This document shows positions 1 to 64,000 of a stretch of DNA of 64,000 nucleotides, in pieces; within the stretch, counting starts at the first letter, position 1, and the number at the start of each line of letters is the position of its first letter. The stretch lies in assembly GCA_050014195.1 (NCBI GenBank), contig JBEKDT010000001.1:149341-213340 (forward strand). Reading direction: 5' to 3'. The translations under genes and the position numbers were made by a program. Under the pieces are notes generated by a model. It was not told where the DNA came from. It ran no database searches and saw only the letters and a program-made list of their open reading frames with translations. Origin of the DNA: Desulfomonilia bacterium. Lineage in GTDB: Bacteria; Desulfobacterota; Desulfomonilia; UBA1062.

Positions 1-59
1 TGAAGCTGAAATACGTTACTATCAGGAATATTTATGTCTATATATCTATAACAGGGTAA

Positions 60-145
60 TGCCTTGCACTCAATATCCGGATATACTGCAATCGTGCATC
101 AAATATTGGATATGCTGCAAAAGTGCAGTATAGTAATTGTTAGGC
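60..145 (+). other. candidate integron attI site (direct repeats plus simple site ending GTTAGGC)
   Basis: Near-identical direct repeats atatccggatatactgcaa (73-91) and atattggatatgctgcaa (103-120), small inverted repeat ctgcaaaagtgcag (115-128), and a GTTRRRY core GTTAGGC at 139-145. No L''/L' boxes of the array attC family are present. The R'' of the first attC (GCCTAAC, ~1287) is the reverse complement of this core. Confidence 0.4.
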
Positions 146-208
146 TAAGAGGTAATATTTCAAAATGAGCTAGATAAAAAGCAACTTCTAATATGAATGG
201 AGTGATAA

Positions 209-1267
209 ATGAAAATTGAATTTATAAATCATAAATCCTGTATATTATTTGTCTTCATCGTAGCATGTCTTCTTTCACCTAGAATATCTCTGTCAGAATC
301 AGATCTTCCAGACGACAATCTAGCCTACCCGGTACTGTTAATAAGCAAGGAGGGAGGGACAGGAAGTGGCTTTTTCTATAATAAGGATGAAGCTATATAT
401 CTAATAACAGCAAGACACGTTCTATTCAATGAAACGTCTATACGTGTACCAGAAGCAGTTATTGTCCCGAAAAATCTAAGGTGTAAGTTATATTGTATAG
501 AGGATAAAGGGAAAAAAGATAAAAAGGAATTCATACTCACTTTCTATGGTGTCATGTTGGAGAGCGAAAAAAACGAACTTATTAAGGCGACTCCAAAGAC
601 TGATAACTTCAACTTCATTCCAGTTATTGAACGACTTTATAAAGAATCCCAAAAACTTAAACTGAGAAGTACTGAACTTACATTATTCTCATATGATAGA
701 AAGGTTAACAAAGGTGGAATAAACGAATTCGAAGTTCAACTGATGGATCTTTATAATAACGGTCAAATTAAATACCACCCAACACATGATGTTGCTTTTA
801 TTAGAATTGGAATCCCTAAAAAAGTAAAAGGCGAAGATATAATGAAATTGCAGAAAGGAGTAATAAAGAAACAAGGGACAGGGGTGGGTGGCTTAAGTAA
901 AGACAACTTCAAACTTTTTAAGGATGTTATCGTGGGCAACCAAGTGTTCGTTTTTGGTTATCCTACATCAATATCAGGAATAAACCCGTGGCTTGATACT
1001 AAATTACCTTTGCTCAGAAAAGGGACTATCGCTGGAAAAAATGAAAATCTTAATGCAATCATATTGGACTGTCCAGCCTTTCAAGGAAATAGTGGTGGAC
1101 TTGTAATAGAAGTTGAACAAGAATCAATTGATAAAATAAAATATAAAGCAATTGGTTTGATTACAAATTTAGTGCCTTATGCAGGTGCATGGATTCAGAA
1201 TTCGGGTTATTCCATCGTTGTCCCTATGGATTTCGTAGAGGAATTATTAAATGCACAATCTAAATAA
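209..1267 (+). CDS. secreted trypsin-like (S1 chymotrypsin-fold) serine protease; cassette 1, attI-proximal
   Basis: 352-aa ORF with an N-terminal hydrophobic signal-like segment. Catalytic motifs TARHV (His) and GNSGG (Ser; a GDSGG variant) are present. RBS GGAGTGA lies upstream of the ATG. The ORF is ~33% GC. Confidence 0.75.
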   Translation: MKIEFINHKSCILFVFIVACLLSPRISLSESDLPDDNLAYPVLLISKEGGTGSGFFYNKDEAIYLITARHVLFNETSIRVPEAVIVPKNLRCKLYCIEDKGKKDKKEFILTFYGVMLESEKNELIKATPKTDNFNFIPVIERLYKESQKLKLRSTELTLFSYDRKVNKGGINEFEVQLMDLYNNGQIKYHPTHDVAFIRIGIPKKVKGEDIMKLQKGVIKKQGTGVGGLSKDNFKLFKDVIVGNQVFVFGYPTSISGINPWLDTKLPLLRKGTIAGKNENLNAIILDCPAFQGNSGGLVIEVEQESIDKIKYKAIGLITNLVPYAGAWIQNSGYSIVVPMDFVEELLNAQSK

Positions 1268-1286
1268 CAATGTTTTGGCTATCATA

Positions 1287-1343
1287 GCCTAACCATCGCA
1301 TCCACCGGACGGCTAAAGCCGCCGGTGATGCACATCGTTCGCC
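1287..1343 (+). repeat. attC 1
   Basis: R'' GCCTAAC, L'' caccggacgg, L' gccggtgatgc, R' GTTCGCC. R'' equals the revcomp of GTTAGGC at 139-145. Confidence 0.8.
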
Positions 1344-1361
1344 AAATAATCTGAGATTAAA

Positions 1362-2423
1362 ATGAGTACGCCAATAATAACAACATCTGATTCAATTAAA
1401 ATTGCAAGAGGTGTATTCGAGAGATCAAAGTACGAGGTTACTGAAGAATGCATTATAGACCTTTCAAAAAATATAACACTAGTAGAAGAAAAAGGTTTAT
1501 CCAAGTTAAACAATAGGCTGATTGCAGGCGGTAGACATATCCAGGATACACTAGTCGAGCATAATTATGCTGCCACAATATTACCTATTCTTGGACCTGA
1601 GGCATCTATCGAATATGAACCCGAGGGTTTACATCGACCTCCAGACTTTAAAATAGTTAGGGAAGGCATTACTTATTGGATTCAAATAAAAAATTTATCA
1701 ATATTGGAAAGAGAGAATCGGCAAGATAAGATTCTCCAAGAAATTGAGAGACAGATAAGAGAAATCGAAGTCGGGATGTTCCTTGGATGCCAACTCAATG
1801 ATGACTTTTCTAGAGATGATATCGAATCACTTTTAACTTTTGTTAGGAGTATTATTAATGAAGCTAATATAGGGCAAGCGTACTTCTTTCCAAATGAGTC
1901 AACACCCAAAGCAAAAATAGAATTCTGGCTTCCAAATAAATTACAATTATCTCATCTCACCTTGGGCATATCCGGTGACATTGATATTGTTGAACAGACA
2001 GGGCTTGCTCAAGAACAAATAAAAAACAGTATCGTTAATGCAGCAGGTGCTTTTAAATGGATTTCTGATGAAAAAACTATCAATCTCATAGCCATGGACT
2101 GTGGCCGATATGATGATATTGATATTTGTGATGCATTATTTGGAACAGAATATGATGAAATATCTCAGAGCGGTAGACATTGTTGGTGTCGAAAAGAAAA
2201 TGGTTTATTTAAAAAATCCCCGTATGATGAAACAGTATTCGGTGTGATTTCACTTAGGAAAAAAGATAAGTGGGCCCCTATTATTAGCACATATACAATG
2301 TCCTTTTTCTTGAATGATACTTATAAAGATTCTCTTGATTGTGTAACGAGCCTTTTCCCTTTCGTGATAATTGTTCAATATAATATGAGACCCCCTATAG
2401 GCCATGCCAATTTCATAATCTAA
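1362..2423 (+). CDS. hypothetical protein (possible PD-(D/E)xK-like core EYEPEG..PDFKI..IQIK); cassette 2
   Basis: 353-aa ORF filling the cassette between attC1 and attC2. It is AT-rich like cassette 1. No recognisable family; the nuclease-like motif is a weak visual match only. Confidence 0.6.
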   Translation: MSTPIITTSDSIKIARGVFERSKYEVTEECIIDLSKNITLVEEKGLSKLNNRLIAGGRHIQDTLVEHNYAATILPILGPEASIEYEPEGLHRPPDFKIVREGITYWIQIKNLSILERENRQDKILQEIERQIREIEVGMFLGCQLNDDFSRDDIESLLTFVRSIINEANIGQAYFFPNESTPKAKIEFWLPNKLQLSHLTLGISGDIDIVEQTGLAQEQIKNSIVNAAGAFKWISDEKTINLIAMDCGRYDDIDICDALFGTEYDEISQSGRHCWCRKENGLFKKSPYDETVFGVISLRKKDKWAPIISTYTMSFFLNDTYKDSLDCVTSLFPFVIIVQYNMRPPIGHANFII

Positions 2424-2454
2424 AAAATGGAATAAGATATTGGGGGAGAATAAA

Positions 2455-2514
2455 GGCGAACAAATCATTTCAGCGGACGCGGCGGGGCCGCGCCGCTGAT
2501 GCCCGCCGTTCGGT
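2455..2514 (+). repeat. attC 2
   Basis: R'' GGCGAAC (revcomp of the upstream R' GTTCGCC), L'' cagcggacg, L' gccgctgatgc, R' GTTCGGT. Confidence 0.85.
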
Positions 2515-2522
2515 GACAAGAT

Positions 2523-3584
2523 ATGATGAAATTGATTGATCTAGGTTTTGATCCCTGGTTTGAAGCACATGTCGATGACATGCGCCGAGAGGATCAAGGA
2601 ATTGCACGTGTGTCAGCAGTTGACCGCAACTCGTACATTATCAGGAATGAGATCAGAGAGATCCCAGCTGAACTTGCAGGGAAGTTCTATTTCCATGTTG
2701 AGTCCTCGATTGAGCTGCCATGTGTCGGCGATTGGGTCACCGTGCAGTATCATAATGATGACACCTCGGCAATCATCCATGGGATTTTTCCACGAAGGAC
2801 GTTTTTACGCCGCAAACGTGCCGGCGTAGAAGTGGACTACCAGATGATTGCAGCCAACATTGACATCGCTTTCATTGTCCAGTCATGTCACTTTGACTTT
2901 AATCTACCTAGACTGAATCGGTATTTAGTAATGGCAGCTGACGGACATGTTGAGCCGATTGTCATTCTTGCCAAGACGGACTTGATCTCCCACGATGAGC
3001 TGCAACAGAAGCTTGCGGCTATTAGACAGGCTGGCATCACGACGAGAGTTATTGCTCTCAGTAACATAACCGGCTCCGGGTTTGACGAATTCCAGCAGGT
3101 ATTAATGTCGGGGCGCACATATTGCCTGCTCGGGTCATCCGGAGTCGGCAAGACTACACTGATCAACCATCTGATTGGACGAGATGATCTTGATACTAAA
3201 GCTGTCAGTGGAACAGGAGAAGGCACACACACAACAGCGCGTCGGCAACTCATTGTTCTTGATAAAGGCATGATGTTCATTGATACACCTGGAATGAGAG
3301 AATTAGGCCTTCTGGGCGCCAGTGAGGGAGTAAACAAAGGGTTTGAAGATATTATTGAGCTTTCCATGACTTGTCGCTATGCCGATTGCAGCCATACTCA
3401 GGAATCAGACTGCGCAGTTCTTACTGCAATTACAAACGGCGAGTTGAGTGAAGAGCGCTATTCTAGTTATTTGAAACTCAGGAAAGAGTCAGAGCACTAT
3501 GAGATGTCGTACTTGGACAAACGTAAAAAGGACAGGGCATTCGGACGCTTCGTTAAGACAGCAAAGAAGAATATGAAAAAATGA
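2523..3584 (+). CDS. RsgA/YjeQ-family circularly permuted ribosome-biogenesis GTPase paralog; cassette 3
   Basis: N-terminal OB-like segment, then G4 (LAKTDL; AKTD in place of NKxD), G1 (GSSGVGKTTLIN) and G3 (DTPG) in permuted order. C-terminal zinc-finger motif CRYADCSHTQESDC. Bounded by attC2 and attC3. Confidence 0.8.
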   Translation: MMKLIDLGFDPWFEAHVDDMRREDQGIARVSAVDRNSYIIRNEIREIPAELAGKFYFHVESSIELPCVGDWVTVQYHNDDTSAIIHGIFPRRTFLRRKRAGVEVDYQMIAANIDIAFIVQSCHFDFNLPRLNRYLVMAADGHVEPIVILAKTDLISHDELQQKLAAIRQAGITTRVIALSNITGSGFDEFQQVLMSGRTYCLLGSSGVGKTTLINHLIGRDDLDTKAVSGTGEGTHTTARRQLIVLDKGMMFIDTPGMRELGLLGASEGVNKGFEDIIELSMTCRYADCSHTQESDCAVLTAITNGELSEERYSSYLKLRKESEHYEMSYLDKRKKDRAFGRFVKTAKKNMKK

Positions 3585-3593
3585 ATGCCGTGC

Positions 3594-3652
3594 ACCGAAC
3601 AATCGGCTCCAGCGGACGCGGTGAAACGCGCCGCTGACCCATGCCGTTCGGC
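3594..3652 (+). repeat. attC 3
   Basis: R'' ACCGAAC (revcomp of GTTCGGT), L'' cagcggacg, L' gccgctgac, R' GTTCGGC. Confidence 0.85.
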
Positions 3653-3668
3653 AGGTGAGGCGCTTATA

Positions 3669-4640
3669 ATGGCACCACGCAAAGAAGACATCCCGGAATG
3701 GCGTCAGTTCGAGCAATTAGTGGCCAGAATCGAGGCTGATGCTGGTCCTCTCGGTTTGATCGTGACTTCTCCTGATCGCATAAAGTGCAGGACCACTGGA
3801 CGCTTACGCGAGGTCGATGCAAGTGTGCGAACACAGATAGGGACATCGAGCATTCTGATCACGATTGAATGCCGGAAACGTCGAGTAAAGCAAGACGTTA
3901 CTTGGATTGAGCAACTTTCGACCAAAAAACATGCGATCGGGGCTGCCCGCACTATTGCCGTTAGTTCCTCCGGGTTTTCTCAGGAAGCTGAAGCAGCGGC
4001 CCTCCAGCACGGCATAGATCTGCGACGATTATCCGATGTATCCGCCGCAGAGATAAACGAACTAATAAGGCTAGATTTCGTTTTATTTACACACAAAAGA
4101 TGCGCCCTGGCTCGTGTTGGCCTCCGACTTTTCCGGTCTTTGGACTGGACGGTGCCCGATCCAGAAAACGTAGACCTTATTTTACCGCCAAGCACGGACC
4201 CGTTTGCCACTATCTTCAGGAATACGGAGACAGGAGCGACTTGGTCGCTCAATGACCTATGGCTGCAATTGCAAGAAGTAACTAATCCGTTTGCCGATGT
4301 CGAGAAGGGCTGCGCTCCAGTTATCAAAACTGCTTGTTTTCCTTTTCCTGGCAATGTCATCGTGAACACTCCAGACGGGCAGAAAAAGATTGGAGATGTG
4401 TTGCTTAGCGTGGCGCTGTCGCTTGAAGTGGAGCAAGTTGATCTGGAATCCGCCAAGAAAGTTGAATATACGTCTCCAGATGGTGCCGCGATCCAACGAG
4501 TGGAGTTTGCCTCTCGTGAACCCGGCGCAGAGGATTGGCATCTTTCGCTACAGATTCCCAAGGATTCAGTGGATATAAGCCAGCTCAGAACAGGAGGGAA
4601 CTGGCCAGTAACAAAGCAAACTGATCAAAAGGGCCACTGA
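3669..4640 (+). CDS. Mrr-like restriction-endonuclease-fold (PD-(D/E)xK) protein with an uncharacterised C-terminal domain; cassette 4
   Basis: N-terminal motif W..FEQLVARI...G......SPD......T......D...R......ILITIECRKR resembles the Mrr_cat nuclease core. RBS GGTGAGG precedes the ATG at 3669. The track ORF start at 3585 lies inside attC3 and is rejected. Confidence 0.6.
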   Translation: MAPRKEDIPEWRQFEQLVARIEADAGPLGLIVTSPDRIKCRTTGRLREVDASVRTQIGTSSILITIECRKRRVKQDVTWIEQLSTKKHAIGAARTIAVSSSGFSQEAEAAALQHGIDLRRLSDVSAAEINELIRLDFVLFTHKRCALARVGLRLFRSLDWTVPDPENVDLILPPSTDPFATIFRNTETGATWSLNDLWLQLQEVTNPFADVEKGCAPVIKTACFPFPGNVIVNTPDGQKKIGDVLLSVALSLEVEQVDLESAKKVEYTSPDGAAIQRVEFASREPGAEDWHLSLQIPKDSVDISQLRTGGNWPVTKQTDQKGH

Positions 4641-4684
4641 GTCGGTGGGTTCAATCTGCCAACTGCGCGTGCTGATAGCGATAA

Positions 4685-4743
4685 GCCGAACCAGTAAATT
4701 CAGCGGACGCAAAAAGCCGCGCCGCTGATGCCCACCGTTCGGT
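4685..4743 (+). repeat. attC 4
   Basis: R'' GCCGAAC (revcomp of GTTCGGC), L'' cagcggacg, L' gccgctgatgc, R' GTTCGGT. Confidence 0.85.
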
Positions 4744-4764
4744 GTCTAAGGAGGAGGCGTAATA

Positions 4765-5013
4765 ATGAATGGGAATAAAGGTGACCACCCATTAACAGAT
4801 ATCCTTATCCATAATATTGAAGTCTATGGCAAAGAAGCAGATGATCTGATTCGTAAGATTAGTTCCTTATCAAGCAGGAGAGAACTAGATGAGTGGTGGG
4901 AAAAGGAAATTAACTGGTCATCAGATAAAACACTAGCCTTACAGAAATCTCAATTGAGATACGAAGAACTTCTTGATCGAGCAAGAAAAAGTGGATGGGA
5001 AATTGATGAGTAA
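4765..5013 (+). CDS. hypothetical 82-aa protein; cassette 5
   Basis: Strong RBS AAGGAGGAGG. The ORF fills the cassette between attC4 and attC5. Confidence 0.6.
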   Translation: MNGNKGDHPLTDILIHNIEVYGKEADDLIRKISSLSSRRELDEWWEKEINWSSDKTLALQKSQLRYEELLDRARKSGWEIDE

Positions 5014-5015
5014 TC

Positions 5016-5109
5016 ACCGAACAAGCAAATCCAGCGGACCACTGGGGCCGTTTGTCCTTGCTGATTCAACGCTCACCTGCCCCAGTGGCCGCTGATCCGC
5101 ACGTTAGCC
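5016..5109 (+). repeat. attC 5 (long variant, ~94 bp)
   Basis: R'' ACCGAAC, extended stem ccagcggaccactgggg / ccccagtggccgctgat, R' GTTAGCC. Confidence 0.8.
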
Positions 5110-5116
5110 AGGAGAA

Positions 5117-5998
5117 GTGATGAATTATTTCTCATACAATACTGATGGTGGGCAACGTAGGTTCGATGTCCTAATCAAAAAAGGACTAGCTGCAACTAGT
5201 GGAGATGAGAAGTTTGGTAAACAACTTGGCAAGCTTAATATAGATGACATTCTTCTCATGTATGAGGATGGATTAGGAATTGTTGCCATCGGAGAAGTTC
5301 AAGAAGAATGGGACGGGAAACCTTATAGTAAACCCATATACTATATTCCCGGTAAAGAGTTTCCCGAAGGTGCAAATGAATATAGAATAAAGGTCAAATG
5401 GTTTCTAAATATCTCTGATTCTCCATTGAGCGTTAAGGAACTAAAAGAGCGTATTGGTTACATTCCACGTGGTGCAGTAACACCATTCATTAAATGGAGG
5501 TATGAGATTGAAAAAATTATTGCTGAACTTAGAGCTCGCAACCCAGAAACTGTTCAAGATGCTATTGATGATCTTGAATCTCATAAAAGAGAGTTTAAGT
5601 TACTCGATAAAACTGAGCAAGAGTCAATTATCAAAAGCCGAATTGGCCAAGGGATATTTCGAGAAGAGCTTATCAAAATCTGGGGTAGCTGTTCTGTAAC
5701 CGGGCTAACCAATCTTTCTCTGTTGCGGGCTTCTCATATAAAACCATGGCGGGAGTGCTCTAATCAGGAACGCTTAGATCCGATGAACGGACTTTTACTG
5801 CATCCTACTTTGGATCATTTGTTTGATTCTGGATTTGTCACATTTGATGCTGATGGGAAAATCCTTATATCAAGGAAGTTATCGGAAAAAGATGTTGAGA
5901 TCCTGCATATTGACCAAAATAGTTATTTGAGGATAATGCCACGAAGGTTAAAGAACTACATGCAGTATCATCGAAAGAATGTTTTTAAACCTGGCTAA
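5117..5998 (+). CDS. HNH (HNH_2-type) endonuclease fused to an N-terminal EVE/PUA-like putative modified-base-binding domain; cassette 6
   Basis: C-terminal motif LLRASHIKPW...NGLLLHPTLDHLFDSGFVTF is typical of the HNH_2 nuclease family. The N-terminal ~140 aa (DDILLMYEDGLGIVAIGEV ... YRIKVKW) has an EVE-like pattern. RBS GGAGAAG. Confidence 0.65.
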   Translation: MMNYFSYNTDGGQRRFDVLIKKGLAATSGDEKFGKQLGKLNIDDILLMYEDGLGIVAIGEVQEEWDGKPYSKPIYYIPGKEFPEGANEYRIKVKWFLNISDSPLSVKELKERIGYIPRGAVTPFIKWRYEIEKIIAELRARNPETVQDAIDDLESHKREFKLLDKTEQESIIKSRIGQGIFREELIKIWGSCSVTGLTNLSLLRASHIKPWRECSNQERLDPMNGLLLHPTLDHLFDSGFVTFDADGKILISRKLSEKDVEILHIDQNSYLRIMPRRLKNYMQYHRKNVFKPG

Positions 5999-6049
5999 CC
6001 AGCCACTTCAGCCGACGGGCTACGCCCGCGGCTGACCGGCACGTTGGGC
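5993..6049 (+). repeat. attC 6
   Basis: R'' GGCTAAC (revcomp of GTTAGCC), L'' cagccgacgg, L' gcggctgac, R' GTTGGGC. Confidence 0.8.
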
Positions 6050-6101
6050 ATAGAATCTGCGGGGACCACCGTTTCCTCGCTTTTTCAAAGGAGAATTCAA
6101 T

Positions 6102-6416
6102 ATGCGTTGGAATCATTACGTCTCTTACTTTTTTGGCGGAGCCTTTCTCACAAATGCGATCCCGCATTTTGTGAGCGGCGTTACAGGGCACCCTTTCCAA
6201 AGCCCTTTTGCCTCTCCCCCGGGGCAAGGGCTCTCTTCCGCCGTGGTGAATGTGCTTTGGGGCTCGCTCAACCTTGTTATCGGCTACTTGCTCGTATGCC
6301 GCATTGGACAATTTGAGTTGCGTCGGACAAGGCATGTTCTCATTGCGGGATTGGGGGGCCTACTCATGGCCGTGATGCTTGCGCATGTATTTGGTCGCTT
6401 CTATGGGGGGCTCTGA
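6102..6416 (+). CDS. small integral membrane protein (104 aa); cassette 7
   Basis: Three hydrophobic segments. RBS AAAGGAGAA. Confidence 0.6.
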   Translation: MRWNHYVSYFFGGAFLTNAIPHFVSGVTGHPFQSPFASPPGQGLSSAVVNVLWGSLNLVIGYLLVCRIGQFELRRTRHVLIAGLGGLLMAVMLAHVFGRFYGGL

Positions 6417-6433
6417 AATATGGGAAACGATTT

Positions 6434-6496
6434 GCCCAACAATTCATTCCAGCGGACGGGCCACACGGTGGCCCGCCGCTGAATTTGTCGTTGGGC
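6434..6496 (+). repeat. attC 7
   Basis: R'' GCCCAAC (revcomp of GTTGGGC), L'' cagcggacgg, L' gccgctgaa, R' GTTGGGC. Confidence 0.85.
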
Positions 6497-6532
6497 ATAA
6501 TACGTAATTTATGATTCTTAGGGAGAACTATC

Positions 6533-7333
6533 ATGAAAGTTCTAGCGCTCAATGGAAGTCTTCGGGGTGACAGGGGAGCTACAGGTAAGATTCTTCAGAG
6601 TATGGGTGCGGGCGTCGAGAGGGCAGGTGGAATTTGGAATGTGGTTCATCTTTCGGAACTAAAGATTGAAACTTGCCGCGCATGCAATCACTGTCAGAGA
6701 ACAAAAACTTATAAATGTATCTTTGACGGTAAAGACGACGCCGAAGAGATCTTCAACAAGATGAGGGGTACGGATATTCTGATTTATGCATCTCCCGTTT
6801 ATGTGTTTGGTGTGTCAAGTCTTCTCAAACGTTTTCTTGAGAGAATTCATTCTCGCGCTCCTGTTGCGGAGATTCTATTAACGAAATCCGGATTATTCTT
6901 TCATGCCACAGATCAATCACTTTCAGGCAAACCTTTCATTTCCATAGTAGTGTGCGACAATATTGAAAATCTCACAGTTCGCAATACGAAAGAGTACTTC
7001 CGAATTTTTGGACGCTTCATGGACGCGCCACATGTGGCACATATGGAACGTCGGAGTGCGGCGGCATGGATGGCCGCACTGGAAGGAACCGGCAAACAGG
7101 CGAAAAATAATGCAGAGAACGTTCTGGCTGCCTATGTACGCGTGGGAGAGGAATTGGTGTTAAAAGGAAGCATCTCGAGAAAATCGAAGAAAATTACAGA
7201 GCGGCCTTTCATAAAAATTCCACTTCCGGTGCGTATGGGACGGCACATTCCAGCATTCAAACCTTTTATTGAAAAGGAAGTTCGCAGACGGTCGAGTAAA
7301 ATAAGCAGCATGATTGGAGTAAAAGGAGAGTAA
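6533..7333 (+). CDS. iron-sulfur flavoprotein (Isf-like, NADPH-dependent FMN reductase fold); cassette 8
   Basis: MKVLALNGSLRGD N-terminus of the flavodoxin-like reductase family, plus the compact Cys motif CRACNHCx7C. RBS AGGGAGAA. Confidence 0.65.
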   Translation: MKVLALNGSLRGDRGATGKILQSMGAGVERAGGIWNVVHLSELKIETCRACNHCQRTKTYKCIFDGKDDAEEIFNKMRGTDILIYASPVYVFGVSSLLKRFLERIHSRAPVAEILLTKSGLFFHATDQSLSGKPFISIVVCDNIENLTVRNTKEYFRIFGRFMDAPHVAHMERRSAAAWMAALEGTGKQAKNNAENVLAAYVRVGEELVLKGSISRKSKKITERPFIKIPLPVRMGRHIPAFKPFIEKEVRRRSSKISSMIGVKGE

Positions 7334-7358
7334 ATGTGGACGGTTCTACCAGTGGCTG

Positions 7359-7421
7359 GCCGAACCAGTCAATCTAGCTGACCCGGCGCAAGCGCCGGGC
7401 AGTTGATCTCCGCCGTTATGC
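7359..7421 (+). repeat. attC 8
   Basis: R'' GCCGAAC (one mismatch to revcomp of GTTGGGC), L'' tagctgacccggcgc, L' gcgccgggcagttgatc, R' GTTATGC. Confidence 0.75.
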
Positions 7422-7446
7422 ACCTCCAGTTTCAATATTTCGAGCA

Positions 7447-7475
7447 TTGTTAATAATGACAGTTAAGGCTATATT
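7447..7475 (+). promoter_or_regulatory. cassette-internal sigma70-like promoter for brnTA
   Basis: TTGTTA, 17-bp spacer, TATATT, located ~20 bp upstream of the BrnT start. Confidence 0.45.
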
Positions 7476-7494
7476 AAATGTGAAATGAGGAAGC

Positions 7495-7776
7495 ATGCTT
7501 ATTTTTGAGTGGGACCCAGAGAAAGCAAAAAGTAACTTAAAGAATCACAGGGTGTCCTTCGATGAAGCGAGTACTGTTTTCAGCGATACTATGTCTTTGA
7601 CAATTCATGATCCTCTCCATTCAGATGAAGAAGATAGATTTGTCATTATCGGGAATTCATACAAGAACCGTCTTGTACTGGTTGTTCATGTCGAGAGGGG
7701 CAACAGAATAAGGATTATCAACGCAAGGAAAGCGACAAGGAAGGAAAAGAAACAATATGAAGAGAATGAAAACTGA
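7495..7776 (+). CDS. brnT: BrnT-family (DUF497) type II toxin ribonuclease; cassette 9
   Basis: MLIFEWDPEKAKSNLKNHRVSFDEASTVF...RIINARKATRKEKK matches the BrnT signature. It overlaps the downstream antitoxin ORF. Confidence 0.8.
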   Translation: MLIFEWDPEKAKSNLKNHRVSFDEASTVFSDTMSLTIHDPLHSDEEDRFVIIGNSYKNRLVLVVHVERGNRIRIINARKATRKEKKQYEENEN

Positions 7777-7966
7777 TCCAGAGATGTTGGAAGAATATGA
7801 TTTCAGCAAAGGTATCAGGGGAAAATATGCACAAAAGTATTCAGAAGGAACAAACGTTGTTGTAATTGAACCTGATGTTTCAAAGTTTTTCCCTGATCAT
7901 GATTCTGTAAATCAAGCTCTCAGGTCTTTAGCTGACATCATCAAAGGGCAGAAAAAAACTGCATAA
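7757..7966 (+). CDS. brnA: BrnA-family antitoxin; cassette 9
   Basis: EYDFSKGIRGKYA motif of BrnA antitoxins. A 20-nt overlap with brnT gives the toxin-first operon typical of BrnTA. Confidence 0.7.
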   Translation: MKRMKTDPEMLEEYDFSKGIRGKYAQKYSEGTNVVVIEPDVSKFFPDHDSVNQALRSLADIIKGQKKTA

Positions 7967-8092
7967 CAAGCCAATGCACCGGACCGCAAACAGCTCGGGG
8001 GCATGCTTCCGGCCCTGCTCCGCCTTCAGTCCAGTGGTGCATTCTGGTTTGGTGCTCCGCTCCGTTTGCGGCAGGTGATCCGCACGTTGGGC
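7961..8092 (+). repeat. attC 9 (long variant, ~130 bp)
   Basis: R'' GCATAAC (revcomp of GTTATGC), L''-like ccggaccgcaaacag, L'-like ccgtttgcggcaggtgatccgc, R' GTTGGGC. Confidence 0.7.
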
Positions 8093-8110
8093 TCAACAGA
8101 GGATAATAAC

Positions 8111-8524
8111 ATGCTGAATAGATCTCTTATCATTGTGATATGTTTTTCATTGATTTCTTGTTCAAACCTTAGAGAAAATGAAAAGATCAATCAAAATAAT
8201 TATAAAAAAACTGATTCAGACGTGAAGCTTTTAGAGTTGTCAAAAGAGGCGTTAACAACATTTCTTAAAAGCCGTCTCACAGCATCTGGATGGACAATAA
8301 CAGTTAATCCTGACAAAAATATAGTTGAGACTAACTGGTATAGAGAACACAAAGGAGAGGTTGTTGTAAAATCTGAAATCAGGATTCATGAGGGACTTAT
8401 CCGTGTAGATGTATGGCAACGTGTTGGATTACTATTTACTTCTGATATTAAGAACGAAAGAACTAGATATTTTGAGTGGGCTATACAAAAACAAATAGAG
8501 AAAACACGTTCACAGTCTCAATAA
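8111..8524 (+). CDS. lipoprotein (138 aa); cassette 10
   Basis: Signal peptide with lipobox LISC. RBS GAGGA. The track start at 8003 lies inside attC9 and is rejected. Confidence 0.6.
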   Translation: MLNRSLIIVICFSLISCSNLRENEKINQNNYKKTDSDVKLLELSKEALTTFLKSRLTASGWTITVNPDKNIVETNWYREHKGEVVVKSEIRIHEGLIRVDVWQRVGLLFTSDIKNERTRYFEWAIQKQIEKTRSQSQ

Positions 8525-8526
8525 AA

Positions 8527-8583
8527 GCCCAACCATGGCATCCCCCGGACGGCTTACAGCCTCCGCTGATCCGCCCGTTATGC
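8527..8583 (+). repeat. attC 10
   Basis: R'' GCCCAAC (revcomp of GTTGGGC), L'' cccggacgg, L' ccgctgatccgc, R' GTTATGC. Confidence 0.85.
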
Positions 8584-8629
8584 AACGAAAGAAAAAGGCA
8601 TGTATCAGTAAATGAGGGTGGGGGTCATC

Positions 8630-9151
8630 ATGCAAAAAGAAGAAGATCACTCTGGAGAATTGGGCAAAAAATTTGCCGCTGTATGTGGCCTTTACTGTGA
8701 GGCGTGCTCATGGTTCATTGCCACCACTGAAGATCCTGAAAGGCTCAAAAGGCTTGCGGCACAATTGCATTTTTCGGAGGAAGAGAGCAAGTGCTATGGA
8801 TGCCGGTCGGACAAGAGGTTGCCTTATTGCGAGAAATGCAAGATGTTCGCTTGCGCAGCTGAACGAGGTATCGACTTTTGCAGCGAATGTGAAGAGTATC
8901 CCTGCGACGACCTAAAACAGTTTCAATCTGCAATGCCTCATCGGATCGAGCTTTGGGCCAATCTGGAACGAATCAAGTCTATTGGTTATAAACATTGGCT
9001 CAAGGAAATTCGGGAAAACTATGCCTGCCCACGGTGCCACATCATCAATTCCACCTACGACTTGAAATGTAGAAAGTGCGGCGAAGAGCCTAGCTGCAAT
9101 TACGTAGCCAAACACCAGCAGGTAATCGAGGAGTATTTGAAGAGTAGATGA
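8630..9151 (+). CDS. cysteine-rich DUF3795-like protein; cassette 11
   Basis: CGLYCEACSWF...CYGC...CEKCKMFACAAERGIDFCSECEEYPC pattern. The start may be 8612 or 8630. Confidence 0.6.
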   Translation: MQKEEDHSGELGKKFAAVCGLYCEACSWFIATTEDPERLKRLAAQLHFSEEESKCYGCRSDKRLPYCEKCKMFACAAERGIDFCSECEEYPCDDLKQFQSAMPHRIELWANLERIKSIGYKHWLKEIRENYACPRCHIINSTYDLKCRKCGEEPSCNYVAKHQQVIEEYLKSR

Positions 9152-9158
9152 TGGGGTC

Positions 9159-9256
9159 GCCGGGGTCTCAACATATGACAAATTTGTTGATTGTTGAGAC
9201 CCTGACCCCGGTGCTTCGCCCGACGTTTTGCCTGCCTGTGATTTGCGACGTTATGT
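9159..9256 (+). repeat. atypical recombination-site-like element (nested palindrome plus degenerate attC ending GTTATGT)
   Basis: Perfect nested palindrome ggggtctcaaca..acaaatttgt..tgttgagacccc (~9161-9213). It is followed by cgcccgacg / cctgtgatttgcgac (weak L''/L') and GTTATGT at 9250-9256. The expected R'' GCATAAC is absent. Confidence 0.4.
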
Positions 9257-9272
9257 GAAGGAGAATAAAAGA

Positions 9273-9692
9273 ATGAGAGATGCGAGCAAAACAATTGGCA
9301 ATCTGATCGAAAGAGCAAGCGTTTCTATTATCAGTTCCGTTGATGAAGACGGTTTTCCTAATTCAAAGGCAATGCTTCCACCGAGGAAAAGGGAAGGCAT
9401 AAAGCATATCTTCTTCACGACCAATACATCCTCAATGAGAGTAAGGCAATATCTCAATAACCCGAAAGCGTGCGTATATTTCTTTGATAATAGATTCTTC
9501 AAGGGCATTATGCTGAGGGGCACCATGGAAGTCCTGCATGATAGCGCATCTAAGGAAATGATCTGGAAGCATGGCGACGAAATGTATTATCCAAAGGGTG
9601 TAACTGATCCCGATTACTGCGTGCTCAGGTTCACTGCTCAAAGTGGAAGGTATTACAGCAATTTTAAATCTGAGAATTTTGAAGTTGAGTAG
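9273..9692 (+). CDS. pyridoxamine 5'-phosphate oxidase-like FMN-binding protein; cassette 12
   Basis: Split-barrel PNPOx-family pattern (SVDEDGFPNSKAM...ACVYFFD...MLRGTMEVL). RBS GAAGGAGAA. Confidence 0.6.
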   Translation: MRDASKTIGNLIERASVSIISSVDEDGFPNSKAMLPPRKREGIKHIFFTTNTSSMRVRQYLNNPKACVYFFDNRFFKGIMLRGTMEVLHDSASKEMIWKHGDEMYYPKGVTDPDYCVLRFTAQSGRYYSNFKSENFEVE

Positions 9693-9706
9693 AGACCCAA
9701 GCTATC

Positions 9707-9770
9707 ACATAACCAGCGCATCCAGGCAGACGCGTCGTGTCCGCCGCGCCGCTGATTCGCAATGTTCGGT
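9707..9770 (+). repeat. attC 12
   Basis: R'' ACATAAC (revcomp of GTTATGT at 9250; one mismatch to the revcomp of GTTATGC at 8577), L' gccgctgattcgc, R' GTTCGGT. Confidence 0.75.
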
Positions 9771-9904
9771 ACACTTGATTGGATCGTCATCGTGACAAGA
9801 GGGTGTTCTTTTGTTGCTGCATATCTGAGCGCTCATAGTTGTTTTCCGTTCGCTGCTTTTCAGGCGTACGGTCAGCCAATATAGAGAATGCTGGAGGATG
9901 AACC

Positions 9905-10198
9905 ATGAACGACAATTTCGAAAAGAGGCTTTGGGCCGCAGCGCTGGCAGGATGGTGGACCTTGCTGGTGGCCGCAGGGGTTCTGATGCTTCAGTGGATC
10001 GTCTACCTGCTGGTTATGTCCGGACGACCCATGTGGTTTCTTTCCCTCTGGGGGCCTGATGTCAGCTGGCATGACGTTCATAACATCTGGTTTCTGGGCT
10101 TAGGGTTCTTCAAGGTCTGCTTGCTACTTTTGGCGGTTGTGGTTCTCTGGCTTACCTTGTGGGCCAGGCGATTACGAAAAGGGGCTGGCAGTTCATGA
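9905..10198 (+). CDS. small membrane protein (97 aa); cassette 13
   Basis: Trp-rich hydrophobic helices. RBS GGAGGATGA. Preceded by a 135-nt untranslated leader. Confidence 0.55.
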   Translation: MNDNFEKRLWAAALAGWWTLLVAAGVLMLQWIVYLLVMSGRPMWFLSLWGPDVSWHDVHNIWFLGLGFFKVCLLLLAVVVLWLTLWARRLRKGAGSS

Positions 10199-10294
10199 AG
10201 TCTTGAATTCGCTCTCGCTCGCTTTTCCACAAACAGTCAGGTCGTCGCTGCGATCGCAATTAGAGAGCAAAGGACGGAGTTATCTCGTAAGTGC

Positions 10295-10314
10295 GCCCAA
10301 CTAGGGCGTTGGGT
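10295..10314 (+). repeat. minimal R''/R' inverted pair (possible attC remnant)
   Basis: GCCCAAC-tagggc-GTTGGGT with no L boxes. It sits between two ORFs that may belong to a single cassette. Confidence 0.3.
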
Positions 10315-10334
10315 CAAAGGAAGGAGATACAAGA

Positions 10335-10757
10335 ATGTTCAGAAGAATAGTGTGTTTTGCAGTCATTGGACTTGTCCTTGGTACTGCTGCTCTCATGGCT
10401 GACGAATCCGATAGGGGGAAGGCTGCAGTTGCTTCAGCTGAAGAATGGCTTGGAATTGTTGATGAAGGTAACTATATTGAGAGCTGGAAGGAATCGTCTG
10501 AATATTTTCAGCAAGCCATCAAACAGGATCAGTGGGAACAAGCAGTTCAGGCGGTACGGAAGCCCCTCGGCAAATTGGTTTCAAGGAAAGTGATGAGTGC
10601 CTCATACAGAACGTCTCTCCCGGGAGCACCCGATGGGCAGTATGTGGTAATCAAATTTAACACCTGGTTCGAGAATAAAAAATCAGCTATTGAGACAGTT
10701 ACTCCAAAGATGGACAAAGATGGGATGTGGAGAGTTTCCGGTTACTACATCAAATGA
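10335..10757 (+). CDS. secreted DUF4019-like protein; cassette 13/14
   Basis: Signal peptide, then EEWLGIVDEGNY..SW..S...FQ pattern. Strong RBS AAGGAAGGAGA. Confidence 0.55.
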   Translation: MFRRIVCFAVIGLVLGTAALMADESDRGKAAVASAEEWLGIVDEGNYIESWKESSEYFQQAIKQDQWEQAVQAVRKPLGKLVSRKVMSASYRTSLPGAPDGQYVVIKFNTWFENKKSAIETVTPKMDKDGMWRVSGYYIK

Positions 10758-10823
10758 AGACCAGACAATGGCATCCTCGCGGATGCGGGCTGCGCCAGCG
10801 CCGCTGATGCCTGGCTGTTCGAC
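10757..10823 (+). repeat. attC 14
   Basis: Degenerate R'' ACCAGAC (two mismatches to the revcomp of GTTCGGT at 9764), L'' catcctcgcggatgcggg, L' gcgccagcgccgctgatgc, R' GTTCGAC. Confidence 0.7.
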
Positions 10824-10831
10824 GGAGAGAA

Positions 10832-11500
10832 ATGAAGAAGAAAACATTGCTGAGTTGGAGTAGCGGGAAGGACAGCGCATGGGCGCTTCACCTGCTCCAA
10901 CAAGATCCGCAGATTGAGCTTCTCGGCATGTTTACTGTAATGAATCAAAAATACAGTCGTGTGTCGATGCACGCCACCCGGTTGGAGATGCTTCAGCGTC
11001 AAGCCGAGGCAGTAGGTCTGCCGATCCAAACGATCAGTCTTCCCGACCCGTGCACAAACGAGCAATACGACGCTATCATGCGACACTTCGTCACCGAGTC
11101 TGTCAACAAGGGGATTGAGTGCATGGCATTCGGAGATCTGTTCCTTGAGGACGTCCGAAAGTATCGGGAGAATCAACTGAAAGGGAGTGGGATCGATCCT
11201 CTTTTCCCGTTGTGGGGAATCCCCACGAGCGACCTGGCTGAGCAAATGTTGTCAGCAGGACTCGAAGCCTATGTCAGCAGTGTTGATCTCAAGAAATTGC
11301 CTTCGCGTTTTGCCGGACAAAAATGGTCAAGGGACTTGATTGTGGAATTTCCCAAGGATTGCGACCCATGTGGAGAGAACGGGGAAATCCACACGGTCGC
11401 CGTGGGCGGCCCGATGTTTCGGAAAACAGTCCTTGTCAAAGTCGGCGACGTGGTGAATCGAAAAGGATTTGCTTACGCTGACATCATTCCGATTAACTGA
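10832..11500 (+). CDS. PP-loop ATP pyrophosphatase of the MJ0570/Dph6-like family (ATP_bind_4); cassette 15
   Basis: N-terminal LLSWSSGKDS PP-loop. Length and architecture match diphthine-ammonia-ligase-like enzymes. Confidence 0.65.
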   Translation: MKKKTLLSWSSGKDSAWALHLLQQDPQIELLGMFTVMNQKYSRVSMHATRLEMLQRQAEAVGLPIQTISLPDPCTNEQYDAIMRHFVTESVNKGIECMAFGDLFLEDVRKYRENQLKGSGIDPLFPLWGIPTSDLAEQMLSAGLEAYVSSVDLKKLPSRFAGQKWSRDLIVEFPKDCDPCGENGEIHTVAVGGPMFRKTVLVKVGDVVNRKGFAYADIIPIN

Positions 11501-11507
11501 AACGACT

Positions 11508-11565
11508 GTCGAACCAAGGAGTGCAGGCGATGCGATACCCGCGAGCCTGACTCCTGCCGTTGGAG
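11508..11565 (+). repeat. attC 15
   Basis: R'' GTCGAAC (revcomp of GTTCGAC), L''-like gcaggcgatgcg, L' gcgagcctgactcc, R' GTTGGAG. Confidence 0.75.
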
Positions 11566-11572
11566 GTTTGCA

Positions 11573-12121
11573 ATGACCCAAGCATTGTTACTCATAGACA
11601 TTCAGAACGATTACTTCCCTGGCGGGGCAATGGAACTAGTGGGAAGTTCTCCTGCTGCGGCGCAGGCCGGGAAACTACTTCAGGCGTTCAGACAAAAAGC
11701 GCTGAGCGTTATCCACATCCAACACATCTCGACAAGACCAGGAGCGACCTTCTTTTTGCCGAATACCGCTGGGGTACAAATTCACGAGAGCGTAGCTCCC
11801 AACAGTGGCGAAACGGTCTTTCAGAAACACTACCCGAACAGCTTTCGTGAAACACGTCTGCTTGAGCACCTTCGTGAGAATCAAATCTCGCAGCTTGTGA
11901 TCGCAGGGATGATGACCCATATGTGCATTGACACTACCTCACGTGCTGCCACCGACCTTGGCTTCCCGTGCGTTCTGGCTCATGACGCATGCGCTACAAG
12001 AGCTCTGTCGTTTAATGGCGCTACTGTTTCTGCTCAGAGCGTACAAACAGCATTCCTCGCAGCCCTTAATGGCCTGTTTGCCGAAGTGCTGTCAGTGGAG
12101 GAAATATGCACCAACCTCTAA
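11573..12121 (+). CDS. isochorismatase-family cysteine hydrolase; cassette 16
   Basis: ALLLIDIQNDYF N-terminus, and a catalytic Cys in MMTHMCIDTT. Confidence 0.75.
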   Translation: MTQALLLIDIQNDYFPGGAMELVGSSPAAAQAGKLLQAFRQKALSVIHIQHISTRPGATFFLPNTAGVQIHESVAPNSGETVFQKHYPNSFRETRLLEHLRENQISQLVIAGMMTHMCIDTTSRAATDLGFPCVLAHDACATRALSFNGATVSAQSVQTAFLAALNGLFAEVLSVEEICTNL

Positions 12122-12178
12122 CGAGCTGATCCGGCAGACCGGGGCTAAGCCCCGCGCCGCTGATACCTGCCGTGAGAG
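12116..12178 (+). repeat. attC 16 (mutated R' box GTGAGAG)
   Basis: R'' CTCTAAC, L'' cagaccgggg, L' ccccgcgccgctgatacc. The R' reads cGTGAGAG, whereas GTTAGAG is expected from the next cassette's R'' CTCTAAC. Confidence 0.7.
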
Positions 12179-12190
12179 GGCAAGGACCCT

Positions 12191-12988
12191 ATGCAACCAG
12201 TGCAACAGAAATGGAATGCTGAGGATTACGCGAAGAATTCTTCGGCACAGCTACAGTGGGCGCAGGAGCTTATTTCAAAACTCTTCTTGCAGGGTTGCGA
12301 ATCTGTGCTTGATATCGGATGCGGAGATGGGAAGATCAGCGCCCAACTTGCGCTGGCTGCCAAGAACGGAAACGTGCTGGGCATTGATCTATCTGAAGAC
12401 ATGATTCGGCTTGCCTCAGAGCAGTTTCCTTCAGCGAAATACCCCAACCTGTCTTTCTTGCGTATGGACGCAACAGGCATTCGCCTTTCTGAGAGATTCG
12501 ACGTCGCATTCTCAAACGCCGCCCTTCATTGGGTGAAAAACCATATTGCAGTTCTTCGAGGCGTGCATGCCTGCCTCAAGTCCGGTGGCAAGATATTGTT
12601 TCAGATGGGCGGCCGCGGAAACGCAACTGAGGTTTTTGGCGCCATTGAGAAAGTTTTACGGCACCCTCGGTGGCGGCGGTACTATAAAGACTTCACACCA
12701 CCCTACCACTTTTATGGACCGGAAGAATATGAAGCCTGGCTATTGGAAAGCGGTTTTCGCTCGGTACGTGTTGAACTCGTGCCAAAAGATATGCAGCATG
12801 GTGCGGAGGGGTTTAAGGGTTGGCTACGGACAACTTGGTTCCCCTATACCGACCGCTTGCCGGTCGAACTGCGCGATGCCTTTCTTGCGGAAGTGGTCGA
12901 GACTTATACGGCGGTAAATCCGTTTGACGCTCTCGGCCATACACACGTCAAAATGGTCCGTTTGGAGGTCGAGGCGTATGCCCTCTAA
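12191..12988 (+). CDS. trans-aconitate methyltransferase (Tam)-like SAM-dependent methyltransferase; cassette 17
   Basis: W.AEDY...S..Q..WA N-terminus, SAM motif LDIGCGDG, and Tam-like length and C-terminal region. Confidence 0.65.
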   Translation: MQPVQQKWNAEDYAKNSSAQLQWAQELISKLFLQGCESVLDIGCGDGKISAQLALAAKNGNVLGIDLSEDMIRLASEQFPSAKYPNLSFLRMDATGIRLSERFDVAFSNAALHWVKNHIAVLRGVHACLKSGGKILFQMGGRGNATEVFGAIEKVLRHPRWRRYYKDFTPPYHFYGPEEYEAWLLESGFRSVRVELVPKDMQHGAEGFKGWLRTTWFPYTDRLPVELRDAFLAEVVETYTAVNPFDALGHTHVKMVRLEVEAYAL

Positions 12989-13040
12989 CAATTCGCTCAA
13001 CGCGGACGTGCAAAAGCGCCGGTTAGCTCAAACGTTATGT
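12983..13040 (+). repeat. attC 17
   Basis: R'' CTCTAAC, L'' cgcggacg, L' caaaagcgccgg, R' GTTATGT. Confidence 0.7.
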
Positions 13041-13059
13041 GGCAAATGGGAGAAGACAA

Positions 13060-13743
13060 ATGGCTTACACTTTGGAAAAAGTAGTTCCTTGGGGACGATC
13101 TTTCGACGAATATTTGGCAATGTTTGCATTGTCGGAAGAAGACCTTAGAAAGCGGTTACTAGGATGTGGAGACGGTCCCGCAAGCTTTAATTGTATGATG
13201 AAACGTCGTGGAGGCCATGTAGTTTCTGTCGATCCGATTTACACTTTCAGTGCCGGTGAAATAAGAAGTCGGATAGATGAAACATATGAAGAGGTTATGG
13301 AACAAGCTAGAAAAAACAAACATGAGTTCGTGTGGAGACATATCTCATCAGTTGATGAACTCGGCAAAGTTCGTATGTCTGCTATGAACGACTTTTTGTC
13401 TGATTATGCAGTAGGTTTAAAAGAAGGTCGTTATGTAGACGCGAGTTTGCCTACGCTTCCATTCTCAGATCGAGAATTTGACATTGCTTTATGTTCGCAC
13501 TTTCTCTTTCTTTACAGCGAGCACCTTTCAGAAGATTTTCATATCCAGTCAATTGAAGAACTCTGCCGAGTTGCATCTGAAGTAAGGATATTCCCTCTGT
13601 TGGAGTTGGGAGCCAAAGAATCAAGACATCTCAAGATAGTCGTGGATAGACTTGAAAAAGGTGGTTTTGTTGTCGATATGAAGAAAGTGCCTTATGAGTT
13701 TCAAAAAGGTGGAAACGAAATGTTGAGGGTTACAGCCACATAA
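13060..13743 (+). CDS. class I SAM-dependent methyltransferase; cassette 18
   Basis: LGCGDGPASFN motif I and acidic motif II. RBS GGGAGAAG before the ATG at 13060. Confidence 0.6.
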   Translation: MAYTLEKVVPWGRSFDEYLAMFALSEEDLRKRLLGCGDGPASFNCMMKRRGGHVVSVDPIYTFSAGEIRSRIDETYEEVMEQARKNKHEFVWRHISSVDELGKVRMSAMNDFLSDYAVGLKEGRYVDASLPTLPFSDREFDIALCSHFLFLYSEHLSEDFHIQSIEELCRVASEVRIFPLLELGAKESRHLKIVVDRLEKGGFVVDMKKVPYEFQKGGNEMLRVTAT

Positions 13744-13807
13744 CAAATCAATGCACCTGAGAGCAAATCGCTGTGCGATTTCCGGCAAGTGATTTCTGCC
13801 GTTGGAG
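13738..13807 (+). repeat. attC 18
   Basis: R'' ACATAAC (revcomp of GTTATGT), stem gagcaaatcgc / gcgatttc, R' GTTGGAG. Confidence 0.75.
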
Positions 13808-13824
13808 GTCCGTTGGAGATAACA

Positions 13825-14397
13825 ATGAATCAGAAAAAATATGCGCTGATCATAATTGATATGCAAAATGATTTTGTTTTATCTGGTACACCAGCGTGCG
13901 TTGCTGGTGCTTATGCCACGATCCCGTGTATAAAAAGGTTGCTTGATTTTTACAGGGCAAATGGATGGCCGGTATTTCATGTCATACGGGAATATCGTGC
14001 AGATGGAAGTGATATCGAGTTTACCCGCCTCCAGGGTTTTCTTAACAACAAGCGCTATGCAGTGCCTGGCACGAAAGGTTGTGAAATTGTGGAAAGCCTT
14101 GCACCAGTTGAAGGAGAGTATAGGGTCATAAAGAATAGATTCAGTGGTTTTATGAATACGGAGTTAGATTTTATGTTGAGAAGGGTCGGGGCAACGCACC
14201 TGGTCATATGCGGAACTCAGTATCCTAACTGTGTCCGGGCTACTATCTTTGATGCCATTGCATATGGGTATCCTGTAATCAACATTACCGATGCCACATC
14301 AGCACAGACTCCACAAATTGCAGATGCAAATATCGTAGATTTAAAGAATATCGGAGTTGACTGTATTTCGTTAGATGAGTTTATGAAATTATTCTGA
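13825..14397 (+). CDS. isochorismatase-family hydrolase (second, divergent copy); cassette 19
   Basis: ALIIIDMQNDF and LVICGTQYPNCVRAT catalytic-Cys region. Confidence 0.75.
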   Translation: MNQKKYALIIIDMQNDFVLSGTPACVAGAYATIPCIKRLLDFYRANGWPVFHVIREYRADGSDIEFTRLQGFLNNKRYAVPGTKGCEIVESLAPVEGEYRVIKNRFSGFMNTELDFMLRRVGATHLVICGTQYPNCVRATIFDAIAYGYPVINITDATSAQTPQIADANIVDLKNIGVDCISLDEFMKLF

Positions 14398-14411
14398 AAT
14401 GGGAGAGAATC

Positions 14412-14472
14412 TCTCCAACAAACGAAGCACCGGACGGGGCAAGCGCCAGGCCGATGATCTCCGTCGTTATGC
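14412..14472 (+). repeat. attC 19
   Basis: R'' CTCCAAC (revcomp of GTTGGAG), L'' caccggacgg, L' gccgatgatc, R' GTTATGC. Confidence 0.85.
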
Positions 14473-14503
14473 GCCAGTATTAGTAGAATATAGGTGATAG
14501 CAA

Positions 14504-14989
14504 ATGGATGATCTTACTATCCGGAATGTAGAGCCGACTGATTATCAGCCTGTCATTTCTGTGCTGAATGACTGGTGGGGCGGTCGGAATATGAGTGACA
14601 TGCTCCCGAAACTCTTCTTTGTTCACTTTTGTGAGACAAGCTTTGTGGCTGAGGCTGAAGGAAAGATCGTCGGGTTCCTCATAGGTTTTTTATCACAGAC
14701 TTTCCCGGATCAGGCCTATATACACTTTGCCGGGGTTCACCCAGATTATCGAAGGAAAGGATTAGCGGGCAATCTCTACAGGCATTTTTTTGAGATTTCC
14801 CGGAACCATGGCTGCAGGGTCGTCCACTGCGTAACCTCGCCTGTTAATAAAGCTGCAATCGCATTTCACCTTCGGATGGGGTTCAGCATTGAACAGGGTG
14901 ATAAGCTCATCGAAGGTATTTCAGTTGCTGAGAACTATGATGGGTACGGTAGCGACCGGGTTTTGTTCATAAAATTGCTCGGCACATAA
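14504..14989 (+). CDS. GNAT-family N-acetyltransferase; cassette 20
   Basis: Acetyl-CoA binding motif VHPDYRRKGLAGNL. Confidence 0.75.
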   Translation: MDDLTIRNVEPTDYQPVISVLNDWWGGRNMSDMLPKLFFVHFCETSFVAEAEGKIVGFLIGFLSQTFPDQAYIHFAGVHPDYRRKGLAGNLYRHFFEISRNHGCRVVHCVTSPVNKAAIAFHLRMGFSIEQGDKLIEGISVAENYDGYGSDRVLFIKLLGT

Positions 14990-15049
14990 CAAGGGCATCC
15001 AGGCGGAAGCGGGCTGCCCAGCGCCGCCGCTGATGCACACCGTTATCTC
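14984..15049 (+). repeat. attC 20 (R' box GTTATCT)
   Basis: R'' GCATAAC (revcomp of GTTATGC), L'' ccaggcggaagcggg, L' gccgccgctgatgc, R' GTTATCT. Confidence 0.8.
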
Positions 15050-15067
15050 CCAATATTCAATCCCTGC

Positions 15068-15110
15068 TTGACATTCAAAATGGTATGATTAATTATCATA
15101 CCGGAGGCGG
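15068..15110 (+). promoter_or_regulatory. mazEF cassette promoter with palindromic operator
   Basis: TTGACA at 15068-15073. Near-perfect palindrome GTATGATTAATTATCATAC (15083-15101) overlaps the -10 region, and RBS GGAGG lies 5 nt before the ATG. Confidence 0.5.
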
Positions 15111-15113
15111 AAA

Positions 15114-15356
15114 ATGAGATCAGCCAAGGTTGCAATCACGATTGATGACGAAACCCTTCAAAGGCTTGACCGTCTTGTGAAGGAACATGTTTTTCCTAAT
15201 CGAAGCAAGGCGATACAAGAGGCCGTACAGGATAAAATTAAACGTATTGAGAAAACCAGGCTCGCCCGGGAATGCGCAAAGCTTGACCCTTTATATGAGC
15301 AAGCACTTGCTGACGAAGGAATTTCTGAGGATATGAACGAATGGCCAGAATATTAA
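15114..15356 (+). CDS. mazE: ribbon-helix-helix (MazE/CopG-like) antitoxin; cassette 21
   Basis: 80 aa with an N-terminal RHH pattern ([19 protein letters not shown]). It overlaps the downstream toxin gene. Confidence 0.7.
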
Positions 15357-15679
15357 GAGGTGATATCCGCCTCGCTGATCTGAATCCCACAAAAGGGAAA
15401 GAACAAGCCGGCATCAGACCCGTACTTATCTTAAGTCATGATGTCTTCAATGAAAGATCGGGAACTGTTATAGCCATGGCAATCACAAGCCAGCCGCAGC
15501 GCGCCGGATTTCCTCTCACATTTGAACTTGAGTCCGACAAGCTCCCGAAAAAATCATGGGTGAAAATCAGCCAAGTAAGAACACTGTCTGTACAGCGTAT
15601 TGGGAAGAAGATCACCAATCTACCACCTGAAATCCTCGACCACCTTATTGATGGTCTGGGTGAGATTATTGGAAGATAA
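15341..15679 (+). CDS. mazF: MazF/PemK-family endoribonuclease toxin; cassette 21
   Basis: [25 protein letters not shown]...AITSQ pattern of MazF/PemK. Confidence 0.8.
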
Positions 15680-15736
15680 CTTCTCACTGCACCAGACCGC
15701 AGCTTACGCCGCGGCCGGTGATCTCACGCGTTAGAG
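15673..15736 (+). repeat. attC 21
   Basis: R'' AGATAAC is the exact revcomp of the unusual upstream R' GTTATCT. L'' cagaccgcagc, L' gcggccggtgatc, R' GTTAGAG. Confidence 0.85.
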
Positions 15737-15749
15737 CCCTCACCAACAA

Positions 15750-16157
15750 ATGATAGAGTCAATAAGTCACATTACTTTCATCGTCAAAGATGTTGAAAGA
15801 ACGGGGCATTTCCTGCGATCGATCTTCGATGCCGAAGAGGTCTATGACAGTGCGGGGAAGAACTTTTCAATTTCATACGAGAAGTTCTTTATTATCGGGG
15901 GTGCTTGGATAGCGGTTATGCAAGGTGAGCCATTGTCGGAGCGTTCTTATAACCATGTTGCATTCAAGGTATCCGACTCTGAGTTTGATGAGTATGTATC
16001 AAGACTAAAGCGACTTGGGATCGAGGTGGAACCAGGTCGTGACCGGGTTAGTGGTGAGGCCCGGTCAATATATTTCTATGATTACGACAACCATCTCTTC
16101 GAGCTGCACACCGGCACGCTTCATGAGAGGCTGGTGCATTATTCCAAAGGGAAATAA
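15750..16157 (+). CDS. fosX: FosX/FosB-like fosfomycin-resistance protein (VOC/glyoxalase superfamily); cassette 22
   Basis: 135 aa, co-linear with Listeria FosX as recalled from memory. Shared blocks include SHITFIVKD, YNHVAF, PGRDRV.GE.RSIYFYD.DNHLFELHTGTL and ERL..Y. Confidence 0.65.
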   Translation: MIESISHITFIVKDVERTGHFLRSIFDAEEVYDSAGKNFSISYEKFFIIGGAWIAVMQGEPLSERSYNHVAFKVSDSEFDEYVSRLKRLGIEVEPGRDRVSGEARSIYFYDYDNHLFELHTGTLHERLVHYSKGK

Positions 16158-16159
16158 AG

Positions 16160-16212
16160 CTCTAACAAAAGCCTGCGGACGGCTACAGCCGCCGCTGATG
16201 CGTGTCGAAAAT
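16160..16212 (+). repeat. attC 22 (last site of the array; degenerate R')
   Basis: R'' CTCTAAC (revcomp of GTTAGAG), L'' ctgcggacgg, L' gccgccgctgatgc, then gtgtcgaaaa in place of a clean GTTRRRY. Conserved core-genome genes begin immediately after. Confidence 0.75.
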
Positions 16213-16257
16213 ACGTCTTAATAGCTTCAATTGACCCATTGCATAAAGGTTTGTTAT

Positions 16258-17409
16258 ATGGACACCATGAAGCCATCCAACACTGCCAGGACCATACAGC
16301 CTTTTCTGGTCATGGATGTCATGGAAAAGGCAAACACCCTTGCCGCGTCCGGCCGGGACATCATCCACCTGGAGGTGGGTGAGCCTGATTTCGACACCCC
16401 GGAGTGCATACGCATAGCAGCGGCGAATGCCATGCATCAGGGCAGGACCCACTATACCGACTCGCTCGGCATCCCGGAGCTGAGGAATGCCCTCAAAGAA
16501 CATTATGAAATGACCTACCACGTTAGTATCGATGAGAATTGTATCGTGGTGACTGCAGGCTCCTCTCCCGCACTCCTCATGGCCATATCCTGCCTTGTGG
16601 ATGCGGGTGACGAGGTCATTATGACCGACCCGTACTATGCCTGCTACCCGAACTTCGTCAAGATCTTAGGCGCGAAACCCCGCCTCATCCGCACGGGAAG
16701 CTCGGACAGATTCCAGCTGGACCCCGGAAAGGTAAAACGGAACATAACCGGCGTCACGAAAGCCCTGCTCATCAACTCACCGGCAAACCCTACGGGTATC
16801 TGCCTGGACGCCGATCACCTGAAGGCTTTAAGCGGGCTGGCCATCCCCATCATATCCGATGAGATCTACCATGGGCTGGTCTATGCCGGGCAGCAGCACA
16901 CCATACTCGAATTTACGGACAATACGATTGTGATCAACGGATTCTCCAAGGCCTATGCCATGACGGGCTGGAGGCTCGGCTGGGCGGTCTTCCCCAGGGA
17001 ACTCATCCGAACGGCCCAGAAGATCCAGCAGAACCTTATGATCTGCGCCCCATCCATTGCCCAGTGGGGCGGCGTCGCCGCACTTACCAAGGCCGGCACG
17101 GATGTAGAGAACATGCATCAGACCTTTGCCCGGCGAAGGAAGGTCATGCTCTCCGAGATGGCGAAGTTCGGCTTCAACGTAGAGGTGGAGCCCACGGGTG
17201 CATTCTATGTACTCGTGAATATGGGTGCGTACACAAATGACTCCCGCTCATTTGCCATGGAAACCCTGGAGCATACCGGTGTCGGGGTGACCCCGGGTAT
17301 CGATTTCGGGCCCGGTGCTGAAGGCTACATCCGGTTCTCCTATGCCAACTCGGAAAAGAATATCGTGGAAGGCATCTCCCGTGTCGCCTCATACTTAAAA
17401 AGCCTATGA
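16258..17409 (+). CDS. class I/II pyridoxal-phosphate-dependent (aspartate-type) aminotransferase
   Basis: HLEVGEPDFDTP, SFSKAYAMTGWRLG (PLP-Lys region), ~384 aa. Confidence 0.8.
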   Translation: MDTMKPSNTARTIQPFLVMDVMEKANTLAASGRDIIHLEVGEPDFDTPECIRIAAANAMHQGRTHYTDSLGIPELRNALKEHYEMTYHVSIDENCIVVTAGSSPALLMAISCLVDAGDEVIMTDPYYACYPNFVKILGAKPRLIRTGSSDRFQLDPGKVKRNITGVTKALLINSPANPTGICLDADHLKALSGLAIPIISDEIYHGLVYAGQQHTILEFTDNTIVINGFSKAYAMTGWRLGWAVFPRELIRTAQKIQQNLMICAPSIAQWGGVAALTKAGTDVENMHQTFARRRKVMLSEMAKFGFNVEVEPTGAFYVLVNMGAYTNDSRSFAMETLEHTGVGVTPGIDFGPGAEGYIRFSYANSEKNIVEGISRVASYLKSL

Positions 17410-17981
17410 AGGTGAAGATCCGGGACGCCGCCTTTGCAGGGGTCTTCCCCCATAATAGTGCAGGCCTGCCTCAGTATGCCATTGCAGGCAGGTCGAACGT
17501 GGGCAAGTCTTCGCTGATCAACAAGCTGCTGAACAGGAAGTCGCTCGTGAGGACGAGCAAGGTGCCGGGCAAGACCAGGGCCGTGAACCTTTTCAAAGTC
17601 GACCTGGTTGACCTTCCCTCCCTATACCTTGTCGACCTGCCGGGATATGGCTATGCCAAGGTTTCCAAGACCATCAGTCATGAGTGGAAAGAGCAGATCG
17701 CCAAATACTTCTCGAACAATCATGAACTCAAGCTTGTCATGCTGCTCGTGGACATCCGAAGGGATCTTCAAGATGAGGAACGCCTGCTCATGGACCTCAT
17801 CAATAAAACCAAGGCCAAGGTCGTGCTTGTAGCTACCAAGACCGATAAGCTGGGGTATGCTCAGATGCTCAAACGCACATCGGAGCTTTCAAGGCAGTGT
17901 GGGTTGACCCCGGTTATCACCTCGTCTGCCACGGGAGACGGCATGGAAGAACTCTGGAGACTCATCATCTCTTCCCTGTAG
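17406..17981 (+). CDS. engB: ribosome biogenesis GTP-binding protein EngB/YsxC
   Basis: GRSNVGKSSLINKL (G1), DLPGYGYA (G3), TKTDKL (G4). Confidence 0.85.
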   Translation: MKVKIRDAAFAGVFPHNSAGLPQYAIAGRSNVGKSSLINKLLNRKSLVRTSKVPGKTRAVNLFKVDLVDLPSLYLVDLPGYGYAKVSKTISHEWKEQIAKYFSNNHELKLVMLLVDIRRDLQDEERLLMDLINKTKAKVVLVATKTDKLGYAQMLKRTSELSRQCGLTPVITSSATGDGMEELWRLIISSL

Positions 17982-18103
17982 TCGCTTTACGCATTTGTGA
18001 GCCCAACGGTCTTCGATGCAGTTCAATGCCCGGTACACCCCTGGTCCGTAATCCCAATATTTCTATTTACTCCCCACTGCGTTGTGCTATTATCTGAGAA
18101 ATC

Positions 18104-18373
18104 ATGCGTGATACTTCCTTTACCATAGACATCCAATCTTTTCTCCCCATCATCCTGCTCCTCCTCTTTCTGGTGATCCCCTATATGCTGAAAAACCTCG
18201 GCCGATACACATCAGCCGGTAAAAACCTCGACAGGTTTCCGGAAAAACCCAGGGACAGCATGCACCCCGAGACCATGAGCGACTACCTCGAAGAGCCTCC
18301 TGTCAGGACTGACTATGAGAGGGTTACCAAGGATTCAGTCTCCAGTAAACCAATCACCCCTAAATGGTTCTAG
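18104..18373 (+). CDS. hypothetical small membrane protein
   Basis: 89-aa ORF with one TM helix. Confidence 0.4.
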   Translation: MRDTSFTIDIQSFLPIILLLLFLVIPYMLKNLGRYTSAGKNLDRFPEKPRDSMHPETMSDYLEEPPVRTDYERVTKDSVSSKPITPKWF

Positions 18374-19041
18374 ATAAGAAACCCGACACGGACGCCTGGC
18401 GTTTCATCTTAGGTATCTGCATCATCGCAGCATCCATCTATGTGTTCTACATCGGGACCGCCCTCAGGAACTCCCCTGAGCTCTTCCTCAAACCCCAAGC
18501 CATTAAGGTGAAAGCTTTTCCCTGCACATCCGTCACCTCGGAAGGGCTTACTGCCTGCATCCCTTCCGGGATCGAATTCTTAGCCGGGGGAAGCGGGATT
18601 GAGCTCTTTTCCAGCAAGGACCGGATAAGGGGATCGATAAAAATCATACAAGTGCTTCCTCACGAGCGTGGATGGAGGGCATCCCTGAAGAGACCCTTCA
18701 TGAAGATGTTCATCGGGAATGTCGATACGATCGGCACCTTTGAACTCATGGTCTTGATCCTCCAGCACCGATACAACCCAACGCTCATGGGGGCAAAGGC
18801 CGCACTTATCCCGCCCTGGATGAAAAACACGAAAGGCGCACATATCCTTATCTTGAAGGAAGAACGGGGCCTTATATTCTATACCCCGGGGCAGTCGTTG
18901 GGGCTCTCGTTCAAAAAGGGCTCAACCATATTGATGTCCATGAACGGACGGATCCCGCCTTCGATCACGGCCGGGATCATGTCCTCGATAAGCCTTATTA
19001 CAACGGCAAGACCAAAAACGGGATCGAAGGGCTCTTCATGA
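18364..19041 (+). CDS. hypothetical membrane-anchored protein
   Basis: 225-aa ORF with an N-terminal TM segment. Confidence 0.45.
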   Translation: MVLDKKPDTDAWRFILGICIIAASIYVFYIGTALRNSPELFLKPQAIKVKAFPCTSVTSEGLTACIPSGIEFLAGGSGIELFSSKDRIRGSIKIIQVLPHERGWRASLKRPFMKMFIGNVDTIGTFELMVLILQHRYNPTLMGAKAALIPPWMKNTKGAHILILKEERGLIFYTPGQSLGLSFKKGSTILMSMNGRIPPSITAGIMSSISLITTARPKTGSKGSS

Positions 19042-19456
19042 ACTTCTCCGCATAGTCGCTCCTGAATCCGGCCAAGGCCCCTTTGATGACCTCGTGGCCG
19101 ACTATGAGCAATTCGATGCCCTTGTCCTTGATCACCTTGTTGATCACTTCAATGGGAATCCCCCTCATGATCAGCCTGTGTTTCGCATCTATCGCATCGT
19201 CCCCCACCTGGCTGCAGATCGAATACATCTTGTCTCTGGCTGCCTTTATCACTTCTTCTTCGAGCTTGTCCGTATTGATGTGGGGGACGTAGAAGCCTGC
19301 AGCACTCTTGATGTCGGTTACGGTGTGGAGAACAAAGAGCTCCGCATCAACAAGACAGGAGAGCTGGTATGCATAGTCGACAAGATAAGGGCTGTACTTT
19401 GCAAAATCGATATAGCAGAGTATCTTCTGGGGCTTTTTCACTTTGGTCTTCTTCAT
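18998..19456 (-). CDS. universal stress protein (UspA family)
   Basis: KILCYIDF...LFVLHTV...LIVGHE pattern. RBS GGAGG. Confidence 0.75.
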   Translation of the reverse strand: MKKTKVKKPQKILCYIDFAKYSPYLVDYAYQLSCLVDAELFVLHTVTDIKSAAGFYVPHINTDKLEEEVIKAARDKMYSICSQVGDDAIDAKHRLIMRGIPIEVINKVIKDKGIELLIVGHEVIKGALAGFRSDYAEKFMKSPSIPFLVLPL

Positions 19457-19459
19457 CAT

Positions 19460-19852
19460 CTACCTCCTCGGTGCCGTTGTTGTGACCTCTTCTGAAACCG
19501 ATTCTATCACATTCTTAAGCTCTTTGAGCTTAAAAGGTTTCGCTATGAAGGCGTTGGCACCCCGTTCAAAGGCCAACTTCTGGGCTTCACTCACGGAAAA
19601 CCCCGTTATCAGGACGATAGGCACCTTGGGGTACTTCATCTTGATCTCACCCATCAGGGTAAACCCATCCATGCGGGGCATATGGATATCACTCACCACG
19701 ACCTGAATCGGTTGCTTGCCCATACAGTCCAACGCATCCAAGCCGTCGTGCGCTATATGGACCTGATACCCATGCATGCTCAAGAAATCAGCAATCACAT
19801 TGGTCAGATCCTGCGAATCGTCAACAATTAAAATTCTTTTTGAACTAATCAT
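19460..19852 (-). CDS. single-domain response regulator (REC)
   Basis: RILIVDDS...VVSDIHMPRMDG...AKPF. RBS GAGGAGG. Confidence 0.8.
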   Translation of the reverse strand: MISSKRILIVDDSQDLTNVIADFLSMHGYQVHIAHDGLDALDCMGKQPIQVVVSDIHMPRMDGFTLMGEIKMKYPKVPIVLITGFSVSEAQKLAFERGANAFIAKPFKLKELKNVIESVSEEVTTTAPRR

Positions 19853-20513
19853 TGGCCTCCTCATTCGGCAAATCAATAATCTCATAATCCCTTAAAGCCG
19901 GGTATCTCTTGGTATCGGCGTTTGTGAGGCCTGCCAGCTTCTCCATTACCTTCTTGATGGCGAAGATTTGATTCTCCATTACATGCAGTATCTCTTGTAT
20001 CTTTGCATTGCTTTCCAGCTCCGGGTTGAGCTCAAGCATCTCCAGGTTGCCCAGGATGATGTTGAGCGGGGTATTGATCCTGTCTGAGAGAGTCACTGCG
20101 GTCTTGGCAATGGCGCTCAGCTCATTGAGCTTCTTCTGCTCCATGCCATAAACCTGCATCTCGAGGGCTCTGTGCACCCTTAGGATGAGCTCATTCTCAT
20201 CGCAGGGTTTGAGGAGATAGTCGTATACTCCCAGCCTGAGCGCCGATACCGCGGTCTTCAGGGAACCGTACCCAGTAATAACAATAACCAGGGTCTTAGG
20301 CGAGATAACCTTGATGTTCTCCAGCAGCTCAAGCCCACCCATGCCTTCCAGGACAATGTCCGTAAGCACCAGATGGAAACTCTTGTCATAGAGCAGCTTG
20401 AGCGCCTCCTCGGCTGATCCGACATCTTCCACCTCAAACCCGTTGGACGAAAGGATGTTTTTTAATGAATAGCGGACGATCTCTTCATCGTCCACAACGA
20501 GTATCCTCTTCAT
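19845..20513 (-). CDS. response regulator with C-terminal helical HisKA/HPt-like domain
   Basis: REC motifs ILVVDDE...LTDIVLEGMGG...LLKP, plus a ~100-aa helical C-terminus. Confidence 0.7.
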   Translation of the reverse strand: MKRILVVDDEEIVRYSLKNILSSNGFEVEDVGSAEEALKLLYDKSFHLVLTDIVLEGMGGLELLENIKVISPKTLVIVITGYGSLKTAVSALRLGVYDYLLKPCDENELILRVHRALEMQVYGMEQKKLNELSAIAKTAVTLSDRINTPLNIILGNLEMLELNPELESNAKIQEILHVMENQIFAIKKVMEKLAGLTNADTKRYPALRDYEIIDLPNEEAND

Positions 20514-20515
20514 TG

Positions 20516-22642
20516 TTATTCCTTGACCACTCTGAACTGCAAGTGCTTATGGACGGATTCCCTTAATTCTTTGATCCTGAAAGGCTTCCTCAGATATGTC
20601 ACACCCGTGGTCTCCAGGAATTCCTTTACCTGGAAGTCATAGGTATCACCCGTAATAAACATGAACCGCTTTTTCAGACCCGGGTCCTTCTTGATGGCTT
20701 CCTGATAGAACTCCATACCGTTCATTACCGGCATCCTCAAGTCGGAGATGATGAGTTCCCAGGCATACTCATCGAGGTGGTCACAAGCCTTTCTGCCGTC
20801 CTCAAAGGTAATCACCGTGTAATACGGGCTCAAGGTGTCAACCATGAGGTCAAGGAGGTCCTTCTCATCTTCCACTACCATAATCAAGCTCTGTCTCTTC
20901 TGGTCTTCGTAGGATGGGCAGGCCGATTCATCATCTAAGGCAGCATCTTTTCCCCTGGTATCCACATCCATAATGGCCGGGAGCTTCATGATCGCCATGG
21001 CGCCATTCTTCGTGTTTTCTATAAATACCTCGCCCTTGTGATCGGCGATAATACCATAGCAGATGGATAGCCCCAGCCCGGTCCCCTTATCCTTGGGTTT
21101 GGTGGTGAAGAAGGGATCGAAGATCTTCGTCATAACACTTTGGGGTATACCGGGACCCGTGTCTTCTATAGTAACATTCACATAGTCGTTACTCATGAAC
21201 GACCTGACCCAGATGGTGCCCATCCGTTCGTCTATGGCATCGATGGAATTGTTGATGAAATTCACGAGCACCTGCTCCATGCAGTTCATATCAGCCCTTA
21301 TATAGAGGGGATCTTCAGTGTCTTCGTTGATGATGGTAATACCGCGCTTCTTGATGATGGGGCTATAGAGGGTTATGGTTCTCCTGATAACCTCACGCAT
21401 GTCGAAAATATTTTTCTCGGGTGGTTTATTCCGGGCAAACTTGAGCAGGGATTCCACAATCCCCTTGGCGGCGGCGGCGGAGTTGATGATGACATTAAGC
21501 CTCTTCTGATCCTGAGGGGTCAGGTAGTCCTGGTCGATGAGGTCGGCAAACCCTAAAATAGGGGTAAGCTTGTTATTGAGCTCGTGAGCTATCCCGGACG
21601 TAAGCAACCCCAAGGAGGTGAGCTTCTCTGTCTGCATGGTCTTCTGCTCAATGCGTCTCTTGACCGTGATATCCCTCATGATCACAAGCACCTGGTCAAG
21701 ATCGATATGCTTGATAAAGAACTGGCCGATTATATCGGCCTTCTCTCCCACCTTCACATTAATATCAAACTCAGAGGAATGGCCGGTATCTCCCTGGGAG
21801 ATCTTCTCGAGGATCAAGGAAGCGCATGCTTCATCGAAGATGTCTGTAACAACCAAGGGTTGTCTGGTAATGAGATTCTGCAGGGCACTATTGAGAAACA
21901 AGACCTTGCCCGAGGTATCAAGAATGAAGATCATCTCCTCGGATACATCGACCACAGCCTTGTACCTCTCCGTCACACTCCGTATAGATTCATCCTTCTG
22001 CTTCACGAGTTCGGTAAGGTCGGAATTCTTCCGCTGGAAGACCTCATAGAGGTGCACCAGGGTCAGCATCTGGCCGATAAGCATACCCAGCAACTCAAAA
22101 ACCCTAACATAGTGGACATTGAAGAAGCCCTTGAGAGAATGGGACAGGTTCATGACCCCCAGGGTCCTGTTGCCCTCCTTGATGGGCACGCATAACATGG
22201 AACCGATTCGGACTTTGGCGGAATCAATCTTCTTGAAAAACTCGCAATCTTCGACATCACTGACCAGAATGGTCTTTCCATTCCTGGCACAGGTCCCTGC
22301 AACACCATCTCCAAGCTCCATACTCACATGGGGATTGGCATTGTCGATAGCCATGCCGGAAGCCGCCTTGAGTACGATCCTCTCACCCTCCACCATGAAG
22401 ATGGAGGCGTTCTCACACCGGGATTCTTCGATGAGCACGCTTGTCACATAGGAAAAGAAATCATGCTCAGGGGAACCTTTCGTGACGAATTCGGTGATCT
22501 CGAAGATGGAGGAAAGTATGCCTACCGTGTATTCATAGAAGTCAGAGGCCTTGCTGAGAAGATCAAGCAGGATTCTTTCACGAGTTGAGGTAAGCTCTGT
22601 GGATTCGCCCCGTAGAGAATACAGATCCTTCACGGTAAACAC
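20516..22642 (-). CDS. hybrid sensor histidine kinase (GAF-PAS-HisKA-HATPase-REC)
   Basis: H-box AHELNNKLTPILGFADL, G-boxes GPGIP / GTGLGLSI, and a C-terminal REC (LIMVVEDE...ISDLRMPVMNG). Confidence 0.85.
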   Translation of the reverse strand: MFTVKDLYSLRGESTELTSTRERILLDLLSKASDFYEYTVGILSSIFEITEFVTKGSPEHDFFSYVTSVLIEESRCENASIFMVEGERIVLKAASGMAIDNANPHVSMELGDGVAGTCARNGKTILVSDVEDCEFFKKIDSAKVRIGSMLCVPIKEGNRTLGVMNLSHSLKGFFNVHYVRVFELLGMLIGQMLTLVHLYEVFQRKNSDLTELVKQKDESIRSVTERYKAVVDVSEEMIFILDTSGKVLFLNSALQNLITRQPLVVTDIFDEACASLILEKISQGDTGHSSEFDINVKVGEKADIIGQFFIKHIDLDQVLVIMRDITVKRRIEQKTMQTEKLTSLGLLTSGIAHELNNKLTPILGFADLIDQDYLTPQDQKRLNVIINSAAAAKGIVESLLKFARNKPPEKNIFDMREVIRRTITLYSPIIKKRGITIINEDTEDPLYIRADMNCMEQVLVNFINNSIDAIDERMGTIWVRSFMSNDYVNVTIEDTGPGIPQSVMTKIFDPFFTTKPKDKGTGLGLSICYGIIADHKGEVFIENTKNGAMAIMKLPAIMDVDTRGKDAALDDESACPSYEDQKRQSLIMVVEDEKDLLDLMVDTLSPYYTVITFEDGRKACDHLDEYAWELIISDLRMPVMNGMEFYQEAIKKDPGLKKRFMFITGDTYDFQVKEFLETTGVTYLRKPFRIKELRESVHKHLQFRVVKE

Positions 22643-22650
22643 AATGCCCC

Positions 22651-23460
22651 TTACCCCAAATTTTCAAATATGGCTGTGTTCGTTCTATACCTTTGTCTCA
22701 CAGTATTTACAAGATCTTTATACTCATCACCCAACAGGCTCCTGATGAGGGCCTCTTGCTCTATATCTTCAGACATCAAGCCCCTTTCATGCTGTATAGC
22801 GACCTGGTCAGTCAGATAAACGATTGCGGATGTGCGGTTTACCGGCTCATGATGATTCCTGATGACGCTGATGACTTCCGGAGGGAAATGCCACCGCTGT
22901 GCAACAATCTCGCCGATTATCGTGTGGTCCATTGAAAAAACATCCTTCTCTAATGTCAGGTCAGGCCAGCATCCGCTGAATTCACATAAGGGTAAGTACT
23001 GGTCGGGGGCCTTGCAGACGAGGACCATCCTGCCGATATCATGGAGAAGACCCCCCGTAAAGAGACATTCTTTCTCCGTTTTACTTCTCCCAAGGAGTCC
23101 TGAGATAAAGGCTACTGCATACGAATGTCTCCAGAGCTGCTTCATGGAAGGTGTCTCATTGCCGAAGGTTTCCATTACGGCCATGGACAACGCAATGCAT
23201 TTGACCATGTCAATGCCGATCGTACGCAACGCCTGCTGGATACCTACATGCTTCTCGGCATGCCGGTAGAACGAAGAATTTGCAAGCTTGATCACCTTGG
23301 CCGCCATGGCAGGATCACTGGATACAACCTGCTCGATACTCTCAAGGGAGGAGTCCTCCTCCTGGAGTACCTGAAACAGTTTCATCCGGCTGGATTCCAG
23401 CGTCGGGATGCTCTCAATGTGCTGCTCAATCTTTTCCATGAGATAAGACTGTTCCATCAA
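22651..23460 (-). CDS. HDOD-domain signalling protein
   Basis: VVSSDPAMAAKVIKLANSSFY...GLLHDIGRMVL. Confidence 0.75.
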   Translation of the reverse strand: MMEQSYLMEKIEQHIESIPTLESSRMKLFQVLQEEDSSLESIEQVVSSDPAMAAKVIKLANSSFYRHAEKHVGIQQALRTIGIDMVKCIALSMAVMETFGNETPSMKQLWRHSYAVAFISGLLGRSKTEKECLFTGGLLHDIGRMVLVCKAPDQYLPLCEFSGCWPDLTLEKDVFSMDHTIIGEIVAQRWHFPPEVISVIRNHHEPVNRTSAIVYLTDQVAIQHERGLMSEDIEQEALIRSLLGDEYKDLVNTVRQRYRTNTAIFENLG

Positions 23461-23682
23461 ACCATTTAACGGCCTTTTATTGAAATATCTTTAAGGCTTA
23501 ATGCCGCCATGCACACAGGAGTTGCGTAACTTAAGCACGGCCGGGGTAACATCATCATGGGATCCTCTGATGAAATGAAAAATAAATCTCATGAAATGTC
23601 TACGATTATCCGTTAGTATGGTGAGAGTTGTAAGTTGTTTGTGCTCCATTATTATGTGAGGATAAGGAGAACTGCAAAGAGA

Positions 23683-24600
23683 ATGGGTGCCGCGCTGGTA
23701 TTGAAGAAGACACGGGTCCTGACAGTAGATGATGAACAGGAGACCCTCGATCTTATTGAAGAATACCTGATAGGGCGCGATTTCGACGTGACCACCACCA
23801 TGAGCGGGGAACAGGCGGTGGAAATCGTCCAGAAAGACCTCTTCCACATCGCCATTGTGGATCTTCACCTGCCGGGCATGACCGGCGCGGAATTGCTGAA
23901 ATCCATAAAAAGTATTCGCCCTGATGTCCAGGTCGTCATGATCACCGGATACGGCACCATTCGTGATGCGGTGGAATGCATGAAACTCGGCGCCTCGGAT
24001 TTCATTACCAAGCCTATCCTGCTCGACCACCTCCACCTCACCATCCGAAGGATTCTCGAAGAGGTAAGGCTCAAGGAGGAGGCCGAGCTGGCCGACTACT
24101 ACCGCAATCTTTCCCGTACCGATGAGCTCACGGGCCTGTATAACTTCCGCCATCTCATGAGCATTCTCAAAAATGAGGTTTCGAGACATCTGAGATACAA
24201 CAGGACGCTCTCATTGGCCATGATCGATATCGATGACTTTAAAAAATACAACGATGCCAAAGGACATGAGGAGGGGAACGAACTGCTCGTACGCCTGGCT
24301 CACGTGTTCAAGCACAACACAAGGAACTGCGACATCCTTGCCCGCTATGGCGGAGAGGAGTTCATCATTATATTCCCCGAGACATCGATTGAAGAGGCCC
24401 TCGTGGTGTCTCAGCGTATCTGCAGTACCGTTGAATCGACACTGGGTGTCAGTGTCACCATGGGCATTTCAAGCCTGCCGAAGGATTCCAGCGAGCCGCA
24501 TGAAATAATCAGGATAGCGGATGCGGCCATGTACTGGGGCAAGATACACGGAAAGAATCAGATTGCCATCTACGACAGCTCGATGTCCACGTGCAGATAG
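23683..24600 (+). CDS. response regulator-diguanylate cyclase (REC-GGDEF)
   Basis: REC (VLTVDDEQE...[11 protein letters not shown]) plus an intact GGEEF active site. RBS AAGGAGA. Confidence 0.85.
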
Positions 24601-25226
24601 AGATCCCCGGCCTTTTTCGTAAAATTCGGCCTTCCCATTCCCTGCACCCTAAGAACCATATCCTGCTGCGTGTTCTTCGGCACCTTAATGCGGATCTGCC
24701 GTTTGACGAAGCCCGGCCTGTACTCTATGGTAATATATCCTCCGAGGGCGGCAATGCTTGACGGTATGGCGACCCTCTCATGCATGTCCATGACCGCATG
24801 GAACATCCTGTTCATCCCTTGCGAGGTCAGGCGAATCATGGACCGTCTGAGGATTGCACCGGGTGTGCCTCCCACGACAAAGGCCTCATAGGCAAACACC
24901 TTGCTTACGTTCAATATGCGGTCGATCCATTCTTTGCGTATGGGAAGGTCATCGAAGACGTCCCGGAACTCCGATTTGGAGAAGATATCATCGAACACCT
25001 TAGACCTGCTGAAGGTATATGTTTGCTGCCGATCGAACTTCCGCCTCTTTTCCGGATCGATAAGGACCCCATAGGCCTCGGTGATCTCCTTGAAAAACTC
25101 GGTTGTCTCTTCGTCCTGGTTACGGTCGGGGTGGTATTGAAGTGCAAGCCTTCGATAGCTCTTCTTGATCTCTAAAGGCGTTGCATCCTTCGATATACCC
25201 AAAATCCGATAATAATCCTTTGACAT
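24570..25226 (-). CDS. J-domain protein (DnaJ N-terminal domain only)
   Basis: [13 protein letters not shown]...YHPDRN with the HPD motif. The C-terminus is not DnaJ-like. Convergent 30-nt overlap with the GGDEF gene. Confidence 0.7.
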
Positions 25227-25255
25227 GCCGGAACCTCATCAGGAGATCGATTAGC

Positions 25256-25906
25256 CTACCTGAAGGACTGGATGAATGTTTCCCCGGGCAGCTCTATGGC
25301 AGTGAGGACCCCTCCATAAACCGCACCGGTATCGATCCCTATCTTATCCGGCTTCACCATGGGCCTGGCAAAGGGGGTATGCCCGAAAATCACCTTCTTT
25401 TTGATCCCCACGGGGGAAAAGATGAACTCATCCCTGATCCAGATCAAGTCATACCTGTCTTGTTTTTCTATTACGATCCGGGGCTTGATGCCTGCATGGA
25501 CATAGAGGTAGTCGTCGTCTTCATGATACCACTTGAGGTTTGCTAGAAATACCCGGTGTGCATCCGGCAACTGCCGGGCTACCTGGTCGTTTGAGGCAAA
25601 ACGTTCGTTTTTGACGTAGGATTCAACGGTCTTCATGCCGCCGTTGGCAAAAAAGACCGTTCTGTTCGTGCCGAACTCTAAAAAGGTAATAAACATATCT
25701 TCGTGGTTACCCCGCAAGAAAACACAAGGGACCCGGCCGGCAAGATCGATAAGAAAATCGATTACACCGGCGACGGAATCACCCCTGTCGATGTAATCAC
25801 CCAGAAAAATGAGGCAATCCTCCCGGCCGGGGTCTATGAGCGAGATGAGATCTTCGAGCTTGTCAAGGCATCCGTGAATGTCGCCGATGGCAAAGGTCCT
25901 GTTCAT
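25256..25906 (-). CDS. calcineurin-like metallophosphoesterase (PrpE/ApaH-like Ser/Thr phosphatase family)
   Basis: GDIHGC...FLGDYIDRG...GNHE motifs. Confidence 0.8.
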   Translation of the reverse strand: MNRTFAIGDIHGCLDKLEDLISLIDPGREDCLIFLGDYIDRGDSVAGVIDFLIDLAGRVPCVFLRGNHEDMFITFLEFGTNRTVFFANGGMKTVESYVKNERFASNDQVARQLPDAHRVFLANLKWYHEDDDYLYVHAGIKPRIVIEKQDRYDLIWIRDEFIFSPVGIKKKVIFGHTPFARPMVKPDKIGIDTGAVYGGVLTAIELPGETFIQSFR

Positions 25907-25951
25907 GATGATTATTTCTTTTAAAAAGCCTTGTGCACCGATTGAACTTAC

Positions 25952-27628
25952 TTAAAGGCCCTTCCTGAGCTTGAGGGTCTCGATTTTCAGCTCAGGTATC
26001 TTCTCTTTGGCAACCTTCGACTGAGGGTTGATTTTTAGTGCGGTCTTATATGCATCAAGCGCTGCATCAAGGTTTGTGAGCCTCTTGGGGATATCCTTAC
26101 CTGAAGCCCTGTCCTCGTATGCGTACGCAAGCGCTATGGCCGCATCATAATCCTTGTACCTCTTGAGATACAACGCAGCTGCATCGATGATCTTATCTTG
26201 ATCCTTCATCCCGACAGCAGCACTCACAAGGCCTTTCAAATACTCCTTCCTGGGGGATTTCTTTGCAAGGGACGAATAATATCCGTAGGCATCCTTGTAC
26301 TGACCCAGCTTTAATGATAAGGAGGCTGCAGTCTGAAGTGAATCCATATCACCGGGTTTTAGCTGGAGTACCTTCGCAAAGGCTTCGAGGGCCCCTTTTA
26401 TGTCCCCGGCCTTATCCCGTGCAATGCCGAGGTTATACCAGATCACGCTGTCATTAGGCGACAGTTCCGCGGCCTTCTGGTAATACATCACCTGAGACTT
26501 GGTCTCTCCAAGCTTGCCCATCACCATGGCAAGCTGTGCCAGCGCGTTCTTGTCCTGGGGGTAGCGCTGAACATAACGCTTCAGAAGTTCTCCGGCTTTT
26601 TTAAAATCATTCTTCTTGAGTGCATCTTCGATCAGCGGGATGAGGATATCCCGATCCTTGGCGGTATCTGAAGCGGCCTGATACACATCAAGGGCCTGCC
26701 GATCCATGCCTGCCTGCTCATAGGTCTTGGCCAGATCGACGACCACGGACTCATTGCGCTCATCGAGCTCAAGGGCCTTTTTGAGGTACACAACCCGGTT
26801 TTGGAAATCGCCTTTTTCACCGGCTATGTAGGCCATGCGGCGGTAAATGGTTGCATCCGCCTTGCCCGCATCCACTATTTTTTGGCACATGGCAAGGGCA
26901 TTATCGAAATCTTTCAGTTTGATGTAATACAATGAGAGGTTTGAGTATGCCGTTACATTCGCCGGATCGGCCTCCACAACCCCCTTAAAGATCCCCACCA
27001 AGGCCTGGTAGTCATCCTTCGCACTTAAGAGCTTATCAAGCATATCCAGAAAGTAGGCGTTCTTCGGAAAGGTTGCGTGGGCCGACCTTAAGATGGAAAT
27101 CTTCTCCTCATCGCTCTTGGCCGCCTTGAGCTGATCCATGAAATCCTGCTCGGCCAGCTCCAGCTCCAGCGGGACTTTGGCGATCTTGCGGTCGAGATAG
27201 TAAATATCGATAGGGACTGACTTGATACCGGCAGCAATGAGCTGGTCACGGATCTCGGCCGTATCAATGGGCTCATTCAAGTCGTTTTGCTTTCCAAAGC
27301 CCACCACATCTGCCGTGAGGTATGAATCAAAGAACGTATTCGCATGGATCTTAGTAATGATGATGGTCTCTCCGCCTTTGATCTTGAGTGACTCGCCCGC
27401 CTTCACCACATGGGGAACACCCTCCACATCGATCTCCATGGAGATGAACTGGGGGGGCTTTCTGAAGATGAATGAAATACAGGCCTCCCTGAGCTGCCCG
27501 ACCTTACCCCCAAGGGGGACGATCAGGAACAGGGCCGTAGCAATGGCGATCACCACAATGACCGCAATAACAGTATTCCCCTTGCTCTCTCTCCGTGCCA
27601 TCTTGATAGGTTTTTTGATTATTATCAA
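25952..27628 (-). CDS. membrane-anchored TPR-repeat protein
   Basis: N-terminal TM helix and many TPR-like repeats (A..Y..LG.....G...KA). Confidence 0.7.
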   Translation of the reverse strand: MIIIKKPIKMARRESKGNTVIAVIVVIAIATALFLIVPLGGKVGQLREACISFIFRKPPQFISMEIDVEGVPHVVKAGESLKIKGGETIIITKIHANTFFDSYLTADVVGFGKQNDLNEPIDTAEIRDQLIAAGIKSVPIDIYYLDRKIAKVPLELELAEQDFMDQLKAAKSDEEKISILRSAHATFPKNAYFLDMLDKLLSAKDDYQALVGIFKGVVEADPANVTAYSNLSLYYIKLKDFDNALAMCQKIVDAGKADATIYRRMAYIAGEKGDFQNRVVYLKKALELDERNESVVVDLAKTYEQAGMDRQALDVYQAASDTAKDRDILIPLIEDALKKNDFKKAGELLKRYVQRYPQDKNALAQLAMVMGKLGETKSQVMYYQKAAELSPNDSVIWYNLGIARDKAGDIKGALEAFAKVLQLKPGDMDSLQTAASLSLKLGQYKDAYGYYSSLAKKSPRKEYLKGLVSAAVGMKDQDKIIDAAALYLKRYKDYDAAIALAYAYEDRASGKDIPKRLTNLDAALDAYKTALKINPQSKVAKEKIPELKIETLKLRKGL

Positions 27629-27734
27629 TATCTCTTAAGGTTGTCTATTGCCATCTTCCAGGGTCCAATGAAGCATTTTTCTCATATCCTGGTCATTAGT
27701 CACCAGTCACTAATCAAGACATTCTGTTCATTGA

Positions 27735-28130
27735 TCACTGTTTACAAGCAATACACCCGATCTCCACGAGCACATCTCTTGGCAGTCGGGAGGCTTCCAC
27801 CGTGACGCGGGCCGGTTTTATCTCACCGGGGAAGAATGCGGCATATACCTCATTCATGGCGGCAAAGTCATTGAGGTCCTTGACGAAGACCTCCGTCTTC
27901 ACGACGCTGTTCAGAGATAGCCCTGCCTCATTCAGGATCGCCTCGATGTTCTTGAGCGTCTGGGTAGTCTGCTCTCTGATTCCTCCCGGCACTATGGTGC
28001 CCGATGACGGGTTTAGCGGGATCTGCCCGGAGACGAAAACAAAGCCCCCTGCAACAACTGCCTGGGAATAGGGTCCTATTGCCCTAGGGGCCGCTCGGGT
28101 TGCAATGGCAGTAATCCTGATTTCAGACAT
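27735..28130 (-). CDS. ridA: RidA/YjgF-family reactive-intermediate deaminase
   Basis: GPYSQAV...VFVSGQIP...[18 protein letters not shown]. Confidence 0.8.
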
Positions 28131-28359
28131 ATTACTTTTTAGCCTCCTTTCATCTGCAATTTTGATCTGATCAAGGCTGTATCATACCTTAAGACCGTGA
28201 TCCATGGATTTTCTTATACCTTCATGAGCGGTACATGAGGTTTTTTACTGAGGATAAGGCGCATTTTTATGACTTCCTCGGCCCTGGAACTTCTGCTAAG
28301 CTAATAACGCACCTCTTTTTTTAGGGAAAGACCGGTTGTTGAAAAAAGGAGCAGCCCAG

Positions 28360-29496
28360 ATGAAATCCGCTTTCATATACACATCTGCATTCGATACCTA
28401 CAGCCTTGGGTCAGATCATCCCTTTAAGCCCTACAAGGCCACTATGGTCTATGAGCTGTGCTATCGCTACGGCCTCTTCGACCATCCATGGATCAAGATA
28501 TACCAGCCCCACCCTGCAACCGAAGACGTCATGGCCGAGTACCACTCCCGAGAATATATTGATGCACTCAAGGGATGCAATGGCGGCAATTTTGACTTCA
28601 CCATGCTCCATTACGGGCTGGGCACCGGTGACAACCCCGTGTTCAAGGGTGTCTTCGATTTCTCCCTGCTCGTGCTGGGGGCATCGGTCGTCTCTGCAGA
28701 ACTCATCGCATCAGGCGAAGCGGACACGACCTTCAGTCCGGTGGGGGGGCTCCACCACGGGGGGTATGGGCATGCCGAGGGGTTCTGCTATGTGAACGAT
28801 ATCGTGATAGCCATTCACAGACTCTTAAAAACGGGATTCAAGAGAATCCTCTACATAGACATTGACGCACATCACGGCAATGGGGTCCAGGATGCCTTTT
28901 ATGACTCTGAGAAAGTCCTGTTTATCTCACTACATCAGAACGGCGAGTCGCTGTATCCGGGCACCGGTTTTGAGAACGAGATCGGTGAGGGGAAGGGACG
29001 TGGATACACGGTAAACCTGCCGCTTCCGGAATACACCGATGATGAGGCATATGTGAGGGCATTCAAGGCGATCTACCCGGATCTTGTTAAGGCTTATGAG
29101 CCCGAGTGTGTGGTGGCCCAGATAGGGCTTGATACCCTTAAGAAGGACCCGCTCACCAACTTGAGGCTCACCAACAACGGATATTGCGCGGTCATTGAGG
29201 AGATCCGCAAGAGCTGCCCCAGGGTGCTTGCCTTGGGCGGCGGGGGCTACAGTGTGCCGGATGTAGTAAGGGGTTGGACGCTTGCTTGGGCCATACTGAA
29301 CGGAATTGAACCCGTTGATCAGTTTATCGGCAGCGTGGGCAGCGGTGTATACGGTCACGGGCAGGGAATCGATGAGCTCAGGGATCTGCCTCACCGGATA
29401 TCCGATGCCCTAAAAAAGTCAGTGGACAGCTATGTGGACAATAAGATAGCCTATATCAAGACTACGGTGTTTCCCCTCCTCGGTATCAGCTGCTGA
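28360..29496 (+). CDS. histone deacetylase/acetoin-utilisation (AcuC/HDAC) family protein
   Basis: GFCYVNDI, DIDAHHGNG and GGGGY motifs of the arginase/deacetylase fold. Confidence 0.8.
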   Translation: MKSAFIYTSAFDTYSLGSDHPFKPYKATMVYELCYRYGLFDHPWIKIYQPHPATEDVMAEYHSREYIDALKGCNGGNFDFTMLHYGLGTGDNPVFKGVFDFSLLVLGASVVSAELIASGEADTTFSPVGGLHHGGYGHAEGFCYVNDIVIAIHRLLKTGFKRILYIDIDAHHGNGVQDAFYDSEKVLFISLHQNGESLYPGTGFENEIGEGKGRGYTVNLPLPEYTDDEAYVRAFKAIYPDLVKAYEPECVVAQIGLDTLKKDPLTNLRLTNNGYCAVIEEIRKSCPRVLALGGGGYSVPDVVRGWTLAWAILNGIEPVDQFIGSVGSGVYGHGQGIDELRDLPHRISDALKKSVDSYVDNKIAYIKTTVFPLLGISC

Positions 29497-29552
29497 TGCG
29501 TATGCATGTTTCTCCGAGTAGGGGCTTAAGAGATTCGATGCGGGGTGATGCC

Positions 29553-29948
29553 ATGGGTGATGAGAAGAAAGAAGAAAAAAAAAGCTATACTTTCCTGGAT
29601 AAAAGGGGACTCGACCAGGGGGCAGCAGAGGCCCCTCAAGAAACCACGAAGTTTGATCCTCAGCCTCAAGAAGGGAAGAACCAGAGGGGCTCTGCCCCGG
29701 CCATCGACTTTACAACGCTGGTCATGAGCTTTGCCAGCGCTGCCCTGGTCAGTATGGGCAGGGTGCCTGACCCTGCCGTCGGAACGGTCCAGAAGAACCT
29801 TGTTATTGCCCAGCAGAATATAGACATTATTCACCTCCTCCACGAGAAGACCAAAGGAAATCTCACTGCCGATGAGGAACGCTTGATGGATCAGGTCCTC
29901 TATGAGCTGAGGATGAGTTATGTCGATGCAACAAAGGAAGAGAGATGA
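29553..29948 (+). CDS. DUF1844-domain protein
   Basis: Lys/Glu-rich N-terminus then F..LV.S.A..A...LG pattern. Sits immediately upstream of htrA. Confidence 0.55.
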   Translation: MGDEKKEEKKSYTFLDKRGLDQGAAEAPQETTKFDPQPQEGKNQRGSAPAIDFTTLVMSFASAALVSMGRVPDPAVGTVQKNLVIAQQNIDIIHLLHEKTKGNLTADEERLMDQVLYELRMSYVDATKEER

Positions 29949-31441
29949 CAGTCAAGAAAAAATTCGGGTTTTATGGGGCTCTGCTCATGGTGGCAGTGTG
30001 CTCGGCGGTCGTTGGTATGTTCATAGCCTCCTCGCTGAAGATAGATTCGGTGAGCCAGGCCAGTCCCTTCTGGAAAGAGGGTTCTGCCCCGGCCCAGATG
30101 AAGGTTCCCCTCCCAAGTTTTTCGTCGCTCGCCAAGGAGGTAACACCTACGGTTGTGAACATACGGACCACAAAGAATCTGGCCAACAAAGACCTCTATC
30201 GCAAGTTTGAGCCGCCGCCTGGATATGATGAATGGTTCGATGATTTTTTCAAGAAATTCTTCAATAACATCCCCGAGCAGGACCTCCAGCAGCGAAGCCT
30301 GGGTTCCGGCTTCATCATCTCTGCCGACGGGTATGTGCTGACCAACAACCATGTGGTGAGCGGTGCTGATGAGATATTCGTCTCGCTCGCCGATAAGGAA
30401 GAGTTCAAGGCCAAGGTGGTAGGGACCGACGACAAGACGGATATCGCTCTCATTAAGATTACTGCCGAGAAGTATAACTTTCCTGTGGCCGTGCTCGGTG
30501 ATTCGGATGCCCTGGAGATCGGCGAATGGGTTATTGCCATCGGCAATCCCTTCGGATTCGGCCATACACTCACCCAGGGCATCGTATCAGCCAAGTCTCG
30601 GGTCATCGGTGCGGGTCCTTATGACAATTTTATCCAGACCGACGCAGCCATCAATCCCGGCAACTCGGGAGGCCCGCTCATGAACATGCAGGGTCAGGTT
30701 GTCGGCATTAACACTGCCATTGTGGCCTCCGGCCAGGGTATTGGATTTGCCACTCCCATCAACATGGCAAAGGAGATCCTGTCGGAACTCAAGGACAAAG
30801 GAGAAGTGGCGCGCGGGTGGCTCGGTGTTGCTATCCAGGAGGTAACGCCCGAGATTGCACGTGCTGTAGGGTTGAAGGAGCCGAAAGGCGCCATGGTCAC
30901 AACCGTTTATGCCGGCGACCCGGCGGACAAGGCAGGGATCAAGCCGGGCGATATCATCCTCAAGATCAATTCGCAAGAGGTCACGGATTCCCGTTCACTC
31001 ACCAGGATGATCGGCAGCCTGAAGCCTGATGTAAAAATTACCATTACCGTATGGAGAGATAGCCGCACACTCGATCTTTCCACCAAGTTGCAGAAAAGGG
31101 TCGATGAGCATGTGGCTAAACTTGGGAAAGGTCCCCAGCAAAAAGACCAAGGAGTCAGGGACAGACTCGGACTCACGGTTATGGATATTACACCCGAGGT
31201 CCAGAGGGAGTTCAACATCTCAGAACCGGGCGGTGTGATCGTGATCGAGATTGAACCCAAGAGCAGTGCCGCCAGGGGCCAAATCCAGAAGATGGACATC
31301 ATCAAGGAAGTTGAACACAAGGCTGTGAATTCTGCTGAGGAATACCTCTCTGCCATCTCTGCAAAGAAGAAAGGCAAACCTGTGCTGCTGCTGGTTGTGA
31401 GGGGATCGAAGAGCCTGTACGTGGCTGTTGACGACGATTGA
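29945..31441 (+). CDS. htrA: periplasmic serine endoprotease DegP/HtrA (two PDZ domains)
   Basis: TNNHVV (His), TDIALIKI (Asp), GNSGGPL (Ser), then two PDZ-like segments. Confidence 0.9.
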   Translation: MTVKKKFGFYGALLMVAVCSAVVGMFIASSLKIDSVSQASPFWKEGSAPAQMKVPLPSFSSLAKEVTPTVVNIRTTKNLANKDLYRKFEPPPGYDEWFDDFFKKFFNNIPEQDLQQRSLGSGFIISADGYVLTNNHVVSGADEIFVSLADKEEFKAKVVGTDDKTDIALIKITAEKYNFPVAVLGDSDALEIGEWVIAIGNPFGFGHTLTQGIVSAKSRVIGAGPYDNFIQTDAAINPGNSGGPLMNMQGQVVGINTAIVASGQGIGFATPINMAKEILSELKDKGEVARGWLGVAIQEVTPEIARAVGLKEPKGAMVTTVYAGDPADKAGIKPGDIILKINSQEVTDSRSLTRMIGSLKPDVKITITVWRDSRTLDLSTKLQKRVDEHVAKLGKGPQQKDQGVRDRLGLTVMDITPEVQREFNISEPGGVIVIEIEPKSSAARGQIQKMDIIKEVEHKAVNSAEEYLSAISAKKKGKPVLLLVVRGSKSLYVAVDDD

Positions 31442-32322
31442 AGATCTTTGCTCCCGCCAAGATCAACATCTACCTCGAGGTTCTCGGCAAGAGGCCCGAC
31501 GGCTACCATGAGTTGCGCACCATCATGGTGCCGCTGGCTTTTGGTGATGAGATCTTTCTTGATGCCGCCCCTTCAGGGATTACCCTGGATGCCGAAGGGT
31601 GTGGATGCTCTGAATCGGATAATCTTGCTTACCGGGCTGCACGGTTTTTTTTCGCCAAGACGGGTATAGACCAAGGCGTGATTATAAGGATCATAAAAAG
31701 GATACCTGTCGGCGCCGGCCTGGGAGGAGGGAGCAGTGATGCATCAAGCGTCCTTTTGGGTATGAATGTACTTTTCAAGACGGGCCTTGGCATGGAAGAG
31801 CTTTCCCGTCTTGCAGGCGAGCTGGGTGCAGACTGTCCCTTCTTTATCTACCGCAGGCCCATGCTCATGGGCTCGCGAGGGGATGTCCCCATCTCTGAGG
31901 TAAGAATCAAGGAACGTTCATATCTTATTGTTATACCCCCGGTCAGCATATCGACGGCCTTAGTTTTTTCAAATTTAACCTTGCCATTGACTCAAGACGG
32001 GAATAGAATTAAAATAGATAAGATTAGGTACAATTGCATTGAGCCTGAGCTCTGGGTCAGAAACGACCTGGAAGTTGTGGCTTGTGATATTTATCCCGAG
32101 CTTACAAGAATTAAAGGAGAGCTTATCAGTTCGGGGGCGCTGAAAGCAGGAATGTCGGGTAGCGGTTCGGCTGTTTTTGGTGTTTACGAATCGGAAGCTC
32201 ACCTTTGCAGTGCATTGAGCCGCCTCGCACGGCATGAGGGGTATATTTATATACCCACAACAAGATTGACGGGGGATATGTATGGAGATTACAGAGGTCA
32301 AGGTGTTTCCGGTCAAGGATAA
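31438..32322 (+). CDS. ispE: 4-diphosphocytidyl-2-C-methyl-D-erythritol kinase IspE
   Basis: KINIYLEVLGKRPDGYHEL and PVGAGLGGGSSDAS. An apparent TTG start overlaps the htrA TGA stop. Confidence 0.85.
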   Translation: MKIFAPAKINIYLEVLGKRPDGYHELRTIMVPLAFGDEIFLDAAPSGITLDAEGCGCSESDNLAYRAARFFFAKTGIDQGVIIRIIKRIPVGAGLGGGSSDASSVLLGMNVLFKTGLGMEELSRLAGELGADCPFFIYRRPMLMGSRGDVPISEVRIKERSYLIVIPPVSISTALVFSNLTLPLTQDGNRIKIDKIRYNCIEPELWVRNDLEVVACDIYPELTRIKGELISSGALKAGMSGSGSAVFGVYESEAHLCSALSRLARHEGYIYIPTTRLTGDMYGDYRGQGVSGQG

Positions 32323-32548
32323 CGATAAACTCAAGGCCTATGCCTCTATTGTCTTTGATGACTGCTTTGTTATCCGCGACTTAAGGGTCATTAGTGGGAC
32401 AACGGGTTTATTTGTAGCAATGCCTTCTCGGAAGCGCAAAGATGGTTCCTTTCGAGACACTGCACATCCTCTGAACATGGAAACGAGGGATAAGATTGAG
32501 AAATCCATTCTCGAATCCTACAAACTAAAGATTGCCAACGAAGTCTAA
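32282..32548 (+). CDS. spoVG: septation protein SpoVG
   Basis: MEITEVKVFPVKDNDKLKAYASIVFDDCFVIRDLRVI. Confidence 0.85.
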   Translation: MEITEVKVFPVKDNDKLKAYASIVFDDCFVIRDLRVISGTTGLFVAMPSRKRKDGSFRDTAHPLNMETRDKIEKSILESYKLKIANEV

Positions 32549-32592
32549 TTCAACTATATTCCGTCCCGGTAACCGGATGGCTTCCAAGGTAC

Positions 32593-32666
32593 TGGGATGT
32601 CGTCTAATGGCAGGACACGAGATTTTGGATCTCGTTATGGAGGTTCGAATCCTCCCGTCCCAGCCA
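32593..32666 (+). tRNA. tRNA-Gln (anticodon TTG)
   Basis: Acceptor stem tgggatg/cgtccca, anticodon stem cgaga/tctcg with loop ttttgga, T arm ggagg-ttcgaat-cctcc, encoded CCA. Confidence 0.75.
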
Positions 32667-32755
32667 CATTGAGTAATATAATACAGCCTAATGTGAAGTT
32701 GTTTGTTTTTTACATCCCGGTAGCCATGAAACTCCAGGAGGGCAAAGATGGCCTC

Positions 32756-32800
32756 TCATTGAGAGGGTATGGGCCATACCCTCAATACGTTGTTTCCATT
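32756..32800 (+). terminator. possible hairpin terminator after tRNA-Gln
   Basis: Stem gagggtat / ataccctc with an extended imperfect stem, followed by a T-rich run gtttccattcttt. Confidence 0.3.
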
Positions 32801-32841
32801 CTTTAAATGTTAGGCTCATCCTGTATAAGAGGGAAGAAACA

Positions 32842-33783
32842 ATGAACTCAAGCATCTGTGTATTGGCAGGGAACTCCAATAGGCCGCTTACCGAGAGCAT
32901 CTGCAGGATTTTAGGCGTTGGTCTCGGCCTCGGGGATGTTAAACGTTTTTCCGATGGTGAGACATCAGTAGATATCCACGAGAGCATTCGCGGCAAAGAC
33001 ATCTTTATCGTCCAGTCCACCTGCTCACCTACGAATGAGCATCTCATGGAACTCCTGGTGATGCTTGATGCAACCAGGCGTGCATCGGCCAAGAGGATCA
33101 CGGCCGTCATCCCCTACTTCGGTTATGCCCGGCAGGACCGCAAGGCCTCACCCAGAGCCCCTATTACTGCAAAGCTTGTTGCCAATCTGCTGACCGTGGC
33201 AGGGGCGGACAGGGTGCTCACCATGGATCTCCATGCAGGCCAGATCCAGGGTTTTTTCGATATCCCTGTGGATAATCTGTATGCCAAGCCTGTGATGCTG
33301 GGCCATATCCGTGACAAGTATCCTGATGACCTGTGCATCGTGGCCCCGGATGCAGGGGGTGTGGAAAGGGCCAGGGCCTATGCCAAGCCGCTGAAAGGTG
33401 AGCTTGCCATTATCGACAAGAGGCGGGAGCGGGCCAATGAATCCAATGTGATGCACATCATCGGTGATGTGACCGGAAAGATATGCCTTATTGTGGATGA
33501 CATCGTGGACACTGCAGGCACGCTGACCAACGGCGCGACAGCCCTCCTAGAGGCCGGGGCCAAAAAGGTGGTGGCATGCTGCTCTCACGGTGTGCTTTCA
33601 GGTCCGGCCATCAGCCGTATCAGCACCTCCGGAATTGACGATCTCATCATTACTGACACCATTCCGTTGCATGCCGATGCCATCGCATGCGGCAAGATCA
33701 CCGTGCTGAGTGTGGCACCGCTGCTGGCCGAGGCCATCAAGCGTACGTATACCGGCTCATCGGTAAGCGAGCTGTTTCTTTAG
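32842..33783 (+). CDS. prs: ribose-phosphate pyrophosphokinase
   Basis: VIPYFGYARQDRK and the PRPP-binding region DDIVDTAGT. Confidence 0.9.
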   Translation: MNSSICVLAGNSNRPLTESICRILGVGLGLGDVKRFSDGETSVDIHESIRGKDIFIVQSTCSPTNEHLMELLVMLDATRRASAKRITAVIPYFGYARQDRKASPRAPITAKLVANLLTVAGADRVLTMDLHAGQIQGFFDIPVDNLYAKPVMLGHIRDKYPDDLCIVAPDAGGVERARAYAKPLKGELAIIDKRRERANESNVMHIIGDVTGKICLIVDDIVDTAGTLTNGATALLEAGAKKVVACCSHGVLSGPAISRISTSGIDDLIITDTIPLHADAIACGKITVLSVAPLLAEAIKRTYTGSSVSELFL

Positions 33784-35279
33784 CCCTTACCCATCTCAGG
33801 CCTGAATTGGAGCGCCTCTGCAATGTGGGAGTCCCGGATATCAGGGCATGCCTCCAGATCCGCGATGGTCCGGGCTACTTTTATAACCCGGGTGAATCCC
33901 CTCATACTCAAGTTATATCTCGTCATGGCGGTAATAAGGAGTTCTTTTGATGTTTGCGTTAGGCTGCATGTCTCTTCAAGACGGTTATCAGGCATCTTGG
34001 CATTCAGATAGCCCCTGTCTGTCTGCAAAAAACGTGCGGCTGTCACCCTCTCACGAACAGGTTCGGATGAGGGTCTATCTCGAGGATTCAGCACACTCTT
34101 TATGTCTACAGGGTCCACCCAGACATGGAGGTCGATACGGTCTATGAGCGGACCTGATAGACGGGAGCGGTATTTGGCGACCAGAAGTGGAGGGCATCGG
34201 CACTCCTTTGAAGGGTGGCCGAGATATCCGCATGGACACGGGTTAAGGGCGGCCACGAGCTGGAAACCGGCCTTAAAGGTGAAGGCCGAGCTTGCCCGTG
34301 AGATGGTCACGTGTCCGTCCTCCAACGGCTGTCGCATGGACTCCAGGGCGCTGCGCCTGAATTCCAGCAGCTCATCCAGAAAGAGGACCCCGTTATGGGC
34401 AAGGCTCACCTCGCCGGGGGTTGGTATGGTGCCCCCGCCGATAAGTCCCGCATCAGAGATGGTATGGTGAGGGGATCTGAAAGGACGTATGCATACTATC
34501 GCATTCTTTCTGAGCTTGCCGGCAGCCGAATAGATCGAGGTGCACTCCAGGATCTCCTCTTTTGTCAATGGCGGCAGGATCGTAGGTAAGCGTTTTGCCA
34601 GCATGGACTTGCCTGTACCAGGCGGGCCGACCATGAGGAGGTTATGGCCTCCTGCAGCGGCAATCTCCAAGGCCCGCTTGGCAAAGGCCTGCCCGCTGAT
34701 CTCGGAGAGGTCAAGGCCGATAGTTTCCTGTGCCGTGAGGTCTATCCGGGGTACCTGCCGAAGGGTGATCTCCTCTCCTCTGAGAATGGCAAAAGCCTCT
34801 TTGAGGCTTGTGACCGGCAGGACCTCAACCTCTGCCAGATGCGCCTCCTGGGCGTTCTGAACCGGGCAGATAATCCCTTTGAGACCCATGCGTCTGGTGA
34901 GGAATGCAGCCGAGATCACTCCGCGCACGGGTCGTACACTGCCGTCAAGACCGAGCTCCCCCATGAGGAGGTAGCTGCTCAGAATATCCCTGGGCACAAG
35001 GCCCAATGCAGCCAGGATGGCAATCGAGACGGGCAGGTCAAAGGTCCCGCCCTCCTTCCTGACATCCGCAGGGGCAAGGTTCACGGTAATGCGCCTGGGC
35101 GGAAAGTCCAGCCCTGAATTCACGATAGCCGATCTTACCCGTTCCCTGCTCTCCTTCACCGCGCTGTCGGGCAGACCCACGATGGCAAAATACGGCAGAC
35201 CTCCCTGTATATCAGCTTCCACAACAACGCCCAGCGCATCAGTGCCCCACAGGGTGGCTGACTGCACGCTTGCGTTCAT
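33780..35279 (-). CDS. comM: YifB/ComM-family Mg-chelatase-like AAA+ ATPase
   Basis: N-terminal Lon-like domain and a Walker A motif (GPPGTGKS). Confidence 0.85.
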   Translation of the reverse strand: MNASVQSATLWGTDALGVVVEADIQGGLPYFAIVGLPDSAVKESRERVRSAIVNSGLDFPPRRITVNLAPADVRKEGGTFDLPVSIAILAALGLVPRDILSSYLLMGELGLDGSVRPVRGVISAAFLTRRMGLKGIICPVQNAQEAHLAEVEVLPVTSLKEAFAILRGEEITLRQVPRIDLTAQETIGLDLSEISGQAFAKRALEIAAAGGHNLLMVGPPGTGKSMLAKRLPTILPPLTKEEILECTSIYSAAGKLRKNAIVCIRPFRSPHHTISDAGLIGGGTIPTPGEVSLAHNGVLFLDELLEFRRSALESMRQPLEDGHVTISRASSAFTFKAGFQLVAALNPCPCGYLGHPSKECRCPPLLVAKYRSRLSGPLIDRIDLHVWVDPVDIKSVLNPRDRPSSEPVRERVTAARFLQTDRGYLNAKMPDNRLEETCSLTQTSKELLITAMTRYNLSMRGFTRVIKVARTIADLEACPDIRDSHIAEALQFRPEMGKG

Positions 35280-35394
35280 TATGATGGCATTTTAACAGAA
35301 TCATGATGTCGTGTACAAGTGAACAGTGTCAGAAAGTGACTAGTGAGAGGATATGCTTTAATCCGATATTCGCAATCTAAGAATAATAGTGCCT

Positions 35395-35871
35395 CTAGCG
35401 TTTGGTACTCCATATCTTTGTAATCGAAGCTAAACCCATATCGAAATAAAAGATAAAAACCGTAATGGCTAGGAGGCTGAGGTCCCGGACAAGATAGATC
35501 CAGGAGATTCTTTGTGCCTCTTTTGTTGTAGTAAAGCACCCGCAGGAGATATCAAGCCCATGAAAGAGGGCTATGCCAAGGGCAAAGGCAAACATGAACA
35601 AGAGCCCTGAGATGATCAGCAAGCTGCCGGGGATGAATATTCCGAGAAGAAGTGCAATGCCGGTGATCATCTCAACGAAGGGGAGCCCCACGCTGAAAGG
35701 ATTTACCAGGACTACAGGCAGTATTCGGTAGTTGGCGACGGCCTCGGCGAATCCCTTCGGATCAAGGAAATGGACCACCCCGGTGTAGAGGAACATGGCG
35801 CCGAGAATGACTCGGAATGCTAAAGACAGATACGTGCTAATTCTTGCCTGACCCGCCGAGAGCTCCATCAC
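35395..35871 (-). CDS. DoxX/MauE-family membrane protein
   Basis: Four TM helices with a C-terminal DISCGCF motif. Confidence 0.65.
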   Translation of the reverse strand: MMELSAGQARISTYLSLAFRVILGAMFLYTGVVHFLDPKGFAEAVANYRILPVVLVNPFSVGLPFVEMITGIALLLGIFIPGSLLIISGLLFMFAFALGIALFHGLDISCGCFTTTKEAQRISWIYLVRDLSLLAITVFIFYFDMGLASITKIWSTKR

Positions 35872-36367
35872 CTACCCCTTCATCGATGGGATAACCCTTT
35901 TCCATCCATCCCTGCCAGCCGTCAGCAAACTCGCCCAAAGACTTGATTCCCTTCTTCCGGAGGGCTTCTGCGAGAACTCGTGCCTTGCCGCACCCTTGCC
36001 CATCACAGTAGGTAATGAAGATCTTACCGCCACCCTCCATTTCCTGGAGCCATGTCAGTTTCGTCTCCACCTTTTCCAGGGGCACATGGAAGGCGCCCGG
36101 CAGATGGCCCGAGACATAGGCTCCCTCTTCCCTCGCATCGAGGAAGAGTGCCCTGCCTGCCTTGAGGAGTTGCATGCATTCATCTGCCGAATAGATCTTG
36201 AGGGCATCTGTCGGTGTTGCGGTATCTTTCGGACTTCCTTTCCCCGACAGGAAGGTAAGCCCACCCGGCCTGAGCGCATTGATTGAAAAGGCCAGGGCAA
36301 GGCTCAGGACAAGGATAACAGCTGCCTCTCCAAAAGCCTTTCCGATCTTTGAATGGAATCCTGACAT
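35837..36367 (-). CDS. membrane-anchored rhodanese-domain sulfurtransferase
   Basis: Rhodanese fold with active-site Cys in ITYCDGQGCG. Start chosen at MSGFHS (36367); the track start at 36523 is also possible. Confidence 0.65.
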   Translation of the reverse strand: MSGFHSKIGKAFGEAAVILVLSLALAFSINALRPGGLTFLSGKGSPKDTATPTDALKIYSADECMQLLKAGRALFLDAREEGAYVSGHLPGAFHVPLEKVETKLTWLQEMEGGGKIFITYCDGQGCGKARVLAEALRKKGIKSLGEFADGWQGWMEKGYPIDEGVGDGALGGSGKN

Positions 36368-36506
36368 ATCCCCGCCAACCTTCTTGACGAATAATGAGAT
36401 AACACATCCTGCCACATTGCTTATCACAGAGATCTTTGTCCAGATCAAGTACCTCGTGGGTCGAGGAATTCTGCAGCTAGAACAAGAGGGTTGAACAGCC
36501 CTCTTC

Positions 36507-36695
36507 TCATGCCGCCCTGTCATGGAAAAAGCGCATCAGGAACTCCGCATCGGCCGGAGAAAGGTTAAATTCAAAGATCGCCTTATTCAGAAGCTTCTGC
36601 ACTGACTGGTTGGGGTTATTATCCAAGCGTTCCGACACCCATTTGATTGCATTCTTTATTTCTTCTCTTTCATATCTTTCCAAGATCGTTTTCAT
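36507..36695 (-). CDS. hypothetical small protein (62 aa)
   Basis: ORF only. Confidence 0.35.
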   Translation of the reverse strand: MKTILERYEREEIKNAIKWVSERLDNNPNQSVQKLLNKAIFEFNLSPADAEFLMRFFHDRAA

Positions 36696-36808
36696 AACAA
36701 TACCTCCTACTCAGTACGTCATTCATTTCCTTGGCTATTATGATGTACATATTTTTGATGCTCATCTTAAGAAAAGAGATACAACATTGTATGGTAATAA
36801 TGGATATC

Positions 36809-37564
36809 TTATCCGAGATAGCCGAAGTACCAATCGATGAGATACTGGCCCCAGAACACGTAGATCAGCGCCCCAAGCGCCAGGAAGGGCCCGAAGGGGA
36901 TGGCTGCCTTGAGGGTGCCTTTCTTCAGAAGCCCCCATGGGATACCAACCATGGTGCCCATGAGCGAGGAGGCAAACACCGTGAAGAGTACTCCCTGCCA
37001 GCCTGTGAACACACCGATCATTGCAAGCAGTTTCACATCACCGCCCCCCATGCCTTCCTTTTTCGTGAGAAAATAATAGCCATAAATGATTGCCAGGAGC
37101 AGACCGCCGCCTAAGATGAGGCCGATGAGGGCGTCCTTGTAAGTCACGGGCAGCCAGTAGACAACCAGGAGCCCCACCACGATACCGCCAAGCGACAACC
37201 TGTCGGGAATGATCTGTATATCGAGATCAATAAAGGTGATGATAAGCAAGACACAAGCCCAGAGATAATAAATCAGGAAAGTGACGCTCATGCCGAACCG
37301 GTACAGCAGGCTCACTGCAAGCAGGGCGCTTAAGAGCTCCACAACCGGATACCGCACCGATATGGGCTCGGTACAGTACCTGCATCTGCCTTTGAGGATG
37401 AGATAGCTTATGACCGGGATGTTGTCCCAGGGCTTCAGGGCCTTGGTGCATTTTGGACAATGCGATGGCGGCCAGACGATGGATTCCCCTTTCTGGATCC
37501 TGTAGATACAGACATTGAGGAAACTCCCGATAAAGAGCCCGAAGAGTACTACAATAACGACCAT
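36809..37564 (-). CDS. pilD: type IV prepilin peptidase (A24 family)
   Basis: N-terminal Cys motif CPKC...CRYC, multiple TM helices, and the conserved Asp region GGGDVKLL. Confidence 0.85.
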   Translation of the reverse strand: MVVIVVLFGLFIGSFLNVCIYRIQKGESIVWPPSHCPKCTKALKPWDNIPVISYLILKGRCRYCTEPISVRYPVVELLSALLAVSLLYRFGMSVTFLIYYLWACVLLIITFIDLDIQIIPDRLSLGGIVVGLLVVYWLPVTYKDALIGLILGGGLLLAIIYGYYFLTKKEGMGGGDVKLLAMIGVFTGWQGVLFTVFASSLMGTMVGIPWGLLKKGTLKAAIPFGPFLALGALIYVFWGQYLIDWYFGYLG

Positions 37565-37565
37565 A

Positions 37566-37991
37566 TCAACCGATCAGCTCACCCCTCCTGAAACGGAGCA
37601 CCTCACCGTACAGCGTGGAAGAAACCTCAGTCATAATACCTTTGAGCGGGTCGTTATCCGCCATGAACGATGCGGCGTTATCCACCTTGGACTTCATAGT
37701 ATCAAGCTGGTCAACCATGGAAGAGATTGTCTTGAGGTCTACATTTGGATCGGAGACGGCCTTTGAATACGTATCCAAGAGGTCGATGGCCTCCTCGCCG
37801 GTGCTTACCGCACTAAGCTTCTGCGGACTGACCGGAACCGTCTGATACTGGGTTCCAACCGTGCCGGCCTTATTCATAGATCCGGTCTCAAGACCCTTGA
37901 GGACATCCTCAAACGCCCCTTTGGGGCTACTTTGCGGTTTGATCTGCTGCCCTGCAACAGAGCCGATGGTCGTATTCGGATTAATCTTCAT
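37566..37991 (-). CDS. hypothetical protein upstream of pilD
   Basis: 142-aa ORF with a strong RBS GGAGG before the ATG at 37991. No family recognised. Confidence 0.5.
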   Translation of the reverse strand: MKINPNTTIGSVAGQQIKPQSSPKGAFEDVLKGLETGSMNKAGTVGTQYQTVPVSPQKLSAVSTGEEAIDLLDTYSKAVSDPNVDLKTISSMVDQLDTMKSKVDNAASFMADNDPLKGIMTEVSSTLYGEVLRFRRGELIG

Positions 37992-38115
37992 ACTCGCCTC
38001 CTGCACAAATGCTAGCAAGGAGGGTGCCAGCCCCTCTTTCCTCGGTCTTCACCATGCAGACGTAACGTAAATAAGGAACTTTCTTCCACCCCAAAGGGAA
38101 AAATGGTCCATGTCT

Positions 38116-39048
38116 TTACGAAGGAGGGACCAGCCTCTGAATGAAAGCCGAGCGTGCCTTGATGATCTCCTCAATGGGCATCTTGACAAGCTCATGCACA
38201 TATTGGCGCACAGCCCGGCATACTCCATCAATGACCAGCGATGGGTCATTATGCGCCCCGCCTGTGGGTTCTTTGACGAGATAGTCCACAATGCCGTAGC
38301 TGTAGAGGTCGCGACCGCTTCCCCTGAGCGTCTCGGCAGCCTTCTCCTTTTTGGTAGAGTCGCCGTAGAAGATGGAAGAGAAACCCTCAGGGCTGATGGC
38401 GCTGTAAAAGGCATTCTCGAGCATGATGATCCTGTCACCGAAGCCGAGTGCCAACGCACCTCCGGAACCCGCTTCACCTATGATGCAGGCCACCACCGGG
38501 GTCTTTACGCAGGCTACCATCCGGATGCACTGTGCAATGGAAAAAGCCTGGCCCTTGTCTTCCGCCTCTGGTGCTGGATAGGCACCGGGTGTGTCTACAA
38601 AAGTGATCACCGGCCTTTTGAACTTTTCAGCGAGCTTGAACAGCTTGATGGCCTTATAATGACCGGAGGGGCTTGCCATTCCGTAGTGGTAACGGATATA
38701 ATCCTTCTTCCCCTCTGAGCGCTTCTTGTGCCCGATGACCACCACAGGTATATCATCCAGAAATGCGAGACCGCCTAAGACGGCAGGGTCATCTTCATAC
38801 CGGCGATCACCTTTGAGTTCGGTAAAATCACGAAACAGGTGTGCGATGTACTCATCAATGCCGGGCCGGTCGGAATGACGGGAAAGCTCTACACTACTCC
38901 ACCGGGAGATTCCCTCGTAGAGGTCCTTTCTGAAGACCTCCACCTTCCGCTCAATCTCGGCGGTATCGACCCCCTTGAGTCTTGATATGGTCTCCTGAAG
39001 CTCCTTGAGGGCATTATCAATATCAATGAACTTCTCTTTGGATTTCAT
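38116..39048 (-). CDS. accA: acetyl-CoA carboxylase carboxyltransferase alpha subunit
   Basis: Conserved AccA blocks, including GGSGGALA-like AGSGGALAL. Confidence 0.9.
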   Translation of the reverse strand: MKSKEKFIDIDNALKELQETISRLKGVDTAEIERKVEVFRKDLYEGISRWSSVELSRHSDRPGIDEYIAHLFRDFTELKGDRRYEDDPAVLGGLAFLDDIPVVVIGHKKRSEGKKDYIRYHYGMASPSGHYKAIKLFKLAEKFKRPVITFVDTPGAYPAPEAEDKGQAFSIAQCIRMVACVKTPVVACIIGEAGSGGALALGFGDRIIMLENAFYSAISPEGFSSIFYGDSTKKEKAAETLRGSGRDLYSYGIVDYLVKEPTGGAHNDPSLVIDGVCRAVRQYVHELVKMPIEEIIKARSAFIQRLVPPS

Positions 39049-42000
39049 TGGAGTTCCACCCCCTTTGGCCCCACGATCTCGGAAAGTCTTTGGAGAAAAT
39101 CCCTCACCGGGGAGACCATGTAATCCTTGCCCGCATCAATATTCACATACGCACCATCGGTCTCCACCTCAAAACAGATCAAGCACGGACCTTTGCTGGA
39201 GATGATCGTCTCTTTGAGGGTTCTTAAGGCCTCACTCCTCAAGGTGTAAGGTACTCGCACAATCACACGTTTTGCCAGCACCATATCGGCCCCGTCCAGC
39301 GGCATAACCTCTTCGGCGACAAGGTCGAGGGTATGAACGTCGGATTCCGCTCCTCCGTTCTCCTCTTCACGGTTGATCCTTGCCTTGATGATTACGGGCT
39401 CATCCGAGGCGATAAGGGATTGAAACTTGGCGTAACACTGGGGGAAGAAAAGGACCTGGACGGAGCCTTCAAGGTCTTCCAGCACTCCTCTTGCCATGGC
39501 CTCGCCTTTCTTGGTCCTCGAAACATTCAAAGCGCTTAAGACCCCGGCTAGAAAGACCTGCGGGGGTGCGTCCTTGAGGCTCAAGGTTGTGGCCGTGGCA
39601 TACTTGTCGATGAGATCCGCATACTTGTTCAGCGGATGGCCGGAAAGGTAGAATCCCATCCCATCCTTCTCCATCTTGAGCTTCTCAGCCTCAGGCCAGT
39701 CAGGGATGTCGTGCAATACAAGGGGTTTGCTGATATCTTCGGTTGCGAATTCCTCAAGGCTGAACAAACTGCCCTGGGCATCTTGCTTGTTGCGGGCTAA
39801 CCGTTGAGCCTGGTCCAGCAGTACATCGAGCATCTCGGACATGGCCCTGCGGTTTTTGTGCATCTTGTCGAATGAACCGGCCTTGATGAGTGACTCAACC
39901 ACGCGTCTGTTCACCTTGGACAGTGCGATCCTGTTAAGGAACGATGCAATGTCCTTAAAAGCCCCCCCTGAGATACGCTCGGCAAGGATCGCCTCCACTG
40001 CACCCTTGCCCACGTTCTTTATGGCCCCCAGGCCGAAGCGGATGCCGTCTTTTGTGACCACGAACTCGAAGCTGCTCTCGTTGATATCGGGAGGCAATAC
40101 GGCTACATTGCGCTTCCTGCATTCGGCAATGTGCTGTGAGACCTTGTCCGTGTTGTTCAGGTCCAGCGTCAGGTTTGCAGCCATAAATTCCTTGAAGTGG
40201 TGCGCCTTCAGGTAGGCGGTCTGGTAGGCCACCAGAGCATATGCGGCTGCATGTGACTTATTGAACCCATAATCGGCAAACTTCTCCATGAGGTCGAAGA
40301 TCTCGCCGGCCTTTTCCTTATCCACACCCCTTTCCACCGACCCGTCCATGAAGATCTGGCGCTGCTTTGCCATCTCTTCGCGTATCTTCTTGCCCATGGC
40401 ACGCCTTAACAGGTCGGCCTTGCCCAGGGTGTAACCGGCCATCTCCTGTGCGATCTGCATGACCTGCTCCTGGTAGACGATGATGCCATAGGTCTCCTTG
40501 AGGATCCTTTCCAGCAAAGGATGGGGAAAGTCGATGGCCTGCCTTTCGTGTCTGCGGTCGACATAGGAGGGGATGAGGTCCATGGGTCCGGGCCTGTAAA
40601 GGGCCACTGCTGCGATGATATCCTCGAACTTGTCAGGCTTGAGCTGTCTGAGCATGCCCTTCATCCCGGAGCTTTCAAGCTGGAATACGCTGGAGGTATC
40701 GCCGTCTCCGATGAGCTGGTAGGTAAGTTTGTCATCCAGGGGTAGTCCTGAGATGTCAAGGTCAATACCCTCTGAGCGCAGCATCTCAACTGTCTTGGCG
40801 ATGACCGTGAGCGTCTTCAAGCCCAGCATATCAAACTTGATGAGCCCGACCCGCTCGATGCGCTTCATGTCGTACTGGCTGATGAGCATGCCCTTCTTGT
40901 CGACATATACCGGTACGTGGTCGGTAAGCGGCCTGTCATCCGATATGATGACACCACCCGCATGCACCGAGGCGTGCCTGCTCAAGCCTTCCAGGGCCTT
41001 GGCTATTTCAATGAGCTGATTCACCGAAGGGTCGGTCTCCACGAGCTCCTTCAGGCGCGGTTCGGCCATTACGGCCTGATCGAGGGTGATATTCAGGTCG
41101 TTCGGGATGAGCTTGGCGATCTTGTCGACCTCTGCATAGCCCATTCCCATGGCCCTGCCCACATCCCTGATGACAGCCTTTGCCTTCATGTTGCCGAATG
41201 TTGTGATCTGGCTCACGAACTCGGCTCCATACCGGTTCTTGACGTATTCGATCACCTCATCTCTTCGGTTCTGGCAGAAATCCACATCGATATCGGGCAT
41301 GCTCCTGCGCTCAGGGTTTAAGAACCGCTCGAATAGAAGGTTCCACCTTATGGGGTCGATGTCGGTTATCTTCAGACTGTAGGCCACCAAAGACCCGGCA
41401 GCACTTCCTCGGCCGGGGCCTACGGGGATGTCGTGCCCCTTGGCATACTGGATATAATCAGCAACGATTAAGAAGTAGCCCGCAAACCCCATGGACTTTA
41501 TGATCTCAAGCTCTTCTGAGAGCCTCCTTGCATAGTCCTCGGGGATATCGTCCCCCATCCTAGCCTTCAGTCCCTCCCAGGATTTATCCTCGATGACCTG
41601 CTCCAGGCTCTTGCCTGTGCCGACGGGATAAACCGGAAAACAATAGACATCTTTGGGGATCTCCACATTGCAGAGCCCGGCGATATCGGAGGTGACACCC
41701 ACTGCCTCAGGTATCCAGCCAAAGTCCCTCACCATCTCATCGGGGCTCTTGAGATAGAGCTGGTCGCTTTCAAAGGTCATCCGTCCCTTGTCATGGATGG
41801 TGTTCTGGGTCTGTATACACAGGAGCACCTCGTGGGCCTTGGCATCCCCGGACTTCAGGTAGTGGCAATCATTGGTGGCCGCCACAGGGGTTCCGGTACG
41901 TTTTCCCAAGTCCACAATAAGCGGATTCACCTTATCCTGGTCGGGCAGGGCATTGTGCTGGATCTCAAGATAGAAACGCCCTTCAAAGGTCTTACGATAA

Positions 42001-42482
42001 AAATCAAGGGCCTCGTGTGCCCTTTCCTCATTGTCCCGGAGCAGCCAGTAGGGGACCTCTCCCTGGAGACATGCGGAGAGACCGATAAGGCCCTTGCTCA
42101 GCTCCGCAAGCACCTTCCTGTCAACCCTGGGCTTGTAGTAGAAGCCCTTGGTATGGGCCAACGAGGTGAGCTTCATGAGGTTGCGGTAGCCCTCATTATC
42201 CTTGGCAAGGAGGATGAGGTGATAATGTTTTGGCAGCCCGGGGATGACATCTCTGCTCTCCATGTCTCCCGGGCTGACGTAGATCTCGCAGCCGATAATG
42301 GGTTTTATGCCCGCTTTAATGGCCTTGTCGTAAAACTCCAAGGCCCCGTACATGACACCGTGGTCGGTAATGGCCACTGCATCCTGGCCGAACGCCTTGG
42401 TGGCCTTGATAAGGTCGTCGATACGGATGGCCCCGTCCAAAAGACTGTACTGGGTATGGCAATGGAGATGGACGAAACCCAT
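39045..42482 (-). CDS. dnaE: DNA polymerase III alpha subunit
   Basis: PHP domain start MGFVHLHCHTQYSLLDGA, plus polymerase core and OB regions. Start set at 42482; the track start at 42620 would overlap guaB. Confidence 0.9.
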   Translation of the reverse strand: MGFVHLHCHTQYSLLDGAIRIDDLIKATKAFGQDAVAITDHGVMYGALEFYDKAIKAGIKPIIGCEIYVSPGDMESRDVIPGLPKHYHLILLAKDNEGYRNLMKLTSLAHTKGFYYKPRVDRKVLAELSKGLIGLSACLQGEVPYWLLRDNEERAHEALDFYRKTFEGRFYLEIQHNALPDQDKVNPLIVDLGKRTGTPVAATNDCHYLKSGDAKAHEVLLCIQTQNTIHDKGRMTFESDQLYLKSPDEMVRDFGWIPEAVGVTSDIAGLCNVEIPKDVYCFPVYPVGTGKSLEQVIEDKSWEGLKARMGDDIPEDYARRLSEELEIIKSMGFAGYFLIVADYIQYAKGHDIPVGPGRGSAAGSLVAYSLKITDIDPIRWNLLFERFLNPERRSMPDIDVDFCQNRRDEVIEYVKNRYGAEFVSQITTFGNMKAKAVIRDVGRAMGMGYAEVDKIAKLIPNDLNITLDQAVMAEPRLKELVETDPSVNQLIEIAKALEGLSRHASVHAGGVIISDDRPLTDHVPVYVDKKGMLISQYDMKRIERVGLIKFDMLGLKTLTVIAKTVEMLRSEGIDLDISGLPLDDKLTYQLIGDGDTSSVFQLESSGMKGMLRQLKPDKFEDIIAAVALYRPGPMDLIPSYVDRRHERQAIDFPHPLLERILKETYGIIVYQEQVMQIAQEMAGYTLGKADLLRRAMGKKIREEMAKQRQIFMDGSVERGVDKEKAGEIFDLMEKFADYGFNKSHAAAYALVAYQTAYLKAHHFKEFMAANLTLDLNNTDKVSQHIAECRKRNVAVLPPDINESSFEFVVTKDGIRFGLGAIKNVGKGAVEAILAERISGGAFKDIASFLNRIALSKVNRRVVESLIKAGSFDKMHKNRRAMSEMLDVLLDQAQRLARNKQDAQGSLFSLEEFATEDISKPLVLHDIPDWPEAEKLKMEKDGMGFYLSGHPLNKYADLIDKYATATTLSLKDAPPQVFLAGVLSALNVSRTKKGEAMARGVLEDLEGSVQVLFFPQCYAKFQSLIASDEPVIIKARINREEENGGAESDVHTLDLVAEEVMPLDGADMVLAKRVIVRVPYTLRSEALRTLKETIISSKGPCLICFEVETDGAYVNIDAGKDYMVSPVRDFLQRLSEIVGPKGVELQ

Positions 42483-42490
42483 CTTAATTC

Positions 42491-43969
<1,479 letters not shown>

Positions 43970-44845
43970 TTACTGGATGCTGTAATCAAGGCGAACAGGC
44001 CGCCCCATGCCTAAGCCCTGAGTAAGATCTCCTCTCAAAGGCAACGGTATAACATTCCACGGAAGGACCTTTTTGAGTAGTTCCCAGATTCCTTCATGCG
44101 TTTCAGGCCGGACAATGCGGGGCTCACCTACTATGTGCCCCCTTTTCTTTGCCTCATCCACGGCATCATCAAGACCGCCGATTTTGTCAACAAGCCCTAT
44201 GGCACGCGCCTGTCTGCCCGTGAACACCCTGCCGTCGGCAAGCCGGCGTACCGTCTCGACCTTCAGTTTCCTGCCCGATGATACCGCCTCGATGAACTGC
44301 AAATGAACATCGTCCACAAGGGCTTTGAAATAGGCCTTCTCCTGTTCGGACATGGGCTTGAAGGGTGACCCGGCATCCTTCAGCGTGCCGGCCGTAATGC
44401 TGTTTGGAGTAATACCAAGCCTTTTCAGTCCCTCACTCGCATCGAAGAACTCCATGATTACTCCGATGCTGCCGGTCATGGTGCCCGGCAGGGCATAGAT
44501 GGTGTCCGCTGCGCAGGCAATGTAGTATGCACCCGATGCGCCCAGCGCACCGAAAGACGCTATAACGGGCTTTTTCTTCTTGAGCTTCAGCAATGCGCTG
44601 TAGACCTCCTGGGATGGACCTACCTTGCCGCCCGGGCTGTCAAGACGTACCACAACCGCCTTGATCTTATCGTCATCCGTGAACTGCTTGATGGCATCCA
44701 GGTAGGGCATCGAATCGGTGATAACGCCATCCACCTCGATAATACCAATGGCAGGTTTCATGGATGTCTTGACGGCACTACCTCCCCAGGCAATTGCAAC
44801 AACGGCAATCACGATTAAGAGTATCCACTTGGTTCTTCGTTTCAT
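43970..44845 (-). CDS. sppA: signal peptide peptidase SppA (36K type)
   Basis: Signal anchor, then catalytic region SFGALGASGAYY. Confidence 0.85.
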   Translation of the reverse strand: MKRRTKWILLIVIAVVAIAWGGSAVKTSMKPAIGIIEVDGVITDSMPYLDAIKQFTDDDKIKAVVVRLDSPGGKVGPSQEVYSALLKLKKKKPVIASFGALGASGAYYIACAADTIYALPGTMTGSIGVIMEFFDASEGLKRLGITPNSITAGTLKDAGSPFKPMSEQEKAYFKALVDDVHLQFIEAVSSGRKLKVETVRRLADGRVFTGRQARAIGLVDKIGGLDDAVDEAKKRGHIVGEPRIVRPETHEGIWELLKKVLPWNVIPLPLRGDLTQGLGMGRPVRLDYSIQ

Positions 44846-45025
44846 GGCGTTAGCGGTTTCGAACTCCGGGTTTAAAGCACCTAATGCGGTGAAACAATAC
44901 CTGCAACAGAGTATATAGAAGAACTTTTCCGTTGTCCATATACTTGGGACACTGTGTCGGTGCTAAATACTGTAAGGGATACCCCTTGGTCCGAGGTACT
45001 CCCCTTTATCGACTTTTAATGTTGC

Positions 45026-46810
45026 CTAGCTCTTCTGCTTGGTCTCACGCAGACCTTTGAGCAGATCACCAAGGTTGGTGCCCACCTTATTATCGGATGG
45101 CTTGCTTTCCTGAACAGGTGCAGCCTTTCGGTGGTGCGCCTCATCAATGGCCTTGATGGAAAGCCCGATCTTCTTGTTCTCCGGACTGATCCTCAAGACT
45201 ACTGCGTCCACCTCTTGGCCGACTTCAAGTACCTCTGCCAATGAATCGATCTTGTCACTACTGACCTCGGAGATATGGATCATGCCCTCTATGCCCGGCT
45301 TGATCTCGACAAATGCGCCGAAATCGGTCAGAGAAGTGATCTTCCCCTTAATGATGCTGCCCACCGGATGCTCGAGAGCGATCTGATGCCATGGATCGGG
45401 CTGGAGTTGTTTAATGCCCAAAGAGAATTTTTCGTTCTCAGGGTCGATGGCCAGGACCTTGGCCTTGATCACATCGCCCTTTTTATAAAGCTCACGGGGG
45501 TTCTTCACCTTGGGGTCCCAGGTAAGGTCGGATACATGGATGAGACCGTCAACGTCAATGGTATCATCTATGCTCACAAACAGCCCGAAGTCAGTGACAT
45601 TCTTCACTGTGGCATCTACGACGGTGCCTTCAGGATAAAACTCCTGGATCTGTCTCCATGGATTGGGCATGGTCTGCTTGAGTCCAAGTGAGATGCGGCG
45701 GCCAGGCTGATCCACACCCAGAACGACCACATCCACACTCTGTCCTTCATCGAGTACCGAAGACGGGTGCCTCATGCGCTTGGTCCAGAACATCTCAGAG
45801 ATATGAACGAGCCCCTCGACCCCCTCTTCTACCTCTACGAATGCGCCATAATTGGTAACCGAGGTCACCTTGCCGTTGATCTTCTTACCTATGGGATACC
45901 GGTACTCCAATCCTTCCCAGGGATCTGTCGTGAGCTGTTTGAGGCCCAGCGAAATCTTTTCAGTGGCCGGATCAAATTCAAGCACCTTAACCTTAATATC
46001 CTGACCGGAAGCAACCTTTTCTTTCGGGTCCTTAAGCTTGCCCCATGACATGTCGGTGATGTGTAGAAGGCCGTCGATGCCCCCGATATCAACAAAAGCA
46101 CCATAGCTCATGATGTTCTTGACCCTGCCGGTTACCACATTACCTTTGGCCAACGTTGTGAGCAGGTGCTTTTTGTTTTCTTCTCTCTGTTTTTCCAAGA
46201 CCTCCCGGTGGCTTACCACCACGTTGTTTTTCTTACGGTTGAATTTGATGATAGCCACGTCGATTGCCTGGCCGATCATCTTTTCAAGGTCGGTCTCGCT
46301 CACGGGATTGACCGTGGCCTGGGAGCTCGGCAGGAAAGCACTCAGCCCGATGTCTACGATAAGGCCACCCTTGATCCTCTCCGTCACTTTTCCCCTGAGA
46401 TATGAATTATCCTGATAGGCCTTGACGATATCATCCCAGATCTTCAGCCGTTTGGCCTTCTCCTTGGAGAGTCTTATCACACCTCTGGATGCGTTTATGC
46501 TCTCAACAAGAACCTCGACTTCCTGGCCCACGGCAGTGGTGATCTCCCCGTCATCTCCGATAAACTCGTTTATAGGTGCCTGTCCGTCTATCTTTCTCCC
46601 GATATCGATCATGATATGGTCCGTGCCGATCTGAACTACCGTGCCCGTCACCACTGATCCGGGTGTTATACGCTTATCAAATGTCCCCTCATACAGGGCC
46701 TCAAAATTGGTGCTCTCAGCCTCATGGTTCTCCGGCTTGGTTTCTGCAAGATCCTCCTTTGTTGAATCGGTGTTCTCGTGCTCATTTTTAGTTTCGTCTA
46801 CACTATACAT
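45026..46810 (-). CDS. rpsA: 30S ribosomal protein S1
   Basis: Six tandem S1 domains. Start at MYSVDE with RBS GGGGGAAGG. Confidence 0.9.
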   Translation of the reverse strand: MYSVDETKNEHENTDSTKEDLAETKPENHEAESTNFEALYEGTFDKRITPGSVVTGTVVQIGTDHIMIDIGRKIDGQAPINEFIGDDGEITTAVGQEVEVLVESINASRGVIRLSKEKAKRLKIWDDIVKAYQDNSYLRGKVTERIKGGLIVDIGLSAFLPSSQATVNPVSETDLEKMIGQAIDVAIIKFNRKKNNVVVSHREVLEKQREENKKHLLTTLAKGNVVTGRVKNIMSYGAFVDIGGIDGLLHITDMSWGKLKDPKEKVASGQDIKVKVLEFDPATEKISLGLKQLTTDPWEGLEYRYPIGKKINGKVTSVTNYGAFVEVEEGVEGLVHISEMFWTKRMRHPSSVLDEGQSVDVVVLGVDQPGRRISLGLKQTMPNPWRQIQEFYPEGTVVDATVKNVTDFGLFVSIDDTIDVDGLIHVSDLTWDPKVKNPRELYKKGDVIKAKVLAIDPENEKFSLGIKQLQPDPWHQIALEHPVGSIIKGKITSLTDFGAFVEIKPGIEGMIHISEVSSDKIDSLAEVLEVGQEVDAVVLRISPENKKIGLSIKAIDEAHHRKAAPVQESKPSDNKVGTNLGDLLKGLRETKQKS

Positions 46811-47072
46811 GGTTTCCTTCCCCCCATCCGTCGTTCCGTATTCCTGTTTAAGTTGCGTTCCTATACAATAGAGGCCGGTAAAACACAAGATCATAATGGG
46901 TGCTCTGAAAACCTCTCATGACAAGGATTCCCGAGATATCTAACCTCTTGATTTCGTGTCTCGATACTCCACTCATACGAAGGTTAGATCTATGGCACAG
47001 ATCAGGTAAGGCACATTACCCATTTTCTAAAGATCAATTACCAAGAAGGGTTTTAAAGGACTGGTCTCTTTT

Positions 47073-47495
47073 TTAGTCGAGAGGGTTCTTCTTTTTTAAT
47101 AGGGATGGGTCTTTGAGGGCCTTTTCAAGCTCGGAAAAGATGCTGCTCTTGTCACCTTTTTTCGCCAGTGAATCCTCAATACCCTTAAGGCGGGACTCCT
47201 GTTTTGTCTTGAACTGTGAGATCTCTTCTTCCATTCTGGGAGCCTCTAAGGTCCGAGGGAGCTCCTCGAGTTTGGTGTGATCCCGTACGGAGAACCGGAC
47301 CTCTCCACCGCTGATGATGACATCGATAGCCCCTATGTCTTCGAGCTTCCTGGATATGCGTGAGAGTTCCTCTTCTGAAACCTGAAGGAATTCCTTTAAA
47401 CCCTTCAGCGAGGGGGGCTGATGGTGGAGGTGCTCGAACACCCTGGTAGCTGCTATGAAGAGATGCGCCTGGCTATAGATATCGCCTGGTAACAT
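47073..47495 (-). CDS. hypothetical protein
   Basis: ORF only; start chosen at the internal ATG. Confidence 0.4.
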   Translation of the reverse strand: MLPGDIYSQAHLFIAATRVFEHLHHQPPSLKGLKEFLQVSEEELSRISRKLEDIGAIDVIISGGEVRFSVRDHTKLEELPRTLEAPRMEEEISQFKTKQESRLKGIEDSLAKKGDKSSIFSELEKALKDPSLLKKKNPLD

Positions 47496-47618
47496 AATGG
47501 TTACTGTAATCCAAAGGCTCGTCCCATGCAACTAACATTCAAGAATATCCTTGACTTCTCCGATACAAGAAAACAAAGATACTATGCCTGAATTGAAGAA
47601 ATCAAAGGAGGACCCGCT

Positions 47619-48623
47619 TTGAAAAAATATGCACTAATTGTGATGGGCCTTTTTTTGTTTCTTGGCTTGATCAGTCCATGCCCGGCAGATGAGATAAAGC
47701 ACACCGTCATAAAGGGGGACACCCTGTGGGACATCTCCATGAAATATCTGAAGACGCCGTGGAAGTGGCCCCTTGTCTGGGCAAATAACCAGGACATTAC
47801 CAATCCACATCTTATTTACCCCGGGGATATTGTGATCATCACAAAAGACGGCGACAAGACTATCATTAAGATCATCCCATCTCCTGATCGTGGCGGTAAG
47901 GAAACAAAAATGACAATCTATACCCCGGAAGAAGCTGCTGCGGTTAAAGAGAAATCTTTATTGATTTCACCGCAGTATGCAACCTACATCTACAGCCCTA
48001 ACATCCTGACCGGTTCCGGAACGATACTTAAGAAGATCGAGGGGGGAGAGCTTATCTCTCAAAACGATCACATCGTTATCAAGACGACCTCGGAGCTGAA
48101 ACCGGATCAAGCGATCACCATTGTCTCTAAGATACAGGATATTACAAAAGAAGGCGAACCGGCAGGGTATCTCTATAAGGCGGTAGCCACAGCTGTAGTG
48201 GAAGACGTACAGTCTGATATTGTAAAGTCCCGCCTCATATACTCCCTTCAAGAAGCCAAGGTAGGCGATGTGATCTTCGATGACCTTGCCCCTGTCAGGC
48301 CATTGATGCTGACTATATCCCAGCCGACTTTAAATGCTCCGGCAAAGGTTATTGACTTCCATGGCGGCACATCAGGCAGCAGCACCAACAACCTGGTCTT
48401 CCTGGATGCCGGGAAAAACCAGGGGGTGGACAAGGGATCAATCCTGAATATAACAAAGCCGACAAAGTTCGATGAGGAAGGGAAAAGGGAACAAGTGGCG
48501 ATATTCCATGAATATATCGGCATGGCACTCGTGCTTCAGACCCTTGATAACAGCTCCATGGGCCTTCTGGTCGAATCCAGGGCCCAGATAGAAAAAGGGT
48601 ACACGGTAACGGGCAAGAAATAA
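47619..48623 (+). CDS. secreted LysM-domain protein
   Basis: Signal peptide, then the LysM motif HTVIKGDTLWDISMKY. Confidence 0.75.
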   Translation: MKKYALIVMGLFLFLGLISPCPADEIKHTVIKGDTLWDISMKYLKTPWKWPLVWANNQDITNPHLIYPGDIVIITKDGDKTIIKIIPSPDRGGKETKMTIYTPEEAAAVKEKSLLISPQYATYIYSPNILTGSGTILKKIEGGELISQNDHIVIKTTSELKPDQAITIVSKIQDITKEGEPAGYLYKAVATAVVEDVQSDIVKSRLIYSLQEAKVGDVIFDDLAPVRPLMLTISQPTLNAPAKVIDFHGGTSGSSTNNLVFLDAGKNQGVDKGSILNITKPTKFDEEGKREQVAIFHEYIGMALVLQTLDNSSMGLLVESRAQIEKGYTVTGKK

Positions 48624-48658
48624 CCGCCTCTGGGCTTTAAACAATACAGGAAATTTGA

Positions 48659-48961
48659 TTAAACGCTCCGGTAGGATAAAATGTTGTTGAGCCCTTTTTC
48701 GTCAGTGCTCGTAAACATGACGGCCATGCCCGAGCGGGTCTTCCAGATGACATGCCCCTGCACCCAAATGACCTTGCCGAACTCTTCGGCATCAATACTG
48801 GCGATCACATATCCGTCCACATTGGGGATGTCCCAGGTTTGGACATACATGCCGCTCTTGCTGATGTCGTAAACCTTGCCAACCTTATAAGCATGGGCAT
48901 TGTCACGATAGGCGACCTTCATATTCACTCTGATACGTTTATGTGTTCTTTGATCCTGCAT
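48659..48961 (-). CDS. PilZ-domain c-di-GMP binding protein
   Basis: RxxxR (QRTHKRIR) and DxSxxG (DISKSGM) motifs. Confidence 0.75.
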   Translation of the reverse strand: MQDQRTHKRIRVNMKVAYRDNAHAYKVGKVYDISKSGMYVQTWDIPNVDGYVIASIDAEEFGKVIWVQGHVIWKTRSGMAVMFTSTDEKGLNNILSYRSV

Positions 48962-49164
48962 AACTTTTAAAGACCCTTCACATATAAATCATTAAATCAA
49001 TTGTAGGGTTATACGATGGGAAATGTCTCGCTTTTTCGTGTTAATTAAATATCTTACACAAATCTCACGAAAAAGTCCATACCCTTTATAATCCTGGAGA
49101 TGATGGCATTAAGCGCGCCAACACTACATTGACACCCCTGCCACGATACGTTATAGATCAGACC

Positions 49165-49701
49165 ATGAAAGTGCTCTATACCGCAAGCGAGATTGCTGAA
49201 AAGGTCGCTGAGCTTGGGGATAAGATCTCGTTAGCGTATCAGGGCCATGAGTTATTCATCGTAGGTATCTTAAAAGGCGGCTTCATGTTCATGTCCGATC
49301 TGGTCCGCCGGATCAATCTCCCCGTGAGAATTGAGTTTGCCAGACTATCCAGCTATGGTAACTCCGACGGTCCCATAGGAGATGTCGCACTCATTGATGA
49401 TATTCATGAACCAATTACCGGCAAGCATGTTTTAATTGTTGATGACATCATGGACACCGGACACAGCTTACTTGCATTTAAAAAGCACCTCTTGGAAAAA
49501 GGACCGGCTTCTGTCAAGATCTGCACAATGATAGACAAGACACAGAGGAGGGAGACCTCCATATCACCTGACTACTACGGTTTCCGTATAACCGAGGGGT
49601 TTGTAGTGGGATACGGCTTGGACTTCGCAGAGAATTACCGTACATTGCCGCAGCTGTGCGTACTCGACCCCGAAGACAGGAGGAACCTCTCATGGTCATA
49701 G
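49165..49701 (+). CDS. hpt: hypoxanthine-guanine phosphoribosyltransferase
   Basis: PRPP-binding motif VLIVDDIMDTGHSL. Confidence 0.85.
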   Translation: MKVLYTASEIAEKVAELGDKISLAYQGHELFIVGILKGGFMFMSDLVRRINLPVRIEFARLSSYGNSDGPIGDVALIDDIHEPITGKHVLIVDDIMDTGHSLLAFKKHLLEKGPASVKICTMIDKTQRRETSISPDYYGFRITEGFVVGYGLDFAENYRTLPQLCVLDPEDRRNLSWS

Positions 49702-50600
49702 TTAATTGTCCAAGCTGCCACAGCAAATTCAGGTTTTCCCAAGAAGGCCTCACACAGGGCACGATCAAAATGCGCTGCAGTGTCTGTCAGCATGTCTTTT
49801 CATACACCATGGAATCCGAAGTCTCCCTGGAAAAGGAATTCGACATACTTTTAAGCTCAAAACCTGTAGAGGCGGCACCTGCCGTGGATGAATCCCTTTC
49901 ATCACAGGAATCAGTTCTTGAAGAGGCCTCCATGGAGATTAGCGAGACGCCTCCGGAGTCAAAATCGGAAGGGTCCCAAGCTGCTACGGAATCGGTCATC
50001 CGGGAAATTGACTCTATACTTGGGACCGGCTCTGATGCAGCCGAAACAGAAGAGGAATCAGAACCCCAGGAGACTGAGAAGAAAAGCCACCTGAAAATTG
50101 CCGTCCTCATCATCTGCCTTATCGTGGCAACATGCGCCTCCTTGTGGTTACTACGCGACAAGATTCCGTTCTTTCATGGGGCCAAACAGGAGAGTCCCCA
50201 AGCTACCCTGCTGAAAGGACCATTTTTCTCCATAGATGAACATGGCCTCACCTATGAGATGCTCACCCATGAGCAGGAGGGCAGTGTACTTGTAATCAAG
50301 GGCAACCTCAGAAAAATCACGGCTAAGCCTGTTGAATCGGTCATGGTAGAGGCCAGGGTATATGACAAGACAGGCAAACTCATTGAATCCCGTCTCGCCT
50401 ATGCGGGTATCGTACCGGATACGAGCGAATTCACCAAGCAACCACAGAAGGATATCGATGCCCTTCTGACCTCTGATCCCGCATCCCCGGGTTCAACGCT
50501 TCCCTCCAGCGACATCCCGTTCGCCGTAGCCTTCTTTGGGAAGCCAGCTCAAGAAGTGTCATCATTCCAGGTAGAAGTGAAGGATATTCGTTGGAAATAA
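49692..50600 (+). CDS. MJ0042-type zinc-ribbon protein with DUF3426-like C-terminal region
   Basis: N-terminus MVIVNCPSCHSKF...MRCSVCQHVF, a TM segment, and a C-terminal beta-rich domain. Overlaps the hpt end by 10 nt. Confidence 0.6.
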   Translation: MVIVNCPSCHSKFRFSQEGLTQGTIKMRCSVCQHVFSYTMESEVSLEKEFDILLSSKPVEAAPAVDESLSSQESVLEEASMEISETPPESKSEGSQAATESVIREIDSILGTGSDAAETEEESEPQETEKKSHLKIAVLIICLIVATCASLWLLRDKIPFFHGAKQESPQATLLKGPFFSIDEHGLTYEMLTHEQEGSVLVIKGNLRKITAKPVESVMVEARVYDKTGKLIESRLAYAGIVPDTSEFTKQPQKDIDALLTSDPASPGSTLPSSDIPFAVAFFGKPAQEVSSFQVEVKDIRWK

Positions 50601-51610
50601 AGGAACGCGCACCGGCATCACGCCTGAAATACGGGGCGGCACTCCTGTGTATTGTATTCACTATAGGGACCTTGGGTTTTCACTTCATCGAAGGATGGAC
50701 TTACCTCGATGCGTTTTTCATGACGCTCATTACCATAACCACAATAGGCTACCAGGAGATTCATCCTCTCACAGAGATCGGCAAGGTCTTTGACATCTTC
50801 ATAATCTTCCTGGGCGTTGGGTCTGCTGCATACGTGTTTGCATCCTTTACCCGGTTCATAGTAGAGGGTGAGATGCAACATTACTTTGGGAGGCTTAGGT
50901 TGGATAAGACAATCATGCGGATGAACAATCATTATATCATCTGCGGCAACGGAAGGATCGGGTCGCTCATCAGCCAGGAACTCCTTCACTCAAACAAGAC
51001 ATTTCTTGTGATAGATAATGATCCCGCCATCATCGAGCACCTTGAGCGCACAGGTGTCCCACATATTTTAGGCAATGCTTCGGATGAAGACATCCTGCTC
51101 AAAGCAGGGATCAAGCGTGCAAAGGGTCTCATTGCCACGGCATCATCCGACATGACAAATGTTTACATCATCCTGATAGCCAAAGAGCTTAATCCCGATC
51201 TCTTTGTGCTTGCCCGGGCCGAGACTGAGGACTCCACCAAGAACCTCATACGGGCCGGGGCAAATAAAGTGGTCTCTCCTTACCTCATCGGAGGCCGCCA
51301 CATGGCAAATATCATCCTCAAGCCCACGGTAGTGGACTTCATTGAGCTGGCCACCGGTGAGAAGACCGGAGATTTTATTATTCAAATGGAAGGGTTTAAG
51401 ATCCGCGAAGACTCCTGTCTTGTGGGTAAAACATTGAAAGACGCCCCCATAAGGAAGGACATCGGTCTCATCGTAGTCGCGATCAGGGATCGTGCCGGCA
51501 AGATGATCTTCAACCCAGGTGCCGATATGACAATCTCGGTTGATGACGTGCTTGTCTGCATAGGTGATACCGAGGCCCTTCGGTCCATGAAGACCCTTGT
51601 AAACAGCTAG
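50591..51610 (+). CDS. RCK (TrkA-N/TrkA-C) domain cation channel with non-canonical selectivity filter
   Basis: Two TM segments plus a pore helix. The filter reads TTIGYQE where TVGYGD is canonical. Rossmann motif ICGNGRIG and a C-terminal TrkA-C. Confidence 0.75.
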   Translation: MEIKERAPASRLKYGAALLCIVFTIGTLGFHFIEGWTYLDAFFMTLITITTIGYQEIHPLTEIGKVFDIFIIFLGVGSAAYVFASFTRFIVEGEMQHYFGRLRLDKTIMRMNNHYIICGNGRIGSLISQELLHSNKTFLVIDNDPAIIEHLERTGVPHILGNASDEDILLKAGIKRAKGLIATASSDMTNVYIILIAKELNPDLFVLARAETEDSTKNLIRAGANKVVSPYLIGGRHMANIILKPTVVDFIELATGEKTGDFIIQMEGFKIREDSCLVGKTLKDAPIRKDIGLIVVAIRDRAGKMIFNPGADMTISVDDVLVCIGDTEALRSMKTLVNS

Positions 51611-51615
51611 AGGTC

Positions 51616-52029
51616 ATGCGGATATTAGGATTGGATTACGGCAGTAAACGCATCGGCGTTGCCTTGAGTGATCCGTCAGAGACCATGGCCCATCCTATCG
51701 AAACCATACAGGTAAAGTCCGATGGGTCACATTTTAAGGTTATAAAGACCATTGCTGATGCATACCAGGTGTCCAAGGTTGTGGTAGGTCTGCCTTACAA
51801 TATGGACGGCAGCCTCGGGAATAAGGGGGAAGAGGTAATTAAATGGGGCAAAGACCTTGAGAAAGTGCTCGACTTACCTGTTGTATTCTTTGATGAAAGG
51901 CTTTCTACATCAGAGGCTCATGAGTTGCTCATGAGGATCAATGTCAAGGGGAGAAAGCGCAATGCAATCGTGGATAAGATCGCTGCGAGCATTATCCTGA
52001 AAGGATATCTGGATTCGGAGAATACATGA
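51616..52029 (+). CDS. ruvX: Holliday-junction resolvase-like RuvX/YqgF
   Basis: MRILGLDYGSKRIGVALSD. Confidence 0.85.
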   Translation: MRILGLDYGSKRIGVALSDPSETMAHPIETIQVKSDGSHFKVIKTIADAYQVSKVVVGLPYNMDGSLGNKGEEVIKWGKDLEKVLDLPVVFFDERLSTSEAHELLMRINVKGRKRNAIVDKIAASIILKGYLDSENT

Positions 52030-53036
52030 GAACTCGCCTGCGCGCCCTTCTTTTCTTGCTGGTATGTCTCCTCACTCTTGTCTTCGTCCACACATGCTCC
52101 TTTTTGAGAACACCCATCACTCCACACAAACCTGTTGAGGTGGATATCGTGCCGGGGCAGAGTGCCTGGGAGATCACACAGACTCTTAAGAACACTGGAG
52201 TCATATCCCATGCAGGCACCTTCATAATCATTGCCACCCTTACAGGCAAGGCAAAGCATCTCCGGGCAGGCGCATATGTGTTCGAAGGCAACCATGTCCC
52301 AATGGATATCATGGATATATTGTTCAGGGGAAAGACACTCAAGTATCGCATCACCATCCCTGAGGGTTATACGATCTATCAGATAGGAGAGGCTGTATCA
52401 AGGACAGGACTTATCCCCAAGAACCTGTTTATTCAAAGTGCACTCAGCCCGAAGACAAAAGACTTCTTTCAGGTAAAGGCACCTTCCATGGAGGGTTTTC
52501 TCTATCCTGACACCTATTACCTGGTCCCCCATATGACACCACTGGAGATCATGGCAAAGATGATTGACCGTTTCAGAGGCATATATACCCCTGAGATGGA
52601 ACAGCGGGCAAAAGCGATCGGCATGTCCAAGCTTGAAGTCATCACGCTGGCATCTCTCATCGAGAAGGAGGCTTATGCAAAGGCTGAACAGCCCATTATA
52701 TCCTCGGTATTTCACAACAGAATGATGCGGGGAATGCGCCTCCAATCCGATCCGACCGCCATTTACGGCATTGAGGGCTTTACGGGCAAGATAGGCCCGG
52801 ATGATCTGTTGAGGGAAAGTCCTTACAACACCTACCGACATGGAGGGCTCCCACCAGGTCCTATATGCAACCCCGGTTTGGATTCCATTCGATCCGCACT
52901 CTGGCCTGCAAAGACCACTTACCTCTACTTCGTCTCGCAAGGCGATGGGACACATTCATTCTCCCACTCGCTCGAAGAACATAACCGAGCAATTTCAAAT
53001 AATTCCAAGCAGAAGAAAAATCGCGGTATTCTCTAA
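52026..53036 (+). CDS. mltG: endolytic murein transglycosylase MltG/YceG
   Basis: TM anchor and conserved YceG blocks (LASLIEKEA, YNTY..GLPPGPICNPG). Confidence 0.85.
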   Translation: MRTRLRALLFLLVCLLTLVFVHTCSFLRTPITPHKPVEVDIVPGQSAWEITQTLKNTGVISHAGTFIIIATLTGKAKHLRAGAYVFEGNHVPMDIMDILFRGKTLKYRITIPEGYTIYQIGEAVSRTGLIPKNLFIQSALSPKTKDFFQVKAPSMEGFLYPDTYYLVPHMTPLEIMAKMIDRFRGIYTPEMEQRAKAIGMSKLEVITLASLIEKEAYAKAEQPIISSVFHNRMMRGMRLQSDPTAIYGIEGFTGKIGPDDLLRESPYNTYRHGGLPPGPICNPGLDSIRSALWPAKTTYLYFVSQGDGTHSFSHSLEEHNRAISNNSKQKKNRGIL

Positions 53037-53069
53037 AGTTGTGTCTCGCCCCTTTCGATAAGGGAAGAC

Positions 53070-53684
53070 ATGGTAGAAGTGCGTGCAGCCATTGTCGATG
53101 ATGAGGATGAAATACTTGATCTTATCGAACAAATCCTTATTGAGGAAGGGCTCAAGTCAAAAAGGTTCCATAAGGCAGAGGATTTACTTGTTATCTCAGA
53201 GAAAGAGTCATTTGACATCATTATCTCTGACCTCATGCTTCCTGGTATAACGGGGCTCGAACTCCTTGAGAGACTTCATAAGAAAGGGATTACAACACCG
53301 TTTGTCCTCATCACCGGATATGCATCGCTGGATACGGCCATCGAGGCAGTGAACCAGGGTGCCTTTTCATATATCAAGAAGCCATTTAATATTGAAGAAA
53401 TCCGTATTGTGGTCAACCGACTCAGGCAAAGGCAGGACCTCATGGATGAGATCGCTCAGCTGAAAAGACAGGTAACGTTGCTGCAGTCGAAACTCTCAAA
53501 AGCAATAGGAGAAGATTATCCAAACACGGCACTGCCGCCTGTGATGAGGGCATTGCAGGGCCCCAACGATATGAGCAAGGCCTTTTCCGCCATAGAATAT
53601 CTCGGCAGGCTCAAGACGGAGGGGCTGATTACTGAAAGGGAATTCGGCGAATACAAAGGCAGAATTTTAAAAGGGATTGCTTGA
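53070..53684 (+). CDS. response regulator (REC) with helical C-terminal domain
   Basis: AAIVDDEDE...IISDLMLPGITG...KKPF. Confidence 0.75.
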   Translation: MVEVRAAIVDDEDEILDLIEQILIEEGLKSKRFHKAEDLLVISEKESFDIIISDLMLPGITGLELLERLHKKGITTPFVLITGYASLDTAIEAVNQGAFSYIKKPFNIEEIRIVVNRLRQRQDLMDEIAQLKRQVTLLQSKLSKAIGEDYPNTALPPVMRALQGPNDMSKAFSAIEYLGRLKTEGLITEREFGEYKGRILKGIA

Positions 53685-55108
53685 TGTACAACAGGGTCCT
53701 CATTGTTGACGATGATCCCGGGATACGGGAGACCATATCGCAGATAATAGAAGAGCTCGGATACGCTCCTGATACCGCCTCCGACGGACTGGAGGCGTTG
53801 GCCATGTTGGATACCGGCTCTTATCTATGCATATTCACCGATATCATGATGCCTAAGATGACCGGGATCGAGCTCATTAAAAAGATCAAGGCCCGCGATG
53901 TATCGCTGCCCATCATTGTGATCACCGGTTATGCTTCCTTAGAGATCGCCATTGATGCCATGAAGTGCGGGGCCTCCGACTTCATATCAAAGCCCTTCAA
54001 GGTGAGCCAGATCCAGCTTGTTCTCAGTAAGATGAAGCGAGAAAAGCTCTTGCTCGAGGAGAACAGGAGATTCTCGGACGCCTTGCAGCTCCATCGCCTC
54101 ATCGACACCCTTGTGGGACAGCTGGAAGACAAGAACAAAGAGATCAACTCCCTGCAGGCCATATCCGAGAAGATCATCAGCTTAAAGGGTATCCGCGATC
54201 TGGTGGGTGCCATCGTAGACGTCTCCAAGCAACTTCTTGAGAATGTGGATGTTCAATTCTATCCCTTAAACCGGAAGACCCAGACACTCATTGATACCGG
54301 CAATGGACAAGGCAGAATCATCAGCGCCGATCTCGTCGAGGGGAAGATCATCAGGAAAAACAATTCTCTGGGCGTTTCAAGCCGGAACTTCGTGACTATC
54401 TTTCCACTCATGATCGAAGGCCAGGTATTCGGCACACTTGATATCCGTTCCGACTCCATACTCGGCGAGGAGAAGGAGGGAAAGATTCTGTATCTCCTCA
54501 ACCGCTCCGCTGAACGCATGGAAAATGTGGCCCTTTATGAGGGTCTTTACGAGAACATGCTCTCCACCTTGAACAGCATGGCCAAGATCCTGGATGCCAG
54601 AGACCCGCACACATCCCAGCATTCCACCAGGGTCACCAACTTCTCTCTCGCCTTGGCCAATATCATCAAGCTGTCTGATGATGAAAAGGATGTGCTGTAT
54701 ATCGCCGCTTCGCTCCACGATATCGGGAAGGTGGGTATACCCGACAGCATACTCCTGAAGAAAGACAAGCTCACTGATGAAGAGTTCAAGATCATCAAGA
54801 GACATCCCGATATCGGGGCAGATATCTTAAAGCCCCTGCCACCTATGTCGCGCGAGACGGACGTCATACGTTATCACCATGAACGCTATGACGGTAAAGG
54901 ATACCCGGCAGGGATCGGGGGTGGTGAGATCCCTCTCCTCTCACGCATTATTACGCTCGCAGATTCCTATGATGCTATGACTACGGACAGGCCTTACCGG
55001 AACGGATTACCTATCGACAAGGCTATTGAAGAGATCATACGCTGCATCGGGAGCCAGTTTGACCCGGAGCTGGCGAATATGTTTATCCACAAGGTTATCG
55101 GGGTCTGA
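53681..55108 (+). CDS. response regulator with GAF and HD-GYP phosphodiesterase domains
   Basis: REC (VLIVDDDPG...FTDIMMPKMTG), then HD-GYP motifs AASLHDIGK and HHERYDGKGYP. Confidence 0.85.
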   Translation: MMYNRVLIVDDDPGIRETISQIIEELGYAPDTASDGLEALAMLDTGSYLCIFTDIMMPKMTGIELIKKIKARDVSLPIIVITGYASLEIAIDAMKCGASDFISKPFKVSQIQLVLSKMKREKLLLEENRRFSDALQLHRLIDTLVGQLEDKNKEINSLQAISEKIISLKGIRDLVGAIVDVSKQLLENVDVQFYPLNRKTQTLIDTGNGQGRIISADLVEGKIIRKNNSLGVSSRNFVTIFPLMIEGQVFGTLDIRSDSILGEEKEGKILYLLNRSAERMENVALYEGLYENMLSTLNSMAKILDARDPHTSQHSTRVTNFSLALANIIKLSDDEKDVLYIAASLHDIGKVGIPDSILLKKDKLTDEEFKIIKRHPDIGADILKPLPPMSRETDVIRYHHERYDGKGYPAGIGGGEIPLLSRIITLADSYDAMTTDRPYRNGLPIDKAIEEIIRCIGSQFDPELANMFIHKVIGV

Positions 55109-55116
55109 TATGACCT

Positions 55117-55596
55117 CTAAGGAATAGTCCCTTGCGGGGCCGGTACCTGAACCGGTGCGCTCCCGCTGGCCTTTGAAGGTCTCGTTGATGAGTTCATCTG
55201 TTCCACAAGAGTCTGCACCCTCTGCCGAAGTTGCTGGTTTTCCTGGACAAGGGCTTCGTTTTGACCTGCAGTTGCCTTGAGGTCGGTGTTCTCTTTCTCC
55301 AAGGCTGAGAGTCTTTCATTTAAACGCGCGATCTGGCTGTCTTCGGGGACGCCCTGCTGCTTTTTCAATGATGCAACCTCGTTATCAAGGGCACTCACCC
55401 TGCCGGTCAGCTCCTGATTCTTTTCCTCCAAGGCCGAGATATAGGAGCTAGTCTGCTTGAGCATGTCTTTGTAATCAGGGTGCTGCTGTTTCCGATAGCC
55501 CCAGAAGTAATATCCGACAAATAACCCGCCTAAGAATATTACAAGGAGGACAACCACAATCGCCCGTACATGACTCTTCTCCTCCTCCATCAGCAC
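55117..55596 (-). CDS. membrane-anchored coiled-coil protein
   Basis: TM helix, then heptad-rich repeats. Confidence 0.5.
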   Translation of the reverse strand: MLMEEEKSHVRAIVVVLLVIFLGGLFVGYYFWGYRKQQHPDYKDMLKQTSSYISALEEKNQELTGRVSALDNEVASLKKQQGVPEDSQIARLNERLSALEKENTDLKATAGQNEALVQENQQLRQRVQTLVEQMNSSTRPSKASGSAPVQVPAPQGTIP

Positions 55597-55716
55597 ACCT
55601 CCCCACTATTTCTTATTAAGCTGTATGCGAGTTGTGTTACCCCGTCAAGCCCAAGTTAGTTATCACACCAAACCTCATTATCGTATAAGGTTTTAAGGGC
55701 AGAAAGCCCTTGAGCT

Positions 55717-57201
55717 TTATAGTACGAATGAGGATCTTTGAACTTTGATGATGCCACTGTCCTTCAGATGCCCTGTAATAAGTTCAGTAAGCCCGGGTAT
55801 ATCAACAAAAGAGGAGAGGAACCTCTCTAACCTCCCTTCCTGTGTTGACCAATTGTAAAAGGCTGGTCGATTGAATATTAAAAGATTGTGAAATACTACC
55901 CTAAGACCCGATATGATAATCCCTTCCGGGTTGATGCGGCCGGCGGTTATCCCAAATTCCTCCATGCGGGTGAATGTATCTGCCAGGGCTTCTGCAATAC
56001 TCCCCTTTATATCTGAGGTCACATTCTCGGAATGAAAAAAATCCTTGAGGTTCATCCCTTCCACAGGTTTGAAAAAAACTGCACAGTCCCACCTAAAAAT
56101 ATTTCTACACTTGCCTACAAGGGTAACCGGTATGGGGGTTTCTATGCCTATTCTCCTCAGCATGAGAGCATTCTTCCAGATCCTGCTTGCAGACCAAAAC
56201 CTCTTGAGTATGCGCGGTCCGTATCCTCTTGAGGACCATACGAGCATCTCCTTGTCTCCCACCGAGATTAGGGAATATCCTGAAGCCAAGCGGTTCCCTT
56301 CACCATGGGGAAGATGCCGTGAGGCGTCGAGGATCTCTTCATACACCACATCAAATTGGTGCCTGTCATAGACTGAGAAAAACCGGGTATCCCATCGGGT
56401 AAGGAATGGGTCTCGGGTTTTGTTCGTCTTCCGGAGGTATTCGGAAAGTATACCCTGTCTGATCTTTCGTGTTTCTCTCTTGACCCTTACCATCTCGCGA
56501 TCTGTAATGACCCACCCCCTCTTCTTCACATAGGCCATTATCCGATCCTCCATACCCCCGTTGTACACAGGTGGGAGGTTTGCTAGCAGACAAGCCAGAT
56601 TGCTCAGTGATCTCTTCGGACCGATGGCCCCACGGTAAATCTTCACCTGATCTCCATCGAGGGCATATATGCACTCATCCAGAATCATGAAATTGCCCAG
56701 GTGGAGATCGTTCTGCAGTATCCCCTGCTCGTGACAGCTCCCGAGAAAGGCCATGAGGACATCAAGCACCCTCTCCACCTGATGGATATCCGGACATGCC
56801 TCTAATGCACTGTCGACCCGTACGGCATCCGTCAGGTATTCAAAGACAATGACATAGATCCCATAGTCGGGGATATGACCGGAAAAGAGGATTTCCGGAG
56901 CAGGGATACCTTTTTCAGCAAAGGCCCTGCAACCTCTGCTGCTCCTCTTCCAGTTGGCATGGGCCCTTCTGGCTGAGAAGTAGAGTTTTACTATTACCAT
57001 TCTTGAGCGTATTTCGCCGAGACATACCAGTCTCTTGCCCTGTATTGCACGGAAAACCTTTGAGCATGCAATCTCACCGACATCTGGTATGTTGACCTTA
57101 AAAGATATGTGCCTATCTTCCCTGACATAATCCTGGTTGATCTTATTGAGTTGGGATATAAGTATGCTTTTATCAATAATGTCCGAATGATCAGCCAACA
57201 C
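55717..57201 (-). CDS. lipopolysaccharide kinase (Kdo/WaaP/InaA)-like protein, apparently duplicated kinase fold
   Basis: DLHLGNFMI catalytic-loop-like motif. 494-aa length suggests two kinase-like halves. Confidence 0.5.
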   Translation of the reverse strand: MLADHSDIIDKSILISQLNKINQDYVREDRHISFKVNIPDVGEIACSKVFRAIQGKRLVCLGEIRSRMVIVKLYFSARRAHANWKRSSRGCRAFAEKGIPAPEILFSGHIPDYGIYVIVFEYLTDAVRVDSALEACPDIHQVERVLDVLMAFLGSCHEQGILQNDLHLGNFMILDECIYALDGDQVKIYRGAIGPKRSLSNLACLLANLPPVYNGGMEDRIMAYVKKRGWVITDREMVRVKRETRKIRQGILSEYLRKTNKTRDPFLTRWDTRFFSVYDRHQFDVVYEEILDASRHLPHGEGNRLASGYSLISVGDKEMLVWSSRGYGPRILKRFWSASRIWKNALMLRRIGIETPIPVTLVGKCRNIFRWDCAVFFKPVEGMNLKDFFHSENVTSDIKGSIAEALADTFTRMEEFGITAGRINPEGIIISGLRVVFHNLLIFNRPAFYNWSTQEGRLERFLSSFVDIPGLTELITGHLKDSGIIKVQRSSFVL

Positions 57202-57275
57202 TCATATCTCCTTCAACCAGGAGAATTTGCTTTTCAACTCTCCAGTACGGATATACATGGGGCTTTCAGGTCACC

Positions 57276-58334
57276 TCATGGATGCAATTCATTTTGAAGC
57301 AGCGCCAGGTATATCCCTTCATATGCCCTTGCCATTGCCTCAATGGAGAACCGCTTTGCAAGAATGCCGTAGGCATTCGTTGTGCAATATGTGCAGAAAT
57401 CCGTATCATCAAGCATCTTCAAAATAGATTCGGCTATCCTAGCATAATCTCCCACTCCAGCCAGTAATCCGGTTTCCTCATTTTTCACAAGCTCCGGAAT
57501 TCCTCCCGCTGCTGTAGCAACTACAGGGACATGATACAAGAAGGCATCCAGGATGGAACTGCCAAGACCCTCTTCTCTCGATGTCAGGACAAACACATTA
57601 AAGATGGGGTAGTAGGGATAAGGATCATCCTGATATCCTTCAAAGATGATGTTATGCAGATGCAACTTTCCGGCCTGGCGTTCCAATTCTTCACGCAGGT
57701 CCCCATCACCGATGAGCACGAAGACAACATCCTCCCTTTTGTCCTGTATTAGAGATGCAGCTCTGAGGAGCGTGATGTGATCCTTGCGCTTCTCAAGGGC
57801 AGCTATGCACCCTATGACCTTCATAGACCGGAATCTGTCCTTCAGTATCCTGACAGTGCTGTCGGATAGTTGTCTGTTCATGTCTATGGAATCAGGTATC
57901 ACCATGATACTTCGGTTATTGCCCTCCCAGGTAACCATGACGGACTTCACCTTTTCCGAGACTTCGGCCAGAGAGTTGAGCCTGCTGTACATCTGCCGTG
58001 TCAGGATATTGCGCGAAGGCGGACTGTCGATACGCCTGGTTGCCACAATGGGTCTGCCATGAATGGGTTTCCAGGCAACTGCAAGCTGAATGCCGCGGGT
58101 TTCATGTGCATGAATCACATCAAATCTGGAAAGGAGGCCTCCATGGATCAGGAACGGTTTCCTTATGACGTGCACGGGAAAACCCATGTCTTTTGTCTTA
58201 CTGATGAACATCTCATTGGTACGTGCAATCAGAAGGGATTCATGGCCGAGACGTCTGAGTCCTTCCATGAGATAAAGGGTTTGTCGCTCACCACCGCGCC
58301 AAGTTCGCTCAAGGTTGATATGCACAACTCGCAT
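57276..58334 (-). CDS. GT4 (group 1) glycosyltransferase
   Basis: C-terminal EGLGSSILDAFLYHVPVVAT...E motif region. Confidence 0.75.
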   Translation of the reverse strand: MRVVHINLERTWRGGERQTLYLMEGLRRLGHESLLIARTNEMFISKTKDMGFPVHVIRKPFLIHGGLLSRFDVIHAHETRGIQLAVAWKPIHGRPIVATRRIDSPPSRNILTRQMYSRLNSLAEVSEKVKSVMVTWEGNNRSIMVIPDSIDMNRQLSDSTVRILKDRFRSMKVIGCIAALEKRKDHITLLRAASLIQDKREDVVFVLIGDGDLREELERQAGKLHLHNIIFEGYQDDPYPYYPIFNVFVLTSREEGLGSSILDAFLYHVPVVATAAGGIPELVKNEETGLLAGVGDYARIAESILKMLDDTDFCTYCTTNAYGILAKRFSIEAMARAYEGIYLALLQNELHP

Positions 58335-58337
58335 GGG

Positions 58338-59105
58338 TTATCCTTTCTGCCCCTTGTCGTATGTCATCTCCAGGAGCTTGGCTGTCATGACGAGGTCTGC
58401 AAAGGCACCCATTGCAGAGATCAGGAACCCCCTCCATCCATCGAGTATGCCAAGGCGTAACACATAATCCTTGAGAAAACGCAAGGGTGGCCTCACCAGC
58501 ATGTAGAGGACAGGAAACGTGATACCCTTGTCATATTTATCCTGAGCCTTATACAAGGTGTACCGGTTAATCTTATTGACCCACTCTCCCATGGAAGGTA
58601 CGGTATAATGATCAAGGGTGGAATTGAGAACACCTGTATTGCTGAGAATAATCTCCCCATGAACCCTTTTTTCTTCGTACCTCCCTTTACTCTTCCGAAA
58701 CAGCCTGAGGACGGAATCATTCCCCCAGCTGGAGTATTTAACATGTTTATTCATGAGATAATTCTTTCTAAAGATCCAGTACCCATCCTTGAGTTGGTCA
58801 TTGCTTAACAGATCGATTATTTCATCTCGCAACTCAGGGGGTACCCGTTCATCACAATCAACAATAAGGATCCAGTCATAGGTAGCCTGAGGTATGGCCC
58901 AGTTCTTCTGAACGGCATCGTTGATAAATTCATGCTGAACAATACGATCTGTGTAAGCCTTAGCTATATCAAGCGTCCTGTCTGTACTATAGGAATCTAC
59001 GATAAAAATCTCATCGGCCCACGAGACGCTCTTCAGGCACTCCTCCATATTCCTCTCTTCATTGAAGCATGGTATAAGTACAGTCAGTTTCTGTCTTTCA
59101 GGCAT
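58338..59105 (-). CDS. GT2 glycosyltransferase
   Basis: LTVLIPCFNEE...IFIVDSYSTD...DCDE motifs. Confidence 0.75.
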   Translation of the reverse strand: MPERQKLTVLIPCFNEERNMEECLKSVSWADEIFIVDSYSTDRTLDIAKAYTDRIVQHEFINDAVQKNWAIPQATYDWILIVDCDERVPPELRDEIIDLLSNDQLKDGYWIFRKNYLMNKHVKYSSWGNDSVLRLFRKSKGRYEEKRVHGEIILSNTGVLNSTLDHYTVPSMGEWVNKINRYTLYKAQDKYDKGITFPVLYMLVRPPLRFLKDYVLRLGILDGWRGFLISAMGAFADLVMTAKLLEMTYDKGQKG

Positions 59106-59305
59106 CGCTGTATTTCCCCCATCTTTGGAGTTTATCTAACTCGGGATGACCACAACATAATCTATCTGGGAATTATCACGAAGGGTTGCATATGCGAAGT
59201 GATTTATTGACACAACAGTGGTCGACTGTCAACGAAGTTTGGGCGCACCCCGTATGATGAAGTGGGTACATATTCAGGGTCTCAGGGCGAGAATCACCCC
59301 CCACT

Positions 59306-60256
59306 TTATGGACGGTTTTGATCACAGAGAGCCAGCACCCTGTCTACAAAATGGTGAAAGGTGTTGTGCTCATGCACATACCGATAACCCTGATCAGCTA
59401 TTCTCTCGCGTTCTTTAGGTTTTGCAAGAAATTCCTTAACGAGATCGATACATTCATCTTCACTTTTATACCACACAAGGTGCTCACGATTCGTATAAAA
59501 CTTCTCCATTCCTGGGACATAATTCGTTAAGAGAAATCCGCCACACCCCAATGTAAACGGAAGACGGCTGGACCAGTATCCATAAAGAGAACTTGTATTA
59601 TCTGCACCGAGTACGATCTTAGTGCCACCGCATACCAAAGAATAGCTTCGGGGATATATATTCTTCAGGGTAGCCTTCTTGTTAATCAACTCCCAATTCT
59701 TCCCATAAACTCTTACATTACAGATCTCATCGAGTCTCTGTATAAGATCTACTCTGGATTCGTTCTCTCTTGCGGCGCCTATAAATGCCACATCAGATTT
59801 CCATATCGGCAGAATCGGATGTCTCCTTCGGTGTACATACCTGTCACAGGCATTGATGATGTATACGGGATTCTTTACTCCTGCTTTACGATATTCTTCG
59901 AGCACCCCTTCTGCAGTCACCAAGAAAATATCAACCAATTTCCCCCGCTCAAAGACGTCAGGGAGAATGCTCGTAACCCAAGGGTCTTCAAAAAACATAA
60001 CCGTCTTTATCGGCCCCCCCGAGATTTGTTTCAGCACAGAGAAAGGTATATCTTGGGAATTAATGAATACGATATCGGGGTTAAAAGATTCTATCTGATC
60101 CAACATGTAAGCATCGGCATTCTTTCCCTTCCGGCGAAGAACCCTTGGAGTTTTTAACCATAAAATTTCATGTCCTCTTTCTATAAACGCACGCTCTAGG
60201 TACCTTATTTTGCCTGTTTTACTTCTTGATTTTGAGAAGATGAATACTTTAGACAT
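59306..60256 (-). CDS. CgeB/DUF3880-like glycosyltransferase
   Basis: C-terminal Glyco_trans_1_2-like region (SSRLPFTLGCGGFLLTN...). Confidence 0.5.
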   Translation of the reverse strand: MSKVFIFSKSRSKTGKIRYLERAFIERGHEILWLKTPRVLRRKGKNADAYMLDQIESFNPDIVFINSQDIPFSVLKQISGGPIKTVMFFEDPWVTSILPDVFERGKLVDIFLVTAEGVLEEYRKAGVKNPVYIINACDRYVHRRRHPILPIWKSDVAFIGAARENESRVDLIQRLDEICNVRVYGKNWELINKKATLKNIYPRSYSLVCGGTKIVLGADNTSSLYGYWSSRLPFTLGCGGFLLTNYVPGMEKFYTNREHLVWYKSEDECIDLVKEFLAKPKERERIADQGYRYVHEHNTFHHFVDRVLALCDQNRP

Positions 60257-60298
60257 ACCTTAATCCTTTGGATACTTTAGTTTAATCTATAAATTTAT

Positions 60299-61279
60299 TT
60301 ACTTACACAATTCCTTCATTTCTCTCAGAAGTATGATAGATAAATCATCAAGCCAAAAATTTAGCTTATTATTATTTATAGATGAGCGAATTTTATATAT
60401 TTCACCAAGAGATGCTAAAGCAAAAATGAATCCTGCTATAAATGGGATATCCAGCCGTATGATCCTACCAATAAACCTAGGTAACAGCCAAGGGATATGG
60501 GAAAAGAAGATTTTCCTCTTTGAGAGATGAAGCCATAAGTATATAAATTTATTTCTCTTACTTATTGTTTTTATCCTTAGATAAGAAAAGAACCTATTTA
60601 TTGTACTATGATGATCGTGGATCACACTGCTACTGGGCTCACAGTATGTCTTCCACCCCTTTTCCCAGGCACGCAAACAGAGATCCGCATCTTCATGATA
60701 AAATGGCTTATACAAGCTTAAGAATCCATTTAACTCCATAAACATACTCTTGCGGAGAGCCATCGAACCACCTGAAGAGAACATGCTCATTAATGGTTTT
60801 CCTTTACTTTGAGCCTTAAATATATCATCAACACTCATCCTCACATATCGAATGGTACCTCTTTCTATCTTACAAATATTCCATGATACCCCGGATATTA
60901 TCCCATCAGTATTATAAACAAGTGGAGAAACAGAAAAGGTATCTTTGAGATCAAACCACTTCACAAGAGGATTAATAAAATTTTTGTCAGGATAAACATC
61001 CGTATTCAACAAAATAATAATTTCATTTAGAGCGAGCATTATACCCGTGTAAACAGCTTCAGAGAATCCTTTATTGATATCATGACAAACAATTCTAATG
61101 CCTGGGAATTTTTCCTTCAGGAGTAAAACGCTCCCATCCTGCGAAGCATCATCAACGACAATTACCTCCACTCTACCAGGGTACTGTTCAACGGCGTCAT
61201 AAATCTTAGGAAGTGATCTAGGTAATAAATCTTCCCCATTATAATTTGGGATTACTATACTAATAGGGGAATACTTCAT
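60299..61279 (-). CDS. GT2 glycosyltransferase (AT-rich)
   Basis: ISIVIPNYNGEDLL...VIVVDDASQDGS...LLNTD motifs. The gene is ~33% GC. Confidence 0.75.
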   Translation of the reverse strand: MKYSPISIVIPNYNGEDLLPRSLPKIYDAVEQYPGRVEVIVVDDASQDGSVLLLKEKFPGIRIVCHDINKGFSEAVYTGIMLALNEIIILLNTDVYPDKNFINPLVKWFDLKDTFSVSPLVYNTDGIISGVSWNICKIERGTIRYVRMSVDDIFKAQSKGKPLMSMFSSGGSMALRKSMFMELNGFLSLYKPFYHEDADLCLRAWEKGWKTYCEPSSSVIHDHHSTINRFFSYLRIKTISKRNKFIYLWLHLSKRKIFFSHIPWLLPRFIGRIIRLDIPFIAGFIFALASLGEIYKIRSSINNNKLNFWLDDLSIILLREMKELCK

Positions 61280-61414
61280 AACTGATTCAAATTGTTATAC
61301 GAATCATTATTGAGCAATTGATCTGCAAGATTGTTAATGTCACGATCGCCTTAAATTTGGCCGACACCATATCTTATTTGTTTCAGCAAATCTTCCCCGT
61401 TCAAAATCATTGTG

Positions 61415-62632
61415 TTAATCCAAAAGGATCGTATTCTTGACATTGGGTTGTATCAACATTTCTCTATACATTACCATACCCCCCAAAATCAAGGAGAATG
61501 GGTAAAGTGAATTTTTTGAGTAGAAAGGAAATACAATGCTTGCATCCAAGAACCACGCAATGAATACCACTAACAGGCAACAAAGAAATACCCTATCATC
61601 TTTCTTCACCACCTTAATGGTATCTTTGAATAATCTTATAAATAAAAATGATAAAGGCACACAAAGGAGAAAAACACCAAAAATACCATTATCATAAACA
61701 ATCTCTAAGAAAAAATTATGAGGAAAGTTAACCTCATAGCTTGGGTATTTCACAGTTCGATCAATCCCTACGCCATGTCCCCAAACCCACTCTGAAATCT
61801 TATTGTGCTCCAAAATCTTTATTACATCGTTCCATATAAACACTCTTGCTTGTTTATTTATATTAACGAAAAGATCCGACAATCGCATTTCAACCCTCAA
61901 ATCAATACATATAATAAGAAAAAGTAAACTAACGAGGACCAATAAACTAATCCACCTCTTTGTTCCTCTTAGAAACATTATAATACCAAATACACAGCTG
62001 ATCGTTATGCTTATCCAGGCTGCCCTAGAATTTGAAAGAATCAATGTAATAACATTAAGGATTCCGACGATGGAAAAGACAATTTTACTCAGTGACTTTG
62101 ATGTATAAAAAAAATAAAAAACTATTGGAAGCGTCAAAATGCTCGTGCTACCGAGAATATGGGGATTAGAAAATGTTCCATAAGGCATATGGAATAAAAC
62201 ACATGAAACAAACTGGCATATTATAGTAAGGAGCAATAAAACCATAAGAACATATTTTAATAACACCTTTATACTCAGCTGATTATTGATGATAGTAAGA
62301 TAATGAATACTCAGTACAATGCCTAAAAGTTTTAGAACAGTGAATATGGTGCTGATATTTGTATATACCCCTGAAATAAAAAAGCTTGGTATAACAAGAA
62401 AAAGTGTAATGATGACTGTATAAACTATATGTTTATATCTGATTGGGTTGTATGCCCTCATTAAAATTAAAACTACCAGGTTGATATCACACACGATAAG
62501 GCTTGTCCTTACACCTCCAGTGTTTATGACAAAGAAAAATAAAATAAAACTGGCTACTCCCAGAACAAGCAGGATATTTAAAAAGAATACATTCAAATTA
62601 TGTTCTGGCAGATATTTATTTATAAGATTCAT
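61415..62632 (-). CDS. O-antigen ligase/polymerase-like polytopic membrane protein (Wzy/WaaL family)
   Basis: About 10-12 TM helices, a periplasmic loop late in the protein, and the conserved SNSRAAW region. The gene is ~30% GC. Confidence 0.6.
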   Translation of the reverse strand: MNLINKYLPEHNLNVFFLNILLVLGVASFILFFFVINTGGVRTSLIVCDINLVVLILMRAYNPIRYKHIVYTVIITLFLVIPSFFISGVYTNISTIFTVLKLLGIVLSIHYLTIINNQLSIKVLLKYVLMVLLLLTIICQFVSCVLFHMPYGTFSNPHILGSTSILTLPIVFYFFYTSKSLSKIVFSIVGILNVITLILSNSRAAWISITISCVFGIIMFLRGTKRWISLLVLVSLLFLIICIDLRVEMRLSDLFVNINKQARVFIWNDVIKILEHNKISEWVWGHGVGIDRTVKYPSYEVNFPHNFFLEIVYDNGIFGVFLLCVPLSFLFIRLFKDTIKVVKKDDRVFLCCLLVVFIAWFLDASIVFPFYSKNSLYPFSLILGGMVMYREMLIQPNVKNTILLD

Positions 62633-62981
62633 GATTCCTCACTGCGAAGAAATTCCATTTAATGATAATCCTTAAAACCTTCTCATTAGTGAACCGGTGA
62701 TAAAATAATTGAATGGCTGCCATCCACACTTTGCTTGAACCTCTTTGTCTTTGCCTCCAATAGAGCTTCTTGTTCAAGGTGCGTGCAAGGCATACCATTA
62801 TGCAAGGCATGAATCAAGCTCGGTAAAACTCATTTCTCTAGATAACGAGCTTGTAATTTTTCACTAAACAGCATTATTTTTAAGATTCATCAACCATGGG
62901 GATTCAGGGCGCATCTCAAGGCTTTATCTTATCATATAAACAATGGTATAGAGGCACAAATATCATATTAAACAACGTACA

Positions 62982-63944
62982 ATGGATATCCTCTTCATCA
63001 AACTAGGCGCTTTGGGTGATGTGATCAATACGTTGCCTCTGGCCATAACCCTTCATGAACAGCTGCAGGCACGCATACACTGGTTGGTGGAACCTTTGAG
63101 TTATCCGCTTGTATCCTCTCATGCAAGTGTGAATCGTGCCATTCTTTTTGATAAAAAGCGATGGCTTCAGGTCTTCCCGAGTGTATTTAATGAACTAAGG
63201 AGGCAACACTTCGACATCACCCTGGACCTCCAGCGCATCATCAAGTCAGGCCTTTTCTGCATGGCTGCCTACAGTGACAGGAAGATCGGCTTCAATAAGG
63301 CGCGCTGCAAGGAATTCACATGGCTCTATCCTTTTGAACGGATCCCGGTATCTGATCCATCGGTGCACATGGTTTACCAGTACCTCGAATTTGCACGCTA
63401 TCTGGGGATTACCCCAGGCGAAATCAGGTGGGATATCCCCGTCACAGGGAGACTGCCGTTTGATCTCCCCAAGGAATACGTGGTCCTTAACATCGGCGCC
63501 ACTACAAGCGCAAAACGTTGGACAACTCAAGGATTTGCATCACTCGCCCAGGGACTTATGGAGCGTTATGAGGTGCATGCGGTGCTCACAGGCGGTCCTA
63601 CTGATACACCTGTGGCCGGCGGGATAGAATCCATGGCCGGAAACAGCGTTATTAATCTTGTGGGAAAAACAAACATCCAGGAACTCTCAGAGGTAATTGC
63701 AGGTGCTGTTGCCGTAGTTACCTGTGATACCGGGCCCATGCACTTAGCAGTGGCGCTGGGGAAAGAGGTCATTGCGCTGATCGGTCCTACCAATCCGCAG
63801 AGGACAGGCCCTTTAAGGGGAAGGATCATCCGGCAGGATCTGAGCTGTATGCCCTGTAACAAGAGGCGATGCGAAAATCCGATATGTATGGGCGGGATTA
63901 CTGCCGAGATGGTGCTTGATGCGCTTGGAGACGTACTTGGGTGA
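62982..63944 (+). CDS. GT9 ADP-heptose:LPS heptosyltransferase
   Basis: MDILFIKLGALGDVINTLP N-terminus characteristic of GT9. Confidence 0.8.
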   Translation: MDILFIKLGALGDVINTLPLAITLHEQLQARIHWLVEPLSYPLVSSHASVNRAILFDKKRWLQVFPSVFNELRRQHFDITLDLQRIIKSGLFCMAAYSDRKIGFNKARCKEFTWLYPFERIPVSDPSVHMVYQYLEFARYLGITPGEIRWDIPVTGRLPFDLPKEYVVLNIGATTSAKRWTTQGFASLAQGLMERYEVHAVLTGGPTDTPVAGGIESMAGNSVINLVGKTNIQELSEVIAGAVAVVTCDTGPMHLAVALGKEVIALIGPTNPQRTGPLRGRIIRQDLSCMPCNKRRCENPICMGGITAEMVLDALGDVLG

Positions 63945-64000
63945 TTAGTGATGCGTGAACAGATAAAACCCCCAAGGTCGTTTGTTTCAAGCATGAGATC

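What the first reader, a model, noticed from the sequence alone, without database searches (positions are those of the whole stretch)
5117..5998. Putative EVE/PUA-like-HNH fusion nuclease cassette (type IV restriction-like)
The C-terminus carries a clear HNH_2-type motif, LLRASHIKPW...NGLLLHPTLDHLFDSGFVTF. The N-terminal ~140 aa have the hydrophobic-core pattern of EVE/PUA-like modified-base readers (DDILLMYEDGLGIVAIGEV...YRIKVKW). Reader-HNH fusions are known architectures for modification-dependent restriction. This one sits as a mobile cassette and may represent an undescribed specificity.
Basis: partly seen in the sequence, partly recalled or inferred. Interest (0 to 1): 0.6.

Follow-up and report, generated by a model that had tools for sequence, protein, structure and literature searches.

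The report
EVE-like/HNH restriction nuclease on integron cassette
This gene encodes a two-part enzyme, a domain shaped like known readers of chemically modified DNA bases joined to a DNA-cutting HNH domain, carried on a small mobile gene cassette; it is most likely an anti-phage enzyme that cuts modified DNA, of a design that is already known.

Summary
ORF 5117..5998 (+) is real, and its likely start is the ATG at 5120 (292 aa).

- **Nuclease half:** residues 150-291 match the linker and HNH domain of the solved EVE-HNH enzyme VcaM4I (E 4.7e-33). All four VcaM4I catalytic residues are kept (H207, N224, D233, D237).
- **Reader half:** residues 1-146 miss the Pfam EVE threshold (19.8 vs 23 bits) and match no solved structure by sequence. 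A confident AlphaFold model (pLDDT 92) has EVE-domain structures, including VcaM4I, as its nine best PDB matches. YTH and ASCH domains follow.
- **Modularity:** the N-domain family has about 196 clusters and no Pfam family of its own. It is fused to HNH, HNH_2, NOV_C, NucS_C and GmrSD_N nucleases.
- **Cassette:** the gene fills one integron cassette (5104-6043) in an array of 21 attC sites. Orthologues in two other metagenome contigs keep the same cassette ends but have unrelated attC bodies, and one also has a different upstream gene.

The best reading is a solitary modification-dependent (type IV) restriction endonuclease of the known EVE-HNH kind. The target base is unknown. It is a new member of a known kind, of modest interest.

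The parts
5014..5111 (+). Upstream attC site, which belongs to the preceding 82-aa cassette. Its R' box GTTAGCC lies at 5103-5109. The crossover between G5103 and T5104 marks the 5' end of the nuclease cassette.
   Evidence: The attC covariance model R1 scores it 38.6 bits (E 1e-8), and it was not in the training set. Sequence.
5104..6043 (+). The integron gene cassette (940 bp, 40% G+C), holding one ORF. It begins TTAGCC and ends with the G of the next GTTGGGC.
   Evidence: TTAGCC at the 5' end is the complement of the cassette's own R'' box GGCTAAC. The same ends occur in the orthologous cassettes L004 and L008. G+C is 0.40 against 0.50 for the non-array part of the window.
5110..5114 (+). 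Ribosome-binding site AGGAG, 5 nt upstream of the ATG at 5120. No promoter-like site lies between the attC and the start codon.
   Evidence: Sequence. The promoter scan finds nothing between 5014 and 5120.
5120..5998 (+). Coding sequence of the EVE-like/HNH nuclease (292 aa plus TAA). The mechanical ORF starts at the GTG at 5117.
   Evidence: It is identical to P0001.
5117..5554 (+). N-terminal EVE-like (PUA-superfamily) domain, residues 1-146, the putative modified-base reader. Family signature residues are N8-T9-D10, D44, Y49, G54, G59, W65, E88-Y89-R90 and W95.
   Evidence: AF2 pLDDT 91.7. Foldseek top matches are EVE structures. Pfam EVE gives E 8.4e-4, below threshold. Conservation.
5561..5683 (+). 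Helical inter-domain linker (residues 149-189). From residue 150 it aligns to VcaM4I from residue 167, the end of that enzyme's linker helix (residues 148-178), running on into the start of the VcaM4I HNH domain (from residue 179).
   Evidence: Model helices at 149-162 and 165-189. Alignment to 6yex. Linker role from PMC7897488.
5684..5995 (+). C-terminal HNH_2 (PF13391) nuclease domain. H207 is at nt 5735-5737, N224 at 5786-5788, D233 at 5813-5815 and D237 at 5825-5827.
   Evidence: Pfam HNH_2 E 1.4e-11. PDB 6yex E 4.7e-33. Conservation.
5991..6051 (+). The cassette's own attC site. The R'' box GGCTAAC at 5993-5999 contains the TAA stop codon. The R' box GTTGGGC is at 6043-6049.
   Evidence: R1 scores it 51.1 bits (E 2.3e-12). 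It folds as an imperfect hairpin.

Best explanation
The gene most likely encodes a solitary modification-dependent (type IV) restriction endonuclease of the EVE-HNH architecture, carried as a promoterless single-gene integron cassette.

**Shown here**
- The protein has two domains: a divergent EVE-like N-terminal domain, then a helical linker and an HNH_2 nuclease domain.
- The linker and nuclease are homologous to those of VcaM4I, and the catalytic residues are intact.
- The gene occupies one attC-bounded cassette in an array of 21 attC sites. The same cassette occurs in other arrays.

**Inferred by analogy with VcaM4I, TspA15I and CmeDI**
- The protein dimerises through its HNH domains.
- Each EVE-like domain flips a modified base into an aromatic pocket. 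Y89 is the candidate equivalent of VcaM4I W82.
- The HNH dimer then cuts the invading modified DNA nearby.
- The host is spared because its own DNA lacks the mark and no methyltransferase is linked.

Expression would depend on read-through from upstream cassettes or on reshuffling of the cassette. The base that is sensed is not known.
For: **Nuclease**
- Pfam HNH_2 gives E 1.4e-11.
- Residues 150-291 match VcaM4I (PDB 6yex) at E 4.7e-33, and the first 102 aligned residues (150-251) carry no gap.
- H207, N224, D233 and D237 correspond to the experimentally validated H224, N241, D250 and D254. They are 98-100% conserved.

**Reader**
- The full-length model has pLDDT 92.1, and its top PDB hit is VcaM4I (E 2.4e-20 over 321 columns).
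- The N-domain model has pLDDT 91.7. Its top nine hits are EVE structures, and TMq to VcaM4I is 0.65.
- Pfam EVE is hit below threshold by 34 of 70 family members. No other PUA-superfamily family is hit.

**Modularity typical of type IV enzymes**
- Of 93 N-domain family members, 37 carry HNH, 22 HNH_2, 5 NOV_C, 2 NucS_C and 1 GmrSD_N.
- The HNH_2 module is 59-74% identical to proteins with unrelated N-domains, such as DUF3427-like and DUF7225.

**Context**
- No methyltransferase lies in the cassette. It holds a single ORF between two attC sites.
- P0020, a relative that shares the N-domain but carries a different HNH type, sits beside type I R-M hsdM and hsdS genes.
- 35 of 70 family members hit the PADLOC defence candidate PDC-S11.
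- Type II and IV restriction genes are reported as prevalent in integron cassettes (bioRxiv 10.1101/2024.07.02.601686).
Against: - No biochemical or phage data exist for this protein or for any member of its N-domain family.
- The N-domain has no significant sequence match to any solved EVE domain. phmmer and a 70-sequence profile both fail.
- The Pfam EVE score is below the gathering threshold.
- TM-scores to EVE structures are moderate (0.5-0.65). YTH and ASCH domains score only slightly lower, so the sub-family and the ligand are uncertain.
Y89 = W82 is a topological inference only.
- EVE domains also occur in RNA-related contexts (PMC7641849 was listed but not read in detail).
- The cassette lies sixth in the array and has no promoter of its own, so it may be silent.
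- No integron integrase flanks the array.
Confidence: 0.72

Rival explanations
1. It is a modification-independent nuclease. It could be a cassette-borne toxin or abortive-infection effector, or a selfish homing-type HNH endonuclease. In this reading the N-domain only provides general nucleic-acid binding or regulation.
For: - HNH domains are common in homing endonucleases and toxins.
- The array also carries toxin-antitoxin cassettes: BrnT, and RHH with PemK.
- The isolated VcaM4I HNH domain is a non-specific toxic nuclease.
Against: - There is no antitoxin or immunity partner in the cassette, which holds a single ORF.
- The closest structural and sequence relative is a validated modification-dependent enzyme.
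- The N-domain family is conserved at polar and aromatic positions (N8, T9, D10, Y49, W65, E88, Y89, W95). This fits a ligand pocket better than a generic binder.
- The same domain is swapped among five nuclease types.
Confidence: 0.13
2. It is an RNA-directed enzyme. The EVE-like domain reads a modified RNA base, as YTH domains and some EVE proteins do, and the nuclease acts on RNA or on RNA-DNA hybrids. Such an enzyme might attack tRNA or phage transcripts.
For: - YTH (m6A-RNA) domains are the next-best structural matches after EVE.
- EVE domains have been linked to modified RNA contexts (PMC7641849, title and abstract only).
- Many family members are stand-alone proteins of about 140 aa.
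Against: - The nuclease module is 45-50% identical to the DNA-cutting module of VcaM4I.
- The fusion partners NOV_C, NucS_C and GmrSD_N are DNA nucleases.
- A relative sits next to a type I R-M system.
Confidence: 0.08
3. It is a conventional type II or phosphorothioate-dependent HNH restriction enzyme whose partner (a methyltransferase or the dnd genes) lies elsewhere in the genome.
For: - PADLOC 'REase_II' HNH models hit it at E 2.6e-15 and 6e-14.
- NCBIfam PT-DNA_restrict hits it at E 2e-5.
Against: - All these hits cover only the C-terminal HNH part (residues about 173-291).
- The NCBIfam score is 23.9 bits against a cut-off of 180.
- The N-domain has an EVE-like fold, not a sulfur-binding domain or a sequence-recognition domain.
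- No DNA methyltransferase lies in or next to the cassette.
Confidence: 0.05

Closest known systems
TspA15I / VcaM4I / CmeDI group of EVE-HNH modification-dependent restriction endonucleases (Lutz et al. 2019, PMC6765204; Pastor et al. 2021, PMC7897488; PDB 6yex, 6yjb, 6ykf, 6ymg)
   Same: - The domain order and size match: an N-terminal EVE-fold domain of about 146 aa, a helical linker and a C-terminal PF13391 HNH domain (293 vs 309 aa).
- Linker and HNH are alignable at E 4.7e-33, with all four catalytic residues kept.
- The whole-protein model has VcaM4I as its best PDB match.
- It is a solitary gene with no linked methyltransferase, as reported for this group.
   Different: - The N-domain shows no significant sequence similarity to the VcaM4I EVE domain. 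It falls below the Pfam EVE threshold.
- It belongs to a separate family of about 196 clusters with its own signature (NTD ... GD.LLMY ... G.VA.G ... W ... EYRI.V.W).
- Its target modification is unknown.
- It is carried on an integron cassette.
Other PUA-superfamily reader-nuclease fusions: TagI (SRA-HNH), ScoA3IV, ScoA3V (6mA-stimulated), YenY4I, and YTH- or EVE-McrB
   Same: The logic is the same: a base-flipping PUA-superfamily reader fused to, or paired with, a nuclease. The same reader is recombined with different nucleases.
   Different: SRA domains do not appear among the top 50 structural matches. EVE ranks above YTH, which ranks above ASCH. No sequence link to these groups was found.
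DUF3427-like/HNH_2 proteins of about 282 aa, the most numerous homologues of the C-terminal half
   Same: The linker and HNH_2 module is 59-74% identical.
   Different: The N-terminal domain is unrelated in sequence, and a few of these proteins hit Pfam DUF3427. Only 10 of the 122 proteins from the first two searches carry both the N-domain studied here and the HNH_2 module.
Anti-phage defence cassettes of sedentary chromosomal integrons (Darracq et al., bioRxiv 10.1101/2024.07.02.601686)
   Same: It is a compact single-gene defence candidate inside an attC-bounded, promoterless cassette in a long chromosomal array that also carries toxin-antitoxin cassettes. That study notes that small type II and IV restriction systems are prevalent in cassettes.
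   Different: The array lies in a Desulfomonilia MAG with no integrase next to it, which resembles a CALIN (an attC cluster without an integrase). This particular protein family is not described there, as far as the text searched shows.

Membership tests
EVE-HNH modification-dependent restriction endonucleases (TspA15I/VcaM4I group) | C-terminal HNH (PF13391-type) domain with an intact beta-beta-alpha-Me active site (VcaM4I H224, N241, D250, D254) | tested here: met
   HNH_2 scores E 1.4e-11. H207, N224, D233 and D237 align to the VcaM4I residues at a constant offset of 17 within the ungapped stretch 150-251. They are 98-100% conserved in 118 homologues.
EVE-HNH modification-dependent restriction endonucleases (TspA15I/VcaM4I group) | Helical inter-domain linker homologous to the auto-inhibitory linker of VcaM4I (residues 148-178) | tested here: inconclusive
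   The model predicts helices at 149-162 and 165-189. The sequence alignment begins at VcaM4I residue 167, so only the last third of the linker is covered. Auto-inhibition itself is not testable here.
EVE-HNH modification-dependent restriction endonucleases (TspA15I/VcaM4I group) | N-terminal domain with the EVE fold | tested here: met
   The AF2 N-domain model has pLDDT 91.7 and pTM 0.86. The nine best Foldseek PDB matches are EVE structures, with E 9e-7 to 1e-4 and TMq 0.43-0.65.
EVE-HNH modification-dependent restriction endonucleases (TspA15I/VcaM4I group) | N-terminal domain is a sequence member of Pfam EVE (PF01878) or clusters with the TspA15I-group EVE domains | tested here: not met
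   Pfam EVE scores 18-19.8 bits against a gathering score of 23. There is no phmmer or profile match to the VcaM4I EVE domain or to any solved EVE protein. Only a weak local match to VcaM4I residues 33-61 was found (8.7 bits).
EVE-HNH modification-dependent restriction endonucleases (TspA15I/VcaM4I group) | Conserved pocket for a flipped modified base (VcaM4I W82, Y130, T11, E15) | tested here: inconclusive
   Conserved aromatic and polar residues exist in the family (N8, T9, D10, Y49, W65, Y89, W95). No 3D superposition could be made. Y89 = W82 rests on topology and on a partial VcaM4I sequence only.
EVE-HNH modification-dependent restriction endonucleases (TspA15I/VcaM4I group) | Cleavage or phage restriction stimulated by 5mC, 5hmC or another modification | not testable with these tools
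   This needs in vitro digestion and phage spot assays.
EVE-HNH modification-dependent restriction endonucleases (TspA15I/VcaM4I group) | No cognate DNA methyltransferase gene adjacent | tested here: met
   The cassette holds a single ORF. The neighbouring cassettes carry no DNA methylase family. The only methyltransferase hits are the general SAM-dependent families Methyltransf_11, _12 and _25.
Integron gene cassette | A 3' attC site with R''-L''...L'-R' imperfect palindrome architecture | tested here: met
   R1 scores 5991-6051 at 51.1 bits. It folds as a hairpin with a bulged stem. The window holds 21 sites on the + strand and none after 16216.
Integron gene cassette | The 5' end of the cassette (after G|TT) is complementary to its own R'' box, the signature of circular-cassette integration | tested here: met
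   TTAGCC at 5104-5109 pairs with GGCTAA at 5993-5998. The next cassette shows the same relation (GTTGGGC and GCCCAAC).
Integron gene cassette | The same cassette is found in different arrays or next to different neighbours | tested here: met
   L004 (78% aa identity) and L008 (84%) share the TTAGCC ... GGCTAAC ends. Their ORFs are 83-87% identical to this one in nucleotides, but their attC bodies are only 47-56% identical. L004 has a different upstream gene.
Integron gene cassette | Integron integrase (intI) and attI next to the array | tested here: not met
   Upstream, on L001, lie genes for a rubrerythrin-like protein, an M48 peptidase, a GAF protein, GAPDH and CPSase. Downstream lie an aminotransferase and a GTPase gene. 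Not every ORF of the window was scanned.
Phosphorothioate-dependent restriction endonucleases (NCBIfam NF045808) | Full-length match including the sulfur-binding domain | tested here: not met
   The score is 23.9 bits against a cut-off of 180, and only the HNH part (residues 179-291) is matched.

The most novel reading that the evidence does not exclude
The N-terminal domain may define an unannotated EVE-like clade: about 196 clusters at 50% identity, with no Pfam family even in the newer precomputed annotation. The clade is shuffled among at least five nuclease types and also occurs alone. It might read a base modification other than the 5mC and 5hmC sensed by VcaM4I-type EVE domains, for example a phage hypermodified pyrimidine, 6mA or a deazapurine. 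That would give a new specificity class of type IV enzymes, spread by integron cassettes.
Probability: 0.25. Interest if true: 0.55.

Novelty: new member of a known kind. Interest (0 to 1): 0.3.

Why it matters
If the function is confirmed, this adds a sequence-divergent branch to the EVE-HNH type IV restriction enzymes. Current Pfam and NCBI annotation misses the reader domain, and the protein is labelled only 'HNH endonuclease'.

It is also a clean example of a modification-dependent nuclease travelling as an integron cassette in an anaerobic deltaproteobacterial-type lineage. This fits the recent view of chromosomal integrons as stores of compact phage-defence genes.

A new reader specificity would be useful as an epigenetic or phage-DNA analysis reagent. 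None of this changes current concepts.

Tried and rejected
- **Sequence route to a solved EVE structure.** phmmer of the protein and hmmsearch with a 70-sequence N-domain profile found no EVE hit, only chance antibody and WD40 matches.
- **Recovering the VcaM4I N-terminal sequence.** P0105 and P0097 were used as queries to obtain it for residue mapping. Only residues 31-83 were recovered, from an insignificant local match. A family HMM aligns VcaM4I residues 33-61 weakly.
- **Genome scans.** The search for related loci with the N-domain alignment failed because the alignment was too diverse. The single-protein scan of species-representative genomes found one relative, in a Syntrophorhabdaceae MAG.
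- **Plasmids and phages.** tblastn of the N-domain against both collections found no match. PHROGs hits cover the HNH part only.
- **First attC search.** A crude R''/R' plus folding-energy script missed most sites. It was replaced by a covariance model.
- **Phosphorothioate-dependent or type II restriction enzyme.** Rejected, because those hits cover only the HNH module.
- **Integrase search.** A Pfam scan of 10 larger ORFs of the window, looking for an integrase, found none.

Full report
**1. The observation**

The window has an ORF at 5117..5998 on the + strand (293 aa from a GTG). LLRASHIKPW is at residues 202-211, NGLLLHPTLDHLFDSGFVTF at 224-243, DDILLMYEDGLGIVAIGEV at 43-61 and YRIKVKW at 89-95.

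The likely start is the ATG at 5120. An AGGAG at 5110-5114 lies 5 nt upstream of it, against only 2 nt from the GTG. The database protein P0001 and its orthologues P0002-P0004 all begin MNYF. P0001 is 100% identical, 292 aa, and named 'MAG: HNH endonuclease [Desulfomonilia bacterium]'.

The protein is on record on many contigs, and 782 homologues have E <= 1e-3. The ORF is a real gene. Residue numbers below count from the GTG.

**2. The C-terminal half**

Pfam HNH_2 (PF13391) matches residues 192-244 at E 1.4e-11. Against all PDB sequences the only significant hit is VcaM4I, the structurally characterised EVE-HNH modification-dependent restriction endonuclease (6yex, 6yjb, 6ykf, 6ymg). The E-value is 4.7e-33. 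Residues 150-251 align without a gap to VcaM4I 167-268.

In VcaM4I the validated active-site residues are H224 (general base), N241 (structural), D250 (metal ligand replacing the second His) and D254 (PMC7897488). At the constant offset of 17 these are H207, N224, D233 and D237 here. In 118 homologues of this module they are 100, 100, 98 and 100% conserved.

NCBIfam and PADLOC hits cover only this module. They include MAG4270_fam, PT-DNA_restrict at 23.9 bits against a cut-off of 180, and the PADLOC 'HNH' and 'REase_II' models.

**3. The N-terminal half**

By sequence this half is poorly anchored:
- Pfam EVE scores 18 bits for the full protein and 19.8 bits for the domain alone. The gathering score is 23.
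- Neither phmmer nor a 70-sequence profile reaches any solved EVE protein.

An exhaustive HMMER scan of 1.84 billion representative proteins shows that the domain defines its own family. There are 196 clusters at E <= 1e-3 and 89 at E <= 1e-10. Stand-alone members of about 140 aa carry no Pfam annotation, even in the newer precomputed set.

Of 70 domain sequences, 34 hit Pfam EVE at E <= 0.1 (best 6.7e-5). None hits YTH, ASCH, SRA or PUA.

Structure prediction settles the fold:
- The full-length model has mean pLDDT 92.1. Its best PDB match is VcaM4I across both domains (E 2.4e-20, 321 columns).
- The N-domain model has pLDDT 91.7 and pTM 0.86. Its nine best matches are EVE structures: 2ar1, 2p5d, 2hd9, 1wmm, 2eve, 2g2x, VcaM4I chains A and B, and 1zce.
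- These matches have E 9e-7 to 1e-4 and TMq 0.43-0.65. The highest TMq (0.65, rmsd 3.5 A) is to VcaM4I. YTH and ASCH domains follow, and no SRA domain is in the top 50.

**4.

The nearly invariant positions are N8 (97%), T9 (84%), D10 (79%), A25, G29, D44 (96%), Y49 (90%), G54, G59 (100%), V61, W65 (90%), E88 (96%), Y89 (91%), R90, V93, W95 (100%) and P103. The window protein keeps all of them.

A fragment of the VcaM4I EVE sequence (residues 31-83) was recovered. The family HMM aligns its residues 33-61 to the GD.LLMY..G.G.VA.G core, but weakly (8.7 bits).

By topology, VcaM4I W82 stacks on the flipped base and sits at the start of strand beta-5. It would correspond to Y89 here. This is an inference, not a superposition, because model coordinates could not be handled with the tools available.

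**5. Modularity**

Among 93 multi-domain members of the N-domain family, the Pfam partners are HNH PF01844 (37), HNH_2 (22), NOV_C (5), NucS_C (2), GmrSD_N (1) and FRG (2).

The converse also holds. The linker and HNH_2 module of this protein is 59-74% identical to proteins of about 282 aa whose N-termini are unrelated. Some of those hit DUF3427, and one carries DUF7225. Only 10 of the 122 proteins from the first two searches carry both the N-domain studied here and the HNH_2 module.

This combinatorial pairing of a reader with different nucleases is what Lutz et al. used to find modification-dependent enzymes (PMC6765204). Two further points support a defence role:
- P0020, a relative that shares the N-domain but carries a different HNH type, lies next to type I R-M hsdM and hsdS genes.
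- 35 of 70 family members hit the PADLOC defence candidate PDC-S11, best E 1.5e-6. For the window protein itself the hit is weak (E 1.8e-3).

**6. The cassette**

Nearly every gap between the co-oriented genes from 1268 to 16230 holds an imperfect palindrome. It has an ...AAC box, a CAGCGGAC-like arm, a variable loop, a GCCGCTGA-like arm and a GTT... box.

A covariance model built from 14 of these finds 21 sites on the + strand between 1285 and 16216. Six of them were not used in training, and none lies beyond 16216. The gene lies between the site at 5014-5111 (38.6 bits, untrained) and the site at 5991-6051 (51.1 bits).

The upstream R' box is GTTAGCC (5103-5109). The cassette's own R'' box is GGCTAAC (5993-5999), its exact complement, and it contains the TAA stop codon. 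The next cassette shows the same relation, with GTTGGGC at 6043 and GCCCAAC at 6434. This is the signature of integration of a circular cassette at G|TT. The cassette is therefore 5104-6043 (940 bp).

Its G+C content is 40% (ORF 38%), against 50% for the part of the window outside the array. No promoter-like site lies between the attC and the start codon.

Orthologues in two unrelated metagenome contigs, L004 (78% aa identity) and L008 (84%), have the same TTAGCC ... GGCTAAC ends. Their ORFs are 83-87% identical to this one in nucleotides, but their attC bodies are unrelated (47-56%). L004 also has a different upstream gene. The cassette has therefore moved between arrays.

No integrase gene flanks the array. 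Upstream lie genes for a rubrerythrin-like protein, an M48 peptidase, a GAF protein, GAPDH and CPSase (L001). Downstream lie an aminotransferase and a GTPase gene. The array looks like a cluster of attC sites without an integrase, although not every ORF of the window was scanned.

**7. Mechanism**

Shown here:
- the two-domain architecture;
- an intact HNH active site;
- the EVE-like fold;
- a solitary gene with no linked DNA methyltransferase;
- location on a cassette.

Inferred from VcaM4I, TspA15I and CmeDI:
- dimerisation through the HNH domains;
- double-strand cleavage near the modified site;
- restriction of phages whose DNA carries the mark, while unmodified host DNA is spared.

I put the probability of this reading at about 0.72. 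The rivals are a modification-independent toxin or homing nuclease (0.13), an RNA-directed reader-nuclease (0.08), and a type II or phosphorothioate-dependent enzyme with a distant partner (0.05).

**8. Comparison, novelty and verdict**

The architecture is that of the known EVE-HNH type IV enzymes. The nuclease half is a clear homologue of VcaM4I. It is below the Pfam EVE threshold and has no detectable similarity to the TspA15I-group EVE domains.

The protein is therefore best described as a new, divergent member of a known kind, not a new kind. Restriction genes in integron cassettes are also already reported.

The N-domain family is absent from the plasmid and phage collections. The scan of species-representative genomes found one relative. 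The family is otherwise known here mainly from metagenome assemblies.

The hint of a new specificity cannot be tested in silico. Interest: 0.3.

Noticed in passing
window 140-16216 (+ strand): The window holds a long chromosomal array of 21 attC sites, about 20 cassettes with G+C from 35 to 54%. Housekeeping genes flank it on both sides and no integron integrase is adjacent, so it resembles a CALIN (an attC cluster without an integrase). The host appears to be a Desulfomonilia MAG.
   Followed up: partly
window 3592-3654 and 3669-4640: An attC site (53 bits) lies inside the mechanical ORF 3585..4640, so the real gene probably starts near 3669 (323 aa, as called in JGI contigs). Its product has a weak Mrr_cat hit. 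It is a second restriction-endonuclease-like cassette, two cassettes upstream of the finding.
   Followed up: partly
window 2523-3584: One cassette encodes a 353-aa RsgA/MMR_HSR1-type GTPase. This is an unusual, housekeeping-like cargo for an integron cassette.
   Followed up: no
window 7495-7966 and 15114-15679: Two cassettes carry toxin-antitoxin genes. One has a BrnT toxin with an overlapping 69-aa ORF, and the other has an RHH protein with a PemK toxin. Such cassettes are typical stabilisers of chromosomal cassette arrays and possible internal promoters for downstream cassettes.
   Followed up: no
window 146-2516: The first two cassettes have very low G+C (35-37%). They encode a secreted trypsin-like protease (209-1267) and a 353-aa protein with no Pfam hit (1362-2423).
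   Followed up: no
window 9152-9227 and 10290-10315: Two palindromic elements between ORFs are not matched by the attC model. One is a 76-nt hairpin (GGGGTCTCAAC...GTTGAGACCC). The other is a short palindrome, GCGCCCAAC-TAGG-GCGTTGGGT. They may be divergent or degenerate attC sites.
   Followed up: no
proteins P0006-P0120, P0075, P0005: The linker and HNH_2 module (residues 150-293) is 59-74% identical to many proteins whose N-terminal domains are unrelated: DUF3427-like, DUF7225 or unannotated. This suggests recent shuffling of one nuclease module among several putative readers.
   Followed up: partly
N-domain family (alignment A2): Half of the family members (35 of 70) match the PADLOC phage-defence candidate PDC-S11, at positions about 211-270 of a 358-position profile. 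That uncharacterised candidate may therefore contain the same EVE-like domain.
   Followed up: partly
L007 8001-8822: P0277, a family member with the N-domain and HNH_2, is inserted as a lone gene between a biotin-lipoyl carrier gene (accB-like) and a biotin carboxylase gene (accC-like). No attC site was detected there.
   Followed up: no
L005 572-9417: P0020, a relative with the same N-domain and a classical PF01844 HNH, lies in an apparent defence island. Its neighbours include DUF5655, Nmad3, an HTH/Peptidase_M78 regulator, and type I R-M hsdS and hsdM genes.
   Followed up: no

Follow-up and report, generated by a model that had tools for sequence, protein, structure and literature searches.

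A FosX-family gene as the probably immobilised last cassette of a CALIN-type attC array in a peat-bog Desulfomonilia bacterium

The fosX locus and its cassette array

The window analyzed here (the whole stretch of DNA, 64,000 nt in length) comes from a peat-bog Desulfomonilia bacterium, and its source contigs are from JGI peatland metagenomes. Its left part is occupied by an array of ~21 co-oriented cassettes over ~16 kb, the last of which carries fosX. The following features, all on the + strand, are referred to below by their positions in the window.

82-145: attI-like left end; AT-rich imperfect repeat at 82-132, then the core G|TTAGGC at 139-145, which is the start of cassette 1
140-15042: ~19 gene cassettes in the same orientation, each with an attC site at its end (a1-a20)
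15043-15730: mazEF-type toxin-antitoxin cassette, directly upstream of fosX
15068-15096: sigma-70-like promoter of the mazEF cassette, TTGACA-17-AATTAT (10/12 match), overlapping a perfect palindrome
15114-15356: RHH antitoxin (Pfam RHH_1, 24.3 bits)
15341-15679: MazF/PemK toxin (Pfam PemK_toxin, 102.1 bits)
15674-15736: attC site a21, 63 nt (38.3 bits)
15731-16207: fosX gene cassette, 477 bp, from T15731 to the crossover G16207, with leader, ORF and its own attC; the leader is 19 nt (TTAGAGCCCTCACCAACAA) and has no Shine-Dalgarno sequence
15750-16157: fosX ORF, 135 aa (ATG at 15750, TAA at 16155-16157), FosX/FosE/FosI family
16160-16213: degenerate terminal attC a22, with R'' (CTCTAAC) intact and the upper L''/L' stem kept
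16258-17981: chromosomal right border; class I/II aminotransferase gene at 16258-17409 and EngB/YihA-type GTPase gene at 17406-17981

An attC-like repeat family extends from ~1.3 kb to 16.2 kb, always on the + strand. Twenty attC sites were defined by hand and then tested for complementarity of their R'' and R' boxes. Since the six bases past the crossover G are part of the following cassette, a cassette's own R'' should complement the R' of the previous site. In 19 of 20 comparisons the R'' of a site agreed with the reverse complement of the preceding R' with at most one mismatch, and the agreement was exact at 13. When the R and L boxes were paired canonically, with two extrahelical positions, 77% of cells paired, versus 24-41% when the partners were slid, and compensatory changes were present at 10 of the 18 pairs of the scheme. 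This pairing was set by hand and checked by pair counting; RNAalifold on a MAFFT alignment returned just three pairs. A home-made ungapped hairpin finder recovered no real attC site, because attC stems have extrahelical bases and spacers, and it was replaced by manual reading and a covariance model. The model, which was built on 17 sites with the site after fosX left out, found 18 attC sites in the window at E <= 5e-4 and no credible attC signal between 16.3 and 64 kb. The tally is therefore 18 model-supported and three manually identified sites, all on the + strand, with neighbouring sites at most ~1.2 kb apart.

Both ends of the array were also examined. At the left end, the core GTTAGGC is the exact complement of the R'' box of cassette 1 (GCCTAAC), and the repeat preceding it, which is an inverted/direct repeat, had no match to the attC model. 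Two of the loci compared below (L013 and L009) have left junctions similar to the core, ATAGTAATTG|TT. The left junction is thus attI-like, and it may represent an attI. It is separated by ~450 bp of non-coding DNA from the genes of the left flank, where 10 kb code for a rubrerythrin-like protein, an M48 peptidase, a GAF protein, GAPDH, CarB, a C1 peptidase and HsdR. At the right end, the aminotransferase gene (Pfam Aminotran_1_2, 199.8 bits) starts ~50 bp past the fosX crossover G and is followed by engB (MMR_HSR1, 78.1 bits) and 46 kb of core genes, including dnaE, guaB, rpsA and prs.

We looked for an integrase on both sides of the array. Gene calls in the 10 kb left of the window included none of the Phage_integrase family and no tyrosine-recombinase ORF was present between 18 and 64 kb, while a tblastn search with IntI1 for integrase remnants returned a best E of 2, which is chance level. 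Scans with Rfam and for tRNAs gave no feature linked to the array. By the definition used in IntegronFinder (Cury et al. 2016, PMC4889954), a CALIN has at least two attC sites <4 kb apart on one strand and no integron integrase nearby; the array has these properties, over an integrase search covering 10 kb to the left and 48 kb to the right. We therefore describe it as a CALIN-type array of sedentary-integron size (~21 sites), and not as a complete integron, with an intI elsewhere in the genome being possible. The earlier note on this DNA had called fosX a distal integron cassette. That it is the last cassette of an attC array holds, but the word integron has to be qualified, as neither an integrase nor a remnant of one is detectable in the 10 kb upstream or the 48 kb downstream.

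The array is similar to the CALINs and sedentary chromosomal arrays described by Cury et al. (2016, PMC4889954) in having >19 similar, co-oriented attC sites <4 kb apart in a chromosome. It shares with them the absence of intI or an intI pseudogene within 10 kb, the interspersed toxin-antitoxin cassettes and cassette products that are mostly of unknown function. There are two differences. The attI-like left junction has been kept here, whereas a CALIN that arose by rearrangement would not require one, and the array is unusually large, the reported mean being five attC sites (PMC4889954).

The FosX-family product

The ORF at 15750-16157 encodes a FosX-family enzyme and not a FosB-like one. The earlier note had placed the ORF exactly where we find it and had described the product as a FosX/FosB-like protein, co-linear with FosX in three blocks. 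The blocks are present (SHITFIVKD at residue 6, YNHVAF at residue 67 and RSIYFYDYDNHLFELHTGTLHERL at residue 105), and the co-linearity is far above chance. The protein aligned without gaps to M. loti FosX (1r9c; E 1.7e-53, residues 1-134) and Listeria FosX (2p7k; E 2.8e-53, residues 1-132), two characterised enzymes that are also the nearest solved structures. It passed the curated cutoff of the NCBIfam equivalog for FosX/FosE/FosI fosfomycin resistance hydrolases (NF000222; 207.5 bits versus a cutoff of 170, E 6.7e-62) with a full-length match, residues 5-131 on profile positions 1-127. The FosB part of the description was wrong, as every FosB model scored far under its own cutoff: the best, NF003152, gave 102.3 bits versus 171, and the remaining FosB models gave 65-90 bits versus 240-305. 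A Pfam search returned the generic Glyoxalase/VOC domain only. The FosX protein was the only product of the array above a curated resistance-family cutoff.

Identity to named members of the family was 60% (M. loti FosX), 60% (Listeria FosX), 59% (FosE) and 56% (FosI). The protein is thus ~40% diverged from all characterised members, a distance about equal to that among those members themselves. An identical protein is already in GenBank, from a Desulfomonilia MAG, with the PGAP name FosX/FosE/FosI family hydrolase. The protein is an ordinary one that had been correctly annotated, and FosX-family cassettes (fosE, fosI, fosP) were known beforehand.

All of the residues that the earlier note had put forward for checking were found: His7, His69 and Glu118, the Mn(II) ligands, occupy the same positions in the gapless alignment and are invariant or nearly so in 120 homologues, and the FosX-specific general base Glu44 is conserved, as is the hydrogen-bonding Tyr108 (roles of these residues in FosX enzymes: PMC4790336; Kieffer et al. 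preprint, 10.1101/2024.11.04.621841). The best matches were Fos enzymes and not glyoxalases of other kinds, and the query retains Glu44. Among the columns invariant in M. loti FosX, Listeria FosX, FosE and FosI, just five differed in the query, all conservatively. In the catalytic-region motif at 40-48, the query reads SISYEKFFI versus SLSREKFF(L/V), with E44, K45, F46 and F47 kept and L41I and R43Y changed. The characterised enzymes have SLS(R/K)EKFF in this region, residue 43 being Lys or Arg in the Listeria and M. loti enzymes; Tyr43 is the majority state among environmental homologues (90 of 120).

The predicted structure agreed with this assignment. An AlphaFold model (pLDDT 85.1) shows both of the beta-alpha-beta-beta-beta modules that make up a VOC fold, and in a Foldseek search of the PDB the top 22 matches were all FosX chains (1r9c and 2p7k-q; TM 0.77-0.89), ahead of FosB and FosA. 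FosB structures were the next matches, at TM ~0.8 and 30-38% identity. The enzymes of Listeria monocytogenes (2p7k-2p7q) and M. loti (1r9c) share with the present protein the family model, length, metal ligands, Glu44 and predicted fold. They differ from it in their genetic setting: theirs are ordinary chromosomal genes (a core gene and a phn-operon gene, respectively), whereas fosX is in a cassette here.

The fosX cassette, its degenerate attC and a sister genome

The fosX unit is a true integron-type cassette. It starts at the crossover of the attC before it, G(15730)|TTAGAG, and these first six bases, TTAGAG, are exactly complementary (0 mismatches) to its own R'' box, CTCTAA. That R'' (CTCTAAC, 16160-16166) starts 3 nt past the fosX stop codon. 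Homologous cassettes with the same boundaries were found at five other loci, L011, L013, L020, L025 and L091. These relatives (L011/L012, L013 from Smithella, L020, L025 from Desulfobacteraceae, and L091) are 58-95% identical and have the G|TTAGAG 5' boundary in common, and their R'', where preserved, is the same (C/T)TCTAAC. Despite these common boundaries, the neighbours of the fosX cassettes differ in L011/L012, L013, L025 and L091, a sign that the cassette has been mobile. Model-supported attC sites of 26.7-45.7 bits directly adjoin the relatives' fosX copies. At more distant loci of ~60% identity (cyanobacteria, Bacillota, Listeria), just 2 of 62 had any attC signal, which indicates that carriage in cassettes is a trait of a Desulfobacterota-centred clade and not of the whole family. 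The present cassette would be part of a fosX lineage, marked by G|TTAGAG and CTCTAAC, that has spread among the attC arrays of anaerobic Desulfobacterota.

The site at the other end of the cassette, a22, is defective. Its L'' arm is ~3 nt short and its R' reads GAAAATA instead of GTTRRRY, so that R'' and R' are mismatched at five of seven positions and unable to pair. No R-box helix forms when the bottom strand is folded. The attC model matched a22 only locally (model positions 12-56, at 16168-16206), with 16.2 bits (E 0.11), which is low against scores of 25-46 bits across the comparison, part of which is with sites that had trained the model. Independent full-length attC sites scored 25.5 bits (a5), 31.3 (L011), 26.7 and 27.4 (L013), 41.7 (L020) and 45.7 (L025). 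Without an R' box at a22, the fosX cassette is probably no longer excisable.

Comparison with a sister genome, "Desulfomonilia bacterium SPRUCE 367" (L020), in which the fosX protein is 95% identical, revealed what has been kept and what has changed around the gene. The junction GTGTCG|AAAATACGTC, with its G|AAAATAC, and the aminotransferase gene follow fosX in both genomes. Since the same defective junction is present in L020, the defect in a22 is older than the split of the two genomes. Within the a22 stretch, 6 of 50 positions differ between the window and L020 (12%), compared with 4% in the following 50 bp and 4.2% in the ORF, which is suggestive, with numbers this small, of relaxed constraint on the recombination site. 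The context of the exact fosX protein did not vary among the 23 contigs read, and a scan of metagenomes for the chromosomal flank beyond the G|AAAATAC junction gave 0 matches.

Upstream of fosX the two genomes part. Homology with L020 stops exactly at the crossover G|TTAGAG. In L020 a GNAT cassette is directly upstream of fosX and the 688-bp mazEF cassette is absent, with the break at the G|TT crossover points. Further to the left, window positions 10806-14489, which hold five cassettes, are replaced in L020 by 2.2 kb of other DNA, while DUF4019 and GNAT cassettes are common to both genomes at 92%. This is the footprint of recent integrase-type gain and loss of cassettes, with fosX staying put. 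The gene has stayed beside the aminotransferase gene, and looks fixed there, while the cassettes upstream of it came and went.

The cassette also has a bearing on how fosX could be transcribed. It is too compact to hold a promoter, and ~15.6 kb separate it from the attI-like end. The expression of fosX is uncertain for these reasons and for its lack of a Shine-Dalgarno sequence. Transcription would have to come from outside the cassette. Other than the promoter of the mazEF cassette, no sigma-70-like promoter was found between 14.9 and 16.4 kb, which makes read-through from that promoter across the 63-nt attC the most plausible source of a fosX transcript, although we propose it tentatively. 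Such read-through is not a general explanation, because L020 has no mazEF cassette.

Predicted function, alternatives and implications

Overall, our data support that a FosX-family enzyme gene is the apparently immobilised last cassette of a 16-kb CALIN-type array, a reading to which we give a probability of about 0.8. FosX enzymes depend on Mn(II) and hydrate fosfomycin at C1; a Glu is essential as the general base, and no thiol takes part (PMC4790336; 10.1101/2024.11.04.621841). By analogy with the family, the present protein is predicted to be a small dimeric metalloenzyme with a VOC (glyoxalase-like) fold, in which Mn(II) would be bound via His7, His69 and Glu118. Glu44 would act as the general base for the addition of water to C1 of fosfomycin, and the epoxide would be opened to give an inactive diol, with no need for a thiol co-substrate.

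Whether this chemistry would make a cell resistant is a separate matter. Four FosX-family cassettes from environmental class 1 cassette libraries (fosE2, fosI2, fosI3 and fosP) were tested in E. coli by Kieffer et al. (10.1101/2024.11.04.621841), and all four gave MICs of 32-256 ug/ml and a resistance insensitive to phosphonoformate. M. loti FosX, on the other hand, is promiscuous, hydrolyzes fosfomycin poorly, sits in a phn operon and is probably for phosphonate metabolism (PMC6122793). On balance we favor a fosfomycin-resistance phenotype for the present gene, and we hold this view with reserve because, as the M. loti enzyme illustrates, membership in the family is no guarantee of useful resistance.

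The principal alternative is that the enzyme has a non-resistance role in these anaerobes, hydrolyzing another epoxide or phosphonate or, like the role put forward for M. loti FosX, serving the metabolism of phosphonates, and that its hydrolysis of fosfomycin is weak or incidental. Besides the precedent of M. loti FosX, there are several ~60%-identical homologues on plasmids or chromids that adjoin phnM or phnI. The query is equally far (60%) from M. loti FosX and from the efficient Listeria enzyme, and its R/K43 to Y change adjoins the catalytic Glu. Yet no phn genes were present near fosX here or near any cassette-borne relative examined, and every residue known in the family for catalysis or substrate contact is conserved. 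The resistance conferred by all four cassette-borne genes tested also argues for the phenotype, although those genes had been selected on fosfomycin. We consider a non-resistance role unlikely on this evidence, but it is the alternative that survives best.

It is considerably less probable that fosX is a silent, decaying passenger, i.e., an unexpressed distal cassette with no current function. Such a fate would be in keeping with a cassette that lacks a promoter and a Shine-Dalgarno sequence, is the farthest from the attI-like end and has a degenerate attC. The gene itself has not behaved in this way. Its ORF is intact in all contigs, and dN/dS was 0.18 versus the 95%-identical sister copy in L020 and 0.07-0.11 versus the distant copies in L011, L013, L009 and L014 (the five values being 0.18, 0.08, 0.11, 0.07 and 0.11). 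These values indicate purifying selection on a working gene. Furthermore, fosX has been kept in two genomes whose other cassettes turned over, and the ~3x faster evolution of the attC region than of the ORF shows that it is the gene, rather than the region as a whole, that is constrained.

Two further alternatives can be set aside. An ordinary chromosomal gene that happens to adjoin an attC array might be suspected from the poor attC downstream and from the housekeeping genes that fosX directly abuts, but it is very improbable given the break in sister-genome homology exactly at the crossover point, the 5' boundary at that G|TT and the perfectly complementary R'', the intact attC sites of homologous copies with the same leader and R'' in other arrays, and a GC3 of 0.51 in fosX versus 0.72 in the core gene next to it. 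Least probable of all is a thiol-dependent transferase of FosB or FosA type: these enzymes have in common with FosX the VOC fold, the metal ligands, a length of ~140 aa and the Mn/Mg-dependent opening of the fosfomycin epoxide, and FosB supplies the next-best structural matches, but they use bacillithiol, cysteine or glutathione without a Glu44 general base, identity is ~33% to FosB versus 60% to FosX, and an assignment to either was rejected on the curated cutoffs (37-102 bits for the FosB, FosM, FosA and other thiol-transferase models versus 171-305).

The present FosX-family cassette can be compared with those of class 1 integrons, of which fosE and fosI (on clinical plasmids), fosE2, fosI2, fosI3 and fosP are known. 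Like them, it is a single-gene, promoterless cassette with no Shine-Dalgarno sequence and a GTTAG-type core. The class 1 fos cassettes confer fosfomycin resistance, but their identity to the present protein is just 56-59%, and the fosE/fosI-type cassettes have a different attC type in which R'' overlaps the stop codon. They are found in mobile, integrase-equipped integrons of Gammaproteobacteria, often near the front of short arrays, whereas the present fosX, its attC decayed, closes a long chromosomal array that is integrase-less and belongs to an anaerobic Desulfobacterota host. A common cassette ancestry with clinical fosE/fosI, both of which begin TTAGnGCCC, was considered and rejected as unproven: the shared string is just 9 nt, and the leaders, the attC types and the arrangements of stop codon and R'' differ.

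Two broader proposals follow, which together we hold at slightly under even odds. One is that the cassette is being domesticated into the core chromosome; the other is that there is an undescribed, Desulfobacterota-wide lineage of fosX cassettes carrying GTTAGAG and CTCTAAC. If the first is true, the terminal cassette, which would be the oldest, had lost the R' half of its attC by the time two Desulfomonilia species diverged, and fosX then came under purifying selection beside a housekeeping gene while the array kept swapping cassettes. If the second is true, anaerobes in the environment would carry a pool of fosfomycin hydrolases distinct from the clinical fosE/fosI cassettes.

Fosfomycin is a last-resort drug. 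Because of this, and because FosX-family hydrolases are not blocked by phosphonoformate, an inhibitor of FosA and FosB (10.1101/2024.11.04.621841), the natural whereabouts of the family have some surveillance value. FosX-type cassettes appear to have spread through the attC arrays of strictly anaerobic Desulfobacterota of peat and sediment, far from clinics. The suggestion in the earlier note that this gene is a plausible reservoir form is weak for the present copy, which is poorly placed to escape, with no local integrase, a decayed attC and 56-59% identity to the clinical genes; the relatives with intact attC sites lie in other arrays. Current understanding is unchanged by our data, and their interest is mainly in the picture of a fixed terminal cassette beside array turnover. 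The precise gains and losses between sister genomes, set against a fixed terminal cassette, provide a clean natural example of cassette turnover followed by stabilisation.

Cassette turnover and left junctions of the array

Comparison of the array with that of a sister Desulfomonilia genome (L020) revealed that the two differ by whole cassettes (window 10806–14489 and 15043–15730 versus L020 213–2426). Cassettes common to both were 92–96% identical, whereas five cassettes and the mazEF cassette were observed only in the window and 2.2 kb was observed only in L020. The differences break at attC crossover points. The sequence comparison provides evidence of recent integrase-type activity, even though a local intI is absent.

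The left junctions of the three arrays compared (the window, L013 from Smithella, and L009) were found to have ~12 nt beside the crossover in common, with no likeness farther upstream:

Left junctions of three cassette arrays (a slash marks the crossover)
Window 128–145: ATAGTAATTG/TTAGGC
L013 (Smithella) 4975–4992: ATATTAATTG/TTAGAGC
L009 4975–4992: ATATTAATTG/TCAAAGC

No integrase was present within 5–10 kb in any of the three. The ~12-nt stretch may represent the conserved attI-type core of a Desulfobacterota integron class whose integrase has been lost or is encoded elsewhere.

The right end of the array and the fosX cassette

At the right end of the array, both Desulfomonilia genomes have an identical G/AAAATAC in place of the expected G/TTRRRY (window 16207–16214; L020 3459–3466). 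A point mutation, a deletion and a secondary-site event are candidate origins of this junction, and the flank beyond it had 0 matches in a metagenome scan. The adjacent FosX is 135 aa in the window, in comparison to 134 aa in nearly all of its relatives. Its stop region reads GGG-AAATAA (window 16152–16157) versus GGGTAAAAA in L020 (3400–3405), a 1-nt difference that gives rise to an extra C-terminal Lys, which is probably neutral.

The fosX cassette was observed directly 3' of a toxin-antitoxin cassette in two unrelated arrays, those of the window (15043–15730) and of L025, a Desulfobacteraceae MAG (2277–2981). The upstream cassettes are mazEF in the window and an antitoxin/PIN-like pair in L025, each with its own TTGACA promoter. 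This arrangement could be coincidence, or could be a transcription route for a promoterless cassette. On the sense strand of fosX, codons 97–110 (window 16040–16067) contain a terminator-like hairpin, with a 10-bp stem that includes 6 GC pairs and a T-rich run after it. The hairpin may be a mere by-product of conserved Arg, Gly and Ser codons.

Other cassettes and atypical elements

Cassette 3 (window 2523–3584) encodes a 353-aa product that scored 159 bits against the TIGR00157 (RsgA) equivalog, for which the curated cutoff is 100. RsgA, ribosome small-subunit-dependent GTPase A, is a housekeeping-type ribosome-biogenesis GTPase, and such a gene is unusual as an integron cassette. None of the products of the following cassettes reached curated resistance-family cutoffs:

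Further cassette contents
3585–4640: Mrr-like nuclease
5117–5998: HNH protein
7495–7950: BrnT/BrnA-type toxin-antitoxin pair
11573–12121 and 13825–14397: two differing isochorismatase-family hydrolases
12191–12988 and 13039–13743: two SAM methyltransferases

Two inter-ORF elements inside the array were atypical, and one attC had a non-canonical R' box:

Atypical elements
9160–9200: inverted repeat with perfectly matching 9-bp arms (GGTCTCAAC...GTTGAGACC), flanked by the DUF3795 and PNPOx genes; no match to the attC model
10295–10314: collapsed attC, GCCCAAC-TAGGGC-GTTGGGT; 12.2 bits with the attC model
12172–12178: non-canonical R' box of attC a16, GTGAGAG, with GTG in place of the expected GTT; R'' of the cassette after a16 (CTCTAAC) still fits it, with one mismatch

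FosX homologues beside phn genes

Large plasmids or chromids from Leptolyngbya and Shinella carry FosX homologues of ~60% identity beside the C-P lyase genes phnM or phnI (plasmid matches H1–H3 and H19). These neighbours resemble the phn-operon context of the characterised M. loti FosX and suggest that this branch of FosX has a metabolic role.
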